A stretch of 63,953 nucleotides of DNA, the filler included, from Chrysochromulina tobinii (taxonomy: Eukaryota): the NCBI GenBank assembly GCA_001275005.1. It is 6 parts of 6 records of this genome, joined end to end, with 100 filler letters (N's around TTAATTAATTAA, not from the genome) between each part and the next. Parts side by side here need not be neighbours in the genome. Positions count along the whole stretch, not along the records: positions 56,118 to 62,015 come from JWZX01001353.1; 5 more parts are not named here. One strand, given 5' to 3'. The notes under the pieces are model-generated. The model was not told the DNA's origin. It did not search any database and saw nothing but the letters and a program-made list of their open reading frames with translations. Made by a program: the position numbers and the translations under genes. This document shows, piece by piece, positions 1 through 63,953 of this stretch; position 1 is the first letter of the stretch, and each line of letters begins with the position of its first letter.

Positions 1-76
1 TAGATGCGTCTAGCACGAGCGCTGCGTCTGTGTATAGCTGCTCAGCGTCTCAGATTATCTACCCGAGGCTCGCAAG

Positions 77-219
77 GTCAGCTTCCTCTGATGGCCACTG
101 ATGACCACTGATGACCCGGATGACCCCTGATGACCACAGATGACCGTTGATGACCTCTGATGACCACTGATGGCCAATGAATTGTCACTGATGGTCGCCG
201 ATTTCCACTATCGTCGCAG
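77..219 (+). repeat. Probable GT-AG intron filled with a 10-bp tandem repeat (CTGATGACCA-like)
   Basis: AAG|GTCAGC at 77 and CGCAG|GTG at 219 flank about 9 degenerate 10-mers. Splicing joins DYLPEARK to VLKILSRAT (ORF 220..903), suggesting a + strand gene entering from outside the window. Confidence 0.6.
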
Positions 220-473
220 GTGCTCAAAATACTCTCTCGGGCTACTGCTGCTGCTGGCGGCCATCGTGTGCGAGGTGCGCGGCACGCCCCTCTCCGCACC
301 TCTCAGCTTGCAACGGCTCGCATGCAAGTGCCCATCACGGCGCGTCGCCTCCCCTCTCCTCCCCGTCACAGGCGCGCCCATCACGGCGCGTCGCCTCCCC
401 TCTCCTCCCATCACGGCGCGTCGCCTCCCCTCTCCTCCCCGTCACAGGCGCGCGGCAAGCCGGCCAAGGACCA

Positions 474-1337
474 TCAGCGCTCGCCGCCGCCCACCAGCGA
501 GCATGCACGCGCTCCATATGGCGCGGTGTGCGGCGGCGCAGACGACAGCCCAGGCGCCGAGCTGGGCGCCGAGCTGCGCGGGCTGGGCGCCGTGCTGGGC
601 GCGAGCAGCGGCGGGAGGCGCGCCCGGGAGGGCGCCCGGGATGTTGCCTCTCCGGAGCCCAAGGATGATGACCACGACGGCCCGACGCGAGCGAGCGCCC
701 GTAGCGTCGCATCTAGGGGGGCGCTCGTCGGTCCCGGCTGTTTCAGATCGGAGCGCGGGCTTGCAGCGTTGTCCAGAGCGCGGTCCTCCTTGCCCTCGAG
801 CAGGTGCAAGCAAAAGGACGCGAGGACCACATCAAATGGACCGGCTGCAGAGCATCGACTGTCCAGCTGGCCGTTCGCAATGTCTCCGAAGGACCAGCGA
901 TGACAACGGCGTCCCGTGCGCGCCTCGTAGCATGCGTGCGTGTAGGGGTCGCACGCTTCGGTCTGGACTGCCCTCGGAGGCGTGATGACTTCCTTCATGG
1001 CCGCTTCGAACGCGAGCGTGGCCTCGCCGCCGCCGCAGGCAAGGTCGAGAACGTGGACGGCCGGCATCGGCCACGGCACCACCCACCTTTGCAGTGCGTT
1101 GCGCATGCAGGAGAAGAGGAGTGGTGCGTGCGGGTTCGTGTATTCTGCACCGTGCGCCTTGTAAAAGGCTGGCGCACCCATGGCCTCGTATGCTCCTCGG
1201 ACGCTAGAGAAGCCGCCGCTCGTGCCACTGTCGCCCTTGGTGGAATTCGAGGAGGCCGCCATCGCCACCGCCGCAGCACTCGCTGACGACGCTGGCGATG
1301 GCTGCCGCCGCGTCTTCCAAATGGCGGAACGGGGCAT
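474..1337 (-). CDS. Class I SAM-dependent methyltransferase-like protein
   Basis: Motif I VLDLACGGGEAT, acidic post-beta2 EACDP and FDVVLASFCLHL (motif II/III-like). Start (1337 or 1262) and 3' end are uncertain. Confidence 0.7.
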   Translation of the reverse strand: MPRSAIWKTRRQPSPASSASAAAVAMAASSNSTKGDSGTSGGFSSVRGAYEAMGAPAFYKAHGAEYTNPHAPLLFSCMRNALQRWVVPWPMPAVHVLDLACGGGEATLAFEAAMKEVITPPRAVQTEACDPYTHACYEARTGRRCHRWSFGDIANGQLDSRCSAAGPFDVVLASFCLHLLEGKEDRALDNAASPRSDLKQPGPTSAPLDATLRALARVGPSWSSSLGSGEATSRAPSRARLPPLLAPSTAPSPRSSAPSSAPGLSSAPPHTAPYGARACSLVGGGER

Positions 1338-1594
1338 AGGACCCGCGGGGCCCCGTTCGTGTGAAAGAGCTGGTGTGAACGACCGGGTTCCGTTTGTTCC
1401 AAGAATCCTCCTGCTGGCTCACAACAATCGAACAGTGGCGTTGGCGGCGTGCGCGCGGCTGCGCACCTGCGCGCCTGCCTGCGGCGCTGCGCGGTGCACC
1501 TCCCGAGGTACAATCTCTCGATAACTCTCGATATCTGATCTATTACAATTGTAGACAGACGTGGCAGGCGCACTTGAACATGGACTACTCTGAA

Positions 1595-2734
1595 CTACCC
1601 GCTCAAGAAGCTGCGTCGCATGCGCGAGGTGGCTGCAGCGGCAGTGCCCGCGACCGACATCTTGGGCGAAGTCTTCGGCAAGCGTTGAGGAGGGGCTGCC
1701 TTGGCCGTGGAGGATGCCATGGCGGCGGCGGCGCTCCGAGGGCTCAGCGTCGTGTCAGCAGCTGTACTTGGCGTCTTGGGCCGTGGCGCCTTGGGCACTG
1801 CTGTCCTGGGCGAGACCGCCTTGGGCGATGGAGGCCCGCGAGGCGAGAAGGCCTTGGGCGAGGGCATGGGCGAGGGCATGGGCGAGGGAGGGAGCCCTCT
1901 GGCTCCCACTGTGGACGATCCCAACCCATACTGTGACTGACCTGCATACTGACTTGAGCGTGATGAAGCGGTGGTCGCAGAATACAGTCGGCTAGCGGCA
2001 TGGCCCTTCGAGGGCGTTGTCGGGACAGAGGGTTGGAAAATTGGCAGTTGGGCTAGCAGCTTGTGCGGCGCCAGGCGGCGCGCAGGGCCGATGCCGTTAT
2101 CGCTGCCGTTGCCTTCGCTAACCTTGCTTTCGCCTGCTGATCCAGCCATTTGAGGGGATGTGGCTGCCGTAGGCAATTGGGGCCGTGTGGCCGACCTGGG
2201 AGATGAGCTCGGCTTGGGTGACGGCTTGGGCAACGCAGCCTTTGTTGCCCGTGGCGTACGCGGCGCTTCGGCCGCCACCTTGAGATCCGCAAACCGTAGC
2301 TTGTCGGCTTGGGCGGAGAGTACAATTGCCACCACCACAACTCCAAGCGCGCCGACGCTCTGCGCGTGCACGGCGCCATTGCGCAGGGCACTGATTAAGT
2401 CGGCCTCGAGACGGCAAAAGAGCTCCGGACAGGTCTGGAGTGCTGCCGGGAGCGTCGCTCTCAGCTCGGACTCCACAAATTGTACGAGAGCTGGCAGCGT
2501 GGCAACGGCGGGGTGCAAGTAATGCTGCAGCGTGGTGAGAGCAGGATTTAAGGATTGGTGCAGCACGGAAACAGCGGCTCGCGAGAATTGCTGCAGCGCG
2601 GCAACTGCGGGTTGAAAGGTTTGCTGCAGCACGTGTACGCGGCCCTCCAGTGAGCCAATTAGCAACTTGATCCCAGCCGATTGTATTGCAACACTGGGTT
2701 CAGGCGCAACTTGCACAACAGGAGACTGCGCCAT
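1595..2734 (-). CDS. Hypothetical protein, one hydrophobic segment and a Ser/Pro-rich disordered C-terminus
   Basis: 379-aa ATG-initiated ORF flanked by AT-richer intergenic DNA; no family motif recognised. Confidence 0.5.
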   Translation of the reverse strand: MAQSPVVQVAPEPSVAIQSAGIKLLIGSLEGRVHVLQQTFQPAVAALQQFSRAAVSVLHQSLNPALTTLQHYLHPAVATLPALVQFVESELRATLPAALQTCPELFCRLEADLISALRNGAVHAQSVGALGVVVVAIVLSAQADKLRFADLKVAAEAPRTPRATKAALPKPSPKPSSSPRSATRPQLPTAATSPQMAGSAGESKVSEGNGSDNGIGPARRLAPHKLLAQLPIFQPSVPTTPSKGHAASRLYSATTASSRSSQYAGQSQYGLGSSTVGARGLPPSPMPSPMPSPKAFSPRGPPSPKAVSPRTAVPKAPRPKTPSTAADTTLSPRSAAAAMASSTAKAAPPQRLPKTSPKMSVAGTAAAATSRMRRSFLSG

Positions 2735-3065
2735 CGCGCCTTTTCGCAGAGGCCGCGGGGATACAACCCGGAAACTTGCGGAGGCGATTCCTCAATTGTT
2801 GTTTCCAAATCTTAATTAACGAATCTCAAAATCGGCTCTGAACCACGCATCGCGTTGGTACGCCGCAAAGCTCGGGAACTTAGGACGCCTGTTGAATGAT
2901 AGAATACGCGAACAATAAATTCTGCAAACGCTAACGACACGCAACACGGATACATAAAAAAACGAAATAGGTAATAGCGAATGCGAGGTAAGCGTGCAGG
3001 GTCAGCGGAAGCACCATCCTAGAGAGGCACCGGTGAGCGGTTCCACTGGCCTTGGTCAGACGTCG

Positions 3066-3109
3066 CTACCAGACGAACGAGCCCGTCTTTTGTGGCGATG
3101 GCATCAGCC

Positions 3110-3140
<31 letters not shown>

Positions 3141-6100
3141 CACCACGAACACGACGTCGTCCGCCTTCTGAGCCGCAGTGCGCCGCAGGCCCTCATACCT
3201 TCCGAGAGAGCGCGAGGAGGCCTCACACAAGCGCAGATAGAGCGGCGCGTCTTTGCCCACCTTGACGTCCTTACCACCGCTGCCGCCGCCGCTGCCGCCG
3301 CCGCCGCCCTTGGCGCCGCCCTTGGCGCCGCCCTTGGCGCTGCCCTTGGCGCCCGACATGACGCTCGCCTCGAGTAGCTGCACTTCGCGCGAGAGCACGG
3401 CCTGTAGTGCTTCGAGCACGCCCGCCTCAATGGCCATGATCGAGCGGAGGGCGGAGTCGTACGTGAGCTTGAGCAACGCGTTGGCACCCGCCTGCACCAC
3501 GTGCTTCGAGTGCCGGTGTGAGTTCAGCGCCGTTGCGATCGCGCCCAAGGCCCCCGAGTCGGCTGCACGTTGCTTGGAAGCTTCGCAGTACGCGAGGCGG
3601 CCTAACAGGTCAATGCCAGAGGCTTGGACACCCTCCACCGACAGGTGCACGCCAAGCAGCTCGACGACCACGTCCACCAACCCCCGCTCCTCGAGCGACA
3701 AGGGTGCCTCCTCCTCTACCTGCCGCCGAGGCATGCACGCCGTCGCCGCCGGGAATTCGAATCCAAACCCGAACCAATAATTGGACTCCGTGGCGGACGA
3801 CGCCGGTGTGGCGTCGCGTGGTGTCCCCGTACCGCTTGACGATATGACCCGAGCGCCGCCACGAGCGCTGCCACTGCCACTGGCGCCGCCGACGACGCCA
3901 GCACGAGCCTTAGCAGCCTCAGCAGCTGTCGCCGCCGCGCCGGCCGCCCCCACCCCCGCCTTCGCTTCGTCAATTGCTTCGTCCTCAAGTCCACTCTCTT
4001 CCATCTCGACCAAATGGCTCAGCCTCGCGAGCGCCGCTGCTGCGACGAGAGCGTGCGCGCCCGCCTCCTCCGCCTGGAGCACACGGAACGTCTCCTCGGC
4101 AGAGGCGGCATGCAGGCTGCGTGCGACCGCGAGCACGCGCGCCGTAACGGGCGCGTCTCCTTCCGAGGCCGACGCCGTAACGGACTCGTCGCGCGCCGTG
4201 TCGAGCGCCTCGGAAGGCGAGGGCGCGCTGGGCGTTGTGGGAGAGGTAGGGACGGCGGCGGCTGCAGTGGCAGTGCCGGAGCCCTGTGGGGAACTCGACT
4301 GTGTGGAACTGCAGTGGCACTGTAGGGAACTCGACGCGCTCGCGCCGTCCGCACTGCCGCCGTCGCCGCTCCCGCCGCCACCGCCGCCATCGCCCCTGCT
4401 GCGTCCGTTGCGAAGGGTGTCGGTGTGAAGGGCGTCGGTGTGAAGGGCGTCGGTGTGAAGGGCGTCGATGTGAAGGGCGTCGGTGTGAAGGGCGTCGGTG
4501 TGAAGGGCGTCGGTGTGAAGGGCGTCGGTGTGAAGGGCGTCGGTGTGAAGGGCGTCGGTGCGTCGCGCTTGGTTCGGTGCGCGAGGGGACGGAGAAGGAG
4601 AGCGTTCAGCGGCCGCGGAGCTGTGGGGAGATGCGGCGGAAGGGGGCGGCACCGCGGCAGGGTGCTTCCTGCGCGTCGTCGAGGGAGACTCTGTCGGCGA
4701 GGTGGGTTCTTCTTTCTTTCGAATCGGAGGCGACGGGAGATTGCGGGAGATCGTGGTCGGGGCGCTTGCGACGGCGCGCGGCACGGCGGGTTTGGACATG
4801 CCCTCGAATTGGACGACGCGCGGCCGATGAGGGGCTTCATTGACGACGCGCGGCTGATGAGGAGCTTCATTGACGACGCGCGGCTGATGAGGAGCTTGCG
4901 GAGGGCTGCTGCTGAAGAGGACCGTCGGCGACGTGGTCTTGGCGGCCCTGGGCTTGGGCGAGGTGGACTTGGGCGAGGTGGACTTGGAGACGATGGCCGT
5001 CGGCGACGTGGTCTTGGCGGCCGGAGGCAGGGGAGCCGAGCGCTGCGGAGGTGAGGACGAGTGGGGCGAGATCGAGGGCGAGATCGAGACCGGCGAGAGC
5101 GGCCGTTTGACGAACCCGAGCAGCGGCGGAGGCGACGAGTGCTGCGCCTCGGCCAACAAATCTTCAAGGATCCTCATCAGGTGCTCATCGCGGCAGGCGG
5201 GCCGTCTGGAAGGCGTGTCGAAGCGCTTGAGGTCCCCGTGTGGCACCTCGAAGCCGGCCGTATTGGACTTGACGTAGACATCCTCACCGACGACGCGCAT
5301 GTAGCTCGGAGCGAGCCCACGTCGCGGCGTGGCGTCGATCAGGTGATGCGCGGCCTGCCCGATGTCGTACCCCGTCGTGTCGTACCCCCTCGGCGTGAGA
5401 GCGAGCGGCCGCCACGTCTGCGGATCCCACTGGCGAGCAGGCCCCTGGGCGAACACGGTTTGGCCGTGGAAATGCTTCTTCTTCTTCTTCTTCTTCGTGA
5501 TCACGATGAGGGCAGCTTCGGGTTTGGCGGGTGCGGCGCCGAGCGCAGCACTTGCATCCTCGAACGCCATGTGGCGCTCATCCTCGCCCATGCTCGCGAA
5601 CGCCTTGCGCTCATCCTCATTTATGCTTGCGAGCGCCTTGCGCTCATCCTCGCTCGTGCTCGCTAACGCCTTGCGCTCATCCTCGCTCGTGCTCGCTAAC
5701 GCCTTGCGCTCATGCTCGCTCGTGCTCGCTAATGCCTTGCGCTCATGCTCGCTCGTGCTCGCTAATGCCTTGCGCTCATGCTCGCTCGTGCTCGCGAGTG
5801 CCTTGCGCTCGGCATCATTCATGGAAGCGAGAGCCGCTGGCGGAGATTCCGGGCCGTCGGGCTTTGGCATCGGCTTTTGATTCCGCTTCGGCTGCTCCTG
5901 CGGCTTCGGCGACGCCTTACTGCGCTCCTTTCTGCGCTCCTCGCCGAGGAAGATGGGAGCGAGGAATGTGGCCGCATAGGACTTGCCTGGCGATGTGTCA
6001 AAAAACTCGTGAGAAAGATCGGCCTCCTGCGTGGGACGATGTAACACTGCCAGCGAGTCCAGGAAGAGCTGCTGCCACGCGTGCTTCTTTCGTGTCTGCT

Positions 6101-6152
6101 CCAGTCGGTGAGAGGCGGTGACGGCGGTGATAGTCCCCGCCCACGCGCTCAT
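3066..6152 (-). CDS. Low-complexity repeat protein with C-terminal armadillo-like repeats
   Basis: Long open frame with likely start MSAWAG at 6152. C-terminal ARM-like segments (LVDVVVELLGVH...VQASGIDLLGRLA; GALGAIATALNSH...VVQAGANALLKLT). Contains internal coding tandem repeats. Confidence 0.65.
4418..4560 (-). repeat. 15-bp coding tandem repeat (TDALH)n, about 9 copies
   Basis: GTCGGTGTGAAGGGC repeated on the + strand. Confidence 0.95.
5575..5815 (-). repeat. 33-bp coding tandem repeat (ASTSE[HD]ERKAL)n, about 7 copies
   Basis: GCCTTGCGCTCAT[GC]CTCGCTCGTGCTCGCTAA[CT] units are visible. Confidence 0.9.
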
Positions 6153-6434
6153 GATTGCCGACAGTGGCCTTGACGATGGTCGTCGTCCTCGGAGCTTTCG
6201 TACAGGGAACTTACTTGTTCGATCGCATACGCGACGCCACTCGGGGTGCCAAGTCTTTTGGTGGCCAAGTTTGTGTCCTAAAATGGAAATAAAGGTCCTC
6301 GTGAGGACACCAACCGTCTCGCTCGACCGGCGTAGTCGGCCGCGGCGCGCAATGCATGGCATCGTTCTGTGTGTATGTCTCCGACCGTTTGTCCATTAAA
6401 ACTCACTCACTGTGTATGTCCCCGACTGCTGGAT

Positions 6435-9400
6435 TCAGACCGTGACCTGACCTTCCCACGCCGCAGTGGGCCGTGGGAGCGGTCGCGCCCCGAACCCGCG
6501 CCAGCGACGGCTCTTGCGAGGGCCCGCCCGGAGAAAGGCGGCGGCGGCAGTGGCCGCTGCGAATGGGAGCTTGCGGCGTGGGGGCGGAGGCGGAGGGCGC
6601 GCAAGGGGCGTTGTTGATGCCTGACTTGCGGGGTGTGGGAATGGGCTGGTTCGCCCACGCAGCTGCTGGTACAGTCTGGCTGCGAGAGAGCGCGCCGTGG
6701 CGGCGTACTGGATGTACTGCAGTCCGTTGTCGTAGTACGTGAGCAGTGCAGGAAGAGCCACCGTCCCGGCGAGGAGCGAGTACGCGGAGACCTGGGAGAG
6801 GAGCGGCGCCGTCCAGGGCGCAAAGCACGCGATGAGCAGCGTCAGAGACGAGATGGCCTCATTCAGCTGACTCATGCCGTCGATCCAGCAGCCAAGCCGG
6901 TCTGACGCTGGCCTTCGGATGAGGATCCACGCGCCGTACGCCATCTCGAGCACCAGCAAGGGGACGAGCTGTGAGGGGCCAATCGCGGCCGGTGAGCTCG
7001 ACGCGAGGATGGCCGCGGTGATCAGCTGCACGAGCAGAGCGATGATGACCGCGCAGGAGCGGTCGGGAGCATCCACACGATCCAAAAAGGAGCCCCACTC
7101 CTCCAGCGCATCGGATGCGTCGATCAGGGGCTGCGCGATCTGGTTCGATCTCGTGGCGCGATTCCCAATTAGGAAACAGTCCTCGAGGAATAGGTGGGTC
7201 AGTCGACGGCCTGAGGCGCTCTCCGGAGGTGACGAACCCTTGGTGGAAGGTGACGAACCCTTGGTGCAAGGGCCAGGGCAGGTCCCACGGCGCGCCAGCA
7301 GGCGCTCTGAGCGAGCTGGCTCAATGGGGACTGCCGGTGCGCTGCAAGCTCCATAGGAACGGTCGATCGGCGCGCGCGCGCATCCGCATCGGAGTGCCAC
7401 GTAACTCAGAGCGCGGCAGAGGGGGTCCTCCACGGCCGACGTGCCGTCCAGCCGCTGGGCGCTCTTCCAAATCGTCGATGCGAACGCATGATAAAAGTGC
7501 AGCAGCTGGTACGTCAGCACACTCACCTGATGAAGGAGGCAATCAGCGGTCCTCAGTGGTCCTCAGTGGCCATCAGGTGGTGCGTCAACACACTCACGAT
7601 GAAGAGCATGAGCGCCAACACGACGCTCGCGTACGCAATGAAGGCGTCCATACGAGGGAAGGGGATGGGTGTCGAAGAGCTTTCGCTACGGACGGCGAGG
7701 GTCCAGACCGCAAAGCAGGCATTCGTCAGGCCGGGTAGGAAGAAGACGAACACAGCGAGCTCTGGCTTCCACCCGACGAAGGCGCGCGGCCACGGGATGA
7801 AGAAGCGCCAATGGCCCCGCCCGACACAGAGCCGTTCGAAGAAGCCAGCGGCTGCGACGGCCACGTCTTCCACGTCCTCCAGGTCGCCGCTGAGGAAAGC
7901 GGGGTTCTTCTGCCCGGCTGTGTCCGAGTCGCGCTTCGCAACCGCCCATCGGATCCACGCGCGCCAGATGCACCTGATGAAGGAGGCAATCAACGGTCAT
8001 CTGTGGTCATCAGTGGCCATCGGATCCACGCGCGCCAGATGCACCTGATGAAGGAGGCAATCAGCGGTCATCTGTGGTCATCAGTGGCCATCGTATCCAA
8101 GCGCGCCAGATGCACCTCGCGCGCCCATGGAGCAGCCCGAGGCCGCAATCAGCATGCAATCAGAATGCAATCAGAATGCAATCAGCATGCAATCAGCATG
8201 CAATCAGCATGCAATCAGCATGCAATCAGCATGCACCTCGCGAGCCCATGGAGCACAAGCACGCCAAGCAGCACGAGCGCGCCGGTGATACTCAAGTCGA
8301 GCAGCGCGTTGATGGCAAGGGGCAGGTTCGCAGGCTCGGTGTCCTCCTCGACCAGTCGCCGACGTGGCATGGCGGGGGTCTCGAGTGACTCCGAGCTGCC
8401 GACGATCGCGTCCCATACACCGCTGGCGCCCAGAAAGGGCGTCAGCGCGCGGCCCAGCGCAGCGCCCATCCCCGCGTTCGTGCCCTGGTCCGAACCAGTC
8501 TCGCCTCCTCGCAAGGCGAGGCGCTGCACACCCATGATGAGGAGCACCGCGCGCCCCGCGGCGTCCGAGGAGGAGCTCGACGAGGAGCCCGCGGCAGCGC
8601 CGCCGCCGCTGGCAGCGCTCGAGACGGCGCTGGCGACGGCGCCTCCGACGGTCGAGACGACGCTGGATGCCACGGCGACGGCAACGGCGGCCGACACAGT
8701 GCTGCTGACTGCGGACAGCTCCAGCGCATCGACTAGGGGCCACTCGATGACTGATGGCTGGAGCAATTGGCCTCCGAGGGGGCCACGCAGTAGCGAGACG
8801 TGTAGCTCTTGACGAATCTCGAGGGGCAGCGCGGCCAAGGCGGTTGTGGGCAGCGTGGCCAGCACCGAGGCTGGCAGATTCGCCAAGGCGGATGTGGGCA
8901 GCGTGGCCAGCACTGAGGCTGGGAGACTTGCCAAGGCGGATGTGGGCAGCGTGGCCAGCACCGAGGATGGGAGACTTGCCAAGGCGGATGTGGGCAGCGT
9001 GGCCAGCACCGAGGCTGGCAGACTCGCCAAGGCGGATGTGGGCAGCGTGGCCAGCACCGAGGCTGGCAGACTCGCCAAGGCGGATGTGGGCAGCGTGGCC
9101 AGCACCGAGGCTGGGAGACTTGCCAAGGCGGTTGTGGGCAGCGTGGCCAGCACCGAGGCTGGCAGGGTTTGGAGGGCGGTGCTCGGGAGGGACGCGAGGG
9201 TGGCGATTGAGAGCTCTGAAGGCAGCACTCTCAATGACATGGGTGAGGCCACCACGACGAGCGACGACACGCCCAGCGTAGCCGCCGCGGGGATAGGGTT
9301 GAGGAAGAGTGTGCTAGCGGCGGCGCTCACGGCGCCCGTCGAAGCAGCAGTAGAGAGGGCCACCAAGACGGCAATGAGGAGGTGCTCCACGCTGCTCGAG

Positions 9401-10200
9401 GCGTGGCTGAGATGGCGCCGGCCAAGCGATGGTAGCGTCGATTGTATCCCGATCGGGTCGGGCACGCCCACGGTGCTCACGTTGATCGCCACATCAGCGA
9501 CGGTCACATTGGGCAGCGCCGCGGCGAGCGTGTGCACGAAGGCCGTGCCGTTGAATTGGGACGCAGTCAACGAATCGGCCAGAAGGGTAAAGCTGACCAA
9601 GTTCAAGAACGCATCTCCGGGGCTGAGTGGCGGCGCGGGTGGCGCGGGTGGGGGTAGAGGTGGACGCGGTGGCCATGGCGACTTCAATACTGGCGGCAGA
9701 GTGACGGGGACGGGAGGTAGGTCCACGGAAATGGGTGGTGGTGCTATGGCGACGGGAGGTAGGTCCACGGAAATGGGTGGAGGTGCAATGGCGACGGGAG
9801 GTAGGTCCACGGAAATGGGTGGAGGTGCAATGGCGACGGGAGGTAGGTCCACGGAAATGGGTGGTGGTGCTATGGCGACGGGAGGTAGGTCCACGGAAAT
9901 GGGTGGTGGTGCTATGGCGACGGGAGGTAGGTCCACGGAAATGGGTGGAGGTGCAATGGCGACGGGAGGGAGGCCCACGGAAATGGGTGGTGGAGGTGAG
10001 ACGGAGAAAACAGGAAGTGGTGGCAGAGGTGAGAGGACGACAGGAGGCAGCGACACGGGGAGAGGCGGAGGTGAGATGGCGACGGGAGGCAGCGATACAG
10101 AAAGAGGTGGCGGAGGTGAAAGGGCGACCGGCGGCAGTGTCATAGGAAGAGGTGGCGGAGGTGAGAGGGCGACCGGCGGCAGCACACTTGGGAGTGACAT
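6435..10200 (-). CDS. Multi-exon membrane protein: Pro-rich extensin-like N-terminus, 16-aa repeats and a multi-pass TM C-terminus (exons ~10200-8237, 7973-7598, 7526-6435)
   Basis: Three ORFs (8215..10200, 7553..7993, 6435..7526) join in frame via GT-AG introns 8236-7974 (GLAR|CIWRAW) and 7597-7527 (LFI|VSVLTYQ). Several hydrophobic helices are present. The true start may lie upstream. Confidence 0.75.
7527..7597 (-). other. 71-nt spliceosomal intron with repeat core, ending CTGATTGCCTCCTTCATCAG
   Basis: GTGAGT donor and CATCAG acceptor; splicing restores the frame. Confidence 0.85.
7974..8236 (-). other. 263-nt compound intron containing a (GCATGCTGATT)n array and two copies of the CTGATTGCCTCCTTCATCAG module
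   Basis: GTGCAT donor and CATCAG acceptor; splicing restores the frame. Confidence 0.8.
8830..9165 (-). repeat. 48-bp coding tandem repeat (LASLPASVLATLPTSA)n, about 7 copies
   Basis: Directly visible in DNA and in the translation. Confidence 0.95.
9705..9995 (-). repeat. 42-bp coding tandem repeat (APPPISVDLPPVAI)n, about 7 copies
   Basis: Directly visible in DNA and in the translation. Confidence 0.95.
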
Positions 10201-11206
10201 CCTGGAGCTCCAGCGGGCGCTCCTGAGTGTCCGGAATCAAGCGCTCCGGATGTCGTCGAAATCGTGTCTTGAAATGCGAGCGCGGAAACGCGTCGCGCTG
10301 AGCAGTTTTGTGGGATACATCGAGAAGCTCAAAGGACACACAAGTTCGCCCCTGGAGAAATCTGTCGTCACTGTTCGTTGGGGCGCTCAAGCTCTGTGAA
10401 CGGCATCCTGTGAATGGAGACACACGTTTAGCAAGATCTTACTACATGTATGCTATAGGGGACATACTCTCGGTGGGTGCCAAACCGATCCAAGGTTGCA
10501 TCTCGCGCTTCGGGCGCTACCGGAACTCCTGAGATTATCTCCGCGATCTCATCTCCGATATCTCATTGGAGATTATCTGCGAGATTGGATCTCTGATTGA
10601 TATACGCCCAGCCAATGACCCCTATTTCCACTGAGCGGCCAGCCATTCACCCTCTGGACCCCGTACGGGGCTTCGAATGCGACCCTATGATTTGGCTGGA
10701 GAGAGAGCTGTGGTGGTGTCTGTTCGGCTAATACTCGGAGCATTTCCCTGACATAAGATCTCGCATCGTCAGCATCTTCTTCACTAGATTTACCGAAACA
10801 GGTGCCCGGGGGGCCTAGGAATTCGGCAACATTCCTGTCAGTCCAGTTCCCAGACATGTGAAACAAACGCCCACTGGATACCAACCACTCTCGCTCGCGG
10901 CGTAACCTTTGTGTGTGACCAACGATTCCTCGCGATTGCGCGCACGAATAAGAAAACATCTTTTTCATGCTGCATGCAAAGCTGCATGCAATCCATTCAT
11001 CAATTTTGTATCAAGTATTCATCCATCTAGTTGGGATCTTGAGAGAAAGGGTCAGTTGCATCGACATATAATTGGGATCTTGATATTCCTGTGTGTCGAA
11101 AGTTCTCGTAGTCGACGATCGCGCTCAAGCTCTCACCTCTTCCTCACACATGATTCGGCGAGGCGCGTGCTGGAGCGGCGCCGAGCGGCTCAGTGGCGCA
11201 CTCATT

Positions 11207-12652
11207 ATGCTCTGGCTCTGGCCGCTTGTGCTGGGGCTTGACTTCGACCAGTCGTACAAGCACCTCAAACTCGACAGCTGTTTTGAGAAACCTTCGTGCG
11301 AAACTCAGCAGGCAGCGCACGCGGTGGTGCGCCGCGCCCACGCGTTGATCGAGTCCAAGGCAGGCCCATGGCGGTCAGGCCCAGGAACACCGCGGCGGCA
11401 GAATTGGAGCGCATTCCCTGCGCACATGACCGGTGTAAAAGGGGATTGGGAACTGACGGCGGCGCAAAGGCACTCGCTTCAAGAGGTCCAGAACACAATT
11501 GCAGAGCTTCCGCCTGTCGTCGAACGTGCGATGCTCTGGCTTGTGGTCGTATCCGTCAGCGCGACTCCTCAAGGCGCCCACGAAGATGCCGAAGACATTA
11601 TCACGACGCTCCTGCAGTCGGGTGGCTGTGAGCTGCACGTCCATCACTTCGATGCCACCAGCGAGAGCGACCCGGCCTACCAAAGCTACATGCAGCTGGA
11701 GTGGTACAGACGCGCTCGACCGCGCTTCCGACGCGTCTTCTTCCGAATAGAAAATGGCTGCAAGTCCGAACAATGGCGCGAGTCAATGCGCCTGCTGCTC
11801 TCCACATCAAGCGCTTCGCGATACACTCACGTTTGGTTCCTGGACAGTGACCTAAGGTTTGGCCTCTTCGACATGCCGGCTTTCCGGGCTTTGATTGCGC
11901 ACACAGCTCCAGTCCTTGCACAACCTGGCATTGTGAGTCACAAGCACGGCGCGAGAGCCACAGACTACTGGTCTCTCAGAGCCGGATTGCACAGCAATGT
12001 GCTCGGTCGGCGGCGGCTCATCGGACTCGAAAATGATTTGAAAATGAGCCCAGTTGAGGTACAAGCGCCCCTGCTTGATATGCGCATGGTACCGGCGTTC
12101 TACAAGAGCACGATGCATTACGATACCCGAATCGACACGCCACAACAGCGTGCTCTCAACCGCGTGGCGTGGAAGCTTGCCCAGCTGTTACACCCGCTGC
12201 CCAGAGCCAGACCGCAGTGCAACGTGACATCCGCCAAAACGTCCGCCGCACCTTCTGCTGTGGCTTCATGGGCATCCCAAACCGCCTCACTTCAGATCGC
12301 CCAACTCGACCAGGCTGCCAAACGGCCTGCTGGTCTCGTCTATGACTGGACGCCTCTGATCCACCGGTGGCGAGGAAGGCTGCCGCCAAAGCGAGGAAGG
12401 CGCGGACCCCCTCACGGACCCCCGGCGATACCGGCGACACGAAAACTGACACATAACATCGGCTCGCAAGAGCACGATTTTCGACAAATCTCACAGTGCG
12501 TGCGGGGTAATGGCGTCACGAGTGATCAGAGGGCTCGAACGGTTCTTGTCGAGGATGCCCAGCACCGTTTGATGACCAACAGCACGGATCTTTTTGCGCG
12601 TGGTGAGATCGACGTCAGCTGCCAATGGGATTGGTTTCAGCTGACATTATGA
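11207..12652 (+). CDS. DUF707-like putative glycosyltransferase with N-terminal signal peptide
   Basis: MLWLWPLVLG is signal-like. YTHVWFLDSDL (DxD), LAQPGI and VEVQAPLL resemble the DUF707 motifs YIFLWDEDL, ISQP and VEIMAPVF. Confidence 0.55.
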   Translation: MLWLWPLVLGLDFDQSYKHLKLDSCFEKPSCETQQAAHAVVRRAHALIESKAGPWRSGPGTPRRQNWSAFPAHMTGVKGDWELTAAQRHSLQEVQNTIAELPPVVERAMLWLVVVSVSATPQGAHEDAEDIITTLLQSGGCELHVHHFDATSESDPAYQSYMQLEWYRRARPRFRRVFFRIENGCKSEQWRESMRLLLSTSSASRYTHVWFLDSDLRFGLFDMPAFRALIAHTAPVLAQPGIVSHKHGARATDYWSLRAGLHSNVLGRRRLIGLENDLKMSPVEVQAPLLDMRMVPAFYKSTMHYDTRIDTPQQRALNRVAWKLAQLLHPLPRARPQCNVTSAKTSAAPSAVASWASQTASLQIAQLDQAAKRPAGLVYDWTPLIHRWRGRLPPKRGRRGPPHGPPAIPATRKLTHNIGSQEHDFRQISQCVRGNGVTSDQRARTVLVEDAQHRLMTNSTDLFARGEIDVSCQWDWFQLTL

Positions 12653-13208
12653 GCCTATCCTTCGTTCTGCTACTGTCCAATACGACGTCCTGAGTGGGAC
12701 GGTCAGTACCGTCTGGATGTCAGCAAGGCGGTTGATGGGGTTGGTTGGGGGTATTTGACTCTTTGGAGCTTGACCGTGTGCGGGGGCTTGACCTTGGGCG
12801 CCGAAGTCGGCTCTCCATCAATTGCTCTCCATGCTTTCGCGCGTGACGGCAAAAGGCGGCCGCTTCACGATTCCGGGTGGGAATCCTGGTGCCCGCCTTT
12901 TCCGTTCACACCTTCGCCCCCGGCGATGAGAGCTTCACATGGCTTCACCGTTGAGCGGTTGCGGCTCATCTGCCCGCGTGTGCTCGTAGCAGCGCCCCAC
13001 TCGTTTCGATCCATACACTCTTGGAGCTCGGGGCTCAGTAGGAATTACTTATCATTAGGGCTTCAGCCGAGAATTCCTACACGATAGTTGGTAAACTGTT
13101 GCATGCAAGGAGCGAATCTGTCCAGCGTTGGAACCAACGGAAAATGTTTGTTGATGAGGACGTCGAAAGAAATCGTCGCACGCTCAGACTCACACGACAG
13201 GAGGCTGA

Positions 13209-14723
13209 ATGAGTCAAGATCCAGAGATACTTCGGGTTACACAAGGCATTCCCCAGCCGCCGTGCGCAGATTGGGGCAAGGAGCACTCGCACGCGTCGCG
13301 CCGATGCATCTGGCACTGCATCTTGCAGAGCGACTATCACTCGCTCATGCGGCAGAGCCCGGATGTGATGCTCTCAGTCTTGCAAGCACACCTCGTGAGC
13401 AAGAAGCAGGTGAATGAGCATCCGCTGTGGCCGCGAGGTGCAAACACAGTGCAGCAGCTCATGCGTCAGCACACTCGCGACAAGTTGGACTTCATCATTC
13501 TGATCATGGCCATCGCCCATAGCAAGGACGAGCGATGCGGAAGGCTCCTCTCATCGCCCTCATCGTCGACCGTCGAGCAGCGCACCCCGCCGTCTCCACC
13601 GGCATCGGAAGGGCTGACGTGCGGGCCGACGAGCGCCTTCGACGTGCGTAGCCTGCCTTACCGTTGGCTCCCCGGCTTGCCGTACCCGCGCACGACGCTC
13701 AAAGAGGGCCAAACGGCCGGCCGACGCCGCTTCGAGGTGATGCACATCGCAGACTACTGGCCCGGGCCCATGTGGCTGTACCACGCGCCGGGCTCGGGGG
13801 TGTGGTGGGACCCGGGCCCGCGGGTGATTGTGGCGCGAAATCTCGTCGATGCGGTGCTCAAGTTCAAGACGATGAAAGAGATCATCTCTCATCTCAATTG
13901 GGTGGAGCGTGGCGACCGGCGCGTCGAGCGCTTCCGCGCGTGGGTCAACTGGCGAGTCGCGTACGGCCGGACGCCGTGGGAGACGGTGCTCGAAGGTGCG
14001 GCGGCGGGCAATACCAGCTACACGCCGTTCGCATCCGCCGGCGCTCTTCTGGGCATGCTTCTCACAGAGGCCCCTCCCACGACGGTGGATTCCATCATTC
14101 TCAGAGAGCAGAGCCACTTTTGGCCGCGGGGCTCGGGTTGGCCCACGGGCGATCAGTGGTTCGCGTCGTCGATGGTCTCGGCATGCAACTCGGACGGCAC
14201 GAGCGGTACGGCGCGGGCGGACGGTCGGCCGTGGGGTCGCGAGTACCACATCCCCGAGATGGTCGATCTCCGAGCTTCGAGATCCAACAAGCGAGGCGAG
14301 CTCGCGAGCACGGCACCGCCTGCAAGAGCCTCGCGGCGTGCTCGGCGGACCAGCGCTTCTGATTGCGAGTCTGATGAACCTCGTTGCTCGTTCTGATTCA
14401 CGCTCTGATGGCCTCCTTCATCAGGTAAGCACGGCACCGCCTGGCGAGCCTCGCGCGACATTCCACAGAGCCTATTCCTCTCGCTCACAGCAGATGAGGC
14501 GGGCACACGCCCGTGCGCGCGCAGCTTCTGGAACGGGCTCTGCACGAGCTGCTCGAACCGGACTGAGCGGCTGTGCCAGTGCAGCCTCTCCAAGCTCACG
14601 CCGAGTGGCCATCCGAAGCCGGGGCCGAGTGCCCGATGGATCTCGCTCTCGGGGATCACTCGGCCGGACTTTGACGCGGCGCTGGCGCGTCGTTGCTGCC
14701 TCGCGCAATTGGAGGGGTTGTGA
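13209..14723 (+). CDS. Hypothetical protein, probably with an intron at ~14296-14490 and a Cys-rich last exon
   Basis: 395-aa ORF with protein-like composition (MWLYHAPGSGVWWDPG). The downstream exon ADEAGTRPCARSFWNGLCTSC...LEGL* follows CACAG at 14490. Confidence 0.5.
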
Positions 14724-14990
14724 GAGCTTGTCCTGATCCTGTGTGATTTGTTTGCCGCCCGCGCCGCATCTTCGCCGCGGAATCCAAAAGTTTATGCGAG
14801 CGCAAAGTTTGATCTCACGCGTATTCTGAGCGGGCAGTAACAGTGCCGTAGCACCGGTTGTCGCGACTGTCGTGTTAACGTTCACACACGTGTCGCGTCT
14901 GTCGTGTTAACGTTCACGCGGCACGGGGAACTCTCCATTCGCGACGCTCGCTACGGCATTTGGTCTTCCTGTCGGCGCTGCAGAAACTTA

Positions 14991-15911
14991 ATGCCCGCCG
15001 CAAATCCGCCGACCGTCGATGCACTCCTGGCGGGAGGCATCGGTGGCGCCTGTCTCTGCCTCGTGGGCGCTCCTTTTGATGTCGTCAAGGTGCGACAGCA
15101 GCACCACCCCTCGTCATCCGCACTCGAGGTCGTTCGCTCGATTGTGCGAGTCGAAGGCATCCGAGGCCTGTGGCGAGGAGTGACGGCACCACTCTTGGTG
15201 GCGGTGCCCCAGTTTGCCGTCGTCTTTGGCGCGTATGCGATGGCGCGTAGCCTCGTGCAGAGGATCTCCTCCAAACCGCAGGAAAATGCTCGAGATACGG
15301 CTGTCGCGGGAGCGCTTGTTGCGCTGCCTACCTCATTCATCTATACCCCAGTGGACCGGGTGAAGCTGGCCATGCAGGTGGATGGGCACAGAGTCGCCTC
15401 GGGACAGGTGGCGCGCTATTCTTGTGTGCGCGAGTGCATCTACGAGCTATGGCGTGCCGGCGGCATCGCCAGCTTCTCGAGAGGCTTCACAGCCACGCTG
15501 GCGCGCGATGTACCTGCGTGGGCGACTTACTTCGCGGTCTATGCTACCCTCAAGCAGACGCTCTCTCCATCGACCGGGGTGCTCGATGGCCGTGCGAAGC
15601 TCTCCCCGGCCGCGAGCCTCGTCGCCGGCGGCGCCGCCGGTGCGGCCTCATGGGCCGTTTGCTTTCCAATCGATGTGGTCAAGACGCGGTTCCAGTCGGA
15701 TCTGACGTACCGCACCTACCGGTGCACCATACGGGCCGTGCTGCGCAGCTCCGGGATCGGCGGCCTGTTTGCTGGCTACTGGACGATCGTGCTCGGCGGC
15801 GTGCCGCGCGATGCCGCATGCCTTACCGGCACCGAAGCCGCGCAGCGAGCGCTGACCTTGCGTCGCCAGTCAATTTCGCTAAGTCTGGACCCGACCTACG
15901 ACGCTAGCTAG
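14991..15911 (+). CDS. Mitochondrial carrier (SLC25), carnitine/acylcarnitine- or amino-acid-carrier-like
   Basis: Three Px[DE]xx[KR] signatures (PFDVVKVR, PVDRVKLA, PIDVVKTR), plus GLWRG and RDVPA motifs. Confidence 0.93.
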   Translation: MPAANPPTVDALLAGGIGGACLCLVGAPFDVVKVRQQHHPSSSALEVVRSIVRVEGIRGLWRGVTAPLLVAVPQFAVVFGAYAMARSLVQRISSKPQENARDTAVAGALVALPTSFIYTPVDRVKLAMQVDGHRVASGQVARYSCVRECIYELWRAGGIASFSRGFTATLARDVPAWATYFAVYATLKQTLSPSTGVLDGRAKLSPAASLVAGGAAGAASWAVCFPIDVVKTRFQSDLTYRTYRCTIRAVLRSSGIGGLFAGYWTIVLGGVPRDAACLTGTEAAQRALTLRRQSISLSLDPTYDAS

Positions 15912-15922
15912 TAGCTTTAGTA

Positions 15923-16761
15923 TTAAATTTTTAGCGGTTCCGTTAGTAGGCTAGTATGCCCCTGATCCACAAAGTCAGCTCCCCAGATCATCATCTCCCT
16001 CACGGAGGCCTCGCCGCGCAGCCTGAGAAAGTCGCTGGGCTTGCCGTAGGCCTTGCGCATCCGCTCGTCGCGCATGGGGGAGATGCGCGTCACGGGCAGG
16101 CTTCGGAAGTCCCCGGGCAGCAAGTATGAAGGCTGTTTCATCCACGGTAGTACCTGTAGCACACACGGTGCACACATCGTATTGAAAAGAGTGCACGGGC
16201 GCAGTGCAGAGTGCGGGCACTGTGTGAGTCTGGGGGTGGTACGCTTGGTAACGAGCCGTCGACGCACTGCGTTGCGCGGAACGTGGCGGTCATCTGACGA
16301 TCGAGGAAGAATGGAACATGCACAGAGGCCATGCAGCTCGAGATGAGGTCGCCCCGGTCCTTGAAGTCTGAAACGGCGACCTCTTGGGTCCATGGTTTCG
16401 TCAGCGATGTATCCTTAAGCAGCGAGACCTCGCGCACTAGCACGCTGACGCGACCACGGCAACGGTCCGCTGCGTCCGCTGGTAGGAGCTCGTCGAGCCA
16501 GCGATGTATGATCGGCCCCCAGATGCCGTACAAGCCCCAGGGGCCGCGATCAAAGACGCCAGCCTCGTTGCTCAGCATGACCGCCAAGTCGAGAGCTTCT
16601 TCCATGTCCGTGCCGCACGCGGCAAGTGTCGCGGCTAGTGCTCCCGCACTCGCGCCCACCATTGGTGTGGAGGCCAGATCAAGCCTTCGGCTCAGTCCAG
16701 TGATGGCACCGGCTTGCCACCAGAAGAAGAGCCCACCACCAGGGAACGCCAAGCCTCGCAT
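15923..16761 (-). CDS. Patatin-like phospholipase, intron 16242-16154
   Basis: Oxyanion FPGGG, nucleophile GASAG, SVHVPFF and DGS motifs. A GT...CTACAG intron joins DGSLPS to VLPWMKQ. Confidence 0.85.
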
Positions 16762-17439
16762 AAAAAGGCGCTCACTTCTCTTTTCAAGTGTGAACGTCTG
16801 GAGCTGTGAACAATCGCTCCAGATTTTGACGACCTAGCCATTGTACGGTTCGTCGGTTCCACTTCCTGCGCGGCTGTACGCGTGTGGTCGGTCTGGACGG
16901 GGGACCTGGGGGTGCGTATCGTTTTACGTTTATGCAGAAACGTACTTAAAACGTACCTGTGTTTGCGTGACGGGGTGCCTGCTACACGCGACGCACCCGC
17001 TGCGTATTCTCACCCAGCGCTCGCGTGAACACACGCCTACCTGCGTTGTAACGCATCCTGTGGTGCGTAAACCCGCACGTGGTGCGTACATGCTCAATCA
17101 TGCATTTCTGCACCGGCCACACTTTCCCCACACTGCGCACGTCTTTGCGTCCATGTGCGCCTAGCGCGGCGTGGAGCGTGCGATGCGTACATACGCACCC
17201 ACCTGCGTGTATGCACCCCGCGACGCTGATACTACTCGCCGGGAACCGACCGAACGTCATGCTCTCTGAAACTAAAAAGCGAGCGGTACGGTAGCGGGTA
17301 CGGGGTAGCGGTACGGGGGATTGCTCTGCAGGGCGGGGCGGAGGGATCGCGGTCCCAGCCCTGGGGCGGCGGGAGGCATTGCGGCCGCGCCCCGCGCCCC
17401 GCAGCTCACCGACTTCACCTCGTTCAATAATTGTTCATC

Positions 17440-19666
17440 TCAGATACGCAGCTTTAACCCAGCCTTTCCTTGCATTGCCTTCCGAATCAAAGCCTCCCCT
17501 TCCTCGCCAATGCAAGGGTTGCACTTGAGGTTGCACTCGGTCAATGCGCCATTGACGCACAGAGCGTCGGCAATCGCCGTGATGCCCTCTGCAGCGTAGG
17601 TGCCGCGGTAGGCGTTCACTTCGCAGAGTGAGTTATTGGAGAGGTCCAGGCTCGTCAGCGCGCCTGTGACGGCCACCATGGCGGCCACAGACTTTGCTCC
17701 CACTGGACCGATGCGGGTCTCTACCATGCTCAGCGACGCGAGCTTGGTCTCCTTGTTGCTCAGGATGGCCTCGCAGACTGCGCTTACGCCCTCATCCTTG
17801 AGCTCGTTGAAGGACAAATCCAGGGCCGTCAGCCCGCCGTTGACGCCAAGCATCTTGGCCACATGCTTGGCACCTGCTGCCCCTCCGATGTTGCTGTTAC
17901 TAAGGAAGCCTCCACTCAGATCGAGCTCCTTGAGCGTCTTGTTCTGTTCCAGTGCCTCGCAGATGGCTTTGGTGCCCTCCTCCCCCAAGTTGTTCCTGGC
18001 GAGCGACAGCTTCGTCAGCACGCCTGTGACGGCCACCATGGCGGCCACAGACTTTGCTCCCACTGGACCGATGCGGTTCATGACCATTTTGAACGACGCG
18101 AGCTCAATCTCCTTGTTGCTCAGGATGGCCTCGCAGACTGCGCTTACGCCCTCATCATTGAGGTCGCTGGACGACAAATCCAGGGCCGTCAGCCCGCCTG
18201 TGACAACAGCCTGTGACAGGTCCGACGCCAGTAGGATCGCATCGGCCGGCTCGAGGTACTTGTTGCGGAAGTCAGCGGTGGTCTGGTCGCGCCGGATGCC
18301 GCAGAGCGAGATACCCTTCTGCTTGGCGACCTCAGCGAGCATCTTGGCGGACTCCGCATCAAGCTGATTGCCCAGGAGGTTGGTCACCGTCAGCGCGCCA
18401 TTGACGCACATGGCGTCGGCAATCGCTGTGATGCCCTCTGCAGTGTAAGTTCCTCTTCCACGAGAATCGAGGCCGCACAGCTGGTTGGAGCTGAGGTTGA
18501 GGCTCGTCAGCCCGCCGTTGACGCCTAGAGCGGCGACGAGCTCCTTGATGCCCGTCATGTCTTTGCCGTAGTGAGTGAGATTATTTCCGGACAGGTTGAT
18601 GCTCGTCAGCCCGCCTGTGACAACAGCCTGTGACAGGTCTGACCCCAGCAGGATCGCATCAGGCGGCTCGAGTCCCGTGCGGGAGAAGTGAGCAGTGGTC
18701 TGGTCGCGCTGGATGCCGCAGAGCGAGATACCCTTCTGCTTGGCAACCTCAGCGAGCATCTTGGCGGACTCCGCATCAAGCTGATTGCCCAGGAGGTTGG
18801 TCACCGTCAGCGCGCCAGTGATGCTCGTGCGGAGCGCCTCGGCGATCAGCTTGACACCAGCAGGGCCGATGTTCTCAAAGGAAGCGTCCAATGACATGAT
18901 CTTGCTGTCCTTATTGCCGCAGATGGCGGCAAAGATGGCTCCCCAACCCTCGTCCCTGAGCTTGTTGCCCCTGAGCTTGACAGACGTCAATGCGCCGTTG
19001 ACGCGCAGAGCGTCGGCAATCGCTGTGATGCCCTCTGCAGTATAATATCCTTGGCAAGATTCATTGACGCCGCACAGCTGGTTGCCTGAGAGGTCCAGCT
19101 GCAAAACAAATCAAAGCAAGGCAAGGGTTAGAACAGAAAGAGGCTACTCTAGGGAGGTCAGAAAGTGAGCACCTGTGTCAAGGCGCCATTGACTCGCAGG
19201 GCGTCGGCAATTGCCGTGATGCCCTCTGCGGTGTAGGTGCCATGTTGGTCTCCTTCCCAGTCAGTCCAGATGCCGCACAGCTGGTTTCTGGAGAGGTCGA
19301 TGCTCGTCAGCCCGCCCATGACAGGCACGAGGTACGCAAGAAGCATGCCACCTTCGACGCCGATATTTCTCTCTTGCAGGTCGAGCTCAGAGACGGAGTC
19401 GTCGCGAATCATCTGCACCGGTATGCCGCGAATCTCGCCAGAGCCGGCGCAGGCGACAGCTGCAAGCAGTAGCTCGAGCGGCGGCTCGCCTTCTCCCTCG
19501 ATGCAGCTGAGGAGAGCGGTTTCGGCAGGGCCTCCAAGGAACGGCCTCTCGTCCTCGTCCTCGTCCTCGTCATCATCACTCTCGTCCAGATCCACCCCGC
19601 GGACCGCGGTCACATTCACCTCGAAGCCCTCCCAGCGCAGTCGGGCCAGGCTGGGCAGCATCCTCC
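17440..19666 (-). CDS. RNI/NLRC3-like leucine-rich repeat protein (5' truncated at contig end; intron 19172-19099)
   Basis: Repeats such as LTSLDLSxNxL and GITAIADALRVNGALT. A phase-0 intron CAG|GTGCTC...TTTGCAG|CTG joins ORFs 19158..19661 and 17440..19104. Confidence 0.9.
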
Positions 19667-19766
19667 NNNNNNNNNNNNNNNNNNNNNNNNNNNNNNNNNN
19701 NNNNNNNNNNTTAATTAATTAANNNNNNNNNNNNNNNNNNNNNNNNNNNNNNNNNNNNNNNNNNNN
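19667..19766. other. Artificial contig-joining spacer (N44-TTAATTAATTAA-N44)
   Basis: N runs flank TTAATTAATTAA (stops in all six frames); the same 100-bp structure occurs 5 times. Confidence 0.99.
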
Positions 19767-20197
19767 GGCGCGCGGTGGTCCCGGATCCGCGGATGTCGAT
19801 GTGCACGGCACCGTACCTGTACACGAACAACGACCAAGGTCCAAGCGTGAAGGTGAATAATAACGCCCTCGCGGGGCGGTGACCGGCTGACCGGCGGCGC
19901 TCCCGGACGCAGCGGACGGGCCCGGGGTCGCCACGATCCGCGCCCACGGTATTAATCGATTACCGCAAAAGCGTGTTATAAAGCGCACCACTCGTTGACT
20001 AATGGTGCCCAACGTGCAGATATAAATGATACTTGAGAGACGGAGCCGGGAGTCCGCGGACGAGGACGGGGCATCACGGGATCGGGGGGACGCCCAGCAC
20101 GCGGCGCACTCAGAGACCCCACGACCGGACCGTTCCCTTACCCTACCCCGTTACAGAGACCGCCCACGACCGCCCCCCTTCCCGATCTTGCATCGCC

Positions 20198-20995
20198 TCA
20201 GGGGCAGCGCACAAGCTCGAAGAGTTCACACGCCTCGCGCTTCATGACCTCAAGAGAGTGTGCTGGAAGCGGCCGCGCGTCCTCCTCCAAAGCAACCAGC
20301 AACCAGCCAGCGGCTCGGGCCACCGCAGCAAACTCTTGTGCGCGCCCCAGGCGATCAGTCATCGCGAGGAAGACGCGTGGTGGGGACTTATGGGCTACAC
20401 ACAAAGCGTTGATCGTCGAGAGGAACGGCTCGAAGAGGACCGGCCAAAAGATGCAATCCGCGCCAATAACCATGTCCCACGCGGTGGTGGCGATCTTATG
20501 TGGTAACGACACTGTCCAATCGAGTGAGGTGACTGTCACATGCGGCGTGGCGGCATTCAGCTTCACAAGTTGCTGAAGCCTGGGCAAGTTCTCATCGAGG
20601 TCAGTCAAACACACGTGTGCAGCACCAGCCAACCACGCTGCAAAGCCTGCAAGACCGCAACCGGCACCGAGCTCGAGAATAGCCTTGCCAGCGAGTGGTG
20701 GCGCATGATGCGAGTGAAGCCACTCACCAAGTCGCTGCGAGCATGGCCACACCTTGTATGCAGTCATCGCAGGCATGAAAGCGGTATTGAGCCCGGCCGG
20801 TTGGGGAGTCAGTGCTGCTACGGTGAGCGTCGATGAGCCAGTCATGGCGAAACACGTTGGTGGTGCAAGCGTTGGTGGGAGCACGCTAATACCCAGTGCA
20901 CGCTGATGCTCGAATGCCGCAGCACCAGGCGGATATTCAGGTGGTGGAACAAACACTGTGCGATTCCCGAACCTGAAGCATCCCTGCATTGACAC
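20198..20995 (-). CDS. METTL21-like (family 16) protein-lysine methyltransferase
   Basis: Motifs KVWPCS..LGEWL, ILELGAGCGLAG, CLTD, LDW and DMVIGADCIF. Confidence 0.88.
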   Translation of the reverse strand: MSMQGCFRFGNRTVFVPPPEYPPGAAAFEHQRALGISVLPPTLAPPTCFAMTGSSTLTVAALTPQPAGLNTAFMPAMTAYKVWPCSQRLGEWLHSHHAPPLAGKAILELGAGCGLAGFAAWLAGAAHVCLTDLDENLPRLQQLVKLNAATPHVTVTSLDWTVSLPHKIATTAWDMVIGADCIFWPVLFEPFLSTINALCVAHKSPPRVFLAMTDRLGRAQEFAAVARAAGWLLVALEEDARPLPAHSLEVMKREACELFELVRCP

Positions 20996-21188
20996 GAATT
21001 TGTGTGGTGTGAAAGCGGTTCGTGTGTGGTGTGAAAGCGGTTCGGAATCCCTGGTGGACTTCCGGCTGGCGATTCCTGCGTGAACACCACAAAATTCCGC
21101 TAACCAAAGTGCATTTTTGCGCTTTTGCTTGGTGGTCGGCTTGCCGAACGTTTCGTCAAAATGAAATCGCCAAGTCGCGTCGACACAA

Positions 21189-23939
21189 ATGTCCTTCTAC
21201 CGACGCGCGCGCGCAGGTTTGTCGCTGCTCGTCGGCTTGCTCGGCACTAGAGTCGAGGCGTTGCCATCGGACGCTGAAATCATCGTCGGTAACGTCCGCG
21301 TGCAGGCGCTGAGCGACACGCTCGTGCGCATCGAGCCCAGGGGTCCGAAAGGATTTGAGAATCGCACCACCTTCATGGTCGTAGACCGCGACTCGTGGGC
21401 GGGCATTGAGATCACCAAGGAGGCGACTGTGAAAGTTGGCGACGCAACCATTATCACCACCCTGGCCACGGCCTCCTACAAGGTCATCCTCACGCAGGGG
21501 CCGCCATCGCCGCCGCCACCGCCGCCCACACCGTTCTCCATGTGTGGCTCACAACAACTTGACACAGACATAAGAGATGGGGAGAGGATCAAAAGCTGCC
21601 AAGACTACAGCAAGCCTTGCCTTACCAAGACTACGCAGGCAACATGCTGTAATGCCTGCTCCGCAACGCCAAATGCGGAATGCACAGCGTGGATCTGGCA
21701 GCCGTCGAACGGCGATTGCTGGCTCATGGCGTTTGTGTCTGGATCCGTACCTGCCGGTGACCGAGTCCTAGGCGGCAAGATCAATGAAGGTGGCGACACG
21801 AAAAAGCCCATCGGTGTCTCAGCGACGATCACGGCGCCGGATGGCACCGTGCTCTTCTCGGCCGATGACCTGAATCACGTCAGCGGCAACCTGTTCTGGC
21901 CGTCCCCGATGACGGCGGCGGGTGAAACCACGCCGTCCTATGGAATCAAGGATTACCCACGTTTCTTCACGCCGCCTTGGGCTGTGGCGCCCATCCCAGT
22001 CAACGCAACAGTCGACCCCGCGCTGGTCGCAACCAATGGTTACGACTTTACGAATAACCAGGCGGGCGATCTCTACGTCTTTCTGCTCGGAAAGAGCCTC
22101 GCCAGCTACCACGCCAGCCGCAGAGAGTTTATTAGGCTCACCGGACCGTGCCCCGTACTGCCGGACTATGCGTTCGGAACGTGGTTCACATACTGGCACT
22201 CGTACTCGGAGAAGGAGGCCAAGGATGATATTTCGCGCTGGGAGAGTGGCAACCTGCCCATCGACGTGTGGGCCCTTGATATGAATTGGAGAAACACGTC
22301 GAGTGACAACCTCAATCCCGGCCAGAGCCCCTACCACCCGCATCCAGAAATTGGCTCTCAAGATCATTACTACGACCACCCGAACAGTAACCTCTTCCCC
22401 GGCGATGGGCCTTTCGGCGACTCCTTCACGGAGTGGTTCGCATTCCTCAAGGGCAAGAAGCTGCGCACGTACTTCAACGATCATCCTTTCCCTGTGGCTA
22501 TGCGCAACGAGGGCGGGTTACAGACGAGCCCCGAGGAGGTGGCCTTCCGTTGGCAAGGCCTGTCGTCATGGATGGAGAGGGGGCTCACTTACTGGTGGTT
22601 CGATCATAATTGGGGATTCTCGATCCCGCCGCCGTTCATCAACATCTCTGTCACCTCGGGCACCTGGGAGGGATTGGACAACGCCGCGTGGGGTTCGCAC
22701 GTCTACTACTCTTCCGTGGAGTACTATGACAAGACTGTTCGCGACAAGGCGGGCGATCAGTGGTATGGAGGCAAACCGATGGCGCTCACGAAGTTTGGGT
22801 TGCCGGACTGGCGCGAAAACACCAACCCGACCGAGGCGGCCGAGTCCCCGGCACAGCATCGGTATCCAGTATGGTGGACTGGCGACGGTGTGCCGCTGCA
22901 GGGAGCTGTCCAATCGACGGTGGATTCGGGCGTGCACGGCTTCAAGACGTATGTCCACAGCGACTGCGGCGGCGATTACCGCCCTCACACGGGGGGCGAT
23001 CTGCTGCGGTGGACCGCGCACTGCGCCTTCAGCACAATCCTCCGCTTCCACGGCGACGACCACCGCCCCTGGGGCTACGACACGCACACTGAAGACGTCA
23101 TTCGCTCATACCTCAACGCTCGGTACAAGCTGATCCCTTCGTTAATCGCAGCTGGTGAGCATGCCGCAACGACGGGGTATCCCTTCGTCACACGTTGCGA
23201 CATGATCTGGCCAGAGCACAACGAAAGCGCCTCGAATAACCAGTACATCTTCCTGAACGACACGCTGGTCGCACCCATCTGGGACAGCGCTACAAACGCG
23301 ACTGCGCAGTCGGTCTGGATCCCACCCGGCACGTGGATGGATGCTTGGGATGGGTCGATCACGACTGGGCCGCAGAGAGTCACGGTGACGAAGCCGTACG
23401 AGCAGCAGCCGATATGGCATTCGCACAACGGCGGGCTGACCATCATCACGGACTCTCCCGGGCTGCGTGTCGATCATCAGGACTGGAGCGAGAGCCTTAC
23501 CCTCGAGCTGCGCCCCGACACTTCCTCCGATCGCCGCACGACTGAGCGCACACTGCACGCCAAGCCCGCCGGCGGCTCTCTCGTGGCGAAGAAGGAGACA
23601 ACGGCCATCGTGATGACTACCGACACTGTCGTGCAGCCTGGCCGCACCGCAGTGAGGCTTGCGATTGGCGGCGCGAGCGACGGCGCGCAACGCTCATGGG
23701 TTGTGCGAGTTCACCTGCTCCCTGGGCAGCGTGCTGTCGACGCCACTGTCGATGGCGTGGCGGTTGGGGCCTCCGCACTGAAAGCGATGCATATTGCACC
23801 GCTCCCGGCGGGTTCGGACATCGCCTTCCCCTTTGGCGGGCGGGGCGCTGTGCCGCCGCCAGCTGCTGGACCGGTGCTTGAGCTGAGTCTCGCTGCCGGG
23901 GCATCTCCGCGGGATCTGGCGCTGTTCGTCATGAATTGA
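21189..23939 (+). CDS. Secreted glycoside hydrolase family 31 with an inserted PAN/apple-like module
   Basis: Signal peptide; LPDYAFGTW, PIDVWALDMNW, nucleophile WWFD, RYPVWWTGD, HSDCGG, ILRFH, RYKLIP, NQY..LVAP and VWIPPGTW motifs. Cys-rich CCNAC...CTAW.W...CWL insert. Confidence 0.9.
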   Translation: MSFYRRARAGLSLLVGLLGTRVEALPSDAEIIVGNVRVQALSDTLVRIEPRGPKGFENRTTFMVVDRDSWAGIEITKEATVKVGDATIITTLATASYKVILTQGPPSPPPPPPTPFSMCGSQQLDTDIRDGERIKSCQDYSKPCLTKTTQATCCNACSATPNAECTAWIWQPSNGDCWLMAFVSGSVPAGDRVLGGKINEGGDTKKPIGVSATITAPDGTVLFSADDLNHVSGNLFWPSPMTAAGETTPSYGIKDYPRFFTPPWAVAPIPVNATVDPALVATNGYDFTNNQAGDLYVFLLGKSLASYHASRREFIRLTGPCPVLPDYAFGTWFTYWHSYSEKEAKDDISRWESGNLPIDVWALDMNWRNTSSDNLNPGQSPYHPHPEIGSQDHYYDHPNSNLFPGDGPFGDSFTEWFAFLKGKKLRTYFNDHPFPVAMRNEGGLQTSPEEVAFRWQGLSSWMERGLTYWWFDHNWGFSIPPPFINISVTSGTWEGLDNAAWGSHVYYSSVEYYDKTVRDKAGDQWYGGKPMALTKFGLPDWRENTNPTEAAESPAQHRYPVWWTGDGVPLQGAVQSTVDSGVHGFKTYVHSDCGGDYRPHTGGDLLRWTAHCAFSTILRFHGDDHRPWGYDTHTEDVIRSYLNARYKLIPSLIAAGEHAATTGYPFVTRCDMIWPEHNESASNNQYIFLNDTLVAPIWDSATNATAQSVWIPPGTWMDAWDGSITTGPQRVTVTKPYEQQPIWHSHNGGLTIITDSPGLRVDHQDWSESLTLELRPDTSSDRRTTERTLHAKPAGGSLVAKKETTAIVMTTDTVVQPGRTAVRLAIGGASDGAQRSWVVRVHLLPGQRAVDATVDGVAVGASALKAMHIAPLPAGSDIAFPFGGRGAVPPPAAGPVLELSLAAGASPRDLALFVMN

Positions 23940-24678
23940 TTTGTCGTCCCAGCTTTATCAGGAACCAGCATAGAAACGTACTGGGAACAAGGGGAGCGGA
24001 GCCGTTCTTTGAGACGGTGGTGTGGTGAAAGTGTGGTGAGCGCGGGGGGGCCGCGATCCGCGACGAAACCGACTGACTGACTGGTGCTGGGAACAATAGG
24101 AGGTGGCGGAGGATTTCTAACACGAACTCGGAAGTCGGAACTGTGGTTTCAGGAGGTGTTTGTCCAAGGTAGCGAAGGCCGAAGCAAGAGAAATCAGAAA
24201 AGAGGGGGTGGCATGAACCATGCGCGTGGCGTCGCGGTTCCGTTACACACCGCGTTACGGCTTTTCTCTCTTGGAGTACCGATGGACCGGCTAGGCCGGG
24301 TTACTTTTACTTTCCTTTTACTTTTACTTTGAACGAGTCGGAGTATGTACGCGGTAGCTTTGTTGTACGACAGCTTGACGTGACGAGCGAGCTGTTCGGT
24401 TGATTACCTAAATGCTACGGCGAGAAGATATCGTATCGCTTTGACCAGCTCGACGTGCCGCACCGGGCACCGCGCAACCGGCCCATCGCACTCGTATCGC
24501 ACGCGGACACTACAGCTTCACTACAGCTGTATCGCACTCGTCGCAAGTTCGAAGTACAACAATCATGTAGCCAAGCCGCGCGGCCGGCGTCAAGCTCAAG
24601 GGGTCGACGTTAGGTCGGCGTCCACATAGCGTCCACACACCACTCACCACTGGTACCACACTCGTCGACACGACCTTT

Positions 24679-25569
24679 CTACCGTTGATCCTCCTTGGCA
24701 TATCCTTGGCACGGCTCCCATCGCAAGTTGAGTTGCTTGGCACCCCCACGAATCTCACAAAGCTGGTCGAGCCGCGTCGCGTGCTTATGGGCAGCTTGGT
24801 TCGCGTACGCCAGGTACGGGCAAAGGCCATGCCGTGTTTTGAGTAGCCAGAAGGCGCCGCCTGCCGCCCCATTGACGAGCTCATGGCAACAAGCGCGGCT
24901 CTTGTCGAATTCGATCAGCGCTCCGATGAAGATGCTGGAAGCTGACTCGTTGAGGACACGGCGCATCCCGCGAAAGGCTTCGCATTCGCCTCCTTCGATG
25001 TCCATCTTGAGAAAGGTAGGAAGCACACGGGGAGGAAGGACGTCGTCGACGCGCACAGCCATCGTTGTCACAAGCCCACGGCGCCAGCCTGTTGGGCGAG
25101 AGCGGAAGCTCCCGGCACTACTGCCAATGCTATGCAGGAGCGCACCCTGGTTGTCACGGTGCCCGCCCAGCTCACACGGTCCCGTGGTGTCGCTGACGCA
25201 CAATGAAAAGACTCGCACGTTCCGAAAGCTGTTTGCGCGTGCCGAAGCAAGCAAGTGCACGACATTATCTGGGCTGGGCTCAAACACGACCACAGAATGG
25301 CCATCGGCTGCCGCTGCCAACGAGTAAAACCCAATGTTGCCGCCCAGGTCCAGCAACTCCGAATGAGGCCATCGCCGCATTACCCCAAGCATCCAAAGGA
25401 CATCGTCGCACTCAAGTGCAAAACATCCTGTGGTCTGGATTGCTGCGGAGATCCAGCGATCGACTGCTTTCGGATAGGTGCACATCGTCCACGTCGCGGT
25501 GCCAGCTCGTGCGATCGCCCACACGCAATTGGCGAGCGGCACGTGCGTGCCGTTCTTCATATCGATCAA
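24679..25569 (-). CDS. FkbM-family methyltransferase
   Basis: Motifs LDLGGNIGFYSL, VVVFEPSP and FLKMDIEGGE. Confidence 0.88.
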   Translation of the reverse strand: MIDMKNGTHVPLANCVWAIARAGTATWTMCTYPKAVDRWISAAIQTTGCFALECDDVLWMLGVMRRWPHSELLDLGGNIGFYSLAAAADGHSVVVFEPSPDNVVHLLASARANSFRNVRVFSLCVSDTTGPCELGGHRDNQGALLHSIGSSAGSFRSRPTGWRRGLVTTMAVRVDDVLPPRVLPTFLKMDIEGGECEAFRGMRRVLNESASSIFIGALIEFDKSRACCHELVNGAAGGAFWLLKTRHGLCPYLAYANQAAHKHATRLDQLCEIRGGAKQLNLRWEPCQGYAKEDQR

Positions 25570-26007
25570 CGTTCATGGAGACTCAAGCCGATTTCAATTA
25601 TCGTTCCGGTCCGGACAGCGCCCGGCATACAAATTTAATTTGCATGCAATCCAATGAACGGGGATTCTACCAGCTACCACGGTGCAAGGCGCGCCCACAA
25701 TGGGGTCTCGTCCATTTTCCGACCTTCCTGTACGGGCTTGGGTGTCTCAATGTTCCGCTGATCTCCGGGCGCATCCGAAGCCGCCTCTGTCCGTCGTCGT
25801 ACCTCTGTCCGCGGACTCTTTGGCTTGCGGCCCGCCGCTAACTCCACCGGTGGGCGGGGGGACAACAGCGCTTTGTCGGTGGACTCGACCGGTTTGGCTG
25901 GTTGCGGTCGGGGTTGCGGCTTTACGGGTTGTGGCTTGACGAGTATTTGCGCAGCGAGCGCCGCAGCCCGCTGCGCTGCGAGCACGGCAGCGAGCTCTCG
26001 CTCCACC

Positions 26008-27514
26008 TCACTCCCTCCGTTGTCGCGCAGCCCGATGGCGGGGACTGTCCACACCGACAGTACTGTCCACGTCAACGCCGCATGTGAGAGGTCCACGCCA
26101 CATCGGCACCGCCGTACTCAGCAACGCGTTGGTCGGCACGAAGTGCCACTTGAGCTTTTTCCCTCGTGAGGCGAACGCGCCGCCCACTGTCTTGATGGCT
26201 GGGGCTCGTAGGGGGGACGGAGGCGGTGGCGGCGGCGGCGGCGGCGGCGGGCGCCCGATCGCAGGCAGCATGGGCTCGGGGTTTGGGGATGGTCTGGGAC
26301 GCGACACGAACGGCTCCCTCTCGAAGGCACCAAGCTGCTTCATAAGCAGCAGCTCATCAAAGCTATACGCGACCATCTCGCCGTCCTCGAGGCTGCGCCC
26401 CAGCACGTTCCCAAAGTGGATACGTAGCTGGCGCAGTGAAGTCAGTGCCGCGCACACGAGCATGGCTCGCTCCTGCTCCGACCAAGCCACCTGGTCGGAC
26501 AGGGCTGCCTCGAGCCGTTCCAGTTCTGCACGTCGGCGCCCTGCACGTCGGCGTCCGCGGCTGGCGCCAACGCCCGCGTCTCGAGCCGCGCCGCACCTGC
26601 ACGCGCCACGCCCACTACAGCTCGTGCGCGTGCAAGCTCCTCTTCTAGCCGCCGCATTTTGCCGTGCGCGCCGTCCAGTTCTGACTGCACACGGCCCAGC
26701 CGACGATCTGCCATTGCGCACGCGGCCACCCGTCGGCAGCGACCTCCATCAACCTCTCCTCGACGCCCTGCGCGTCCTCGCGCAGTCCAGCCACCACCTT
26801 CTCATGGGCCGTCCCCAGCTTCTGCAGCTCAGCCGTGAGCTCCACCACGCCCGCACTACCGGCGCCGTGGTCCTCGGCAGGTTGACGCAGCTCTCTGATG
26901 CCTGTGTCCTTGCTCAGATCGGCACGTTCACGCAGCTCTCCGATGAGTGCGTCCTTTTCCGCGAGCAGCGCCGCCTGGGCAGAGCACTTTTCGTCCGCCT
27001 TGCTCAGCTTGGCCGACACGACGACGAGCTGCCGCTGGAACTCGGCATGCATCTTGCGCATCCTCTCCTCAGGGTCGCCATTGCCAGTGACCGGATCGCC
27101 AGTGCTGAGAAGCCGGTGCTCATGAAGAAGCTGGTGCTCGTGAAGCAAAGCGTCCTGCACGGCCAAGACATTGTTCACGGCCACCATTGACGCCTTGCGC
27201 GACGTCTCGAGGGCCATCTCATGCTTAGCCTTCTGCACTTTGAGTGCCCTCCGGTGCTCGCTTAAGATGGCATCGTCCAGGTCCTCAACGTCCTGGGTGA
27301 GCACTTGTCGGATGTGCTCGAGGCTCGAACGCATTGCCTCAAGGACCTCCCTGCCGCTACCATCGGGGTTCACTGGGAACCTTTCGACAAGCTGTTGCAT
27401 TTGTGTGCGAATGATCTCTGCCATACCTGCTTGAAACTTGGCCAGGTGCTTGCTACAGTCACCGCCATCCATTGTAGCCGTGACCACCTTCCTCAGATCT
27501 ACCTTGAGCGACAT
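26008..27514 (-). CDS. Coiled-coil protein spread over three reading frames (tiny introns, frameshifts or pseudogene)
   Basis: Coiled-coil character continues from 27514..26730 into 26729..~26560 (RVQSELDGAHGKMRRLEEEL) and then into ..ELERLEAALSDQVAW.. in ORF 26008..26721. Confidence 0.5.
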
Positions 27515-27990
27515 CGTGCGAAATCAAAAGCCTTAAAACGCTATTCCTCGATATTCCACGGTGCTCAAGAAGCACGGGGACGGCTTCGCGCGCTTGCTCG
27601 ATGCGCACACCGAGGATAACGAGTGCCTCGTCGTGAACACGTACCCCGTGGAGTGCGATGTCGCGGAGGCGATCGATCGCCACATCCATGTTCGATTCCT
27701 AAAGAGTCAAGTCAAGTGCAGAAAAGGTCAAGTCTTTTCTCCCAGGTGGGTTAGGCCGGCGGTGTTCATGTATGTGTCGCCGGCTTGAGTGCGTTGAGGG
27801 TCTCTCAACGTCAAGTCAGAAGTCACTCAACTCAAAAACTCAGTGAGAGCTTAAGGTCTACTTTTACTACTTGAGCTATGGCTTTGCTGGATGTCAGTCA
27901 ATACGAAAGAAGATAGGCACGCACTGCGTGAAAGAGGAACCGGTAATCACAGCCGTGTCTTCATGTTTCGGGTTTTCTCGTCGACGCCAC

Positions 27991-29767
27991 ATGGAGCCGA
28001 CATCGACATGCGACTTGGCCAAGCTCGCCTCGGCTGGCGTGGCCAGCAAAGCGCATGCCGCGTGCTGCTCCCACTTTCTCCTCGATGGCACTTGTGCTTC
28101 GCAGTTTCCTGTCCTCGTCAACGGCACTGGACATACGGATGACCTCTCGCGCTGGTGCTTCAGCACCGCGCGAGATCGCCTGAACAGGGAGACCGTCAAG
28201 TGGCTCTCGGGAATCCGCGATGCTCCCAACCGACCTTATCGACCTGAGAGGTCAGCGAGCAAGCGGCACTTCCGGCTGACTAGCCAGCACAAATGGTTCA
28301 AGGAATGGCAAGGCTGCTTTGGATGCTCCCGCGCCGGCGACGCGTCCACCTGCTGTAGTGGGCAAGGCAAATGCGTCATGGGCGTGTGTGCATGCCACGA
28401 CGGCAGTTTTGGTGTCGACTGCGCAACGCCGCATTCTGCTCCAGCGTCGGCAGCGACGAAGCGCTCATCGCTGGCCATCTACGTGTACCAGACGCTTCCC
28501 ATCGACCTTGGTGCTCAATCCTTCGGGTTGCGTACGTGGCTGAGCGATCTGCGCGGAGGCTTCGAAGTCTACTCGACGGAGTGGCGGTTTCTGGACTATT
28601 TGCTGCGCGATACATCCGTGCGTACGATCGACCCAGAGCAGGCTGATCTCTACTTCGTACCCACCCTCGGCAGCCTCGGCCGCATGCCCGGCTCGGAGGG
28701 TAGACATCGCTGCACGCAGACAGCTCACATCGAGATGCTCGCGCACCATGTGCGCTCAACGTATCCGTATTGGGACCGCAGCGGTGGTCGAGACCATGTC
28801 TTCTTTCTCACGGGCGATCAAGGTGCCTGCGGTCTGGGTTCTACTGGAACCAATCCCATATTCATAACTGCGTGGGGACTGCTTGGCGTCCCGCGGAAGA
28901 TGGAAGCCTTCGAGCGCTTCCGTGACGACTTTGCCGATGCGGATGCCATCGAACGTGCAATTGCAGCAGGAGACTGGTGCCACGCACCTCACAAGGATGT
29001 GGTGGTGCCACCTTATGGGGACGTACAATTTGCTGATGCGACCGACCCGAACAGCCAGGAACCATTTGAGCTCACGCTGCTGCACGTAGGTGGGGTCTGG
29101 GGCGCCGGCAACCATGGCGCTCGCCGCATCTCCTTCTATTCCCAAGGGATGCGGCAACTCATGTACTTACGTTTCGGCGACCAGCGTGGCACCCCACATG
29201 GCTTTTGGTTCCAAAACCGTAGTATGCGCTCGGAGCTGTTAGCGCACAAGACGCGCCGATCCAAGTTTTGTTTTTCGCCGTCTGGCCATGGCTGGGGCAT
29301 GCGCACGGGCAAGAATGCCGTCCTCGGATGCGTGCCACTGATCGCGCAGCCGTATGTCGTACAGCCATACGAGATGCTCTTACCTTATGAAAAGTTCAGC
29401 CGCCGCATCGAGTTCGAGGACATTTGCCTTGAACGTGATCCCGAGAGTACGCGCTGCAAAGTGCATGCTCCAGAGGCAGGCGTGATGAAAATTGTGAACG
29501 CGAGCGACTTGGCCGTGCGTGAGATGCGCCGTGTGCTTGCAAGGGTGCGCCGCGCATTTGTGTGGCGCCTTGAAGGCGACGGGTTGTCTTACAACCATAC
29601 CGTGCTGCATCTTTGCCAGCGTGCTCTAGAGCTGCGGGGCAGATTAAAAGCCGGACCTTCTGCCGACTGCGCCCATCTGGCCAGAGGCCTTCCAGAATCG
29701 AGTCCCACGCAACGCATGCCCAAGTGGTTTCCAATAACACTGGTGAATGCCACGCTCAGGCTGCAGG
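27991..29767 (+). CDS. Exostosin-family (GT47) glycosyltransferase with an EGF-like domain, 3' truncated
   Basis: EGF CSGQGKCVMGVCACHDGSFGVDC; IYVY, RTIDPEQADLYFVP, YPYWDRSGGRDHVF, SKFCFSPSGHGWG and GCVP motifs. Confidence 0.93.
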
Positions 29768-29867
29768 NNNNNNNNNNNNNNNNNNNNNNNNNNNNNNNNN
29801 NNNNNNNNNNNTTAATTAATTAANNNNNNNNNNNNNNNNNNNNNNNNNNNNNNNNNNNNNNNNNNNN
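29768..29867. other. Artificial contig-joining spacer
   Basis: Same N44-TTAATTAATTAA-N44 linker. Confidence 0.99.
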
Positions 29868-30635
29868 TTCGCCCTTCTTCTCTGCTTCTTCTTCTTGATG
29901 TCGCCGATGAGACCGCCGTCTCACTCTCTCACTGCCCTCCGCTGCCTCTTCCACGTCGCTGTGCGTTCTCCTCTCTCTCTCGGCTCCCTCTCCGTCCTCG
30001 GCTCTCTCACCATGCTCCATGCTGCTGCCCCCCTTCGTCTCTTGGACGTCCCTCATCATGCTGTACCGGTACACTGCGTATACTCCTTCGACGCTGCTCG
30101 CTGCAGCACACTCCGCGTGCACTGCACCTGCCGACACATCATGCACGTCATGCACACTGGCTACACAGTGTGAGACGCGCTCGACGCAGCCTCCGTCTGC
30201 TCCTGCTGCTCGCTCGACTCCACCGCGCTCGCCGCGCTCGCGCTTCTCTCCGCTTGCAGCCATAGCACCCGAGCCAGCCAGCTGCATGTGCATCTGCGGC
30301 TGGAACTGCTGCTGTTCTGGTTGCTGCTGCACTTGATTCTGCATCAGCAGCCTAGCGTGTGCCGCGGCGCGCTGCTGCGCAGCGGCTTCGTCGCCGTCGC
30401 GTTCGTCTTCGCTGACGTGCACCGCCGCAACGTCCTTGCCAGTTTCCTTCATTTCTTTTTGCATTTTTGTGCATGCGGGCGGGGCAGGTCGTGTCAGTGC
30501 CCGCGCGCGCGATGCGGCGCTGCGTGGTCTGTGTGCCGTCAGGCGTCTGGCCCGGCCGTGCCTCAGGCGCGTCCTTATCCGTAGTCGCCGGAGCGGGTCA
30601 GGCGCAGGCGCGAGCAAGGCGTCGGGCATTTGAAA

Positions 30636-30636
<1 letters not shown>

Positions 30637-30665
<29 letters not shown>
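30637..30665 (+). repeat. (TTGC)n microsatellite
   Basis: cttgcttgcttgcttgcttgcttgcttgc. Confidence 0.9.
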
Positions 30666-30666
<1 letters not shown>

Positions 30667-30721
30667 TCTGGATTCTCACACCATCTTTAACACCCGATTT
30701 TGAGAAGAGAGTGCAGCAGCA

Positions 30722-32143
30722 ATGCCGGACACGATTGTGTCTGTGCGAAGCGCCTCGCCATTTGGCAGCGCCTCGAGCTCTTCAAGCGTCGCGTCCGCAT
30801 TCTCGACGGGCAGCCTCTCCGGGCTCTTCGGCAAGCTCTTCGGCAAGCCGAAGCCGAAACCGGACGAGAAAGACGTCACCGCGCCCGATGAAGAACCGCC
30901 GCAACTCACGCGGCAAACATCGACGGTGTTCCGCGAACTTGGTGAAGTCATCGTCAATTATCTTTCGCTCGCCGACCTTGTCTTTGTCGCCCTGTGCATC
31001 AACCGCAGCTTCAGTGACGCAGCGCGTGCGCGTATCGGCGTTCTATGGCCGCAGCTCAGCCCGCTCCTCAGCCCACCTTTCAATCTTATGCAGCGCGACT
31101 TGCTACTATTGACGACTCTGGACCTCCGTGGACGAAACCTTGGTGACCCCCATTTCCAAGCCTTAGCCGCAGCTTGTGCCATAGGGGCGCTGCCCAATTT
31201 GAAGACGCTCGCCCTCGACAAGTATGCCATCCAAGACGGCAACGATACTTCGCTCAACCTGTCTGGCAAGAGATTAAATGATACGGACATGAGTATGATT
31301 GCCCATCTTTTGGCCAACGAGGCACTAGCATCGGTGACGACTCTTGGACTAGCCTGCAACAAGATCGGCAACCCTGGCATCACGGCCTTCGCCGACGCCT
31401 GCGCCATGGGGGCACTGGCACAGCTCACCCATCTTTATCTGGACGAGAACCAGATCGGAGATGTCGGCTGCACAGCCCTCGCCTCGGCCTGCGCTGCTGG
31501 GGCACTTGCAAAGATCGAGACGCTCGTCATCGCTGAGAACCATATCGGAGACGCTGGGGTGACGGCTCTCGCCGACGCATGCGGCAGTGTGCCCATGGCG
31601 AACATCACCGTTCTCCATCTGCTGGGCAATCACATAACGGATGATGGCTTTGCTGCCCTCTACCCGCTCCTTGAGAAAGACGGCAAGCTGTCAGGGCTCT
31701 CTGAATTCAGCATTGGATCAGGCATCACGGACAAGGGCATGGAGGAGTTTTCTGAGCTGCTCACCATGGGGGCACTGACGCAGCTCAAGGAGCTCTGGCT
31801 CTTCGGCAACCAGATCGGCGACACGGGCTGCATCGCCCTCGCCGTTGCCTGTGGCCGTGGGGCTCTGGCGTCTGCCATCACCCTCGGACTCAGCTACAAC
31901 CAGATAGGGAATGTCGGCGTCACCGCCCTCGCCATTGCCTGCAGCAGAGGAGCACTGGCACGGCTCGAGAAGCTTTCACTCGGCGTCAACAAGATCGGCG
32001 ATGCTGGCGTCCTTGCCCTCGCCTCGGCCTGCGCTGGTGGGGCCCTGGCATCGCTCAAGAAGCTGTGGATGGACAGCGAGCACATGGGCCACCCTGGGCT
32101 TGTCGCTGCCTGCCAGCCACGTGGGATCCAGATCGTCACATAA
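30722..32143 (+). CDS. RNI-like LRR protein with a possible N-terminal F-box-like motif
   Basis: 28-aa repeats LxxLxLxxNxIGDxGxxALAxACxxGAL. ELGEVIVNYLSLADL...CINR..F is F-box-like. Confidence 0.88.
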   Translation: MPDTIVSVRSASPFGSASSSSSVASAFSTGSLSGLFGKLFGKPKPKPDEKDVTAPDEEPPQLTRQTSTVFRELGEVIVNYLSLADLVFVALCINRSFSDAARARIGVLWPQLSPLLSPPFNLMQRDLLLLTTLDLRGRNLGDPHFQALAAACAIGALPNLKTLALDKYAIQDGNDTSLNLSGKRLNDTDMSMIAHLLANEALASVTTLGLACNKIGNPGITAFADACAMGALAQLTHLYLDENQIGDVGCTALASACAAGALAKIETLVIAENHIGDAGVTALADACGSVPMANITVLHLLGNHITDDGFAALYPLLEKDGKLSGLSEFSIGSGITDKGMEEFSELLTMGALTQLKELWLFGNQIGDTGCIALAVACGRGALASAITLGLSYNQIGNVGVTALAIACSRGALARLEKLSLGVNKIGDAGVLALASACAGGALASLKKLWMDSEHMGHPGLVAACQPRGIQIVT

Positions 32144-32289
32144 ACGTCCTCGGGTTCGGAGTCATGGCGTTAAAACTCTTCCACAGATCAGGAAACAAGT
32201 CAATTCAAGGCACTTTGGAATCTAGACTTCACAGAGTCATTCTCTGTTCACAATGAACTTTTCTGCCGACGCACCGGCTGGACGTTGAC

Positions 32290-35200
32290 ATGCCGTCCAC
32301 TATAAATATTGTCAAGAACCACGGTGTCCTCCGCTTCAACTCACGCGACGCGCCGTCCCACTGGGCGGTTCTCGACCCTGATGCCGAAATGCATCGCGTG
32401 CAGCGGCTGCTCTTCGATGAGTGGCGGCTCCAGCAGCCCGGCGCACTAATTTGCATTGAGGGCGGTGCCGGGATCCACGAGTGCTGTGTGCTCCCGGCAC
32501 ACGAAGAGCTCGCACTCGCACATGGCCTCGTGAGCGCAGCACGCATCAGCAACGCGTGGGTCATCGGCGGCGCGCTCGACGAGGGTGCCACCCAGCTTGT
32601 GGGTCGGGTGCTGCGATCGAGCGCGGATGTCGTCTCACTCGGTGTGGCTCCGTGGACGTCGGTCGCGCAGCGCGAGCAGGTTGCCGAGCTCGCAGATCGG
32701 CGCATATTTACCTATGATGCGCTCCGACTGCCCGACGATGCTGACGACTACGACGGCGTGCCCGCCTCGACGGGCGGTGGCCAGCCGCTGTCGGACGGCG
32801 CTAGCCACCTCTTGCTCACCGAGGGCGGCAGTCCCGAAAAGTCGCAGCCTGCGCACGCAAAGGCCTTCCGCGCCGCGCTCGAGGCCTATTTGAGCAGCCA
32901 GACACCTTCGCTGAGCACGGACACAGCCGCCGAGGCCCTCGAGTCGGCCAGCCGCTTGCCGCCCGCTTGCTGCCCGCGGCTGATGCTCGTGCTGGGCGGC
33001 GGCCTCGCAACGCTGAATGCGGTGCTGGGCGCGCTCAAGGCCGGCTGGCCCGTAGTGGTGCTCCCCAGCTCAGGCTTCGCCGCTGCCGATATCTTCGAGA
33101 TGTGCACCGGAGCGTCCAAGATGGCACAGGGCACGCAGCATGCTCCGCTGCCGCGCGCCCTGTCGGACATGGTGCAGCGGCCTGACGAGGCATATCGGAA
33201 GGACGGACCTGGGCTGCTCCGCAGCATCGCGCAGCTCGCGCGCACGGTGCGCATCGGGCCGCACCGGCAGCGCGCCCTCCGCTTCTTCCGGCCGGGCGGC
33301 GGCGCCGACGCGACCGGGCTCAGTGAGATGCTGCTGCACTCGCTCCTGGGTGCAGTCGGCAAGCCGTTGGAGGCGCTCGCGACAGCACTCGACTGGCGGC
33401 ATGCTCCGACGCTCGGCTGGCTCTTGCGCCAGCCTGGCGTCGCCGTGGATGCTCCCAGCCTCGGTGCCGCACTTGAACGGGCACTGCTGTTGAAGCATGT
33501 GCCGAGCGTCGCAGCGATGCTGCAGGCGCATGCCCCGATGCACCTGGTGCGACTGGACGCGCTGTGCGACGACGAGCGCTTCAAACGCGCGGTGGCCACC
33601 ACCGCGGGCGCGTGGTACATGCAGCCGAGCGAGAGCAGCAGGATGCGCCAGGACGGCGAGCTCGACCTCTCCAGATCGCGATCTCGCGCCGACGAGCAAA
33701 GCCGTCCGGCGCTCTGCCCCGGGAGTGCCTGGGGCTTCGCGCTTCTGAGAGCCGTTCTCGAAGAGACACAAGAGGAGTACGGCTCACTGCTGCGCATGCG
33801 CTGGCGTGCCGCGCTCGTCGCCGAGGCCGACGGCACGATGGAGCCGTCCGGCTGCGACGGTCAGGGCGCGCGCCTCCTGCCTTCGTCACTCGAGCTGCTC
33901 ATCTGGGCGGTGCTCTGTGGGGAGCCGAGCCTGGCGCGTGCCCTGTGGGAAAGGAGTGAAGACCCGCTGCGCACTGCGATCCTCGCGAGCGTGGTCGCGC
34001 GCTCCGTCGCGCGCTCCGCTGGCGCCGCCACCTTCAGCTTCGCGGTCGCACAGGGCCTCGCCCGCGATGCGGCCACGTATGAGAGTTGGGCCATCTCGCT
34101 GCTCGAGCATGCAACTGACGCTGAGGCGCACGTGCTGCTGCTGAGCACCGACGCCGAATACCTCGGGCAGCAGCGCTCGGCACTCGAGCTCGCGTCCGAC
34201 ACGCGCAAGGCGTGCTGCCGCGCCCTGTGCACGCACCCCAAGGTCGCCGAGACGCTCGAGAAGCTGGCAGATGGCTTCATCGCCCCGGTGACTGCGTCGG
34301 TGCTCCGCCAGCCAGCGGGCATGCCCCCGGGGTGCATCCCGTCACCGGCTGCGACCGAGCTGCAACGGCTCGCGCGCCCGGCCATCACCCCCGCCGACGT
34401 GCGCATCTGGTGCGAGACCATCGATGCGGCGAGTGCGCTGCGCTTGGGGGGCGTGGCACGCGCCCTCGACCTCTATGCGGACGCCCAGCCGCCCTCGGCG
34501 TTTGGGGCACTGGTGCACCCCGCGCGCGTGCCCAAGGTGAAGCACGCAGTGCACATGCTCTCGTCGCTCGCCTACCTGCTGCTGCTCGGACTCGCGCTAT
34601 GCGCACTGCCCACCGCGAACGATCCTGAGCGCCCCGCGATGGCGCTCGCCGCTGGAGGCGCTCGGGTTCCCGACCCACACAATCTCGGCTATAGCGAGAT
34701 GGTCGTGTGGGCATGGACGGCGACGCTGCTGCTCGAGCAACTCAAGCATGCAATGCGCGTGGGTTTCGATGCCTATGAGCGCAAGGGCACATCCGCCGCA
34801 CTTCTGAGCTACCTGGACGACGGCGCGCACCTGCGAGAGGCCCTCTGCCATCTCGTGCTCCTCCTCGCCGCCGCTCTGCGCATCGGGGTGCGCTTAGACG
34901 TCCTCAACGTCGACGCGATGCTGCTGCGATGGGTGCAGACGCTGTACGCGCTCGTCGTGCTGCTCGCCACGACGCGCTTCGTCGGCGAGCTGCAGTGCTC
35001 CTCACGCGCCGTGGGCGTGTACGCCTGCACGCTGCAGCAGATGCTGTACGAGGTGGCGACGTGGCTGCTCGTGGTCGCGCTGCTTCTCGCGGCCACGGGC
35101 GTCGCCCTCACCGTGCTGCTCCCTGGGCCAAGCGGCCACGGCCATGTGTGGGACGAGCCGGGCATCCTGCCTCTCCTCTCCCTCCTCGGCGCATTCGACC

Positions 35201-37605
35201 TCGAGGCGACGCTCCTCGACCCGACTGTCGTCGGCGCCACTCCCATTTGGCGCTACCCGACCGATTACCTGCCGCCGCTGCTGCTGCTCGTCGCTCAGCT
35301 GCTCCTCGTCATCTTCCTGCTCTCGGCGCTCATTGCGACGCTCGCGGGACGGTACGCCGCCCTCGCCGCCGCCGGCGAAGAGGCATGGAGCCTCGGCCGG
35401 CTCCGATTCGTGCGCGAGTACAAGGACGAGCGCGACGCACTCCCGCCGCCGCTCAACGCCTTCGTCCTCTTCTTCCATGATCTGCCCCAATGGAGCGTCA
35501 AGGCGGCCGGGGGCGGGTACGGCCGATCACGCGTCGTTCCGGGCACCAAGTCGGACCGGATCGGCTCGCAGCCGCGCCCGGTGCATGGGCTCAAGCTCAA
35601 GTGCACCTTGCCACACGCCACCATCGACGCGCTCCAGCACCTTGCACGCGACTGCCGCGACCGCGCCGCCGCAGGAGCCTCCTCGGCCTTGCTGGTCGCT
35701 CGCGACGCCTTCGCCTCCGCCTCCGCCGTTCCCGCCTCCTCCTCCTCCGCCTCCTCCACCGCCGCCTTCTCGATGGCAACTCTGCAGATCGCGTGCCTCG
35801 CTGGGCGTCTCGAGCACCTCGAGGCCGAGTACAAGCAGAACGAACGGCTGCTTCGAGCAGTGCTTGGCTCGGAGCCCGAGGAGTTGCTCGCATTGCGGGG
35901 CGGCGCCGATCCCGAGCGGCAGGCGACACGACATGCCCTGCACGCACTGCACCAAGCCTCATCGGCCAGACTGCCTGCGCCGCCGTCGAAGCGGACCGTT
36001 GGGCCCCAAAGCAGCGTGGCGCGCATGCCCACGCTGCAGGTTGGCCCCGCCAAGCCCGCGCCCACGCAGGTCGTCTATGGGTCGTCCCTCATGCCGGTGC
36101 ACCGCGTCGGACCGCGACTGCCCCCCGCCATCTCGTCGGAGCCGCCGAAGGACGCGGGGGCGCAGCCGCCGACGGCTGACGAGCAGCTCGGTCATCTGAT
36201 CACACCCGAGATCTACCGTGCGTATTGCCTGTACGGCGACAAGTCGTTGAGCGGCATCTCGGTCGAGGACGGCGGCGAGCAACTGCGCGCCGCGGTGGCG
36301 CACGTGGTGCCGCGCCTCAAGATGGGCGCCGCCGCCGAGGGGTTGCTGCAGCGCTGCGTGTACGCCGGCCGAGAGAGCCAAATGCGCGTCGGTCTCCACG
36401 CCCTTGGCAAGCTCATTCGCGATCTGAGTGCGCAGAACGCCCGGGGCGACGCCCAGGGCGATGGGGCTGGCGGCAGCAGCAGCAGCAACTCTGCGAGCGG
36501 CGGGCGTTCCAAGACGGCGCTGCCCGTGCCTGAGCTTGGGCCCGAGGCGACTCTGCGTGCTCAGACGGTCTTCCGGCGGCACGAGCGCGAAGGGTCGGGC
36601 ACCCTCGACGCATCGGACTTGCGCCACGCGCTCCTCGAGCTGGGACTGCCCGCGACGTTTGGGCAGATTGCGATCATCATCCAGCGGTACGAGCGCAACG
36701 CTAAGGGGCGCATCGACGCTGACGAATTCCTCGAGCTCACGCGCGAGCTCTACCTGTTCCACGAGCTCGCGCGCCGTGCCGAGCGCTCCTTTCACGCGCA
36801 CGACCGTGATGCCGACGGCATCCTCGACGTGGCCGAGGTCAAGCGCGCGCTGCTCGAGCTCGACCTTGAGGTGAGCACGAGCGCCCACGTGCTCAATGCG
36901 CTGCACCGGTATGAGACCCTCGAGCGCGACGGCAAGCTGGACCTGCGGGAGTTCCTTGTGCTCGTGCGTGACCTGTACAACTTCCAGCGGCTCGTCCTCC
37001 GGGCAGAGCGCTGCTTCCAGCTCCACGACGCGAACGCCGACGGCACTCTCGACGCTCTGGAGCTGCAGGCTGCTTTACTTCAGCTCGGGATCGACTCCAA
37101 CGCCGCGCGCGCGCGCTACGGCGATGGCGACCTCAAACTCGGCCAGCGCGAGTACCTCGAGCTCGTGCGAGATCTGCACCACTTTCGCGCGGCGACGCTG
37201 CCCACGCCCACCGACGACGTCTCTCGCACCTTTGCCCGCTTCGACCGCGACCTGGGCGGCCGCATCAACGTGCTCGAGCTGCGCGTCGCGCTCACGGAGT
37301 TGGGGCTCACAGTCGACACAGAAGAGGCGCTCCGCGTGCTCCGGCGCTTGGATGCCAACCGGAGCGGCCAGCTCGAGCTGGCAGACTTCCGTAACCTCGT
37401 CGGCACCCTCCGGAGCTACCAGCAGGCGACCCTTTCGAGCCCTGCATCGAGCCCATCCGAGGCCGTCGCGGCTGCGCTTGCGCGCGCGGTGGCGGCGGGA
37501 GACGTAAGTCTAAGTGGCGCGGCGGCGGGGGAGGAGGGCGCGACGACCGACGAGCCTGCGCCCAAGGGCGAGGGTGCCGCGGAGGACGCGCCCACTGAGG
37601 CCTGA
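32290..37605 (+). CDS. TRPM-like cation channel (SLOG/MHR N-terminus, TM region, TRP-box-like segment) with about 8 C-terminal EF-hands
   Basis: EWRLQQPGALICIEGG, AWVIGG, LGVAPW, SHLLL, LVLGGG..TL and PVVVLPSSGFAAAD (SLOG). LLIWAVL...LARALW (MHR4). LLSALIA..AW..R....EY..R..LPPPLN (S6/TRP helix). EF loops such as DRDADGILDVAE and DANRSGQLELAD. Confidence 0.88.
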   Translation: MPSTINIVKNHGVLRFNSRDAPSHWAVLDPDAEMHRVQRLLFDEWRLQQPGALICIEGGAGIHECCVLPAHEELALAHGLVSAARISNAWVIGGALDEGATQLVGRVLRSSADVVSLGVAPWTSVAQREQVAELADRRIFTYDALRLPDDADDYDGVPASTGGGQPLSDGASHLLLTEGGSPEKSQPAHAKAFRAALEAYLSSQTPSLSTDTAAEALESASRLPPACCPRLMLVLGGGLATLNAVLGALKAGWPVVVLPSSGFAAADIFEMCTGASKMAQGTQHAPLPRALSDMVQRPDEAYRKDGPGLLRSIAQLARTVRIGPHRQRALRFFRPGGGADATGLSEMLLHSLLGAVGKPLEALATALDWRHAPTLGWLLRQPGVAVDAPSLGAALERALLLKHVPSVAAMLQAHAPMHLVRLDALCDDERFKRAVATTAGAWYMQPSESSRMRQDGELDLSRSRSRADEQSRPALCPGSAWGFALLRAVLEETQEEYGSLLRMRWRAALVAEADGTMEPSGCDGQGARLLPSSLELLIWAVLCGEPSLARALWERSEDPLRTAILASVVARSVARSAGAATFSFAVAQGLARDAATYESWAISLLEHATDAEAHVLLLSTDAEYLGQQRSALELASDTRKACCRALCTHPKVAETLEKLADGFIAPVTASVLRQPAGMPPGCIPSPAATELQRLARPAITPADVRIWCETIDAASALRLGGVARALDLYADAQPPSAFGALVHPARVPKVKHAVHMLSSLAYLLLLGLALCALPTANDPERPAMALAAGGARVPDPHNLGYSEMVVWAWTATLLLEQLKHAMRVGFDAYERKGTSAALLSYLDDGAHLREALCHLVLLLAAALRIGVRLDVLNVDAMLLRWVQTLYALVVLLATTRFVGELQCSSRAVGVYACTLQQMLYEVATWLLVVALLLAATGVALTVLLPGPSGHGHVWDEPGILPLLSLLGAFDLEATLLDPTVVGATPIWRYPTDYLPPLLLLVAQLLLVIFLLSALIATLAGRYAALAAAGEEAWSLGRLRFVREYKDERDALPPPLNAFVLFFHDLPQWSVKAAGGGYGRSRVVPGTKSDRIGSQPRPVHGLKLKCTLPHATIDALQHLARDCRDRAAAGASSALLVARDAFASASAVPASSSSASSTAAFSMATLQIACLAGRLEHLEAEYKQNERLLRAVLGSEPEELLALRGGADPERQATRHALHALHQASSARLPAPPSKRTVGPQSSVARMPTLQVGPAKPAPTQVVYGSSLMPVHRVGPRLPPAISSEPPKDAGAQPPTADEQLGHLITPEIYRAYCLYGDKSLSGISVEDGGEQLRAAVAHVVPRLKMGAAAEGLLQRCVYAGRESQMRVGLHALGKLIRDLSAQNARGDAQGDGAGGSSSSNSASGGRSKTALPVPELGPEATLRAQTVFRRHEREGSGTLDASDLRHALLELGLPATFGQIAIIIQRYERNAKGRIDADEFLELTRELYLFHELARRAERSFHAHDRDADGILDVAEVKRALLELDLEVSTSAHVLNALHRYETLERDGKLDLREFLVLVRDLYNFQRLVLRAERCFQLHDANADGTLDALELQAALLQLGIDSNAARARYGDGDLKLGQREYLELVRDLHHFRAATLPTPTDDVSRTFARFDRDLGGRINVLELRVALTELGLTVDTEEALRVLRRLDANRSGQLELADFRNLVGTLRSYQQATLSSPASSPSEAVAAALARAVAAGDVSLSGAAAGEEGATTDEPAPKGEGAAEDAPTEA

Positions 37606-37975
37606 CCGGACGTTGCCGAGTAGTCTCGTACCTCACTAATCAGTCACTAGTCCAGTCCTAGCACCTGGTCCTGGATAGAGGCACTTCCTCTTCCGCCACA
37701 AACACGCGCACACGCGGCTCGCGGGCGCGAACAACGCTGGCAGACTCGCGGCCGTCGCAAAACTATTGTCAATTGTGCAGCAACATCGGATCACCAGAAT
37801 AATACTCGAGTATAACAATAAACAAAGTAATACTGGTTAGTTTCATTGTGTGACCGTGTTTCTGTCCGGGGTCGTCCCTTCACGGTCAAGCCTTCTGTTG
37901 TGCTGTGCATGTATCCGGTGGTTTCAGAGAATTTCCAGCCATTAATCACCATCACATGGATGCTGACACTATGAC

Positions 37976-39511
37976 TTGACACACATGGCTCACGCACGCA
38001 CTGTCTATCGCACCGGTGTTTATGAAACGGAAAGGTTTTTTACCGGTATGTCCGCCGGCCGCGCGCGGCGAGCGAGCGAGCGTCGCCGCCCGCGCAGCGT
38101 CAGCGTCTCGTGGCACGTGGAAGTTTGTTTGTTCGCGTGTGCCCACATCGGACTGATGCCATCAATGGACACGCTTCCATCGCTGGTGGACGAAGCGCTC
38201 GGTGCTGTGCGGCTCTACATGTACCGCCCTCCTTCATGCAACGGCTCTTCATGTACGGCAACGGATGACCCTCTCACGTTTCGTCTCGACGACAGCATCA
38301 CGTCTGCCTTCCTGGACGTCCAGCGCATTGCCTGGCACTCTGTCAGGACCAAATTGAACCAGAAAAAGCACCCGTGGGTGGATCTGGAAACTTCTTTCTG
38401 GAGCCAAATGCCCGCCAGAGTCTGGACGAACAACCCGGAGAACGCCACCTTCTTTGTGATCCCGCATGCCACGCTTTTGCACCGGGTTGCCTGGGATACA
38501 TTGTCCTCCACACGAGCGTACGTCTCGCGGTTGGCAAGGCTGATGGACTTCATCCACTTTGCACTCCCCTACTACAATCGCAGCGGTGGTCGCGACCACG
38601 CAATAGTCTGGGGCGCGGAGAATGGTCCTTTCTGCGACTGTCACCTTCGGACGGTGATGGCTGCTCAAGAGCCAGTGGCTTGGACTATGCTGGACACGGT
38701 GGTGAGAATTGGCTACTTTGGCCACCGTAACACCAGCATGTTTAGGTGGCACCTCGACCGTGACATTGCCGTCCCACAGTGGGGAGCGGTACACCCCTTG
38801 CGAGCGACAAATTTGTCAACGGCGTTGCAGGACGGCATGCGTGCACACAGGCGGTCATACGGCTTCTCAGGAAGCTTCTGGGGAGGGGAAGCATCCTGCG
38901 CTGCTGTCCCGTCGGCTGCCGGTGTGCAACTCAGTGTGCACACCTGCTCGTGCAGCCCGGGCGTGCGCCTGTGGCTGAAGGACTACATGAAAACGAGCTG
39001 CAACTCAACCAACAGCACACGTTGCCGCGCGGATGCACGCCAAAACCGCATGGGAGACTTCTGGTTCGCCCTATGCCCGGCCGCGTGGGCCTGCTGGTCG
39101 TCGCGGCTGTACGACGCCATCGACTCGCTGGTGGTGCCCGTGATCATGGCCGATGGGCACGTCCAACCCTTTGAGTCTTTGCTGGATTGGAAGAGCTTCT
39201 CCGTGACCTTGGACACTGTCGCCCTTCGGGCTCCTGGTGGCACGCAGGTGCTCGACGGCCTGCACGACGAGGCCGTGGCCACAGCCATGCACTGCTCCGC
39301 TTGCCCGTCTTGCCTGAGCTGCACGCGCATCGGCCTCGTGCAGCGTATGATGGAGCTCGAACGGGTGCGAAGTTGGCTGCGCTACAACTCGTCGTCCGTG
39401 TACAGCGTGGGCGGGCTGGTGCTCGTGGAGTTGCACTGCCGCCAGCTGTGGCTCGCGGGGCTCACCGAGGGAGTCCCTTGCGTGCGACTTGGTTCGGGCT
39501 CCGGGAAATAA
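37976..39511 (+). CDS. Exostosin-family (GT47) glycosyltransferase
   Basis: LYMY, TNNPENATFFVIP, PYYNRSGGRDH, RDIAVP, FALCP...WSSRLYDAI...VPVIM and PFESLLDW motifs. Start uncertain. Confidence 0.88.
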   Translation: MTHMAHARTVYRTGVYETERFFTGMSAGRARRASERRRPRSVSVSWHVEVCLFACAHIGLMPSMDTLPSLVDEALGAVRLYMYRPPSCNGSSCTATDDPLTFRLDDSITSAFLDVQRIAWHSVRTKLNQKKHPWVDLETSFWSQMPARVWTNNPENATFFVIPHATLLHRVAWDTLSSTRAYVSRLARLMDFIHFALPYYNRSGGRDHAIVWGAENGPFCDCHLRTVMAAQEPVAWTMLDTVVRIGYFGHRNTSMFRWHLDRDIAVPQWGAVHPLRATNLSTALQDGMRAHRRSYGFSGSFWGGEASCAAVPSAAGVQLSVHTCSCSPGVRLWLKDYMKTSCNSTNSTRCRADARQNRMGDFWFALCPAAWACWSSRLYDAIDSLVVPVIMADGHVQPFESLLDWKSFSVTLDTVALRAPGGTQVLDGLHDEAVATAMHCSACPSCLSCTRIGLVQRMMELERVRSWLRYNSSSVYSVGGLVLVELHCRQLWLAGLTEGVPCVRLGSGSGK

Positions 39512-40014
39512 AACACAATTGTGCGGGGCCCGTCGCGTCTGCTATCCGGATAGGGCTAACAGTAACACTGACGACTACGTAGAACCACGTGTAAAACGCA
39601 CGTTCACGCGCCCGGCCCGGCCGGGCGTGGCCGCGAAGAGTTCGCGTTCGCGAAGAGGTACTGTAGCGGGGGTGCGGGGGGTATGAAGAGAGAAAGTGTT
39701 GGGTTGTCAAGTCAAGTCATCTCCAGGGCTCGAGCAGTGTTGTCAAGTCAATTCTATCTACTACGTAGTAAACAACTACGTATTAAACACAGACAACCAA
39801 CGGCAGCCTTGACTGAACGGCAGGGGGATCGCGACGAAACTGACTACTCGAAGGAATTTTAATTCAATTAAGGTCGGATCGACGGTCGGTCACCAGGCAC
39901 GACCTTTTCAACTGTGAGTTGGTGCGGGAGCACGCTCCGGCTCACAGCCGTTTCACACAGACCTGGACGGTCACAGACTTGCCCTGGGCGCGGCGCGACC
40001 CTGTGTGCCAAGGG

Positions 40015-40914
40015 ATGTGGCTCATCACGGGACGCGTCGGACCTGTCATCAATCGACACATATCGACGATTGTGCGAGCGCCCAAGTGGGGTTGGCCAAA
40101 CTTCCATCCGGACAATGTGCTCGGGACCGTCGCAGAGCTTCTCAGTCCAGTCGGTTCGCATGTCAAAGAAGACGAAACAATGGCAGTTATAGAGACAGAC
40201 AAGATAGCGGCAGAAGTCAAGGCTCCGCACAGCGGCATCGTGCGAGCCATACACGTCAATCTGGATGACACGATTGAGAACGAAGCGCGCATGTTCACGT
40301 TGGAAAGGCTTGATGTGGTAAGAGACGGCCCCGCGCGGCAATGGGCAATTGATTTCAAAGAGCGCAAAGAACGCGAAGCGCGCGAGGCCGCGGAGAACTG
40401 GCAGCGCTTTCAACGCGATTGGCAGCACGAAGAGCGACGGCGCTGGCAAGACTTGCAGCGGCGGCAGACGCAGGGCTGGTGGCGACGGCAGCAAGCGGAT
40501 GGGCAGCGCTATTCACAGCAGAAGCGCTATTCACAGCAGCAGCAGCAGGAGCAGCAGGAGCAGCAGCAACAGCAGCAGAAGCGATCGCGCGATGCTGCTT
40601 CAAGCCGTGCGGAGGTTCTGCCAGAGGGTGACGTGAAGAGCATGCTGCTGGCCAAGACGCATTACGACGCGCTGCGAGTGTCACGGACATGCAGCATCGC
40701 CGACGTGAAAAAGGCGTTTCGGGTCCTTGCACTACGACTGCACCCGGACACGCAGTGCGCAGATCCCGGTGCGCACGCCCGGGGAGCGCGACCGGCCGAG
40801 GTGGAGGAGCGCGCACGCGCGCTGCACGAGGCCTTCATGCGATTGCAGGAGGCCTACGCTACTCTCTCCGACGGCCGACGGCGGCGCGAGTATGATCGGG
40901 ATCTAGGTTGGTGA
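40015..40914 (+). CDS. Lipoyl-attachment domain fused to a C-terminal DnaJ (J) domain
   Basis: VGSHVKEDETMAVIETDKIAAEVKAPHSG (lipoyl-Lys at 40201). HYDALRV...VKKAFRVLALRLHPD...FMRLQEAYATLSD..RRREYD (J domain). Q-rich linker. Confidence 0.85.
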   Translation: MWLITGRVGPVINRHISTIVRAPKWGWPNFHPDNVLGTVAELLSPVGSHVKEDETMAVIETDKIAAEVKAPHSGIVRAIHVNLDDTIENEARMFTLERLDVVRDGPARQWAIDFKERKEREAREAAENWQRFQRDWQHEERRRWQDLQRRQTQGWWRRQQADGQRYSQQKRYSQQQQQEQQEQQQQQQKRSRDAASSRAEVLPEGDVKSMLLAKTHYDALRVSRTCSIADVKKAFRVLALRLHPDTQCADPGAHARGARPAEVEERARALHEAFMRLQEAYATLSDGRRRREYDRDLGW

Positions 40915-41149
40915 GCTCTGAGATACTAGAGTTGAAATTGCGCTGAAATGAGTCGAGAGTTGTTGGTTAGAGCAACGCAAAGGCGTGTGGCTACTATGTT
41001 GTTACGACGAGCCCCTTATAGTGTGTCACACAGACACACATTCACATGCACACATCCGCATTAACACGATGCCGGGTACCACTGCGTGCGTGTGTCCCTC
41101 CGGTTGAATCGTCCCGCGGCTCTTTCGTTCACGTTCGTTTCTAGGGCCA

Positions 41150-41864
41150 ATGGTTTTTACCGCCGTCCATGGCCCCGTCGCGCTCAAGTTTCTGGCTGTC
41201 CTCTCCCTGTTCCTGGTCTCTACCGCCATCGGCAGCGGCGACCCTTGCGATTGCGAAGACCATGGACCTACCAAGTCAGGCAATTGCAGCATCAAAATCC
41301 ACGAATGTGGCTGTTTGCACGATGTGACTGAATGGCGCTACGAAGCGGATGGTACGCGCTTTCTTCTGACTTAGAGCCCGCCATGGAATTCTCACAACGC
41401 GGAATTCTCACAACGCACGAACTCGTTTCTTTCGCTGTGCAGCCATCGATGTCGGCTCCGGCCAGAAAGCTCACTATCAGTGGAGCAAAAGTAAAGACAG
41501 CGCTGGCGATCAAGCCGCACTGGCCTTATTCAACACAGTCCTCGGTCCCGATGCTTGCAGCTGCAACCACGTTGCCTATTCTTTCGGCAGCTGCAGCCTT
41601 AACATCAGCGTCTGCTTCATGTTTAACTCCACTGCAGACCTCAAAGCCAAGAAGCCGTCGTACAAAGCGTGGTGCTTTGACACAAACCGCGCGAACCGCT
41701 CGGGCCACGTGTTTCAGTATGTCGACCCAAAGGACGCGGCCGTGGCCGCTACTGAAGACCTGCTCGCCAAGTTTCCTGATGAACCCAAGCTGTGCAACGT
41801 AAGCGATGCGTCAGTTCGCTCGCTTCTCAGTGGCTCTGCGGCTTCAGCACTACTATTGCAGTGA
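41150..41864 (+). CDS. Small secreted Cys-rich protein, multi-exon (tentative)
   Basis: Signal-like FLAVLSLFLVSTAIG and CDC..C..CGC; GTACGC donor near 41352; protein-like exon 41640..41864 after CTGCAG. Confidence 0.4.
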
Positions 41865-42392
41865 GCCAGCTGCCGTCGAGCGTCGTCTGGTTTACGTGCA
41901 GACTCTCATGTTGAGCTGGACCTTGAACGGCCCACATGCGAGCATCACACAGCAGGGTGGGGGGTCTAAGTTTCCAGCGGGTCGCAAACTATTTAGGTCG
42001 ACTATACCAGATTCTCCTACTGAGCTCTTCTACTGACTACTCGTACACACCATGTCGTACACGCACGGTAACAAGCACACATATAATCTTCGACACATCC
42101 CACGGATCGTGCTCTCCACACCGACGAGCGACACGTGCTAGTACGCTACACATCGCATCGCATGATGCTTGATGGCGGGGCTACTGCGGGCTACGCCTGT
42201 ACGCCAAGCCATGTACGGCGACTGGGAGTCGAGTCTAGGCGGCACTACGAAAGATGGCAGTCGACAACACTTCGCCAAGTCCGCGCTCAAGACACCGCTC
42301 AAGACTCTACCGCGCCGCGGACCGCCCCGCCCCCGATGCCCGACCAGGCACCAGCCTACCGAGCTACCGTACTGTAGCAAGCTCGCGCACTT

Positions 42393-44719
42393 TCATCTTT
42401 CTGGCGCCAAAGCGCTGTCGGTGCCCAGCGCCATGCTGCGCGAGAAGTTGCGGCGTCTCTTGGGGCTGTTCTTGGAGCTGCTCGGGCTCCTTGCATCCGG
42501 CGACGCCTGCTTTGTCCGCTCGGCCTCGTCTGCCACATCTCCGAAGAGTCCCACGGTCGCCCGTGCGAGGATGGCTCGCACGTCGTCGCGCGTGAGCGGG
42601 TGCGGCCGGCGTGCCGTAACCTCAACAGCGACGAGATCGTGCACACGCGGCCGCAGCCCATCTAGTACACGCCCGCGGATGAGCGTGATGGCACGCAGCC
42701 CTGCGGGCATCGTCTCCTCTTTAGGCTGGCAGCGGGCCTCGAGCACGTTCAGCTCCTCGCGTAGCATCGCCATCGCATCCGCCAGCCGACCCGCCGCACC
42801 CAGCGCGAGCCGCGCCGTCTCGAGCAGGCGCGCGCGGAGGACGCCGCTCCTCCACACGCGTTGCACCCTGCGCGCCGCGATGGCCTGAGTCTTCCAGCGG
42901 ATGGCCTGATAGCGCCGAAAGGCGCACTGCAGTTTGATGGCCGCTTTGTGCCGCCGCGCCAAAATGAGGGGCGAGAGGAACGTGTCGTCGTTTCGCACGA
43001 GATGGCGTGGGTTGCGCTTCGCCTGCCAGAAAAGGAGGATCCGATGTGCTGTTGGTCGCAGGGCCGCCATCGTGGCACGCCGCGCCGCCTCGACCTCTCC
43101 CTGCTCGACAGCTGTCAACTGGCGATCCTCCACACGGCCCACACGTGCGGTGTCCACTTGTGCGGTGGGCTCAACGGCCGCGGGCTCTCGTGCAGCCGAC
43201 GCCAACGCTGCTGCGGACGTGCCCGCCGACACGAATGCCTTCTCGGCTGCCTCGATGCGTCGGATCTCGTCGATCTCGTCGAGCGAGGTGCGGAGCGCCT
43301 CGTAGTATCCATCGGGCAGCGCTCGGGACGGCGCGCATTCCGGGTCCACGTACAAGCGGCAGCCGAGAGCGAGCCAGCAGCGCACGTGGGACTGGATAAA
43401 GCATGCTGCACCATTCATGAGCACATGCACGCCGGCAAACGCGCGCCCGCAGCTCCGCTCGAGGGCGCGAGGTGGCGGTGGCACTGCACGGAGGCCGACC
43501 ATCGTACGTCGACGCAGATAGCCCTCGATGTTGTCAGCCTGATGGCGAGTGAGGTCGATGGCCTGCGAGAGCTCGATCCGCTTCGAGCGGTGGCCGAGCG
43601 CCATGCCGGGCGCCAATCCGTCGGCGGCGCTCGAGCCGAGCACCGCCAACGCCGACGAGAAGCAGTGCACCGATCGTCCAGAGTCCGCAACGCCCGCAAA
43701 GTCCGCGGACTCGGTACCAGTGGTTTCCTGCTCGGCCTTGTACGCGGCCTCGTCCTCCTCGGTGGCCATGAGCTGCAAGGACGCCTCGCTCGCGTACAGC
43801 GCGCGCAGCAGCGTCGGCGCGGGCAGCTGCACCACCGCCGATGCGAAGGTGGCGCACTGTGCGGCCGAGGCTGACAAGGTTGGCTCGTCGCGATCGGTCG
43901 TGGGCAACGGCGGCGGCGGCGGGTGCTCGAATGGGATCTCGACACCCCTGTCAGTGCGCCGCACGTGCTTCGTCAACCCAATCTCGCTCAGCCAGACGGC
44001 GAAGGCGTCATCCGCCTGCGCGCCCGCCGCGGCGCTGGCCGCCTGCCAGCGCCGCGGTCGAGTCGCCGCATGCAAGGCTCGCTCACGCTGTAGCACCTGA
44101 CACGCGCGAAGCGCCGTCGTGAGCGACTCGAGCTCCACTCTGAGCTCCCGTCCAAGCATGGCATTGGGCGCAACGGTCTGATCGGCGTGCGGATCGGCGT
44201 GGCCCTGGGCGTCGTCGAGCTTGACAGTCTCTCCGGCCCGACCTTCGCGCAGCCGTTGCATCGCATAGGCCCCCACGCCGCCCGCGGCCTCGATCTCGCG
44301 ATCTCGCGCCGCTGCGAGCGTCTCCTCACGCGTCGAGGCGCGCCTCCGGGCTTCAGTTTCGTCCGCGGCGCGCCCGAGCACCGCCAGCATGGGCAGCAGC
44401 TCAGCGGGTGTAAGGATTAGAACGGCCATCGGCAGCCGACACGACACCGGCAGCGCGTGTGAGCACACGCGCAGGGCCTTAGCGAGGTCTGCGGCCGATG
44501 CCTGTCGCGCGTCGCCTTGGTGCGGCAGCAGTGGACGCCGCGCCTCCACTATGGACGCGAGCGCAGTGCACACGCCCTCCACGCGCTTCACGCCCGGTGC
44601 GCCCCTCAGCGCCAGTGCCAGCGCTCGCGGTAGCGCGTCGAGAAGCTCGGCTGTCTGCACCTCGTTGCCGTTTGGCAGCTGCAGCAAGGTCAACTGGTCT
44701 CGCGCAGGCGCCGCGGCCG

Positions 44720-44752
<33 letters not shown>

Positions 44753-46949
44753 ATGAGGCTCCAGGCGCCGTCTCGGGCGCCGCCTCCGCCGCCGCCGCGG
44801 ATGAGGCTTCAGGCGCCGTCTCGGGCGCTGCCGCGGGCGCTGCCCGCAACTCCTTGACGCACTCTTTCTCCTCGAAATGGTAATCTGTCGCCTCGCCGAT
44901 GGCTGCGTATCGCGCGGCACCCCCAAGTGACGCTGATGGATCCACGAGCGGCATGAGCGCCGCCGAGCCGCTCGTGAGCCCAAGCAGATGGAGGCAGCGT
45001 CTCCCACCGGCAAGCAGCGCGTGCACGTCGCGACGCGCCTTGAGAGGATAGGGAACCTCGAACCACGTAGGCACGAGCTCGGGGTCACCGAGAACATGCC
45101 TCCACGCCTCAATCTGCTCCGCCACGTGCAGCGTGAGCACGCCTAGAGTCGCGAGCACCTGCTGCAGCTCTTCGCGCCGCGCCGCGAGCGTACGCGCGGC
45201 CGTCTCACCGCCGGCCGCCGCCTCAGCTCCCTCGATCCGCTCAATCTCCGCTTGCTCCTCGGCCGTCGCCGTGCCGGCCGCGAGCCGCCGACGCAGCTCG
45301 ATCGGTTTGAGAAGCTCCGGCAGCACATGCTCGAGCAGGCTCGTTGCCCAGTCGAGGTAGCGCTCGCGCTGCGAGATCACACGGCCGAGGGCGCTGTGCG
45401 CCTGGTACAGCTGGATCTGGCGCGTGTACGCCGTACCGGCCGACACCGGCTTGGGGGGGGGGCGCACGGGCTTGCCTCGGGCCCCATACAGACTCGCGGC
45501 ACTCGCGTCGTCCTTGAGCGCACACGTCGCATCGACCTTGAGCGCCCTCTCGAGTCGACCGGTAAACGGATTGGGTGTACCCACCCTCACGCCGAGGCCC
45601 TGCATGGGCCCGCGTGCCGGCTTGGAGTAAGCGCTCTCCATGATCCGGATCGTCGGCGCGCTCGACGAAGCGCGAGCGCGCGTCGGAGGCGCGCGCTGGA
45701 CTCGCGCAGTGCCCGCCGCAGCGCCCAGGGTGGGAGCGCGCCGCGCCTCGGACGGGATCGTGGTCACCTTGAAGGTCTCACGAAGGTATCGTGGCGGCGG
45801 CTGCTGCAGTTGCTGCGGTCGCTGCAGCGGCGGCGGCGGCGGCGGTTGCTGCGGTTGCTGTGGCTGCTGTGGCGGCTGCGGCTGCAGCGGCTGCAGCGGC
45901 TGCTGCGGCGGCTGCGGCGGTTGCTGCGGCGGCAGCGGCTGCGCGGTCGGCTCGAGCAGGCCAAGGGCGCCGTGGTGAGCGCTTGCATGCTGCGCGGTCG
46001 GCTCGAGCAGGCCAAGGGCGCCGTGGTGAGCGCTTGCATGCTGCGCGGTCGCCTCGGACGCCGCTGCCGGCAAAGTGGCCACCTCGGCCACCTCGGCCGC
46101 TTCCGCGTACTGCAGCGGCACCTGCTGAAGCGGCTGCGCCGCCGCCGGCTGCTGCTGCTGCTGCGGCGACGGCGGCTGCTGCTGCTGCGGCGGCGACGGC
46201 TGCGCCGGTGGCTTCACAGCTGGCTTCACAGCTTTTGGCGGCGGCGGCGGCATATCCAACATCAGTTGCGCTGTGAGCTCATCGCCGACGAAGTCCATCG
46301 ATCTCGGGCGCGGGGAGGGCTGCTGCGCCGGATACTGCGCTGGATCATGCTGCTGTGCCGGCTGCCCATGCTGCTGTGGCCACAGCTGCTGTGGTTGCTG
46401 CTGCTGCTGCGGCCGCTGCTGCGGTCGATCTTGCTGTTGCTGCTGCCGCTGCGGCCGCTGCGGCTGAGGCTGGGTCACCGGCGCCGATACCGGTACCAGT
46501 AGCGGCGCCGGTACCTGTGTGGGTGCGGCGCGGTACTGCGGATGCCGATGGACACCCACGTGGACAGTGTTGTGACTCGGCGGTGGAGGCAAGTAGGCGG
46601 AAGCTGACACGGAGCGGCGGAGCACCGCCGCAGGGGCGGAGGCAGCTGGCTTCACATCGCTTGTGCTCGCTGAAGGCCGCATCTGATCGTCGAGGTTGCG
46701 CACTGCCTCATTGAGGCCGCCGTCTAGGCGTCGCGGTGCTCGCAGCTGCATGGCCTGCTCCGACGGCACTGAGTGATCGGCCGCGATGGCCTGGACCCGA
46801 TGCAACTCCGCCGCGATGGAGTGCTTAATGCCGGCTAATGCCGCCGACTGAGGACGCAGCCGCACGCCATGCACGACCGTGGCGCTCGCAGAGCGCGAGG
46901 AGGTTGAGGAGGCTCGAGTCGGCGGTGGCTGGGTGGTGGTGTTGTCCAT
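42393..46949 (-). CDS. Large Q/P-rich protein with IQ calmodulin-binding motifs
   Basis: Open frame of about 1500 aa from MDNTTT; IQ-like motifs AACFIQSHVRCWL, AAIKLQCAFRRYQAIR and AARRVQRVWRSGVLR. Confidence 0.7.
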
Positions 46950-47052
46950 GAGACGGTTCGGCTTCGCCCCTGCTCCCTCCGGCCGCAGTGTGAACCAGGT
47001 GTGAACAGTAAGCGACACGAAAGATTGATCGAGTTTATCTGTTAACGGCCCC

Positions 47053-50013
47053 TCATGCGTCCAACAATGAAGGGTCCAGGTCATCGGGCTCGGGCCTCGG
47101 TGGAGTTGGTGGAGGTATGCTCAGCTGCAATGACAGCCCTGCCAGTGCTGGGTGACTTGGCGGCTTTTGCGCAGCCGGCTTCGCCGCACCATCGGTCGTG
47201 CGCGCGGCCGAGGGCTCAGGGGTCAGCTCAGGGGAGGCATCGAAGTCGCTTGAAGAGCGGCGTGAGGAAGGAGAGTTGCCTTTGACTACGCCTAGAAGAG
47301 ACCCCGCGAACGGACTGCGGTCGTCGGAGCAAAACGTGCGTTCCGAGGGGGAGCCTCGGGATCTGTCGGCGGGGAAGGCAGCGTCGAGCAGTTCACTCGT
47401 CGACAACCGTTTCCACGAGTCGAGCAGTGTAGCGTCGAACATCTCGGGAGGCACCTTCACCTTCTGAGTCACCCCACCATGCTGCTTGATCAGCGCGTCG
47501 TCGTCCCACTCCTCTTCCAGCGGCGGTTGTTTCTCGTCAGGCAACTTTGCGAACTTTTTCTGCCTGGCACTCTCGATAGCGATATCTTCGGGCACGTCAG
47601 GGATGATGGTCAGCACGCAGTACTGCGTGAGGAGCAGCAGGTGCTCGAGCACGACCAGGAAGAGGACCTTGTTAGACTCGTTGACCTCGATGAGCCCCAG
47701 GAAGTGGAAGGGCAGTATGCGCTTCAGCGTCGTGTCGGTGATGCCCGCCAGCCCGAGGTTTGTCAGCACGCCAAGCGCCGCCAGCATTCGCAGCACTGTC
47801 TGCCAAGCGCCGATGTCCTCGGCGCCCATGTACGCTGGCCGGCGTGTGTTGCACACCATCTTGTACGCATCCGTTCGAAGCTCAAAGTAGAACGAGAGCC
47901 AGAGCAGCGCCGAGGCGAGTGGGAAGGCGGGCGCGAAGAGCACCACGTAGCCAAGCTGCAGCAGGATGTTAGAGTACTCGGAGAAGATTCCCTCGAAGGG
48001 CTCGAGCTTCGCCTGCCCCTCGTAGTACGTCATCTTGGGAAGCTCATACTCCGTCATCTGCGCGCCTGTGCTATCCGCGTGGGCTGAGGCCTGCTGGACG
48101 GTGGACACGCCAAGAAAGAAGCGCCCGATGAAGAGCAGCCGGCCGCACGTCGTCTGCACACTCTTGGTGTACATTTCGTCTCCACTCTCTTGCTCCACTC
48201 TCTTGGTGTACATGGCGTACTCCTCATCGGCCTGCCTCAGCCGCGCACTCATCCATGGCGTGATGAACTCCAAGACCTTACCGACCACACTCGCTGAGAT
48301 GACGACCGAGGTCATGTAGAGCGACAGCTCGTTCATGCAGTACGGATTGAGGCCGCCATGCTGTGCCTCGATTTGCTCCTCGCCCGCATCAAAGTGCCGC
48401 TTGTCGTGGCAATACTCCGGGATGCCCGTCGCCCACGACAGCAAGTCGATCTCATTCGCCTTGACAAACGCAATGTAGTAGAGCGCCATGTACGAGTTGA
48501 TGAATTGAAAGAACATGGTCTTGACGATGAGCGCATCGTCGAAGCCGGACTGCGTGCGGTGATTCTCCCACTCGGTCAAGTGCTCCGCCAATCTCGCGTA
48601 CAGCATGTTGGTCACTGAGATGAACATGCCGTTGAGTGCGCCGCCTACAACAGAGCCGAGCGTCACGCCGTAGCTGGGGACGGTGAGCTCAGAGTCGTCG
48701 CTCGCGAAGAGCACATAAAAGGAGACCATGACCGACGACTTGTAGGCGAGGATCCCGCCTGTCGCCACGATGACGGCCAGCAGAAAGGGCATCACGAGCA
48801 AGTATGACGTGATCTCGCGTGACCGCCGCTCCGTGTGCAGAAACTTTTTCATGAGCGGCACCTTTTCGGCATGCGGCTCGTTGTCGTCCACGGCGACCCA
48901 GTAGCCTTCGTCTGAGTAGAAGCCGCGCTCCATGTCACCGTCGAATTCGTGCCTCGGCCGCTCTGTCTCCCTAAAGTCGGACACATTCCAGTGCACCGCA
49001 TGCACCGCCTCGGTGCGCCTCCACATCTTGCAGAAGTAGGTGATCCAGACGAGGATCTGGAAGGAGTAGAAGGGCGTGAACGGGTTGTCGTTGGAGCCCT
49101 CAAACCAGACGAGCGAGACGATGAAGAGGAGCACGCCCACGACGGCAGGGTAGGCGAGCGCGTTCGTGAGCTCCTCGACGAAGGCGTAGTAAATCGCAAT
49201 CCGCTCGCCGTAGTAATCGCGGATCTTGTCAAGCGGCTGCGCAACCCTGAGCGTGAAAGGCGCCTTAACCCAGATGCGTTCGAGCTCCTCCAGACTGCCC
49301 TCGATCTCGTGCACAGGCACGATTTGTGTGAGAACCTTTGTCTCGAGCAGGTCTTCAAGGTTGAGGCCGCATCCACCCTCGTACCGGGGCAGCTCGATAA
49401 GCGCCTGCAAGAGCCGGATGCGCTCGAGCGAGCTGAAAAAGGACGTGGAGCTGTACGGCTCGAATCGCTCCTTCTCTGTTACCGAGAAATCCGTGTACCC
49501 CTGCAAGCGGCCCTGCGCGTCCGGCTTGAGCCGCTTCTCCATCGTCAGCTGCTCGGCCGTCTTCTCGAGGAGCTTGTCGGGAGCGGAAAGCTTGAGCAGT
49601 ACCTCGTCTTCATCACGAGAGATGTCGATGACGACCTCGATCCCAATGGACCGTGCTCGTGCGACTATAACGTCGCGCCACTTCGCCGTGTTGCCCGCCA
49701 TCTGCTCCAGATGCTCAAAGGACGAATAGATGGATATATCCAACAATCTTTTGCTCTTCATTTTGGCTCTGACCTTCTCAACGTCTCCATCGTTCTCATC
49801 TTTCGGAAAGATGAAGACGAGGTCAAAATATGGCTGCCCGGTGGTAGGGGGTGCCGTCGGTGTATGCTCTTCCTCGAGAGTGGCATATTCTAAAGAATCG
49901 GAAAGCTTGTCGGAAAGCTTGAGAATCGGTCGTGATAATTGACTCGTGAACAGCGCGGGCGTCGGCCTCGCGGGCGCCTTCGCGTCCGAGAGCGAGACAG
50001 TAGCGCTTGGCAT
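47053..50013 (-). CDS. Anoctamin/TMEM16 Ca2+-activated chloride channel or scramblase
   Basis: FSSLERIRL, QPLDKIRDYYGERIAIYYAF, LTEWENHRT, FQFINSY..LYYIAF, LQLGYVVLFAPAFPLA, ELRTDAYK, DIGAW and EH...IPDVP motifs. Confidence 0.95.
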   Translation of the reverse strand: MPSATVSLSDAKAPARPTPALFTSQLSRPILKLSDKLSDSLEYATLEEEHTPTAPPTTGQPYFDLVFIFPKDENDGDVEKVRAKMKSKRLLDISIYSSFEHLEQMAGNTAKWRDVIVARARSIGIEVVIDISRDEDEVLLKLSAPDKLLEKTAEQLTMEKRLKPDAQGRLQGYTDFSVTEKERFEPYSSTSFFSSLERIRLLQALIELPRYEGGCGLNLEDLLETKVLTQIVPVHEIEGSLEELERIWVKAPFTLRVAQPLDKIRDYYGERIAIYYAFVEELTNALAYPAVVGVLLFIVSLVWFEGSNDNPFTPFYSFQILVWITYFCKMWRRTEAVHAVHWNVSDFRETERPRHEFDGDMERGFYSDEGYWVAVDDNEPHAEKVPLMKKFLHTERRSREITSYLLVMPFLLAVIVATGGILAYKSSVMVSFYVLFASDDSELTVPSYGVTLGSVVGGALNGMFISVTNMLYARLAEHLTEWENHRTQSGFDDALIVKTMFFQFINSYMALYYIAFVKANEIDLLSWATGIPEYCHDKRHFDAGEEQIEAQHGGLNPYCMNELSLYMTSVVISASVVGKVLEFITPWMSARLRQADEEYAMYTKRVEQESGDEMYTKSVQTTCGRLLFIGRFFLGVSTVQQASAHADSTGAQMTEYELPKMTYYEGQAKLEPFEGIFSEYSNILLQLGYVVLFAPAFPLASALLWLSFYFELRTDAYKMVCNTRRPAYMGAEDIGAWQTVLRMLAALGVLTNLGLAGITDTTLKRILPFHFLGLIEVNESNKVLFLVVLEHLLLLTQYCVLTIIPDVPEDIAIESARQKKFAKLPDEKQPPLEEEWDDDALIKQHGGVTQKVKVPPEMFDATLLDSWKRLSTSELLDAAFPADRSRGSPSERTFCSDDRSPFAGSLLGVVKGNSPSSRRSSSDFDASPELTPEPSAARTTDGAAKPAAQKPPSHPALAGLSLQLSIPPPTPPRPEPDDLDPSLLDA

Positions 50014-50543
50014 GGATGATTTTGGGGAAAAAGGTCCGTCGCTCGAAACTGAAAATCCATTTAGGAAGGTCGGAGGTACCAACCCGGAGGGACATGGATG
50101 GTTTGGGGGGGGGCTTTGGGAGGACGCTCACTTTAGTCGAGGCCGGCGGAGTTGGTCGCCTAGCGCGACCGGCATCCCGGGCTCCCACTTAGTGAACATA
50201 CGAGGCGGCGGATATGTATAATTTTTGGAAAAACACGGGGGGAAAAAGGTCCGTCGCTCGAAACTGAAAATCCAGGTAGGTGTGAACTGAGTCGCTCGGA
50301 TACTAGTAAGTTGCGCGATATCGCACGCGATCTCGCAGCGCGGCCCGCGTGCGAGATTAGAGCGCGACTCGCAGGGCGGCCCACCGCAGCGCGACCCGCG
50401 GGTTCCCGTCCGTGACGCACTCTCCCGACGCGTCTCAGTTTAGTTAAGAGACAAGACTACACTTGACTTGACTTGGCTGGACTTACTCTTGTACTTCCGC
50501 CAAAAACACCCTATTTCCCGAAACTCGAAGGAACATAAACCAC

Positions 50544-50693
50544 ATGCCAAGCGCTACTGTCTCGCTCTCGGACGCGAAGGCGCCCGCGAGGTCGGCGCCC
50601 GTGCCGTTCACGAGTCAATTATCACGACCGATTCTCAAGCTTTCCGACAAGCTTTCCGATTCTTTAGAATATGCCACTCTCGAGGAAGAGCAT
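50544..50693 (+). CDS. 5' fragment of an inverted anoctamin paralog (truncated at contig end)
   Basis: Reverse complement of 49864-50013 with 4 substitutions. Confidence 0.6.
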
Positions 50694-50793
50694 NNNNNNN
50701 NNNNNNNNNNNNNNNNNNNNNNNNNNNNNNNNNNNNNTTAATTAATTAANNNNNNNNNNNNNNNNNNNNNNNNNNNNNNNNNNNNNNNNNNNN
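50694..50793. other. Artificial contig-joining spacer
   Basis: Same linker. Confidence 0.99.
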
Positions 50794-51615
50794 TGAACGT
50801 GTTCAAACAAAATCACGCAAAATGAGCGCTTCGAGGCGAGGCCGAGGGAAGGTGATGCCGCGTCGTGCGCTCGTCGCTCCATCCTCCAAGTGGAGTAAGC
50901 CTCAACTCGCCGCTCGCCGGCACGCCGGGCGCGTTGCGGCCTGCTCCTTTTGGCCGGCGGTGCCCGCCATGTCGAGGGCGGGGGGAGGTGGACGGCGGGG
51001 TGCGTTCGTCGGAGCAATCTGCCCTCTGTGGGGTGTCTGAAGAAGGTAGACTCCAGCCAGGCTGTGAAAGCATGTGTGAATGTATATGTGCATGTCACGC
51101 GGGAGAAGACACGCGAACCCAACGTCTATGGTCCCATAATTGTCTAATTCCCCACAGCATTTCCCCACAGGTGTACGCCCACCAAGACCTCCAAGAGAGA
51201 CACGGGAGAAGCCATCCTACGGGAGGTACGGGTAATTACCATCCTAACCGTCCCATCGATGTGAGTCTTTGTAACCTCGGGAACACGGCGTACGGGTACT
51301 TAGCAATCGCTCAGTAAATGAACGACCCTGCCAAAGGCGTTTTCGGAAGGAAGGATCGCAAAAACCCAAAAATCGTTTCGTCCGTCCGTCCACCCGTGTT
51401 CGGTAAGTGTCAACCTAGTGTTTCCCTTTTTTAGTACACAGATTTTCGAAAGAGGCGTCCCGTGACTTTATCTCGACACTCCCGGGCGAAACCGATCGAA
51501 AAAGTGAGGATACGTCTCGCACGCTGGCTCGCTTCTCGGGCCTGCTGTTCGGGTCAGGGTGACCTTTCGTTCAGCACAATTAAGGTCTTCCGCCAGCTAA
51601 CGCCAAGAGGCTTGA

Positions 51616-54600
51616 TGCCTCCGACCAGTGACGGCACAAAAGCCATTGATTGCCGCGGTGCTGGCACAAAGGCCATGACTTGCCACACAGAGCGGAGCTC
51701 CGCTGAAATGCTGGAAGCTGGTTGTATGGCGTCATCTTTGCCTCCTGCATTCTTTCGCCAGGGGAGAAGCTCACACGAAGGGGAGCATTCAGCAGCTGGA
51801 GCCGCTTTGTCGTCAACTGGAGGCACTCTACGATTGTCGGCCGCTGCCGGATTGTGTGTGCCGGCTGTAGCATGTCCGCCTCCTAAGGGCACGAGCGTGG
51901 CTAAGACATCTTCGTCGTCTCCGCCTGTTGCGAAGGGCACGGCTGCTGGAGGCGCTTCACGAGTGGGGGCCCGCACGCCCATTGGCGCGGGAGCGGCCGG
52001 AGCTGTAGGCGCGCTTGGAGCGGTTGCAGCGGTTGCATCGATTCCGCCCGACGATGACTCTGAGGAGGAAAAGGAAGATAGCGACGATGAGCAGGATGCC
52101 ACCTGGTTAGCCATCATCCCCTTCATGATCGCGATGAGCTATGAGCTTTTGTTTGAGGCAATAGACTCTGGTGGTATCCAGATCACAATCATGTTCCTCA
52201 TGCCAATCTTACTCGCTATCAAGGCTATGGTCGCTGATGCGTACCAACGTCTTCGCATTGGATTTGTCGCGCCGCCGCCGCCGACGCCGCCGCTTCCGGG
52301 AGCGTATCCTTTGCCTCCTCCGCCTCCCTCGCTCCCACCGTCGCCAGCGCCGCCGCCTGGCCTCATGCCGACCATCATGCATTTTCTCTATCTGCATGCC
52401 GAGGCCACCCCCGTTTATTACTTCATCTGCGACTTTGGCATTGCTGCGCTCATTGGCACCTTCTTCCTCTTCCTGCAGGACATACAAAACTTTTTTGCAA
52501 AGCGCAAGGCGGCCGAGAAAATGCGCAAGCAGCAGGAAGAGAAGGCATTGAAAAAGCGTAAAGCCCGAGAAAAGGCGCGAAGAGAAGCAGCCGAAGCTCA
52601 CCCGACGGACCCGACGGCCTATCAACCGCTCGCCGATGATGATGAGCCAGCTGAGGATGTGGACGCCGCTCAGGAGGAAGCACCCAATGTCGAGGCGCTG
52701 TTGAGGGAGCTAGTGCGCGTCACAGATCAGTCCGAGGAGCTGGAGATCAAAACGCGCGTCAACCGTAAGTCAGCTTCGGAGGCTGCAATGGCAGCGAAAG
52801 AGCAGCTCGCAAAGTTGCTGGAACGACGCGAGGAGCTCAAAGTTCTCCTTGGCATGGGTGGCCCCAACATGATGAAGAAGCCCAAAGAGGACAAGAACAA
52901 GGAGCCATCAATAATCGTCAAGGTTATGAAGAGCACAGCTATGCAGGTCCTGCAGAACGCCGCGAACGGAACCATGGCCGTCGTACTCTACTTTGCCGAC
53001 CTGATCTCAGACATTCAGGTGGTCCTGATGCTCTGGAGAACCGAGAACTTTAGTTTCGCCCTAATTTCTATGACCATTCTCGTCGCGCAGTTCGTCGTCG
53101 TCTACGTGCGCGTGTTACCGTACCTGCTCGCCAACTTTGGGCCGCAGAGTTGCCTCTACAGGCTCTTCCTCGTCCTCGGCTTCCCTTGGGGGTGCCTGAT
53201 GCTCGATTGCCTCATGTTTCTCGAGCCCTTTGGGTTGCTCTCGGTGCTGCCCTTCCCAGAGTGGTTGCGCCAATTTGTGCCCGCTTACAAGGCAACGCGC
53301 ATCATCGCGGAGGTCGCCATCGAGAGCGTGCCGCAGTGCCTTCTGCAGGCGTACATCTACATCGTGATCATTCACGGGCTCAAAGATGGCACCGCGTCGC
53401 CGCAGGAGCTTGCCATGGTCCCCTACGCCTCGCTGCTGCCAAAGTCTATTCTGATCTCGACGCTCGCGACGCTGAAGACGTGGATCGAGCTAGTAAGTGA
53501 GGCTCGGCAAGCGGGCTTAAGAGTTGTCGATAAGGCCATCCAGCTCTGGAATGTGGGGGCGGGCCTACCGCTCGACGCGCTGCAAAAGGGCGCGATCAGC
53601 ACCTTCACGTGCACGTACAAGCTCATGTCCGTCGAGATCCCGCCGCTGCTCGACGCGCTCGAGAAGAATAATAGTCTGGTGTACCTCGACCTCTCGCTGA
53701 GTGGCATCTCGTGGACGGGTGCCGACGCCACTGGGTACCGCCTGATTAAAGAAATCGCCAAGTCGGAGTCTGCGCTTGGGGGTCTCCAAACCTTCATCAT
53801 CTCGCCGCAGAGCAAATTCAAGATTCCGATGTTCGAGCTGCGTGGACCGACACAGATTGCGCTCGCAGCACTCCGCCGGGTCCCCCTACTCACCCCGAAC
53901 GGCCCCTGGCGGGAGGATATATTTTTCATAGCCGACATCCTACGCACAAACACGGACATTGCCGTGGTCGAGAAGGCCGAGAAGGCCGCTGGCGACGTTG
54001 TCATGAAGATGCGCACGAATGCCAAGCAAGGAAAGCTCAAGAAGGATGCGTGGGAGGAGCAGCTCACCGACATCATGTGCATCGGTAACACGCGCCGTGG
54101 CCACATACAAACATTGCTTATGGCCGATTGCTTGCGCGACGTGGGCTTCAAGGCGAGAGAACTGTTGACGACGGGCTTCACCCTGGTCGAGCTGCGCGAG
54201 GGCGACTACACCGCCGAAGAGATGCGCGTGACTGGCATCAAGGCGGCGGATGCGGCGAGCGCGGGCTACACGGCAGGCGAGCTCAAGAAGGGTGGCTACA
54301 CGGCCGCAGCACTAAAGAGCTCGGGCTCATTCACAGCGGCACAGCTCAAGGCTGGAGGTTTTGTTGCCAAGCAGCTCAAGGCGGTGGGCTATCTGCCCGG
54401 GGAGCTCCGCGACAATGGCTTCACCGCCGGCGAGCTTCGTGAGGGCTCCTTTGTTGCCAAGGAGCTGAAGCCCTTCTTCACGTGCCAAGAGCTGCGGATC
54501 GCCGGCTTCTCCGCCAAGCTCATGAGAGCTGTGAACTACTCGCTTGCCGAGCTCAAGGAAGGCGAGTACACGGCAACGGACCTTCGCGACGCCAACTTCA

Positions 54601-56017
54601 CGGCCTCCGAGATGAAGGCCAGCGGCTTCAACGCCTCGCAGCTCAAGGTGGCCGGGTATGGAGCGCCCGAGATGCGTCTCGCGGGCTTCAGGGCTGTACA
54701 AATGAAGGAGGCGGGGTACTCGGCCAAGAAGCTCAAGATGGCGCAATACAAAGCCTCCGAGATGGACGACACGGGATGGTCCGTCGAAGTGCTCAAGAAT
54801 GCAGGCTACCTTGCCGACGAGCTTCGCTCCGCAGGGCGTACCGCCGGCGAGCTGCTCGAGGTCGGCTTTAATCTGCAGGAGCTCAAGGGTGCCGGCTACT
54901 CGACGCCGGAGCTCCAGGAGGTGGGGTTCACCCCCGAGGAGCTTCGTGCCGCCGGCACGTCCCTTGCCGACCTCACGTCGGCAGGCGCCTCGGTCGCCGA
55001 GCTCAAGAATGCCGGAATCTCTGCGATTGGCCTCAAGGCGGAGGGCGTGTCGCTCATGGAGATGAAGAAGGTGGGCTACACTGTAAAGGAGCTCAAGGCG
55101 GCGGGCTTCACATCCTTCGAGCTCCGCGAGGCCCACTTCCTCGCATACGAGCTCATCGCGGTCGGTTTCACAGCCAAGGATCTCAAGACCGGTGGATACA
55201 ACACCCAAGAGGAGCTCAAGGCGGCCGACATGACCGTTCGCGACCTCAAGGAAGGCGGCTTCAATGCACGCGAGCTGAAGCGGGCTGGGTACTCCGTGAG
55301 TGAGCTCATCGTGGGCGGCGAGTTCAACTTGAAGGAGCTCCAGGACGGTGGCTACTCCACCTTGGACCTCAAGGCGGCGGATATCACGGCGGCCGAAATG
55401 CGAGCGGGCGGCTTCTCCGCAAAGGCCCTCATTTCGGCGGGCTTTGATGCGTACGACCTGACGGGCGCTGGCTTCCTGACTAAGGAGCTGTTCCTCAAGG
55501 GCACAGGCTTTTCCGTGGAGGAGCTCAAGGAAGCGGGGCACACAGCGAAGCAACTCTACGGAGCCGGCGTGAGCGTGTTGCTGCTCAAGGAAGCTGGCTT
55601 CCTTCTTGATGTGTTCTGTGGCCTCGGATGCTCGGCGTCAGACTTGAGGAACGTCGGGTACTCTGCCAAGGAGCTCGAGATGGTCGGGTTCACCGCGCAA
55701 GAGCTCGTCAAGGGCGGGTTCAACGCCAAGGAGCTCAGGGCCGCGGGGTTTGAAGTGCAGGAGCTGAGAACTGCGGGTATGTCGGCGGGCGAGTTGAAAG
55801 AGGGTGGATTCACCGCAGAGGCGCTCAAGGCGGTTGGTGCAGTCGCCAAGGAGCTCAAGGCCGGCGGGTTCAATGCAAAGGAGCTCAAGAATGCCTCCTT
55901 CAACCCGTTGGAGCTCAAAGGAGCCGGGTACAACGCGGCTGAGCTCAAAGACGCCGGGTTCACCGGGCAGGAGCTTGGTCTCGCAGGGTTTGGGGCGCAG
56001 TCCCTGAAGCAGGCGGG
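51616..56017 (+). CDS. Multi-pass membrane protein with an XK-related-like domain and a long C-terminal 10-aa repeat array, 3' truncated
   Basis: LYFADLISDIQVV...IAEVAIESVPQCLLQAY matches the XK ESxPQ motif; (ELKxAGFxAx)n from ~54130. Start uncertain. Confidence 0.75.
54130..56017 (+). repeat. Degenerate decapeptide repeat (ELKxAG[FY]TAx), roughly 60 units
   Basis: Clear 10-residue periodicity in the translation, with diverged DNA. Confidence 0.9.
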
Positions 56018-56117
56018 NNNNNNNNNNNNNNNNNNNNNNNNNNNNNNNNNNNNNNNNNNNNTTAATTAATTAANNNNNNNNNNNNNNNNNNNNNNNNNNN
56101 NNNNNNNNNNNNNNNNN
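56018..56117. other. Artificial contig-joining spacer
   Basis: Same linker. Confidence 0.99.
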
Positions 56118-57186
56118 CGGGGCGCCGCCGCCCAGGCCGCCGCCGCCGAGCCCGCCGCCGAGCCCGCCGCCGAGGCCGCCGAGCCCGCCGCCGAGCCCGC
56201 CAGCGAACGCGTACACGCGCATGTTCATCGCAGCCGCCTGGGCCACGCCAAAGTTCTTGTTGAAGTTCTCCTCGCGGTTCTGCAGCTCGAGCTTGAAGTA
56301 CTTCATCCCTTCGTACGTGCGGCGGCGCACAATCTCGTCCTTCTCGCGCAGCTGCCGGAGGAGCTGTTCGATAGTCGCGAGGTCCTCGGCGCGTGGCTCG
56401 CGCGCATCGAGCCGCGCCTGCAGCCCGCGCAGTTGCTCGCGCAGCTGGCCAACCTGCTCCTGCAGCAGCGCCTGCGCCTTCTGGAACTCGGCCGTCATCG
56501 CTCGCGTCTCGTTCAACTGCTCCGCGAGCAACTGGTCGAGCGTCTCCTTGGCCTGCTGCCGCTCACGCCCGAGCTCGAGGGCAGCCCGCTCCTGCTGCGC
56601 GAGCATCTCGTGCTGCAGCGCCGCCTGCGCTTGCTCGGCCGCCTTGCGCACGGCGGCCGTCTCCTCGGCCGCGCGTGCGAGCGCCTCGCGCAGCGCCGAC
56701 GCCTCGTCGCTCCCCGCCTCGAGCAGAGAGATGAGCCGGCGGATCTCGGAGCGTGCCGCCTCGAGCTCGGCCGCGCTCGCCTCCTGCGCCGCGTGCAGCT
56801 CGTCCGCCGCGCGTGCCATCGCATCGTGCAGGGCGCGCATGTGCTGCGAGATGAGCTCCGCCTCGCGGCTGGCAAGCTGCTGCGATGCCGCCTGCTTGAG
56901 CTCCGCCTCCTGCTGCGCCTTCGCCTGGGCTGCCTGCATCTTGAGCAGCTCCCACTTGGAGGCACCCTCGGCACGCGCCTGCTCGATCGCGAGCTGCGCC
57001 GCGCGCCGCTCTGCCTCCGCCTGGGCCAGGGAGCGCTCGTGAGCGGCGCGTGCGGCCTCTGCGCTGGCTGCCTCGCGCGCGCGCCGCTTTGCCTCCGCCT
57101 GCGCCGCTGCCCTCGCGCGCTCCGCCTCACCGCTCAGCTGCTCGAGCTGGCCTTGGAGCAGGTGCTCGGCTTGCGCACGCTTGCCT
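56118..57186 (-). CDS. FAM184-like coiled-coil protein (internal/3' exon, truncated at contig end)
   Basis: Long coiled coil; REPRAEDL and KYFKLELQNREENFNKNF resemble the FAM184 C-terminal motif. The frame opens after the CACAG acceptor at 57187. Confidence 0.65.
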
Positions 57187-57435
57187 CTGTGCTATTGTGC
57201 TATTGACTTCTCAACAGGTGCCCGCACCGGGACTCCGGGAGAGAAGCCGCGAGTGGCCCAGCGGCGCACCACTCCCTCGAGAGGTCGATGTCCATTCGGA
57301 GGGCACAATGCGTGCGGACCTCGCCCGCCGCCACCGTCAAGCGCTGCCGCCGTGCAGGGACGTGCACTCTGGCCCCTTTGTGCTCCCGCGCCTACCATCC
57401 CACCATCGAGCGACGCGTGAAAGTCCACAAAGGAC

Positions 57436-57660
57436 AAGTCAAGTCAAGTCAAGTCAAGTCTCTGGCACTTTTGTGCTCGGGGCGCGCCCAAGCGTGCGCC
57501 AGCCACGTCCACCACCGTGGCCATATAAATGTATGTGCATGATGGTCACTGTCGAAACGTGAATAGTTTGAATTGTGAGAACAGGGGCCGGGGCGCCAGG
57601 CTGCGTCCCCTGAGTTTCTTTTGTTCAAGTTCAAGTTCAAGTTCAAGTTCATTCAAGTCC
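57436..57660 (+). repeat. (CAAGT)n and (CAAGTT)n short tandem repeats in intergenic DNA
   Basis: aagtcaagtcaagtcaagtc at ~57437-57460 and caagttcaagttcaagtt at ~57626-57650. Similar CAAGT runs occur at ~27706, ~39706 and ~50460. Confidence 0.85.
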
Positions 57661-57931
57661 TTGAACTTGAATTTGCCGTTTTGTGTTGAAAACAGAATTA
57701 TGAAAAGGTGTATTTTTTTCATCCCGGTAATGGGGATCTGAGGAGGTTCTCGCCCCCCCCCTAAGACCTTTGGGGACTGCTTTTCCATATTTTGCTGCAT
57801 ACCGAAACTTTATTCGCCTTTTTTTGCTGATTGCTAGATGAGAACGCGAGCTGCGCAGCTCAAGTCGGCTTCTCGGCACCTTCGCATCAAACATAGGAAT
57901 CCTCGGCGAAACGGGCGACGTTCCGTGGAGA

Positions 57932-60900
57932 ATGCCGGTCCTCGAAGTCGTACCTCCGTCAAGCACGCGCGCCTCACAAGATGGCAACGATCGCCAAGGA
58001 TTCTGGCGCCGCGGCCTGCGACCCCGTGGACCTGCCTTGAAGCTAGAGGACATCGAGTCGGCCAAACCGAGCCGCCAGTCCCTCTGGATTCACCCCAATG
58101 AGCTTCTAGCCTCACGCATCTGCACCTTCCTGAGCCACCTGCTGCTCAGCGTTCCGTCGGCGTTCATGATCATTGTGGCGATCTGCGCTATCTACTATCT
58201 GCAAGACTATCACGACTTTGCCATCATCTTGTTCTTCGTGATCGGGAACGCTGCTCTCTGCGTCTTTGAAGAGGAAGTCAATGCGATCCACGTGATGAGC
58301 GAGTCTGAGAGCAGCACCGGCATCTACAACACCTCCGTCACCCCAATGAGCGAGGTCATCGAGAAGGCCGCAGATCTGCTCCCCCACCAGCCGATCATCG
58401 CCAATTTCGTCCACCACAACCCTTGGGAACGGTTCCAGCACATGCCCTTCTTCGACGCGCTCGAGCACGTGTCGAGGCTCTCGGCGTACATGTCGCCTGC
58501 GGAGCGCCTCTATTCGCTTACTCTCGCCGACCCGCGCCTGTGCGCCAACGAGGCCGTCGCGGAGCTCGCCGCAATCTTCCTCGATCTCGGAGCGGCCAAG
58601 TGGGCGGCGCCCCATCGCCAGCACGGCTTCGTCTACTTCTTCGCGTCCCTCGAGTGTTGTGGCCTTGCGCCGTGGCGAGGACTAGCGCGCGCCTACGCGC
58701 GTGGTATCCTCGCCGAAGGCCCTCAGTCAGCCGTGTCCTCGCCGCGGGCTTCGGGCGACTGCCCGTCACCGCCGACTCTGGCTGAGAGACTCATCCAAGA
58801 GAACCTCGACGCGATGGGGGTGCCAGTGGAAGAGCGCATCTCCGCCCTGCGCGCGATCTTGCTCGATCTGCCGGGCTGGGCGGGAATGTTCCTCCGCATG
58901 GAGCACGTCCCATGCGAGGCGCCCGAAGGTGTGCCCGTCCGCCTCGCCGACTTTGCTGCGGTCTACACCACCCTGCAGCGCGCGAGCCTCGAGTGGAGCG
59001 CGCGCCTCGCTGGCCAGGGATGCTATCCGATGAGCACCTTCTTGAAAAACGCGCCAAAGACGCGCCGGACCGATCGGTCCATCTTCGGAGCGGGCGCGGC
59101 GCTCAGTACAACTTGGCGCGACTTGGATCGTACACTCAGCAACCCGTCGGCGGTCGCCGCAAGCGAGCAGATCGCCCGCGCCTGGCCTCTACCCCTGACA
59201 CGCGAGACGCACGCCGGCCTCGAGAAGCTCGAGGATGAGTACGAGAGGATCATGCTCAACACCATCAACAACAACACTCTGGCGTCGCCCGCGAGCGCGC
59301 ATGCCGCGCGGTACCCTACAGATGGAACCACGCCGCCGCCCAAGGAGCGTCCGTCGCTGATGTTCTACACGTGCTTCGACGAGCGTGAGTGCTCATTCCG
59401 CCGCTACATCGAGGCAAGCGCGACTTCGGCGAACGAGATCGAGACCTTCGGCGTGCCCGGCTTCTTCCATCTCGCCATCCGCCACTACAAGGCGTGCCCG
59501 GGCTCCAAGGAGTGGATCTCCGCCCCCGAGGGCTCCGTGCCCCCCGCGGGCCACAAGATGGTCGAGGTCGAGAAGAACCCAAAGCACACTGCGCGCGCTC
59601 GGCTCGTCGCTCGCTTCGGCTGGCTCTTCGAAACCTGGTCGTTGAACCCCTTCACCTCGCTGGTCTGCGGCGCAAGCCTCAGCGTCTGCAACCTTGTACA
59701 CCTGTGGATGGTATCCTGCCTGCCGACGGCGCGGCGCGAGCTCGCGGACATGTGCATGGAATGCTTCGTGCCCCCATCCGAAACGGACTTTAGCATCCCG
59801 TACACTCCGGAAGAGGCGGCTGCGCGCCTCAAGCAGATGTTTCATAACATTGGTGTTCGCCAGCACTTTGCTCCGCTTGTCACCGCGCTGGCCCACGGCT
59901 CTCGCTCCGTCAACAACCCCTTCGACTCTGCGCACAACTGCGGCGCGTGTGGAGGGCGCGAGGGCGGCGCGAACGCGAGGATGTTTGCGCGCTGCGCAAA
60001 CGACCCCGCGATCCGGCAGGCACTCGATGAAAAATTCGGCATTGTCATTCCCAGTGACACGTGGTTTGTAGGAGGCTATCACGACACGACCTCCGACCTC
60101 GTCGAGCTGTATGATTTGGAGGCCGTGCCTGAGACTCATAAGCAGGCTCTGGCGCGCGCCATCGCCATCCTCGAAAACTCACGCTGCCAGAACGCCCTCG
60201 AGCGCTCCACCAAGTTTATCGGCATCGTAGGCTTCGGCACCGAGCAGATTTCGACCCCAGCGCAGGCGATCGCGCATGTGATGACGCGCTCCGTCGATAT
60301 CGGCCAGGCGCGGCCCGAGCTCGGCCATGCGACCAATGCGAGCATCGTCCTTGGTCGGAGAGTTCTCACGAAGGGCTGCTTCCTCGATCGTCGCCCCTTC
60401 CTCCCCTCGTACGACCCGTTCAACGACGATGACCGAGGATCCAATCTGGAGACCATCCTCGCCCCCGCCCTCATCGTCGCATCCGGCATCAACCTCGAGT
60501 ACCTCTTCTCCACCATCGGCGGGGGAGCGGGCACCAAAGCGCCCATGAACCTCGTTGGCCACTTCGGAGTGAGCCAAGGCTCAGCCGGCGACCTCCTCGT
60601 CGGTTTACCCACCCAAATGACGGAGTTCCACACACCGGTGCGCGCACTCTACGTGATCGACGCGCCCGTCTCACGCGTCGAGGAGGTCCTCAAACGGCGC
60701 AAAGAGCTCGCCAACCTCGTGTACAATGACTGGGTGCGCATGGTGATCAGAGACCCAGTTTCCAAGGACTTTTATCGGCAGGAAGGCGGCAGCTTCAAAC
60801 TGCTCTCGCCCGACGCGTACGACCTCCCTCCGGGTGCAGCCACCCATACTGTCTCGGGCTCAACCACCCACACGACCCAAACCGCCAAGTTGGTCTACCC

Positions 60901-62015
60901 GCCCACCACGGCTAAGGTCGAGCACGTCTCGCCAGCCCCTCAGATGAACTGGTACGGCAGGTTGGCCATCAAAGAGCTCGCGTACACGCTCCTCTGCATG
61001 GCGGGAGCCATCGTATCATGCGCCGGTCCGATGGGCATGACGTTCAAAGAAGCCCGCCCGCCAATGTTGGCGGCCGCTCCGGCCGTCTCGGCGTGCGCCA
61101 CCGCCATCACCCTGTGCGTCCTCGTCTTCTCTCACCGCTACTTGACGGGCGAGGCGATGTTTGGCCGAATGCAAACCCTGAAGACGATGATGCTCGTTGG
61201 CTTCAATCTGGTAGTCTCGGCATCGGATCTCCATGAGATGTCGCTCGGATGGGCGGTAATCGGCTTCGCGTCCACCTTCCTCATAGGCGCGTTCTCGGAT
61301 CGGCCGACTGCTCGAGATAACGCGACTTTCGCATTCCTCGTCTACTGTCTGTCGGACATCGGCCTTCTGCTCGCCGCCGCATTCGCTCTCCCGAACGCAT
61401 ACCCATCCTGGTATCCAACCCTCTCCGCGGGCGCAATGCAGGCGAAGCTCGACCATTATCCGGCAAACTCGATGGACATCTGCGCTGCCGGCCTTGTCAT
61501 CAGTGCCCTCATCAAATCGTCCCAATTCCCCGTGACCGGCCTCCTCATTCGGTCCATGGAAGGTTCCTCCCCCAACTCGGCCATGGGATACGCCGGGATC
61601 TCGTCGCACGTCGGTGTCGTACTGCTCTGCGGCACGCTCCCTCTCTGGTTCCCTCTCACCTGGGCACGCGCGCTGGTTGGCGCGGTTGGCGGCTTCACCG
61701 CCATCCAGTCGGCGTGTATTGCCCAAGTTCGCGCTGACCGGAAGGGTGGGCTCGCCGCTGCGACCGCTGGCACGATCGGCACCCTTTTCTGGATTCTCGC
61801 GGCCTCGGGCATTCCAGAGCTGGTCCTCGTCCTCTGCCTCTGCCATGCGGGGCTCAGAATCACACAAGTACTTGGCTGTTGCAATTGGCTCCTTGAGTGG
61901 GATCGGCTCGCAGACGCGCTCGGCCATCATGCCGTCGCACCGAGCCACGTGCCAAGTGTTGTGTATAAGCTCGGCTGGGCATTCAACCGTCTTCACACCG
62001 ACTTTAACATCCCCC
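57932..62015 (+). CDS. dabA-dabB: Fused DabA (DUF2309/MpsB, beta-CA-like) and DabB (NuoL/ND5-like, MpsA) inorganic carbon pump, 3' truncated
   Basis: DabA motifs: PHQPIIANFVHHNPW, LPGWAGMF, CFDERECSFRRYIE, ETFGVPGFF, HGSRSVNNPFDSAHNCGACGG..GGANAR, GIVIPSDTWFVGGYHDTT, RPELGHATNA, RRPFLPSYDP and GINLEYLFST. These are followed by many TM helices with ND5-type motifs: GW..IGFASTFLIG, KSSQFP...SMEGSSPNSA, DRKGGLA and CHAGLR. Confidence 0.92.
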
Positions 62016-62115
62016 NNNNNNNNNNNNNNNNNNNNNNNNNNNNNNNNNNNNNNNNNNNNTTAATTAATTAANNNNNNNNNNNNNNNNNNNNNNNNNNNNN
62101 NNNNNNNNNNNNNNN
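62016..62115. other. Artificial contig-joining spacer
   Basis: Same linker. Confidence 0.99.
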
Positions 62116-62526
62116 TGTCTGGCCGAGGAGGTCGGTCTTGGGACCTTTCCTTCGCAGACTTCGATTGACTGCAGTGCGGCTACAGCCTCGAGGTACGCTC
62201 TGGGCACCTTTGCGGATGGTAGGAAATCAAGTGCGGGTGCGAGCGCGAGGAGCGCCACGAGGGCGAGTGCCATTGCAAGAGGCTCCACTTCTCTTTGCCT
62301 GCCTTGATTTGAGCTAACGCGGGATGTAACGGAATTGTGTTGCATGCCGAGTTTTGTACTGGTGGCACTTCTCGCGTCGTAGTGATTCTTCGGAATGGGC
62401 TGCCGGCACTTCGCTGGGATTTGCTTTGCGTTGACTCCCTAAATTGGCTGCGCTTCCGAAGAGGGCAAGTTCGCTGCTTGTAACGCTGTCGGCCGAGCCT
62501 GCTTTGCAGGACCTGTACTCGCCGCG

Positions 62527-63804
62527 ATGGTGACGCCTATCTTTGCCGTGGTCGACGTGCGCACTGCGGCCGAGCTTGTCAACTTCAGTTACCCGATGCC
62601 GGCCGTGTCCGCCGGCCTCAAGCGCATCCTTGACTCGCCCAATTGCCAGGCGGCTGCTCGCCTGCTGCCGGTGATCGCCAAGATCCACGGCTTGACCTCG
62701 CTTACGGTGATCGACATCTGCTACGTCGGTGGCGGCGTGCTGATGAGCGGCTACAAGACCATCGACAAGGTTCTCGAGGAGATGGCCGGTAAGAGCGTCG
62801 CCGACGGCACCACCAAGGGCCTCGACCACGACCTGCACTCGAACTTCACCAAGTGGCGGCAGTGCCTCATGATGCTGCACCGCGAGGCCACCGACGTCGA
62901 GAAGGAGGACCGCGAGGAGTTCGCCGCGCAGGTCAGCATCGAGGACAAGGTCAAGTGGTTCGCCGGTCAGTATCACTTCACGCCGGAGGCGAACACGTAC
63001 TGCTCGGGCGCGTATTCGAAGTGCCTCCTGAAGCAGGGGCTGACCTACGAGATTGACCAGCGCACTGACTATCGTCGCGCCAAGTCGGCTAGTGCTCGTC
63101 GCGGTGACCTGTTTGTCCCGGACAAGGGCAAGAAGACGGACGTCCCGGAGAAGGTCGTCATCGCGACCGGGCAGGATGTGTTCGACTGCCTCGTCCGCAA
63201 GTTCATGACCCTTCTGCTGCTCTTCGGCGACGCGGACATCATGTCGCACGGCTTCACTAACGGCTCGTATGGCGCCCTTGCTGGTACCATTCGCTGGATC
63301 ACCCTCGCGGATGTGTACAAGCTCAAGAAGGCCGCCGCCGGTCTGGCTAAGGTTACCCGCGCCAAGGCCGAGGAGCTCGTAGACTGGTTCGAGGAGAAGA
63401 TCTCGGTCGCGGTGAAGGCGCCCTTCCTGCGGACGCTTGCGTGCGCCCTCGGCGAGAACAGTGACGTCTTCGAGGCGCGCATCGACTCGCGCGTTGTGGC
63501 TGCAACGCCGCCGGCCACCAAGCGTGAGAAGCTCGACGTGGGGCCGCCTTCTGCGCCTTCGAAGAAGCAGAAGAAGGCTGCGGCCAAGGCGGCCAAGCTT
63601 GCCGCCGAGGCTCAGGCTGTCAAGAAGTCCGAGGGCAAGAAGGAGAAGGACGACGATAAGAAGGTCAAGGAGGGCCTCGAGCGCATGGACGGGGGCAATC
63701 CGGCCGGGCCGCCTTGCCGCAACTATGCCAAGGGCACGTGCGTCGGCAAGTGCCGCTTCTCGCACGAGGCTGTCGCTTCGCCCGAGGAGGATTCCGAGGA
63801 GTAG
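62527..63804 (+). CDS. Hypothetical protein with a Lys-rich tail and C-terminal CCCH zinc finger (possibly a gag-like retroelement ORF1)
   Basis: Intronless 425 aa with strong GC3 bias; C-x7-C-x3-C-x3-H (CRNYAKGTCVGKCRFSH). Confidence 0.6.
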   Translation: MVTPIFAVVDVRTAAELVNFSYPMPAVSAGLKRILDSPNCQAAARLLPVIAKIHGLTSLTVIDICYVGGGVLMSGYKTIDKVLEEMAGKSVADGTTKGLDHDLHSNFTKWRQCLMMLHREATDVEKEDREEFAAQVSIEDKVKWFAGQYHFTPEANTYCSGAYSKCLLKQGLTYEIDQRTDYRRAKSASARRGDLFVPDKGKKTDVPEKVVIATGQDVFDCLVRKFMTLLLLFGDADIMSHGFTNGSYGALAGTIRWITLADVYKLKKAAAGLAKVTRAKAEELVDWFEEKISVAVKAPFLRTLACALGENSDVFEARIDSRVVAATPPATKREKLDVGPPSAPSKKQKKAAAKAAKLAAEAQAVKKSEGKKEKDDDKKVKEGLERMDGGNPAGPPCRNYAKGTCVGKCRFSHEAVASPEEDSEE

Positions 63805-63953
63805 AGCTGCGTAGCCTTTTGCCTCATAAGGCTCCTCGTTCGCTGATTCGCGGGTGGGTGGGTGGCCAGAATCACGAACGCGCTTCGGGCGCGCTCCGTA
63901 GCGCGTCTGCATGCCGCGAGTCAGCGGCTTGCTTTCGCATTGGAGGATTCCGT

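What the first reader, a model, noticed from the sequence alone, without database searches (positions are those of the whole stretch)
7527..8236. Introner-like introns: shared 3' module plus duplication of the adjacent exon
Seen in sequence (minus strand): intron 7597-7527 begins GTGAGTGTGTTGACGCACCACCTG, a near copy of the first 24 nt of the next exon (GTGAGTGTGCTGACGTACCAGCTG). It continues with GGCCACTGAGGACCACTGAGGACCG and ends CTGATTGCCTCCTTCATCAG. Intron 8236-7974 holds a GCATGCTGATT array, a copy of the upstream exon end (GCTCCATGGGC.CGCGAG), and two ~71-nt units. Each unit is a copy of the next exon start plus the same repeat core and the identical 20-nt end. Inference: a mechanism that duplicates the target site (supplying the GT donor) and inserts a stereotyped acceptor module, acting repeatedly at one site. 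This looks like ongoing intron gain.
Basis: partly seen in the sequence, partly recalled or inferred. Interest (0 to 1): 0.7.

Follow-up and report, generated by a model that had tools for sequence, protein, structure and literature searches.

The report
Introns that seed new introns
In a single-celled alga, two spliced introns that a close sister lineage appears to lack are each built from a copy of the neighbouring exon plus repeat sequence shared with many other introns, and they likely arose when DNA repair briefly copied an existing intron into the gene, which would let introns spread without a transposon.

Summary
Confirmed. Both introns are skipped in RNA contigs and kept in DNA contigs. 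Removing them restores a 1,143-aa protein whose ~90%-identical relatives run unbroken across both sites (14 of 24 records), so gain is likely. The layout is common: at 36 of 66 non-redundant sites carrying the acceptor module, a 14-50-nt copy of the next exon's start opens the intron (control 0.6%). It is not a classical introner: the duplication is long and variable and the body heterogeneous. A second class of the same duplication-plus-repeat events lacks the module, rarely starts with GT (1 of 20) and shows microhomology where the filler rejoins the gene (10 of 16 vs 9.7%). One intron start is shared by two unrelated genes whose exon starts match over 14 nt. Best reading: repair copies part of an existing intron by microhomology, duplicating the target; each product ends AG|GT, biasing later events towards spliceable introns. 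RNA-templated insertion is the main rival. Not found in ten literature searches.

The parts
8237..10200 (-). exon 1 of the host gene (ATG at 10200 inferred from the ORF; 1,143-aa predicted membrane protein after splicing)
8237..8255 (-). end of exon 1; source of the copy at 8134-8116
   Evidence: sequence
7974..8236 (-). intron B, 263 nt, GT..AG; compound product of at least two, probably three events
   Evidence: (skipped in 2 of 2 RNA runs, short side 22 nt)
8145..8235 (-). 11-mer branch-point-like array (unit CTGATTGCATG), 8.3 copies; filler of the first event
8116..8134 (-). copy of the upstream exon end (18/19), ending in AG; with the next 6 nt the duplicate spans AG|GT
   Evidence: sequence
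8045..8115 (-). unit 1, 71 nt: 28-nt copy of exon 2 start (26/28) + 10-mer repeats + acceptor module
7974..8044 (-). unit 2, 71 nt: 28-nt copy of exon 2 start (28/28) + 10-mer repeats + acceptor module (1 mismatch)
7598..7973 (-). exon 2 (its first 28 nt, 7973-7946, are the duplicated target of units 1 and 2)
7527..7597 (-). intron A, 71 nt, GT..AG
   Evidence: (skipped in X14, retained in X11)
7574..7597 (-). duplicate of exon 3 start inside intron A (21/24); supplies the GT donor
   Evidence: sequence; ancestral-state comparison
7547..7573 (-). 10-mer repeat filler of intron A
   Evidence: sequence
7527..7546 (-). shared 20-nt branch point + acceptor module
6435..7526 (-). exon 3 (first 24 nt, 7526-7503, are the duplicated target); weak Pfam TRP match E=0.006, below the curated cut-off
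14304..14424 (+). third duplication + filler + module in another gene of the window; splice donor not determined
77..219 (+). candidate GT..AG intron made of the same 10-mer repeats, without module or duplication; shares a rare repeat variant with intron B
   Evidence: splicing untested

Best explanation
These are spliced introns, each made of a 14-50-nt duplicate of the flanking exon plus repeat filler shared with other introns, and they likely arise when break repair or a stalled DNA polymerase switches by microhomology onto an existing intron, copies its branch-point repeats and acceptor, and switches back upstream of where it left. Steps: (1, inferred) a 3' end at the end of stretch D, as from staggered nicks, pairs with a few matching bases in a CTGAT-type array elsewhere; (2, inferred) synthesis copies repeats and sometimes the acceptor module; (3, supported statistically) it returns to the start of D where the template's next bases match, giving X-D-filler-D-Y; (4, shown for the module class) when the filler ends at the module, the next base pair is GT at 54 of 66 sites, so D begins GT and D+filler is an exact GT..AG intron; (5, inferred) each product is a new AG|GT template, so the process feeds itself, and splicing selection removes the misfits in coding sequence; (6, partly shown) local tandem duplication then stacks units and changes array length.
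For: Splicing and ORF restoration. Sister-lineage proteins uninterrupted at both sites, 14 of 24 records, 6 of those on contigs of 8-18 kb, while 7 window-lineage records start right behind intron A. At intron A the relative reads H-Q, the intron copy H-H and the exon Y-Q: each copy keeps one state of the relative, as a true local duplication predicts. Duplication at 36 of 66 non-redundant module sites vs 0.6% of 4,290 control pairs; length 14-50, median 26 (35 sites). Entry-junction microhomology: 7 of 26 testable sites >=4 nt vs 5.8%, p=0.004. Return-junction microhomology in events lacking the module: 10 of 16 testable >=4 nt vs 9.7%, p=1.3e-4; D starts GT in 1 of 20. L001 and L057, unrelated genes of one assembly, share the intron's 5' part and have a 14-nt identity at their exon starts in different reading frames; the L057 exon start is conserved coding sequence in 16 of 22 homologues. 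An event with a 39-nt duplication is present in L118 and absent in orthologous L028.
Against: No enzyme or template molecule is identified; nothing here separates a DNA from an RNA template. Other arrays lie on the module's strand in 39 of 42 cases, which fits splicing selection but also an RNA route. Entry microhomology is modest and 9 of 35 sites were untestable. D1/D2 mismatches are not enriched at the start of D (10/204 vs 24/583, p=0.69), so overwriting of D's first bases by the template is not shown. Similarity upstream and downstream of the AG is uncorrelated across 1,953 site pairs: L001/L057 is a single example, and its RNA and read support could not be checked.
Confidence: 0.5

Rival explanations
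1. Target-primed reverse transcription: the reverse transcriptase of a LINE or Penelope-like element copies intron-containing RNA (excised compound introns or pre-mRNA) into staggered nicks, giving variable target-site duplications, a constant end and a truncated other end.
For: Variable-length duplications flank non-LTR insertions and short 5'-truncated intronic insertions were seen de novo in Chlamydomonas (PMC9977147, passages). Here: duplication 14-50 nt, constant AG end, variable 5' end with microhomology, strong strand bias, filler subfamilies sharing 43-49 nt between unrelated genes.
Against: No poly-A or other tail, no single master sequence, 20 events end inside the repeats with return-junction microhomology.
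Confidence: 0.28
2. Ordinary local slippage duplications across the splice sites of pre-existing introns, followed by loss of the older part, so that positions are old and only the sequence turns over (with loss of both introns in the sister lineage).
For: Stacked, near-identical units vary in number between orthologous loci (L008 1 vs L050 2; L029/L070 1 vs L066 2; L061 1 vs L035 6); 11 of 35 duplication sites directly follow another module; the two window introns share a repeat variant found in no other locus. This surely explains part of the stacking.
Against: 24 of 35 sites do not follow a module; relatives are uninterrupted at both window sites; L001/L057 needs copying in trans; arrays within a locus are not more alike than between loci (31 vs 2,315 pairs, p=0.27).
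Confidence: 0.1
3. A classical introner: a non-autonomous DNA transposon that carries the acceptor and takes the donor from its target-site duplication.
For: That geometry is described for introners (bioRxiv 10.1101/2022.06.06.494994, passages); haptophytes have introner calls there; the 20-mer has 5-6-bp self-complementary ends.
Against: The duplications in that paper's figure examples are 4-8 bp; here 14-51 and variable. No fixed 5' end, no end-to-end identity, weak hairpin (-0.9 to -3.1 kcal/mol), events without the module.
Confidence: 0.06
4. Assembly artefact at repeats.
For: Short-read assemblies can collapse or expand tandem units, so the unit-number differences may be partly artefactual.
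Against: Two DNA runs hold a contig covering intron A and its flanks with no difference, RNA contigs skip exactly the inserted lengths, and the duplicated copies carry their own substitutions.
Confidence: 0.02

Closest known systems
Staggered-break neointrons of Daphnia pulex (Li et al. 2014, PMC4202315; passages read)
   Same: New intron with a direct repeat of the adjacent exon end at its opposite end; repeated events at one site; ascribed to repair of staggered double-strand breaks.
   Different: Daphnia intron-exon repeats are 4-12 bp; here 14-51 nt. Here the filler is recognisably other introns' branch-point repeats and acceptor, shared across many genes, with microhomology at both joints (the source of the Daphnia filler was not in the passages I saw).
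Introners that carry the 3' splice site and recruit the 5' site from the TSD (Gozashti et al. 2022, bioRxiv 10.1101/2022.06.06.494994 / PMC9860276; 2025, PMC12130899; passages and supplement look-ups)
   Same: Many recent introns sharing sequence; donor from the duplicated target, acceptor from the insert; exact restoration of the mRNA.
   Different: No discrete element with two fixed ends; long variable duplication; mirror events without the module. The Chrysochromulina example in the 2022 paper has a 4-bp TSD and carries the 5' site, the opposite of this; C. tobinii is listed with 0 families in 2025. Emiliania huxleyi families of mean length 37-70 nt with TSD/TIR mostly marked '?' could be a related phenomenon; their sequences were not visible to me.
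Non-LTR retrotransposition (LINE/SINE, Penelope-like; PMC9977147 and PMC11167929, passages)
   Same: Variable-length duplication, one constant end, one truncated end with microhomology.
   Different: No tail, no master copy, both ends can be variable.
Intron gain by tandem duplication of an AG|GT-containing exon segment (Rogers model; recalled, and named in earlier findings)
   Same: The first event in intron B duplicates a stretch spanning AG|GT, which supplies both splice sites.
   Different: A foreign branch-point array lies between the copies, and in most sites only one splice site comes from the duplicate.
Small tandem duplications at breaks with 3' overhangs (Schimmel et al. 2021, PMC8355091; abstract and outline only)
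   Same: A known route from a staggered break to a short direct duplication.
   Different: Shown in mammalian cells, without intron-derived filler in the abstract I saw; the enzymes of this alga are untested.

Membership tests
Spliceosomal (U2-type) intron | Removed from RNA at GT..AG, restoring the reading frame | tested here: met
   intron A skipped in 1 of 2 RNA runs, intron B in 2 of 2 with a 22-nt short side
Introner | Recent gain: absent from close orthologues | tested here: met
Introner | Multi-copy family with similarity along the whole element | tested here: not met
   Only the 20-nt end is general; longest shared stretch between unrelated sites 49 nt; many repeat-unit types; one pair shares the 5' part
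Introner (DNA-transposon type) | Short, fixed-length target-site duplication | tested here: not met
   14-50 nt in 35 module sites, 17-51 nt in 20 other events; shorter ones fall under my detection limits
Introner (DNA-transposon type) | Terminal inverted repeats at both element ends | tested here: not met
   The 5' end of the filler is variable; the 5-6-bp self-complementarity is internal to the 20-mer and weak
Introner | Autonomous partner with matching ends | not testable with these tools
   no whole genome held
Non-LTR retrotransposon / SINE | Variable-length target-site duplication | tested here: met
Non-LTR retrotransposon / SINE | One constant terminus with a tail, copies descending from a master sequence | tested here: not met
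   20 events lack the module; heterogeneous fillers; no tail in the sequences printed
Non-LTR retrotransposon / SINE | Microhomology at the truncated end | tested here: met
   7 of 26 >=4 nt vs 5.8%, p=0.004; not specific to this family
Non-LTR retrotransposon / SINE | RNA intermediate and reverse transcriptase | not testable with these tools
   needs genome and experiment
Break-repair neointrons (Daphnia type) | Direct repeat of the adjacent exon at the far end of the new intron | tested here: met
   longer than the 4-12 bp reported in PMC4202315
Break-repair neointrons (Daphnia type) | Presence/absence variation among close relatives or alleles | tested here: met
   (L118 vs L028; sister-lineage proteins)
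Break-repair neointrons (Daphnia type) | Origin at a DNA break repaired by end joining | not testable with these tools
   inferred from junctions only
Rogers-type tandem duplication intron | Intron body consists only of duplicated exon containing AG|GT | tested here: not met
   foreign repeat filler lies between the copies in all window cases

The most novel reading that the evidence does not exclude
Transposase-free, self-propagating intron spread: existing introns serve as repair templates throughout the genome, each new copy carries an AG|GT joint that steers the next event to a GT and so to a perfectly spliced intron, and whole introns can jump between unrelated genes by a dozen bases of chance homology. 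The CTGAT microsatellite plus acceptor would be a selfish sequence replicated by host repair and licensed by the spliceosome.
Probability: 0.4. Interest if true: 0.88.

Novelty: new variant of a known kind. Interest (0 to 1): 0.76.

Why it matters
How new spliceosomal introns arise is a long-open question; the two best-documented routes are transposon-derived introners and one-off break-repair insertions. This system has the scale of the first and the junctions of the second, leaves a datable 14-50-nt footprint at each event, varies between close lineages, and sits in an organism that evidently grows in culture (mixed-culture DNA and RNA runs). Rate, template and enzyme are therefore directly testable. 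Introner screens that need end-to-end similarity would likely miss or misfile it.

Tried and rejected
No whole genome was held and the loci's contigs could not be searched, so all genome-scale numbers come from 122 loci picked by an exact 20-mer. Viral contigs: 0 matches. Local-template hypothesis: not supported overall (p=0.27), though the window's own introns share rare variants. Overwriting of the first bases of the exon copy by the template: not supported (p=0.69). General link between exon-start similarity and filler similarity: none (Spearman -0.02). Hairpin/TIR role for the module: weak (z -0.9 and -2.6); the 71-nt introns are not unusually structured. Penelope-like priming by homology, which I recalled, is contradicted by the passage read. 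Replitrons (PMC10288648, passages): variable TSDs in one family only and they have direct terminal repeats, not seen here. Pfam gave no domain spanning a junction on both sides for the 27 pieces tested. RNA support for L057 and for the third window site remains untested. Look-ups of earlier findings by sequence and place gave nothing.

Full report
Setting. The window is GC-rich eukaryotic DNA made of pieces joined by N-linkers; the finding lies in the first piece (1-19666). No whole genome is held. The best named homologues of two proteins are from Emiliania huxleyi (65% identity over 67% of a window carrier protein) and Prymnesium parvum (70%, for a protein of locus L057), so the organism is probably a prymnesiophyte haptophyte; the species is not determined.

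The observation. All described parts are present; the only correction is one mismatch in the module of unit 2. Removing 7597-7527 and 8236-7974 gives one frame of 1,143 codons; removing neither or only one does not. In one search, RNA run X14 has a contig skipping exactly 71 nt at GT..AG while X11 retains it; both RNA runs skip 263 nt, with only 22 letters on the short side; neither DNA run shows these joints, and both hold a contig across intron A with no difference. About 520-530 contigs per DNA run were laid on this 2.4-kb stretch, with summed depth concentrated on the repeats, a rough sign that the motifs are abundant elsewhere in the samples (not a copy number).

Gain or loss. A search with exon 2 found 3 longer relatives; their clusters hold 24 records. 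Fourteen, about 90% identical to the window protein, run unbroken across both junctions; 7, 97-99% identical, are 360 aa long and begin right behind intron A; 3 are fragments covering neither site. Six of the 14 lie on contigs of 8-18 kb, long for a transcript of this gene, and the 360-aa records start at a GTG codon, as an unspliced prokaryote-style gene call would; I infer that the sister lineage lacks both introns in its DNA. At intron A the relative reads H-Q, the intron copy H-H, the exon Y-Q, so both copies descend from one ancestral exon stretch. Without an outgroup, double loss is not formally excluded, but a still-recognisable exon duplicate inside each intron favours gain.

How general. 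With a slightly wider module pattern there were 213 sites, 115 followed by non-repeat sequence, 66 non-redundant. At 36 of these 66 the next 50 nt are copied, from their start, within 250 nt upstream (control 0.6% of 4,290 pairs). Three of the 36 are the window's own sites, one (L075) is an intron-internal duplication that I dropped from later counts, and two of the 66 (L025, L093) look like chance matches and count as misses. The base after the AG is G at 62 of 66 and GT at 54 of 66. In the remaining 35, D is 14-50 nt (median 26); 24 do not follow another module. Removing D+filler gives long open frames at many single-unit sites, including non-multiples of three such as L001, L004, L015, L017, L071, L095 and L100 (not RNA-checked). 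Fillers are arrays of 10-12-nt units around CTGAT, which matches the recalled branch-point consensus.

Junctions. Where D ends and filler begins, the match to repeat arrays of unrelated loci extends >=4 nt into D at 7 of 26 testable sites (9 of 35 untestable) against 5.8% for random exon positions, p=0.004. A second search for D-filler-D events that do not end in the module gave 26 events, 20 non-redundant, D 17-51 nt. Only 1 of 20 starts with GT, and at 10 of 16 testable ones the start of D continues the repeat for >=4 nt (control 9.7%, p=1.3e-4). So the return point follows what the template would read next; it is not an intrinsic preference for GT. After the module the template reads GT, which explains why D starts GT in that class. 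Some module-less events look like mirror-type introns, with the acceptor inside D and the donor formed at the D/filler joint (L023, L058; read from the sequence, untested), and the first event of window intron B is of this kind, its D spanning AG|GT.

Copying in trans. L001 (EF-hand protein) and L057, on two contigs of one assembly, have introns that begin with the same 30-odd bases; their downstream exons share 14 nt but in different frames. The match of the intron start to the exon is 16 nt in L001 and 14 nt in L057, and the L057 exon start is conserved coding sequence (D-T-D-G-S-I in 16 of 22 homologues, including P. parvum). The simplest reading is that the L001 intron was copied into a site that happened to match. 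This is 1 pair among 1,953; RNA and read support for L057 is not available.

Ongoing change. Orthologous loci from different assemblies (90-99% alike) differ in unit number and array length, part of which could be assembly collapse. L118 carries a 39-nt duplication with filler that L028 lacks.

Mechanism. I commit to microhomology-guided template switching during repair or replication, with existing introns as templates and splicing as the filter (0.5). Shown: splicing, duplication, shared filler, junction statistics, uninterrupted relatives. Inferred: the break, the template, the positive feedback. Reverse transcription of intron-containing RNA at staggered nicks explains most of the same features (0.28); local slippage explains stacking but not single-unit gains or L001/L057 (0.10). 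That these are recent gains built from duplication plus shared intron sequence is much more secure than the enzymology (about 0.85).

Literature. Ten full-text searches found no description of this architecture in haptophytes; subscription papers are mostly outside the library. I read passages of bioRxiv 10.1101/2022.06.06.494994, PMC12130899, PMC10288648, PMC9977147, PMC11167929, PMC4580454 and PMC4202315, and the abstract and outline of PMC8355091. Supplement searches for two 10-nt pieces of the module found nothing in 12 of 14 files of PMC12130899 and in the one, truncated, file of PMC9860276; these tables may not hold family sequences, so E. huxleyi or Chrysochromulina introner families listed there could overlap with this phenomenon. 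The closest precedent is the Daphnia break-repair neointron; the introner label fails on element ends, duplication length and family homogeneity. Verdict: a new variant of intron gain, real and apparently active, interest 0.76.

Noticed in passing
window 14304-14424 (+): Third duplication+module. Exact removal from 14304 (GC start) does not reach the more protein-like downstream frame; a GT at 14338 (87-nt intron, leaving the duplicate in the mRNA) or a GC at 14308 does.
   Followed up: partly
module, e.g. window 7974-7993 read on +: The 20-mer is a quasi-palindrome: its reverse complement also offers CTGAT near the start and ends in CAG, so it could provide a branch point and acceptor in either orientation.
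   Followed up: partly
L040:61-300: A duplication+module lies antisense to the neighbouring repeat-filled intron, so at least one event seems to be in the reverse orientation to its gene.
   Followed up: partly
L019:552-582; L006:535-564: Non-GT duplications that seem tolerated for other reasons: in L019 D ends in a TGA that may be the gene's stop; in L006 a GT 9 nt into D would keep the frame.
   Followed up: no
L024 vs L073: L073 is ~80% alike to L024 in one half and near-identical in the other (possibly a chimeric contig); the diverged half lacks a CTGAT-repeat intron that L024 has in a sirtuin-like gene.
   Followed up: no
L046, L035, L111, L014, L020: Stacks of up to 7 units joined AG|GT: candidate recursive-splicing sites with zero-length exons.
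   Followed up: no
window 8834-9165 and 9709-9993 (-): Coding tandem repeats (16-aa and 14-aa units) in exon 1 of the host gene; the 16-aa repeat has fewer copies in the relatives.
   Followed up: no
window 19667-19766, 29768-29867, 50694-50793, 56018-56117, 62016-62115: Artificial linkers (N44, a 12-base AT spacer, N44): the window is several pieces joined, so order across them is not evidence of linkage.
   Followed up: yes
window 6567-7975, run X11: An RNA-library contig retains intron A in full: intron retention, pre-mRNA or DNA carry-over.
   Followed up: no

What the first reader, a model, noticed from the sequence alone, without database searches (positions are those of the whole stretch)
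57932..62015. Single-chain DabA-DabB (MpsBA) inorganic-carbon pump in an apparently eukaryotic algal genome
Seen in sequence: one uninterrupted frame carries a full DUF2309 domain (~58370-60800) followed by a NuoL/ND5-like multi-pass domain (~60975-62015, cut by the contig end). The putative Zn-site residues are intact: C481 and D483 (CFD, 59372-59380), H655 (59894) and C670 (59939). Their spacing matches, as I recall it, the C351/D353/H524/C539 site of Halothiobacillus DabA2. Established: DabA+DabB (MpsB+MpsA in Staphylococcus) form membrane-potential-coupled CO2/bicarbonate-concentrating pumps characterised in prokaryotes, usually as two genes. Eukaryotic context: the same contig has a FAM184-like coiled-coil exon opening at a splice acceptor, and CAAGT intergenic repeats shared with other contigs here; GC content resembles neighbouring genes. 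Inference: an alga (probably a haptophyte) acquired a DAB pump horizontally and fused it A-then-B. It would be a candidate component of a eukaryotic CO2-concentrating mechanism that I do not know to be characterised.
Basis: partly seen in the sequence, partly recalled or inferred. Interest (0 to 1): 0.95.

Follow-up and report, generated by a model that had tools for sequence, protein, structure and literature searches.

The report
Eukaryotic single-chain DAB carbon-pump family
A transcribed algal-type gene joins both halves of a bacterial CO2-capture machine into one protein and belongs to a family shared by distantly related protists, whose members are predicted to sit in mitochondria, plastids or (this copy) another cell membrane and likely turn CO2 into bicarbonate.

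Summary
Observation confirmed; interpretation partly supported. One stop-free 1361-codon frame carries DabA (PF10070, 499 bits) then a NuoL-like DabB half, with the zinc site intact. Independent assemblies and single RNA contigs span the junction, so it is neither chimeric nor bacterial. It is not one alga's private acquisition: 66 fused relatives form one clade that includes Paulinella, the ancyromonad Fabomonas and parasitic Amoebophrya; some have spliceosomal introns and eukaryote-only neighbours. The closest bacteria keep dabA then dabB as two genes (75 of 80 GTDB loci, 0 fused) and form a class distinct from DAB1/DAB2. The fusion dropped the first helix of DabB, which keeps DabA on the inner side. 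N-termini split by clade: mitochondrial-presequence-like (15 of 19), signal-plus-transit-like, or a two-helix anchor (this copy). Against a plain DAB pump: the essential TM8 His is Tyr, TM11 Lys is Arg, a coupling Trp is Leu, and the DAB-typical Leu is a beta-carbonic-anhydrase-like His. Best reading: a membrane-bound zinc carbonic anhydrase, probably proton-coupled (0.5); an uncoupled enzyme is the main rival (0.3). Ten literature searches found no eukaryotic DAB.

The parts
57932..62015 (+). Single-chain DabA-DabB ORF, 1361 residues here, cut by the contig end (full length about 1480)
57914..57931 (+). Short leader where RNA contigs begin, 8-18 bases before the ATG, while DNA contigs continue (weak hint for the start)
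58121..58267 (+). Two predicted membrane helices (residues 64-112) before DabA; no signal peptide or presequence by my hydrophobicity/charge rule
58541..60736 (+). DabA domain, best PF10070 stretch; beta-carbonic-anhydrase fold in the model
59372..59386 (+). C481, D483, R485: zinc ligand and Asp-Arg dyad (DabA2 C351, D353, R355)
59630..59632 (+). E567, conserved only in the eukaryotic clade (67 of 69), at the start of the membrane finger
59894..59941 (+). H655 and C670: zinc ligands (DabA2 H524, C539)
60320..60328 (+). L797 and H799 in place of DabA2 W656 and L658
60956..62015 (+). DabB/NuoL-like membrane half, starting at NuoL helix 2; keeps D1142, K1195, H1305; has A1108, Y1220, L1301, R1309 at NuoL E144, H254, H334, K342
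56118..57191 (-). Divergent coiled-coil neighbour frame, no Pfam match; context only
57435..57647 (.). Intergenic (CAAGT)5 and (TTCAAG)4 microsatellites; context only

Best explanation
The gene encodes a zinc-site DabA domain fused to a NuoL-like membrane half, and the protein likely works as a membrane-bound beta-carbonic anhydrase that is predicted to hydrate CO2 to bicarbonate in one direction by using proton flow through its membrane half. Shown: the fusion, its transcription, the zinc residues, the predicted folds, one eukaryotic clade derived from or sister to bacterial dabA-then-dabB operons, and loss of DabB helix 1. Inferred: (1) loss of helix 1 keeps DabA on the inner (negative) side; (2) the remaining D1142, K1195, Y1220, H1305 and R1309 form a changed proton path, already present in the bacterial A-then-B class; (3) loss of the E144 equivalent fits a stand-alone unit, as in DAB2; (4) location follows the N-terminus: mitochondrial matrix side in most members, where it would supply bicarbonate to carboxylases; plastid stroma in a signal-plus-transit group; and for this copy, anchored by two N-terminal helices, a plasma or endomembrane site with DabA in the cytosol, where it would trap incoming or respired CO2 for the alga's carbon supply.
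For: Zinc site, Asp-Arg dyad, H585/D590 equivalents and the interface Asn (N873 = DabA2 N734; my offset mapping to T. albus N901) are kept: C481, D483, R485, H655, H717, N873 in 69 of 69, C670 in 68 of 69. The membrane half is retained in the whole family, 64 of 66 relatives carry both Pfams, with D1142 66 of 67, K1195 66 of 67, H1305 65 of 67, R1309 65 of 67; a mere anchor would not need these buried charges. AlphaFold model of residues 137-1336: pLDDT 84.5, pTM 0.86; membrane part matches NuoL at Z 33, rmsd 4.2, 312 aligned; DabA core matches CsoSCA (Z 10.9) and Porphyridium beta-CA (Z 10.1) best of 48,161 chains. Both halves give the same tree shape. DAB1/DAB2 are proton-coupled vectorial enzymes (10.64898/2026.03.13.711513; PMC13684180).
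Against: The TM8 His whose loss abolishes activity in DAB1 and DAB2 (PMC13684180) is Tyr in 60 of 67; TM11 H334 is Leu/Met and K342 is Arg; DabA2 W656, whose mutation uncouples DAB2, is Leu in 68 of 69; L658 is His in 69 of 69, the position of the CsoSCA proton-shuttle His; DabA2 E444 has no aligned equivalent; T. albus D708 is Asn in 65 of 69. I found no assay of any member of the A-then-B class. Targeting rests on a crude rule set after I had seen the N-termini, and on automatic gene starts. No low-CO2 expression data.
Confidence: 0.5

Rival explanations
1. An uncoupled, membrane-anchored beta-carbonic anhydrase: the restored active-site His makes it freely reversible and the membrane half is a scaffold or a passive proton/CO2 conduit.
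For: His at the L658 position in 69 of 69, Leu at W656, Tyr at the essential TM8 His, and further loss of E144, H334 and the Q315 equivalent only in eukaryotes; long stem of the membrane half, 1.36 changes per column.
Against: Buried D1142, K1195, H1305, R1309 stay almost invariant; L658Q did not give free activity in DAB2 (10.64898/2026.03.13.711513); the His/Tyr/Arg set is shared with bacteria that keep E144 in 75 of 75 and often further antiporter subunits.
Confidence: 0.3
2. A differently coupled transporter: Na+-driven or bicarbonate-moving (as proposed for MpsAB), or one that exports the proton made by hydration (as proposed for NDH-1/Cup).
For: The axis residues differ as a set (Tyr, Arg) from all proton-pumping NuoL rows, 10 of 10, and DAB2-type rows, 14 of 14; MpsAB is argued to use Na+.
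Against: No positive evidence for Na+ sites was sought or found; the E144 equivalent typical of such antiporter subunits is lost in eukaryotes.
Confidence: 0.13
3. A recent, alga-specific transfer and fusion serving only the CO2-concentrating mechanism.
For: The window copy is sister (SH-aLRT 96) to a group with signal-plus-transit-like ends; patchy distribution allows eukaryote-to-eukaryote transfer.
Against: One fused clade holds Paulinella (2 species, sisters), Fabomonas and Amoebophrya on 1.6 and 2.4 Mb contigs; early-branching rows have mitochondrial-like ends.
Confidence: 0.05
4. Artefact: chimeric contig or bacterial contamination.
For: The window gene has no intron; the contig is short; the intergenic part has about half the depth in two DNA runs and other upstream versions exist.
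Against: L001-L003 repeat the neighbour-to-dabA layout at 99.4-99.9%; gene and neighbour have equal depth (86 and 88); RNA contigs of 3959, 4264 and 4860 bases cross the A-B junction; best bacterial proteins are far weaker (388 bits against 482-1253); 0 of 80 GTDB loci are fused.
Confidence: 0.02

Closest known systems
DAB2 of Halothiobacillus neapolitanus (DabA2/DabB2, PDB 9RD0) and DAB1 of Thermocrinis albus
   Same: PF10070 plus PF00361; Cys2His zinc site with Asp-Arg dyad; membrane finger; NuoL-like half with D185/K235 equivalents; no Glu at NuoL E144 (as DabB2 I151).
   Different: One chain, A before B, DabB helix 1 and hairpin missing; His for L658, Leu for W656, Glu for S356; Tyr for the essential TM8 His, Arg for TM11 Lys, no H334; eukaryotic, with targeting-like N-termini.
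Single-gene DAC of Acidimicrobium ferrooxidans and other bacterial fusions
   Same: Both halves in one natural polypeptide (PMC6689103, 10.1101/476713; atlas clusters of 1336-1395 aa).
   Different: The engineered Dab2 said to mirror it joins DabB before DabA; I did not inspect the A. ferrooxidans gene or the domain order of the atlas clusters. No fusion among the nearest bacterial loci.
Bacterial dabA-then-dabB class (Planctomycetota, Myxococcota, Bacteroidota, Verrucomicrobiota, Acidobacteriota, methanotrophs, Nitrosomonas)
   Same: Gene order, His at L658 (86 of 86), Tyr at TM8 (74 of 75), Arg at TM11 (72 of 75); joined to the eukaryotic clade with support 100 in the DabA and DabB trees.
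   Different: Two genes, often overlapping by 4 bases; keep helix 1, E144 and H334; 57 of 123 loci have further antiporter-like ORFs. No characterised member found.
MpsAB of Staphylococcus aureus
   Same: Same two Pfam families; serves bicarbonate supply in a heterotroph, a model for the non-photosynthetic hosts.
   Different: Two genes; proposed Na+/HCO3- symport; its sequence was not compared here.
CsoSCA and other beta-carbonic anhydrases; NDH-1/CupA CO2 uptake complexes
   Same: CsoSCA is the best fold match and has His at the position of H799 (PMC13684180); Cup complexes are the functional analogue for a thylakoid-bound form.
   Different: CsoSCA is soluble and reversible; Cup uses another fold and redox-driven NDH-1 (from the papers' introductions).

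Membership tests
DAB/DAC/MpsAB | PF10070 DabA domain over cut-off | tested here: met
   498.8 bits
DAB/DAC/MpsAB | PF00361 NuoL-like partner adjacent or fused | tested here: met
   59.4 bits; Z 33 to NuoL
DAB/DAC/MpsAB | Cys2His zinc site with Asp-Arg dyad | tested here: met
   (sequence; zinc binding itself not measured)
DAB/DAC/MpsAB | Beta-CA-like fold | tested here: met
   CsoSCA Z 10.9, rmsd 4.7, 255 aligned
DAB1/DAB2 (characterised type) | DW(xxx)RPEWGL motif with Leu in the active site | tested here: not met
   I790, L797, H799; His in 69 of 69
DAB1/DAB2 (characterised type) | TM8 His and TM11 His-His-Lys proton path | tested here: not met
   Y1220, L1301, H1305, R1309
DAB2 | Glu444 in the DabA finger | tested here: inconclusive
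   no Glu at the aligned place; a clade-specific E567 lies 12 residues earlier; the role of E444 is disputed (PMC13684180)
DAB1 | DabC third subunit | not testable with these tools
   no whole genome held
DAB/DAC/MpsAB | Membrane-potential-dependent inorganic carbon accumulation | not testable with these tools
   needs assay
Complex I NuoL/ND5 | Full-length subunit with E144, H254, K342 over NCBIfam cut-off | tested here: not met
   86 bits against cut-off 380; residues
Eukaryotic nuclear gene family | Introns, eukaryote-only neighbours, named eukaryotic proteomes | tested here: met
   GT-AG introns with both ends seen in 3 of 9 loci examined; neighbours in L009, L014, L037; names
Algal CO2-concentrating mechanism component | Low-CO2 induction and plastid or plasma-membrane location | not testable with these tools
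   only contigs were available

The most novel reading that the evidence does not exclude
Early eukaryotes took a bacterial dabA-dabB operon of an unstudied class, fused it by deleting one helix and sent it to the mitochondrial inner membrane as a stand-alone, proton-motive-force-driven CO2-to-bicarbonate pump; one subclade later retargeted it to the plastid and to the cell surface, giving haptophyte-type algae an energised CO2-capture step equivalent to cyanobacterial NDH-1/Cup.
Probability: 0.33. Interest if true: 0.93.

Novelty: new variant of a known kind. Interest (0 to 1): 0.84.

Why it matters
The DAB papers read here describe these systems in bacteria and archaea only. A eukaryotic family would be a candidate vectorial carbonic anhydrase for mitochondria and complex plastids, and a candidate for the energised CO2-uptake step in some algae. 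It is a natural single chain already fitted with organelle-type targeting, which bears on efforts to install bicarbonate accumulation in chloroplasts. Its natural substitutions fall on the residues that the 2026 structures and suppressor screen tie to coupling (TM8 His, W656, L658), so it is a ready test of how proton flow makes a carbonic anhydrase one-directional. It also flags a large bacterial A-then-B class for which I found no assay.

Tried and rejected
Viral origin: 45 pattern matches in viral contigs, none a relative. Naming the host: the neighbour's 8 homologues are unnamed; cluster look-ups gave no species. Search for shorter named eukaryotic pieces: 54 hits, none with a eukaryote name. 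Fold search against solved DAB chains: 9RD0 did not appear, whose copy may predate it, so the comparison with DAB2 is by sequence. Donor: in 401 genomes of a GcrA-bearing class (Alphaproteobacteria by that marker) 38 matched; of the 12 best loci 1 was A-then-B and it grouped with gammaproteobacterial rows; in 301 genomes of the phylum of a Sericytochromatia MAG 16 matched and the 8 inspected were not sister to eukaryotes. So neither a mitochondrial nor a plastid donor is supported; nested versus sister placement among A-then-B bacteria differs between trees. Paulinella proteomics supplements (PMC7729196, 6 files) held none of six identifiers; a second Paulinella paper was not held. Window against L004 gave 11 synonymous and 15 non-synonymous codon changes, too few and too close to judge selection. 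RNA gaps in the intergenic region are not used as proof beyond a control. Earlier scan notes: three look-ups empty. The second atlas call did not complete. No complex prediction was run, since halves of one chain would pass by likeness to known structures.
Full report
The window is six contigs joined by spacers; the finding lies on the contig 56118-62015. The frame 57932-62014 gives 1361 residues without a stop. It matches PF10070 at 498.8 bits and PF00361 at 59.4 bits, and DabA2 and DabB2 of PDB 9RD0 at E 2.3e-48 and 2.2e-9. It is not complex I ND5: the best NCBIfam NuoL score is 86 against a cut-off of 380.

The locus is real and transcribed. Three other assemblies repeat the stretch from the coiled-coil neighbour into the gene at 99.4-99.9% over 3899-4954 bases, and L004 supplies the missing end. 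In two DNA runs overlapping contigs tile from the neighbour to the start codon; gene and neighbour have similar depth (88 and 86 in X1) and the intergenic part about half, with other upstream versions present, which I read as alleles or copies. RNA contigs of 3959 (X14), 4264 (X15) and 4860 bases (X16) cross the DabA-DabB junction in one piece; the bin 57694-57890 has no RNA cover in X13 and X14, while DNA runs cover it. All are contigs, so level, strand and poly(A) are not shown. Other window genes are eukaryotic types (anoctamin, mitochondrial carrier, TRPM-like), and the ORF of the last contig is identical to a record held by NCBI, UniRef and EukProt. That the host is a haptophyte is my recollection from repeat style and gene expansions and comes from no call.

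The gene belongs to a family. Of 145 hits among 7995 scored candidates (120 listed), the top 66 score 482 bits or more, against 388 for the next; 64 of the 66 carry both Pfams; identity is 37-52% apart from P0002 at 95%. Named members are Paulinella chromatophora, P. micropora, Fabomonas tropica, Amoebophrya A25 and A120, plus one MMETSP and one EukProt record without species; the other 59 are unnamed. An unindexed search showed the same gap between about 30 top rows and the rest. Of 9 loci examined for frame breaks, L007, L032 and L038 show GT-AG introns with both ends, L006 a GT donor, and L049 CCCTAA-repeat insertions. Neighbours include a mitochondrial carrier (L009), a kinase with EF hands and a eukaryotic-type PheRS beta (L014), Rsa3, Ints3 and LIM-binding proteins (L037); 5 of 9 loci scanned gave any neighbour family.

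Origin. In 30 loci from a Pseudomonadota sample two classes separate: 14 B-then-A with the DAB2 motifs, 15 with His at L658 (12 with dabB seen downstream), 1 other. FastTree on the DabA core (170 rows; 7 rows without the motif left out) and on the membrane half (166 rows) each give one eukaryotic clade (support 100) joined to the A-then-B class. IQ-TREE on subsets (56 and 62 rows, quick mode) agrees (99 and 100) but leaves nested versus sister and the donor open. No AU test was run.

The fusion solves a topology problem. DabB2 has 15 helices and its C-terminus was joined to DabA2 in the engineered chain (10.64898/2026.03.13.711513), so its N-terminus would lie outside (inference). Bacterial A-then-B DabB have three hydrophobic segments before the end of helix 3 in 111 of 123 (2 have two, 10 lacked the motif); of 56 fused proteins scored (of 67), 37 have two, 17 one, 2 none, and none three. 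The model aligns to NuoL from residue 21-25 onward. Helix 1 and the outer hairpin were dropped.

Targeting. By a rule I set after seeing the N-termini (net charge at least +4, at most one acid in 30 residues, no hydrophobic core), 15 of 19 members with extensions outside the window's 26-row subclade look like mitochondrial presequences, against 0 of 17 inside it (Fisher p 7e-7, rows not independent). In a 12-row group, 3 of 8 pass a signal-peptide rule and two more are borderline; I read them as signal-plus-transit peptides from recalled motifs. The window copy and P0003 are sister to that group (96) and have N-terminal membrane helices instead. Gene starts are automatic for most rows; for the window, RNA contigs begin 8-18 bases before the ATG and L004 diverges right before it.

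Mechanism. The catalytic set is kept (C481, D483, R485, H655, H717 in 69 of 69; C670 68 of 69) and the core folds like CsoSCA. The coupling set is changed. With the bacterial A-then-B class it shares His for L658, non-Trp for W656 (Trp in 6 of 86), Tyr for the TM8 His and Arg for K342; only eukaryotes also lost E144, H334 and the Q315 equivalent, and gained E567, R1267 and R1270. In DAB1/DAB2 the TM8 His is essential, W656R/C uncouples, and the Leu sits where CsoSCA has a proton-shuttle His (PMC13684180); but L658Q gave no free activity (10.64898/2026.03.13.711513). D1142, K1195, H1305 and R1309 remain near-invariant. I therefore favour a coupled, directional enzyme with a changed path (0.5) over an uncoupled anchored one (0.3). 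It works like a DAB and belongs to the wider DAB/DAC family by domains and zinc site, but fails two defining motifs of the characterised DAB1/DAB2 type.

Literature. Ten full-text searches (listings and abstract starts only) showed no report of a eukaryotic DabA-DabB; subscription papers are mostly outside the library, and database annotations may already label single proteins. Read: 10.64898/2026.03.13.711513, parts 1-4 of 9; PMC13684180, passages and parts 1-4 of 7; passages only of 10.1101/476713, PMC8552792, PMC6689103, PMC10880623; supplement search only of PMC7729196. Supplements of the two bioRxiv papers were not seen; their trees and alignments may include the A-then-B class or eukaryotic rows.

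Interest 0.84.

Noticed in passing
L016-L160, L177-L195, L196, L208-L215: A widespread bacterial dabA-then-dabB class with His at L658, Tyr at TM8 and Arg at TM11; 57 of 123 loci have further antiporter-like ORFs (five confirmed as PF00361 in three loci), up to three extra in Nitrosomonas; in one Aquirufa locus a SulP gene follows. No characterised member found.
   Followed up: partly
L004:1-123 versus window 57809-57931: The same coding sequence has at least three different upstream sequences that diverge right at the ATG: alleles, copies or a rearranged promoter.
   Followed up: partly
L049:150-900: Insertions made of CCCTAA repeats with short duplicated exon ends interrupt a family member; telomere-like introns.
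   Followed up: no
P0063, P0067: Amoebophrya members are 1856 and 2228 residues, much longer than the rest; Amoebophrya is recalled to have a reduced mitochondrion and non-canonical introns, so gene models need checking.
   Followed up: no
window 51462-56017 (+): Membrane protein with a long decapeptide-repeat tail (PF25296, 591 bits).
   Followed up: no
window 32290-37605 (+) and 47053-50127 (-): TRPM/SLOG-like channel with EF hands, and an anoctamin.
   Followed up: no
window 62527-63804 (+): 425-residue ORF without a Pfam match, ending in a CCCH-like Cys/His pattern, with 26 near-identical cluster members; possibly from a repeated element.
   Followed up: partly
window 7000-8200: GCAATCAG-containing repeats (13 copies on the first contig).
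   Followed up: no
L173:700-4569: A bacterial DabA frame of 1290 residues with a long insertion and no dabB in the fetched locus.
   Followed up: no
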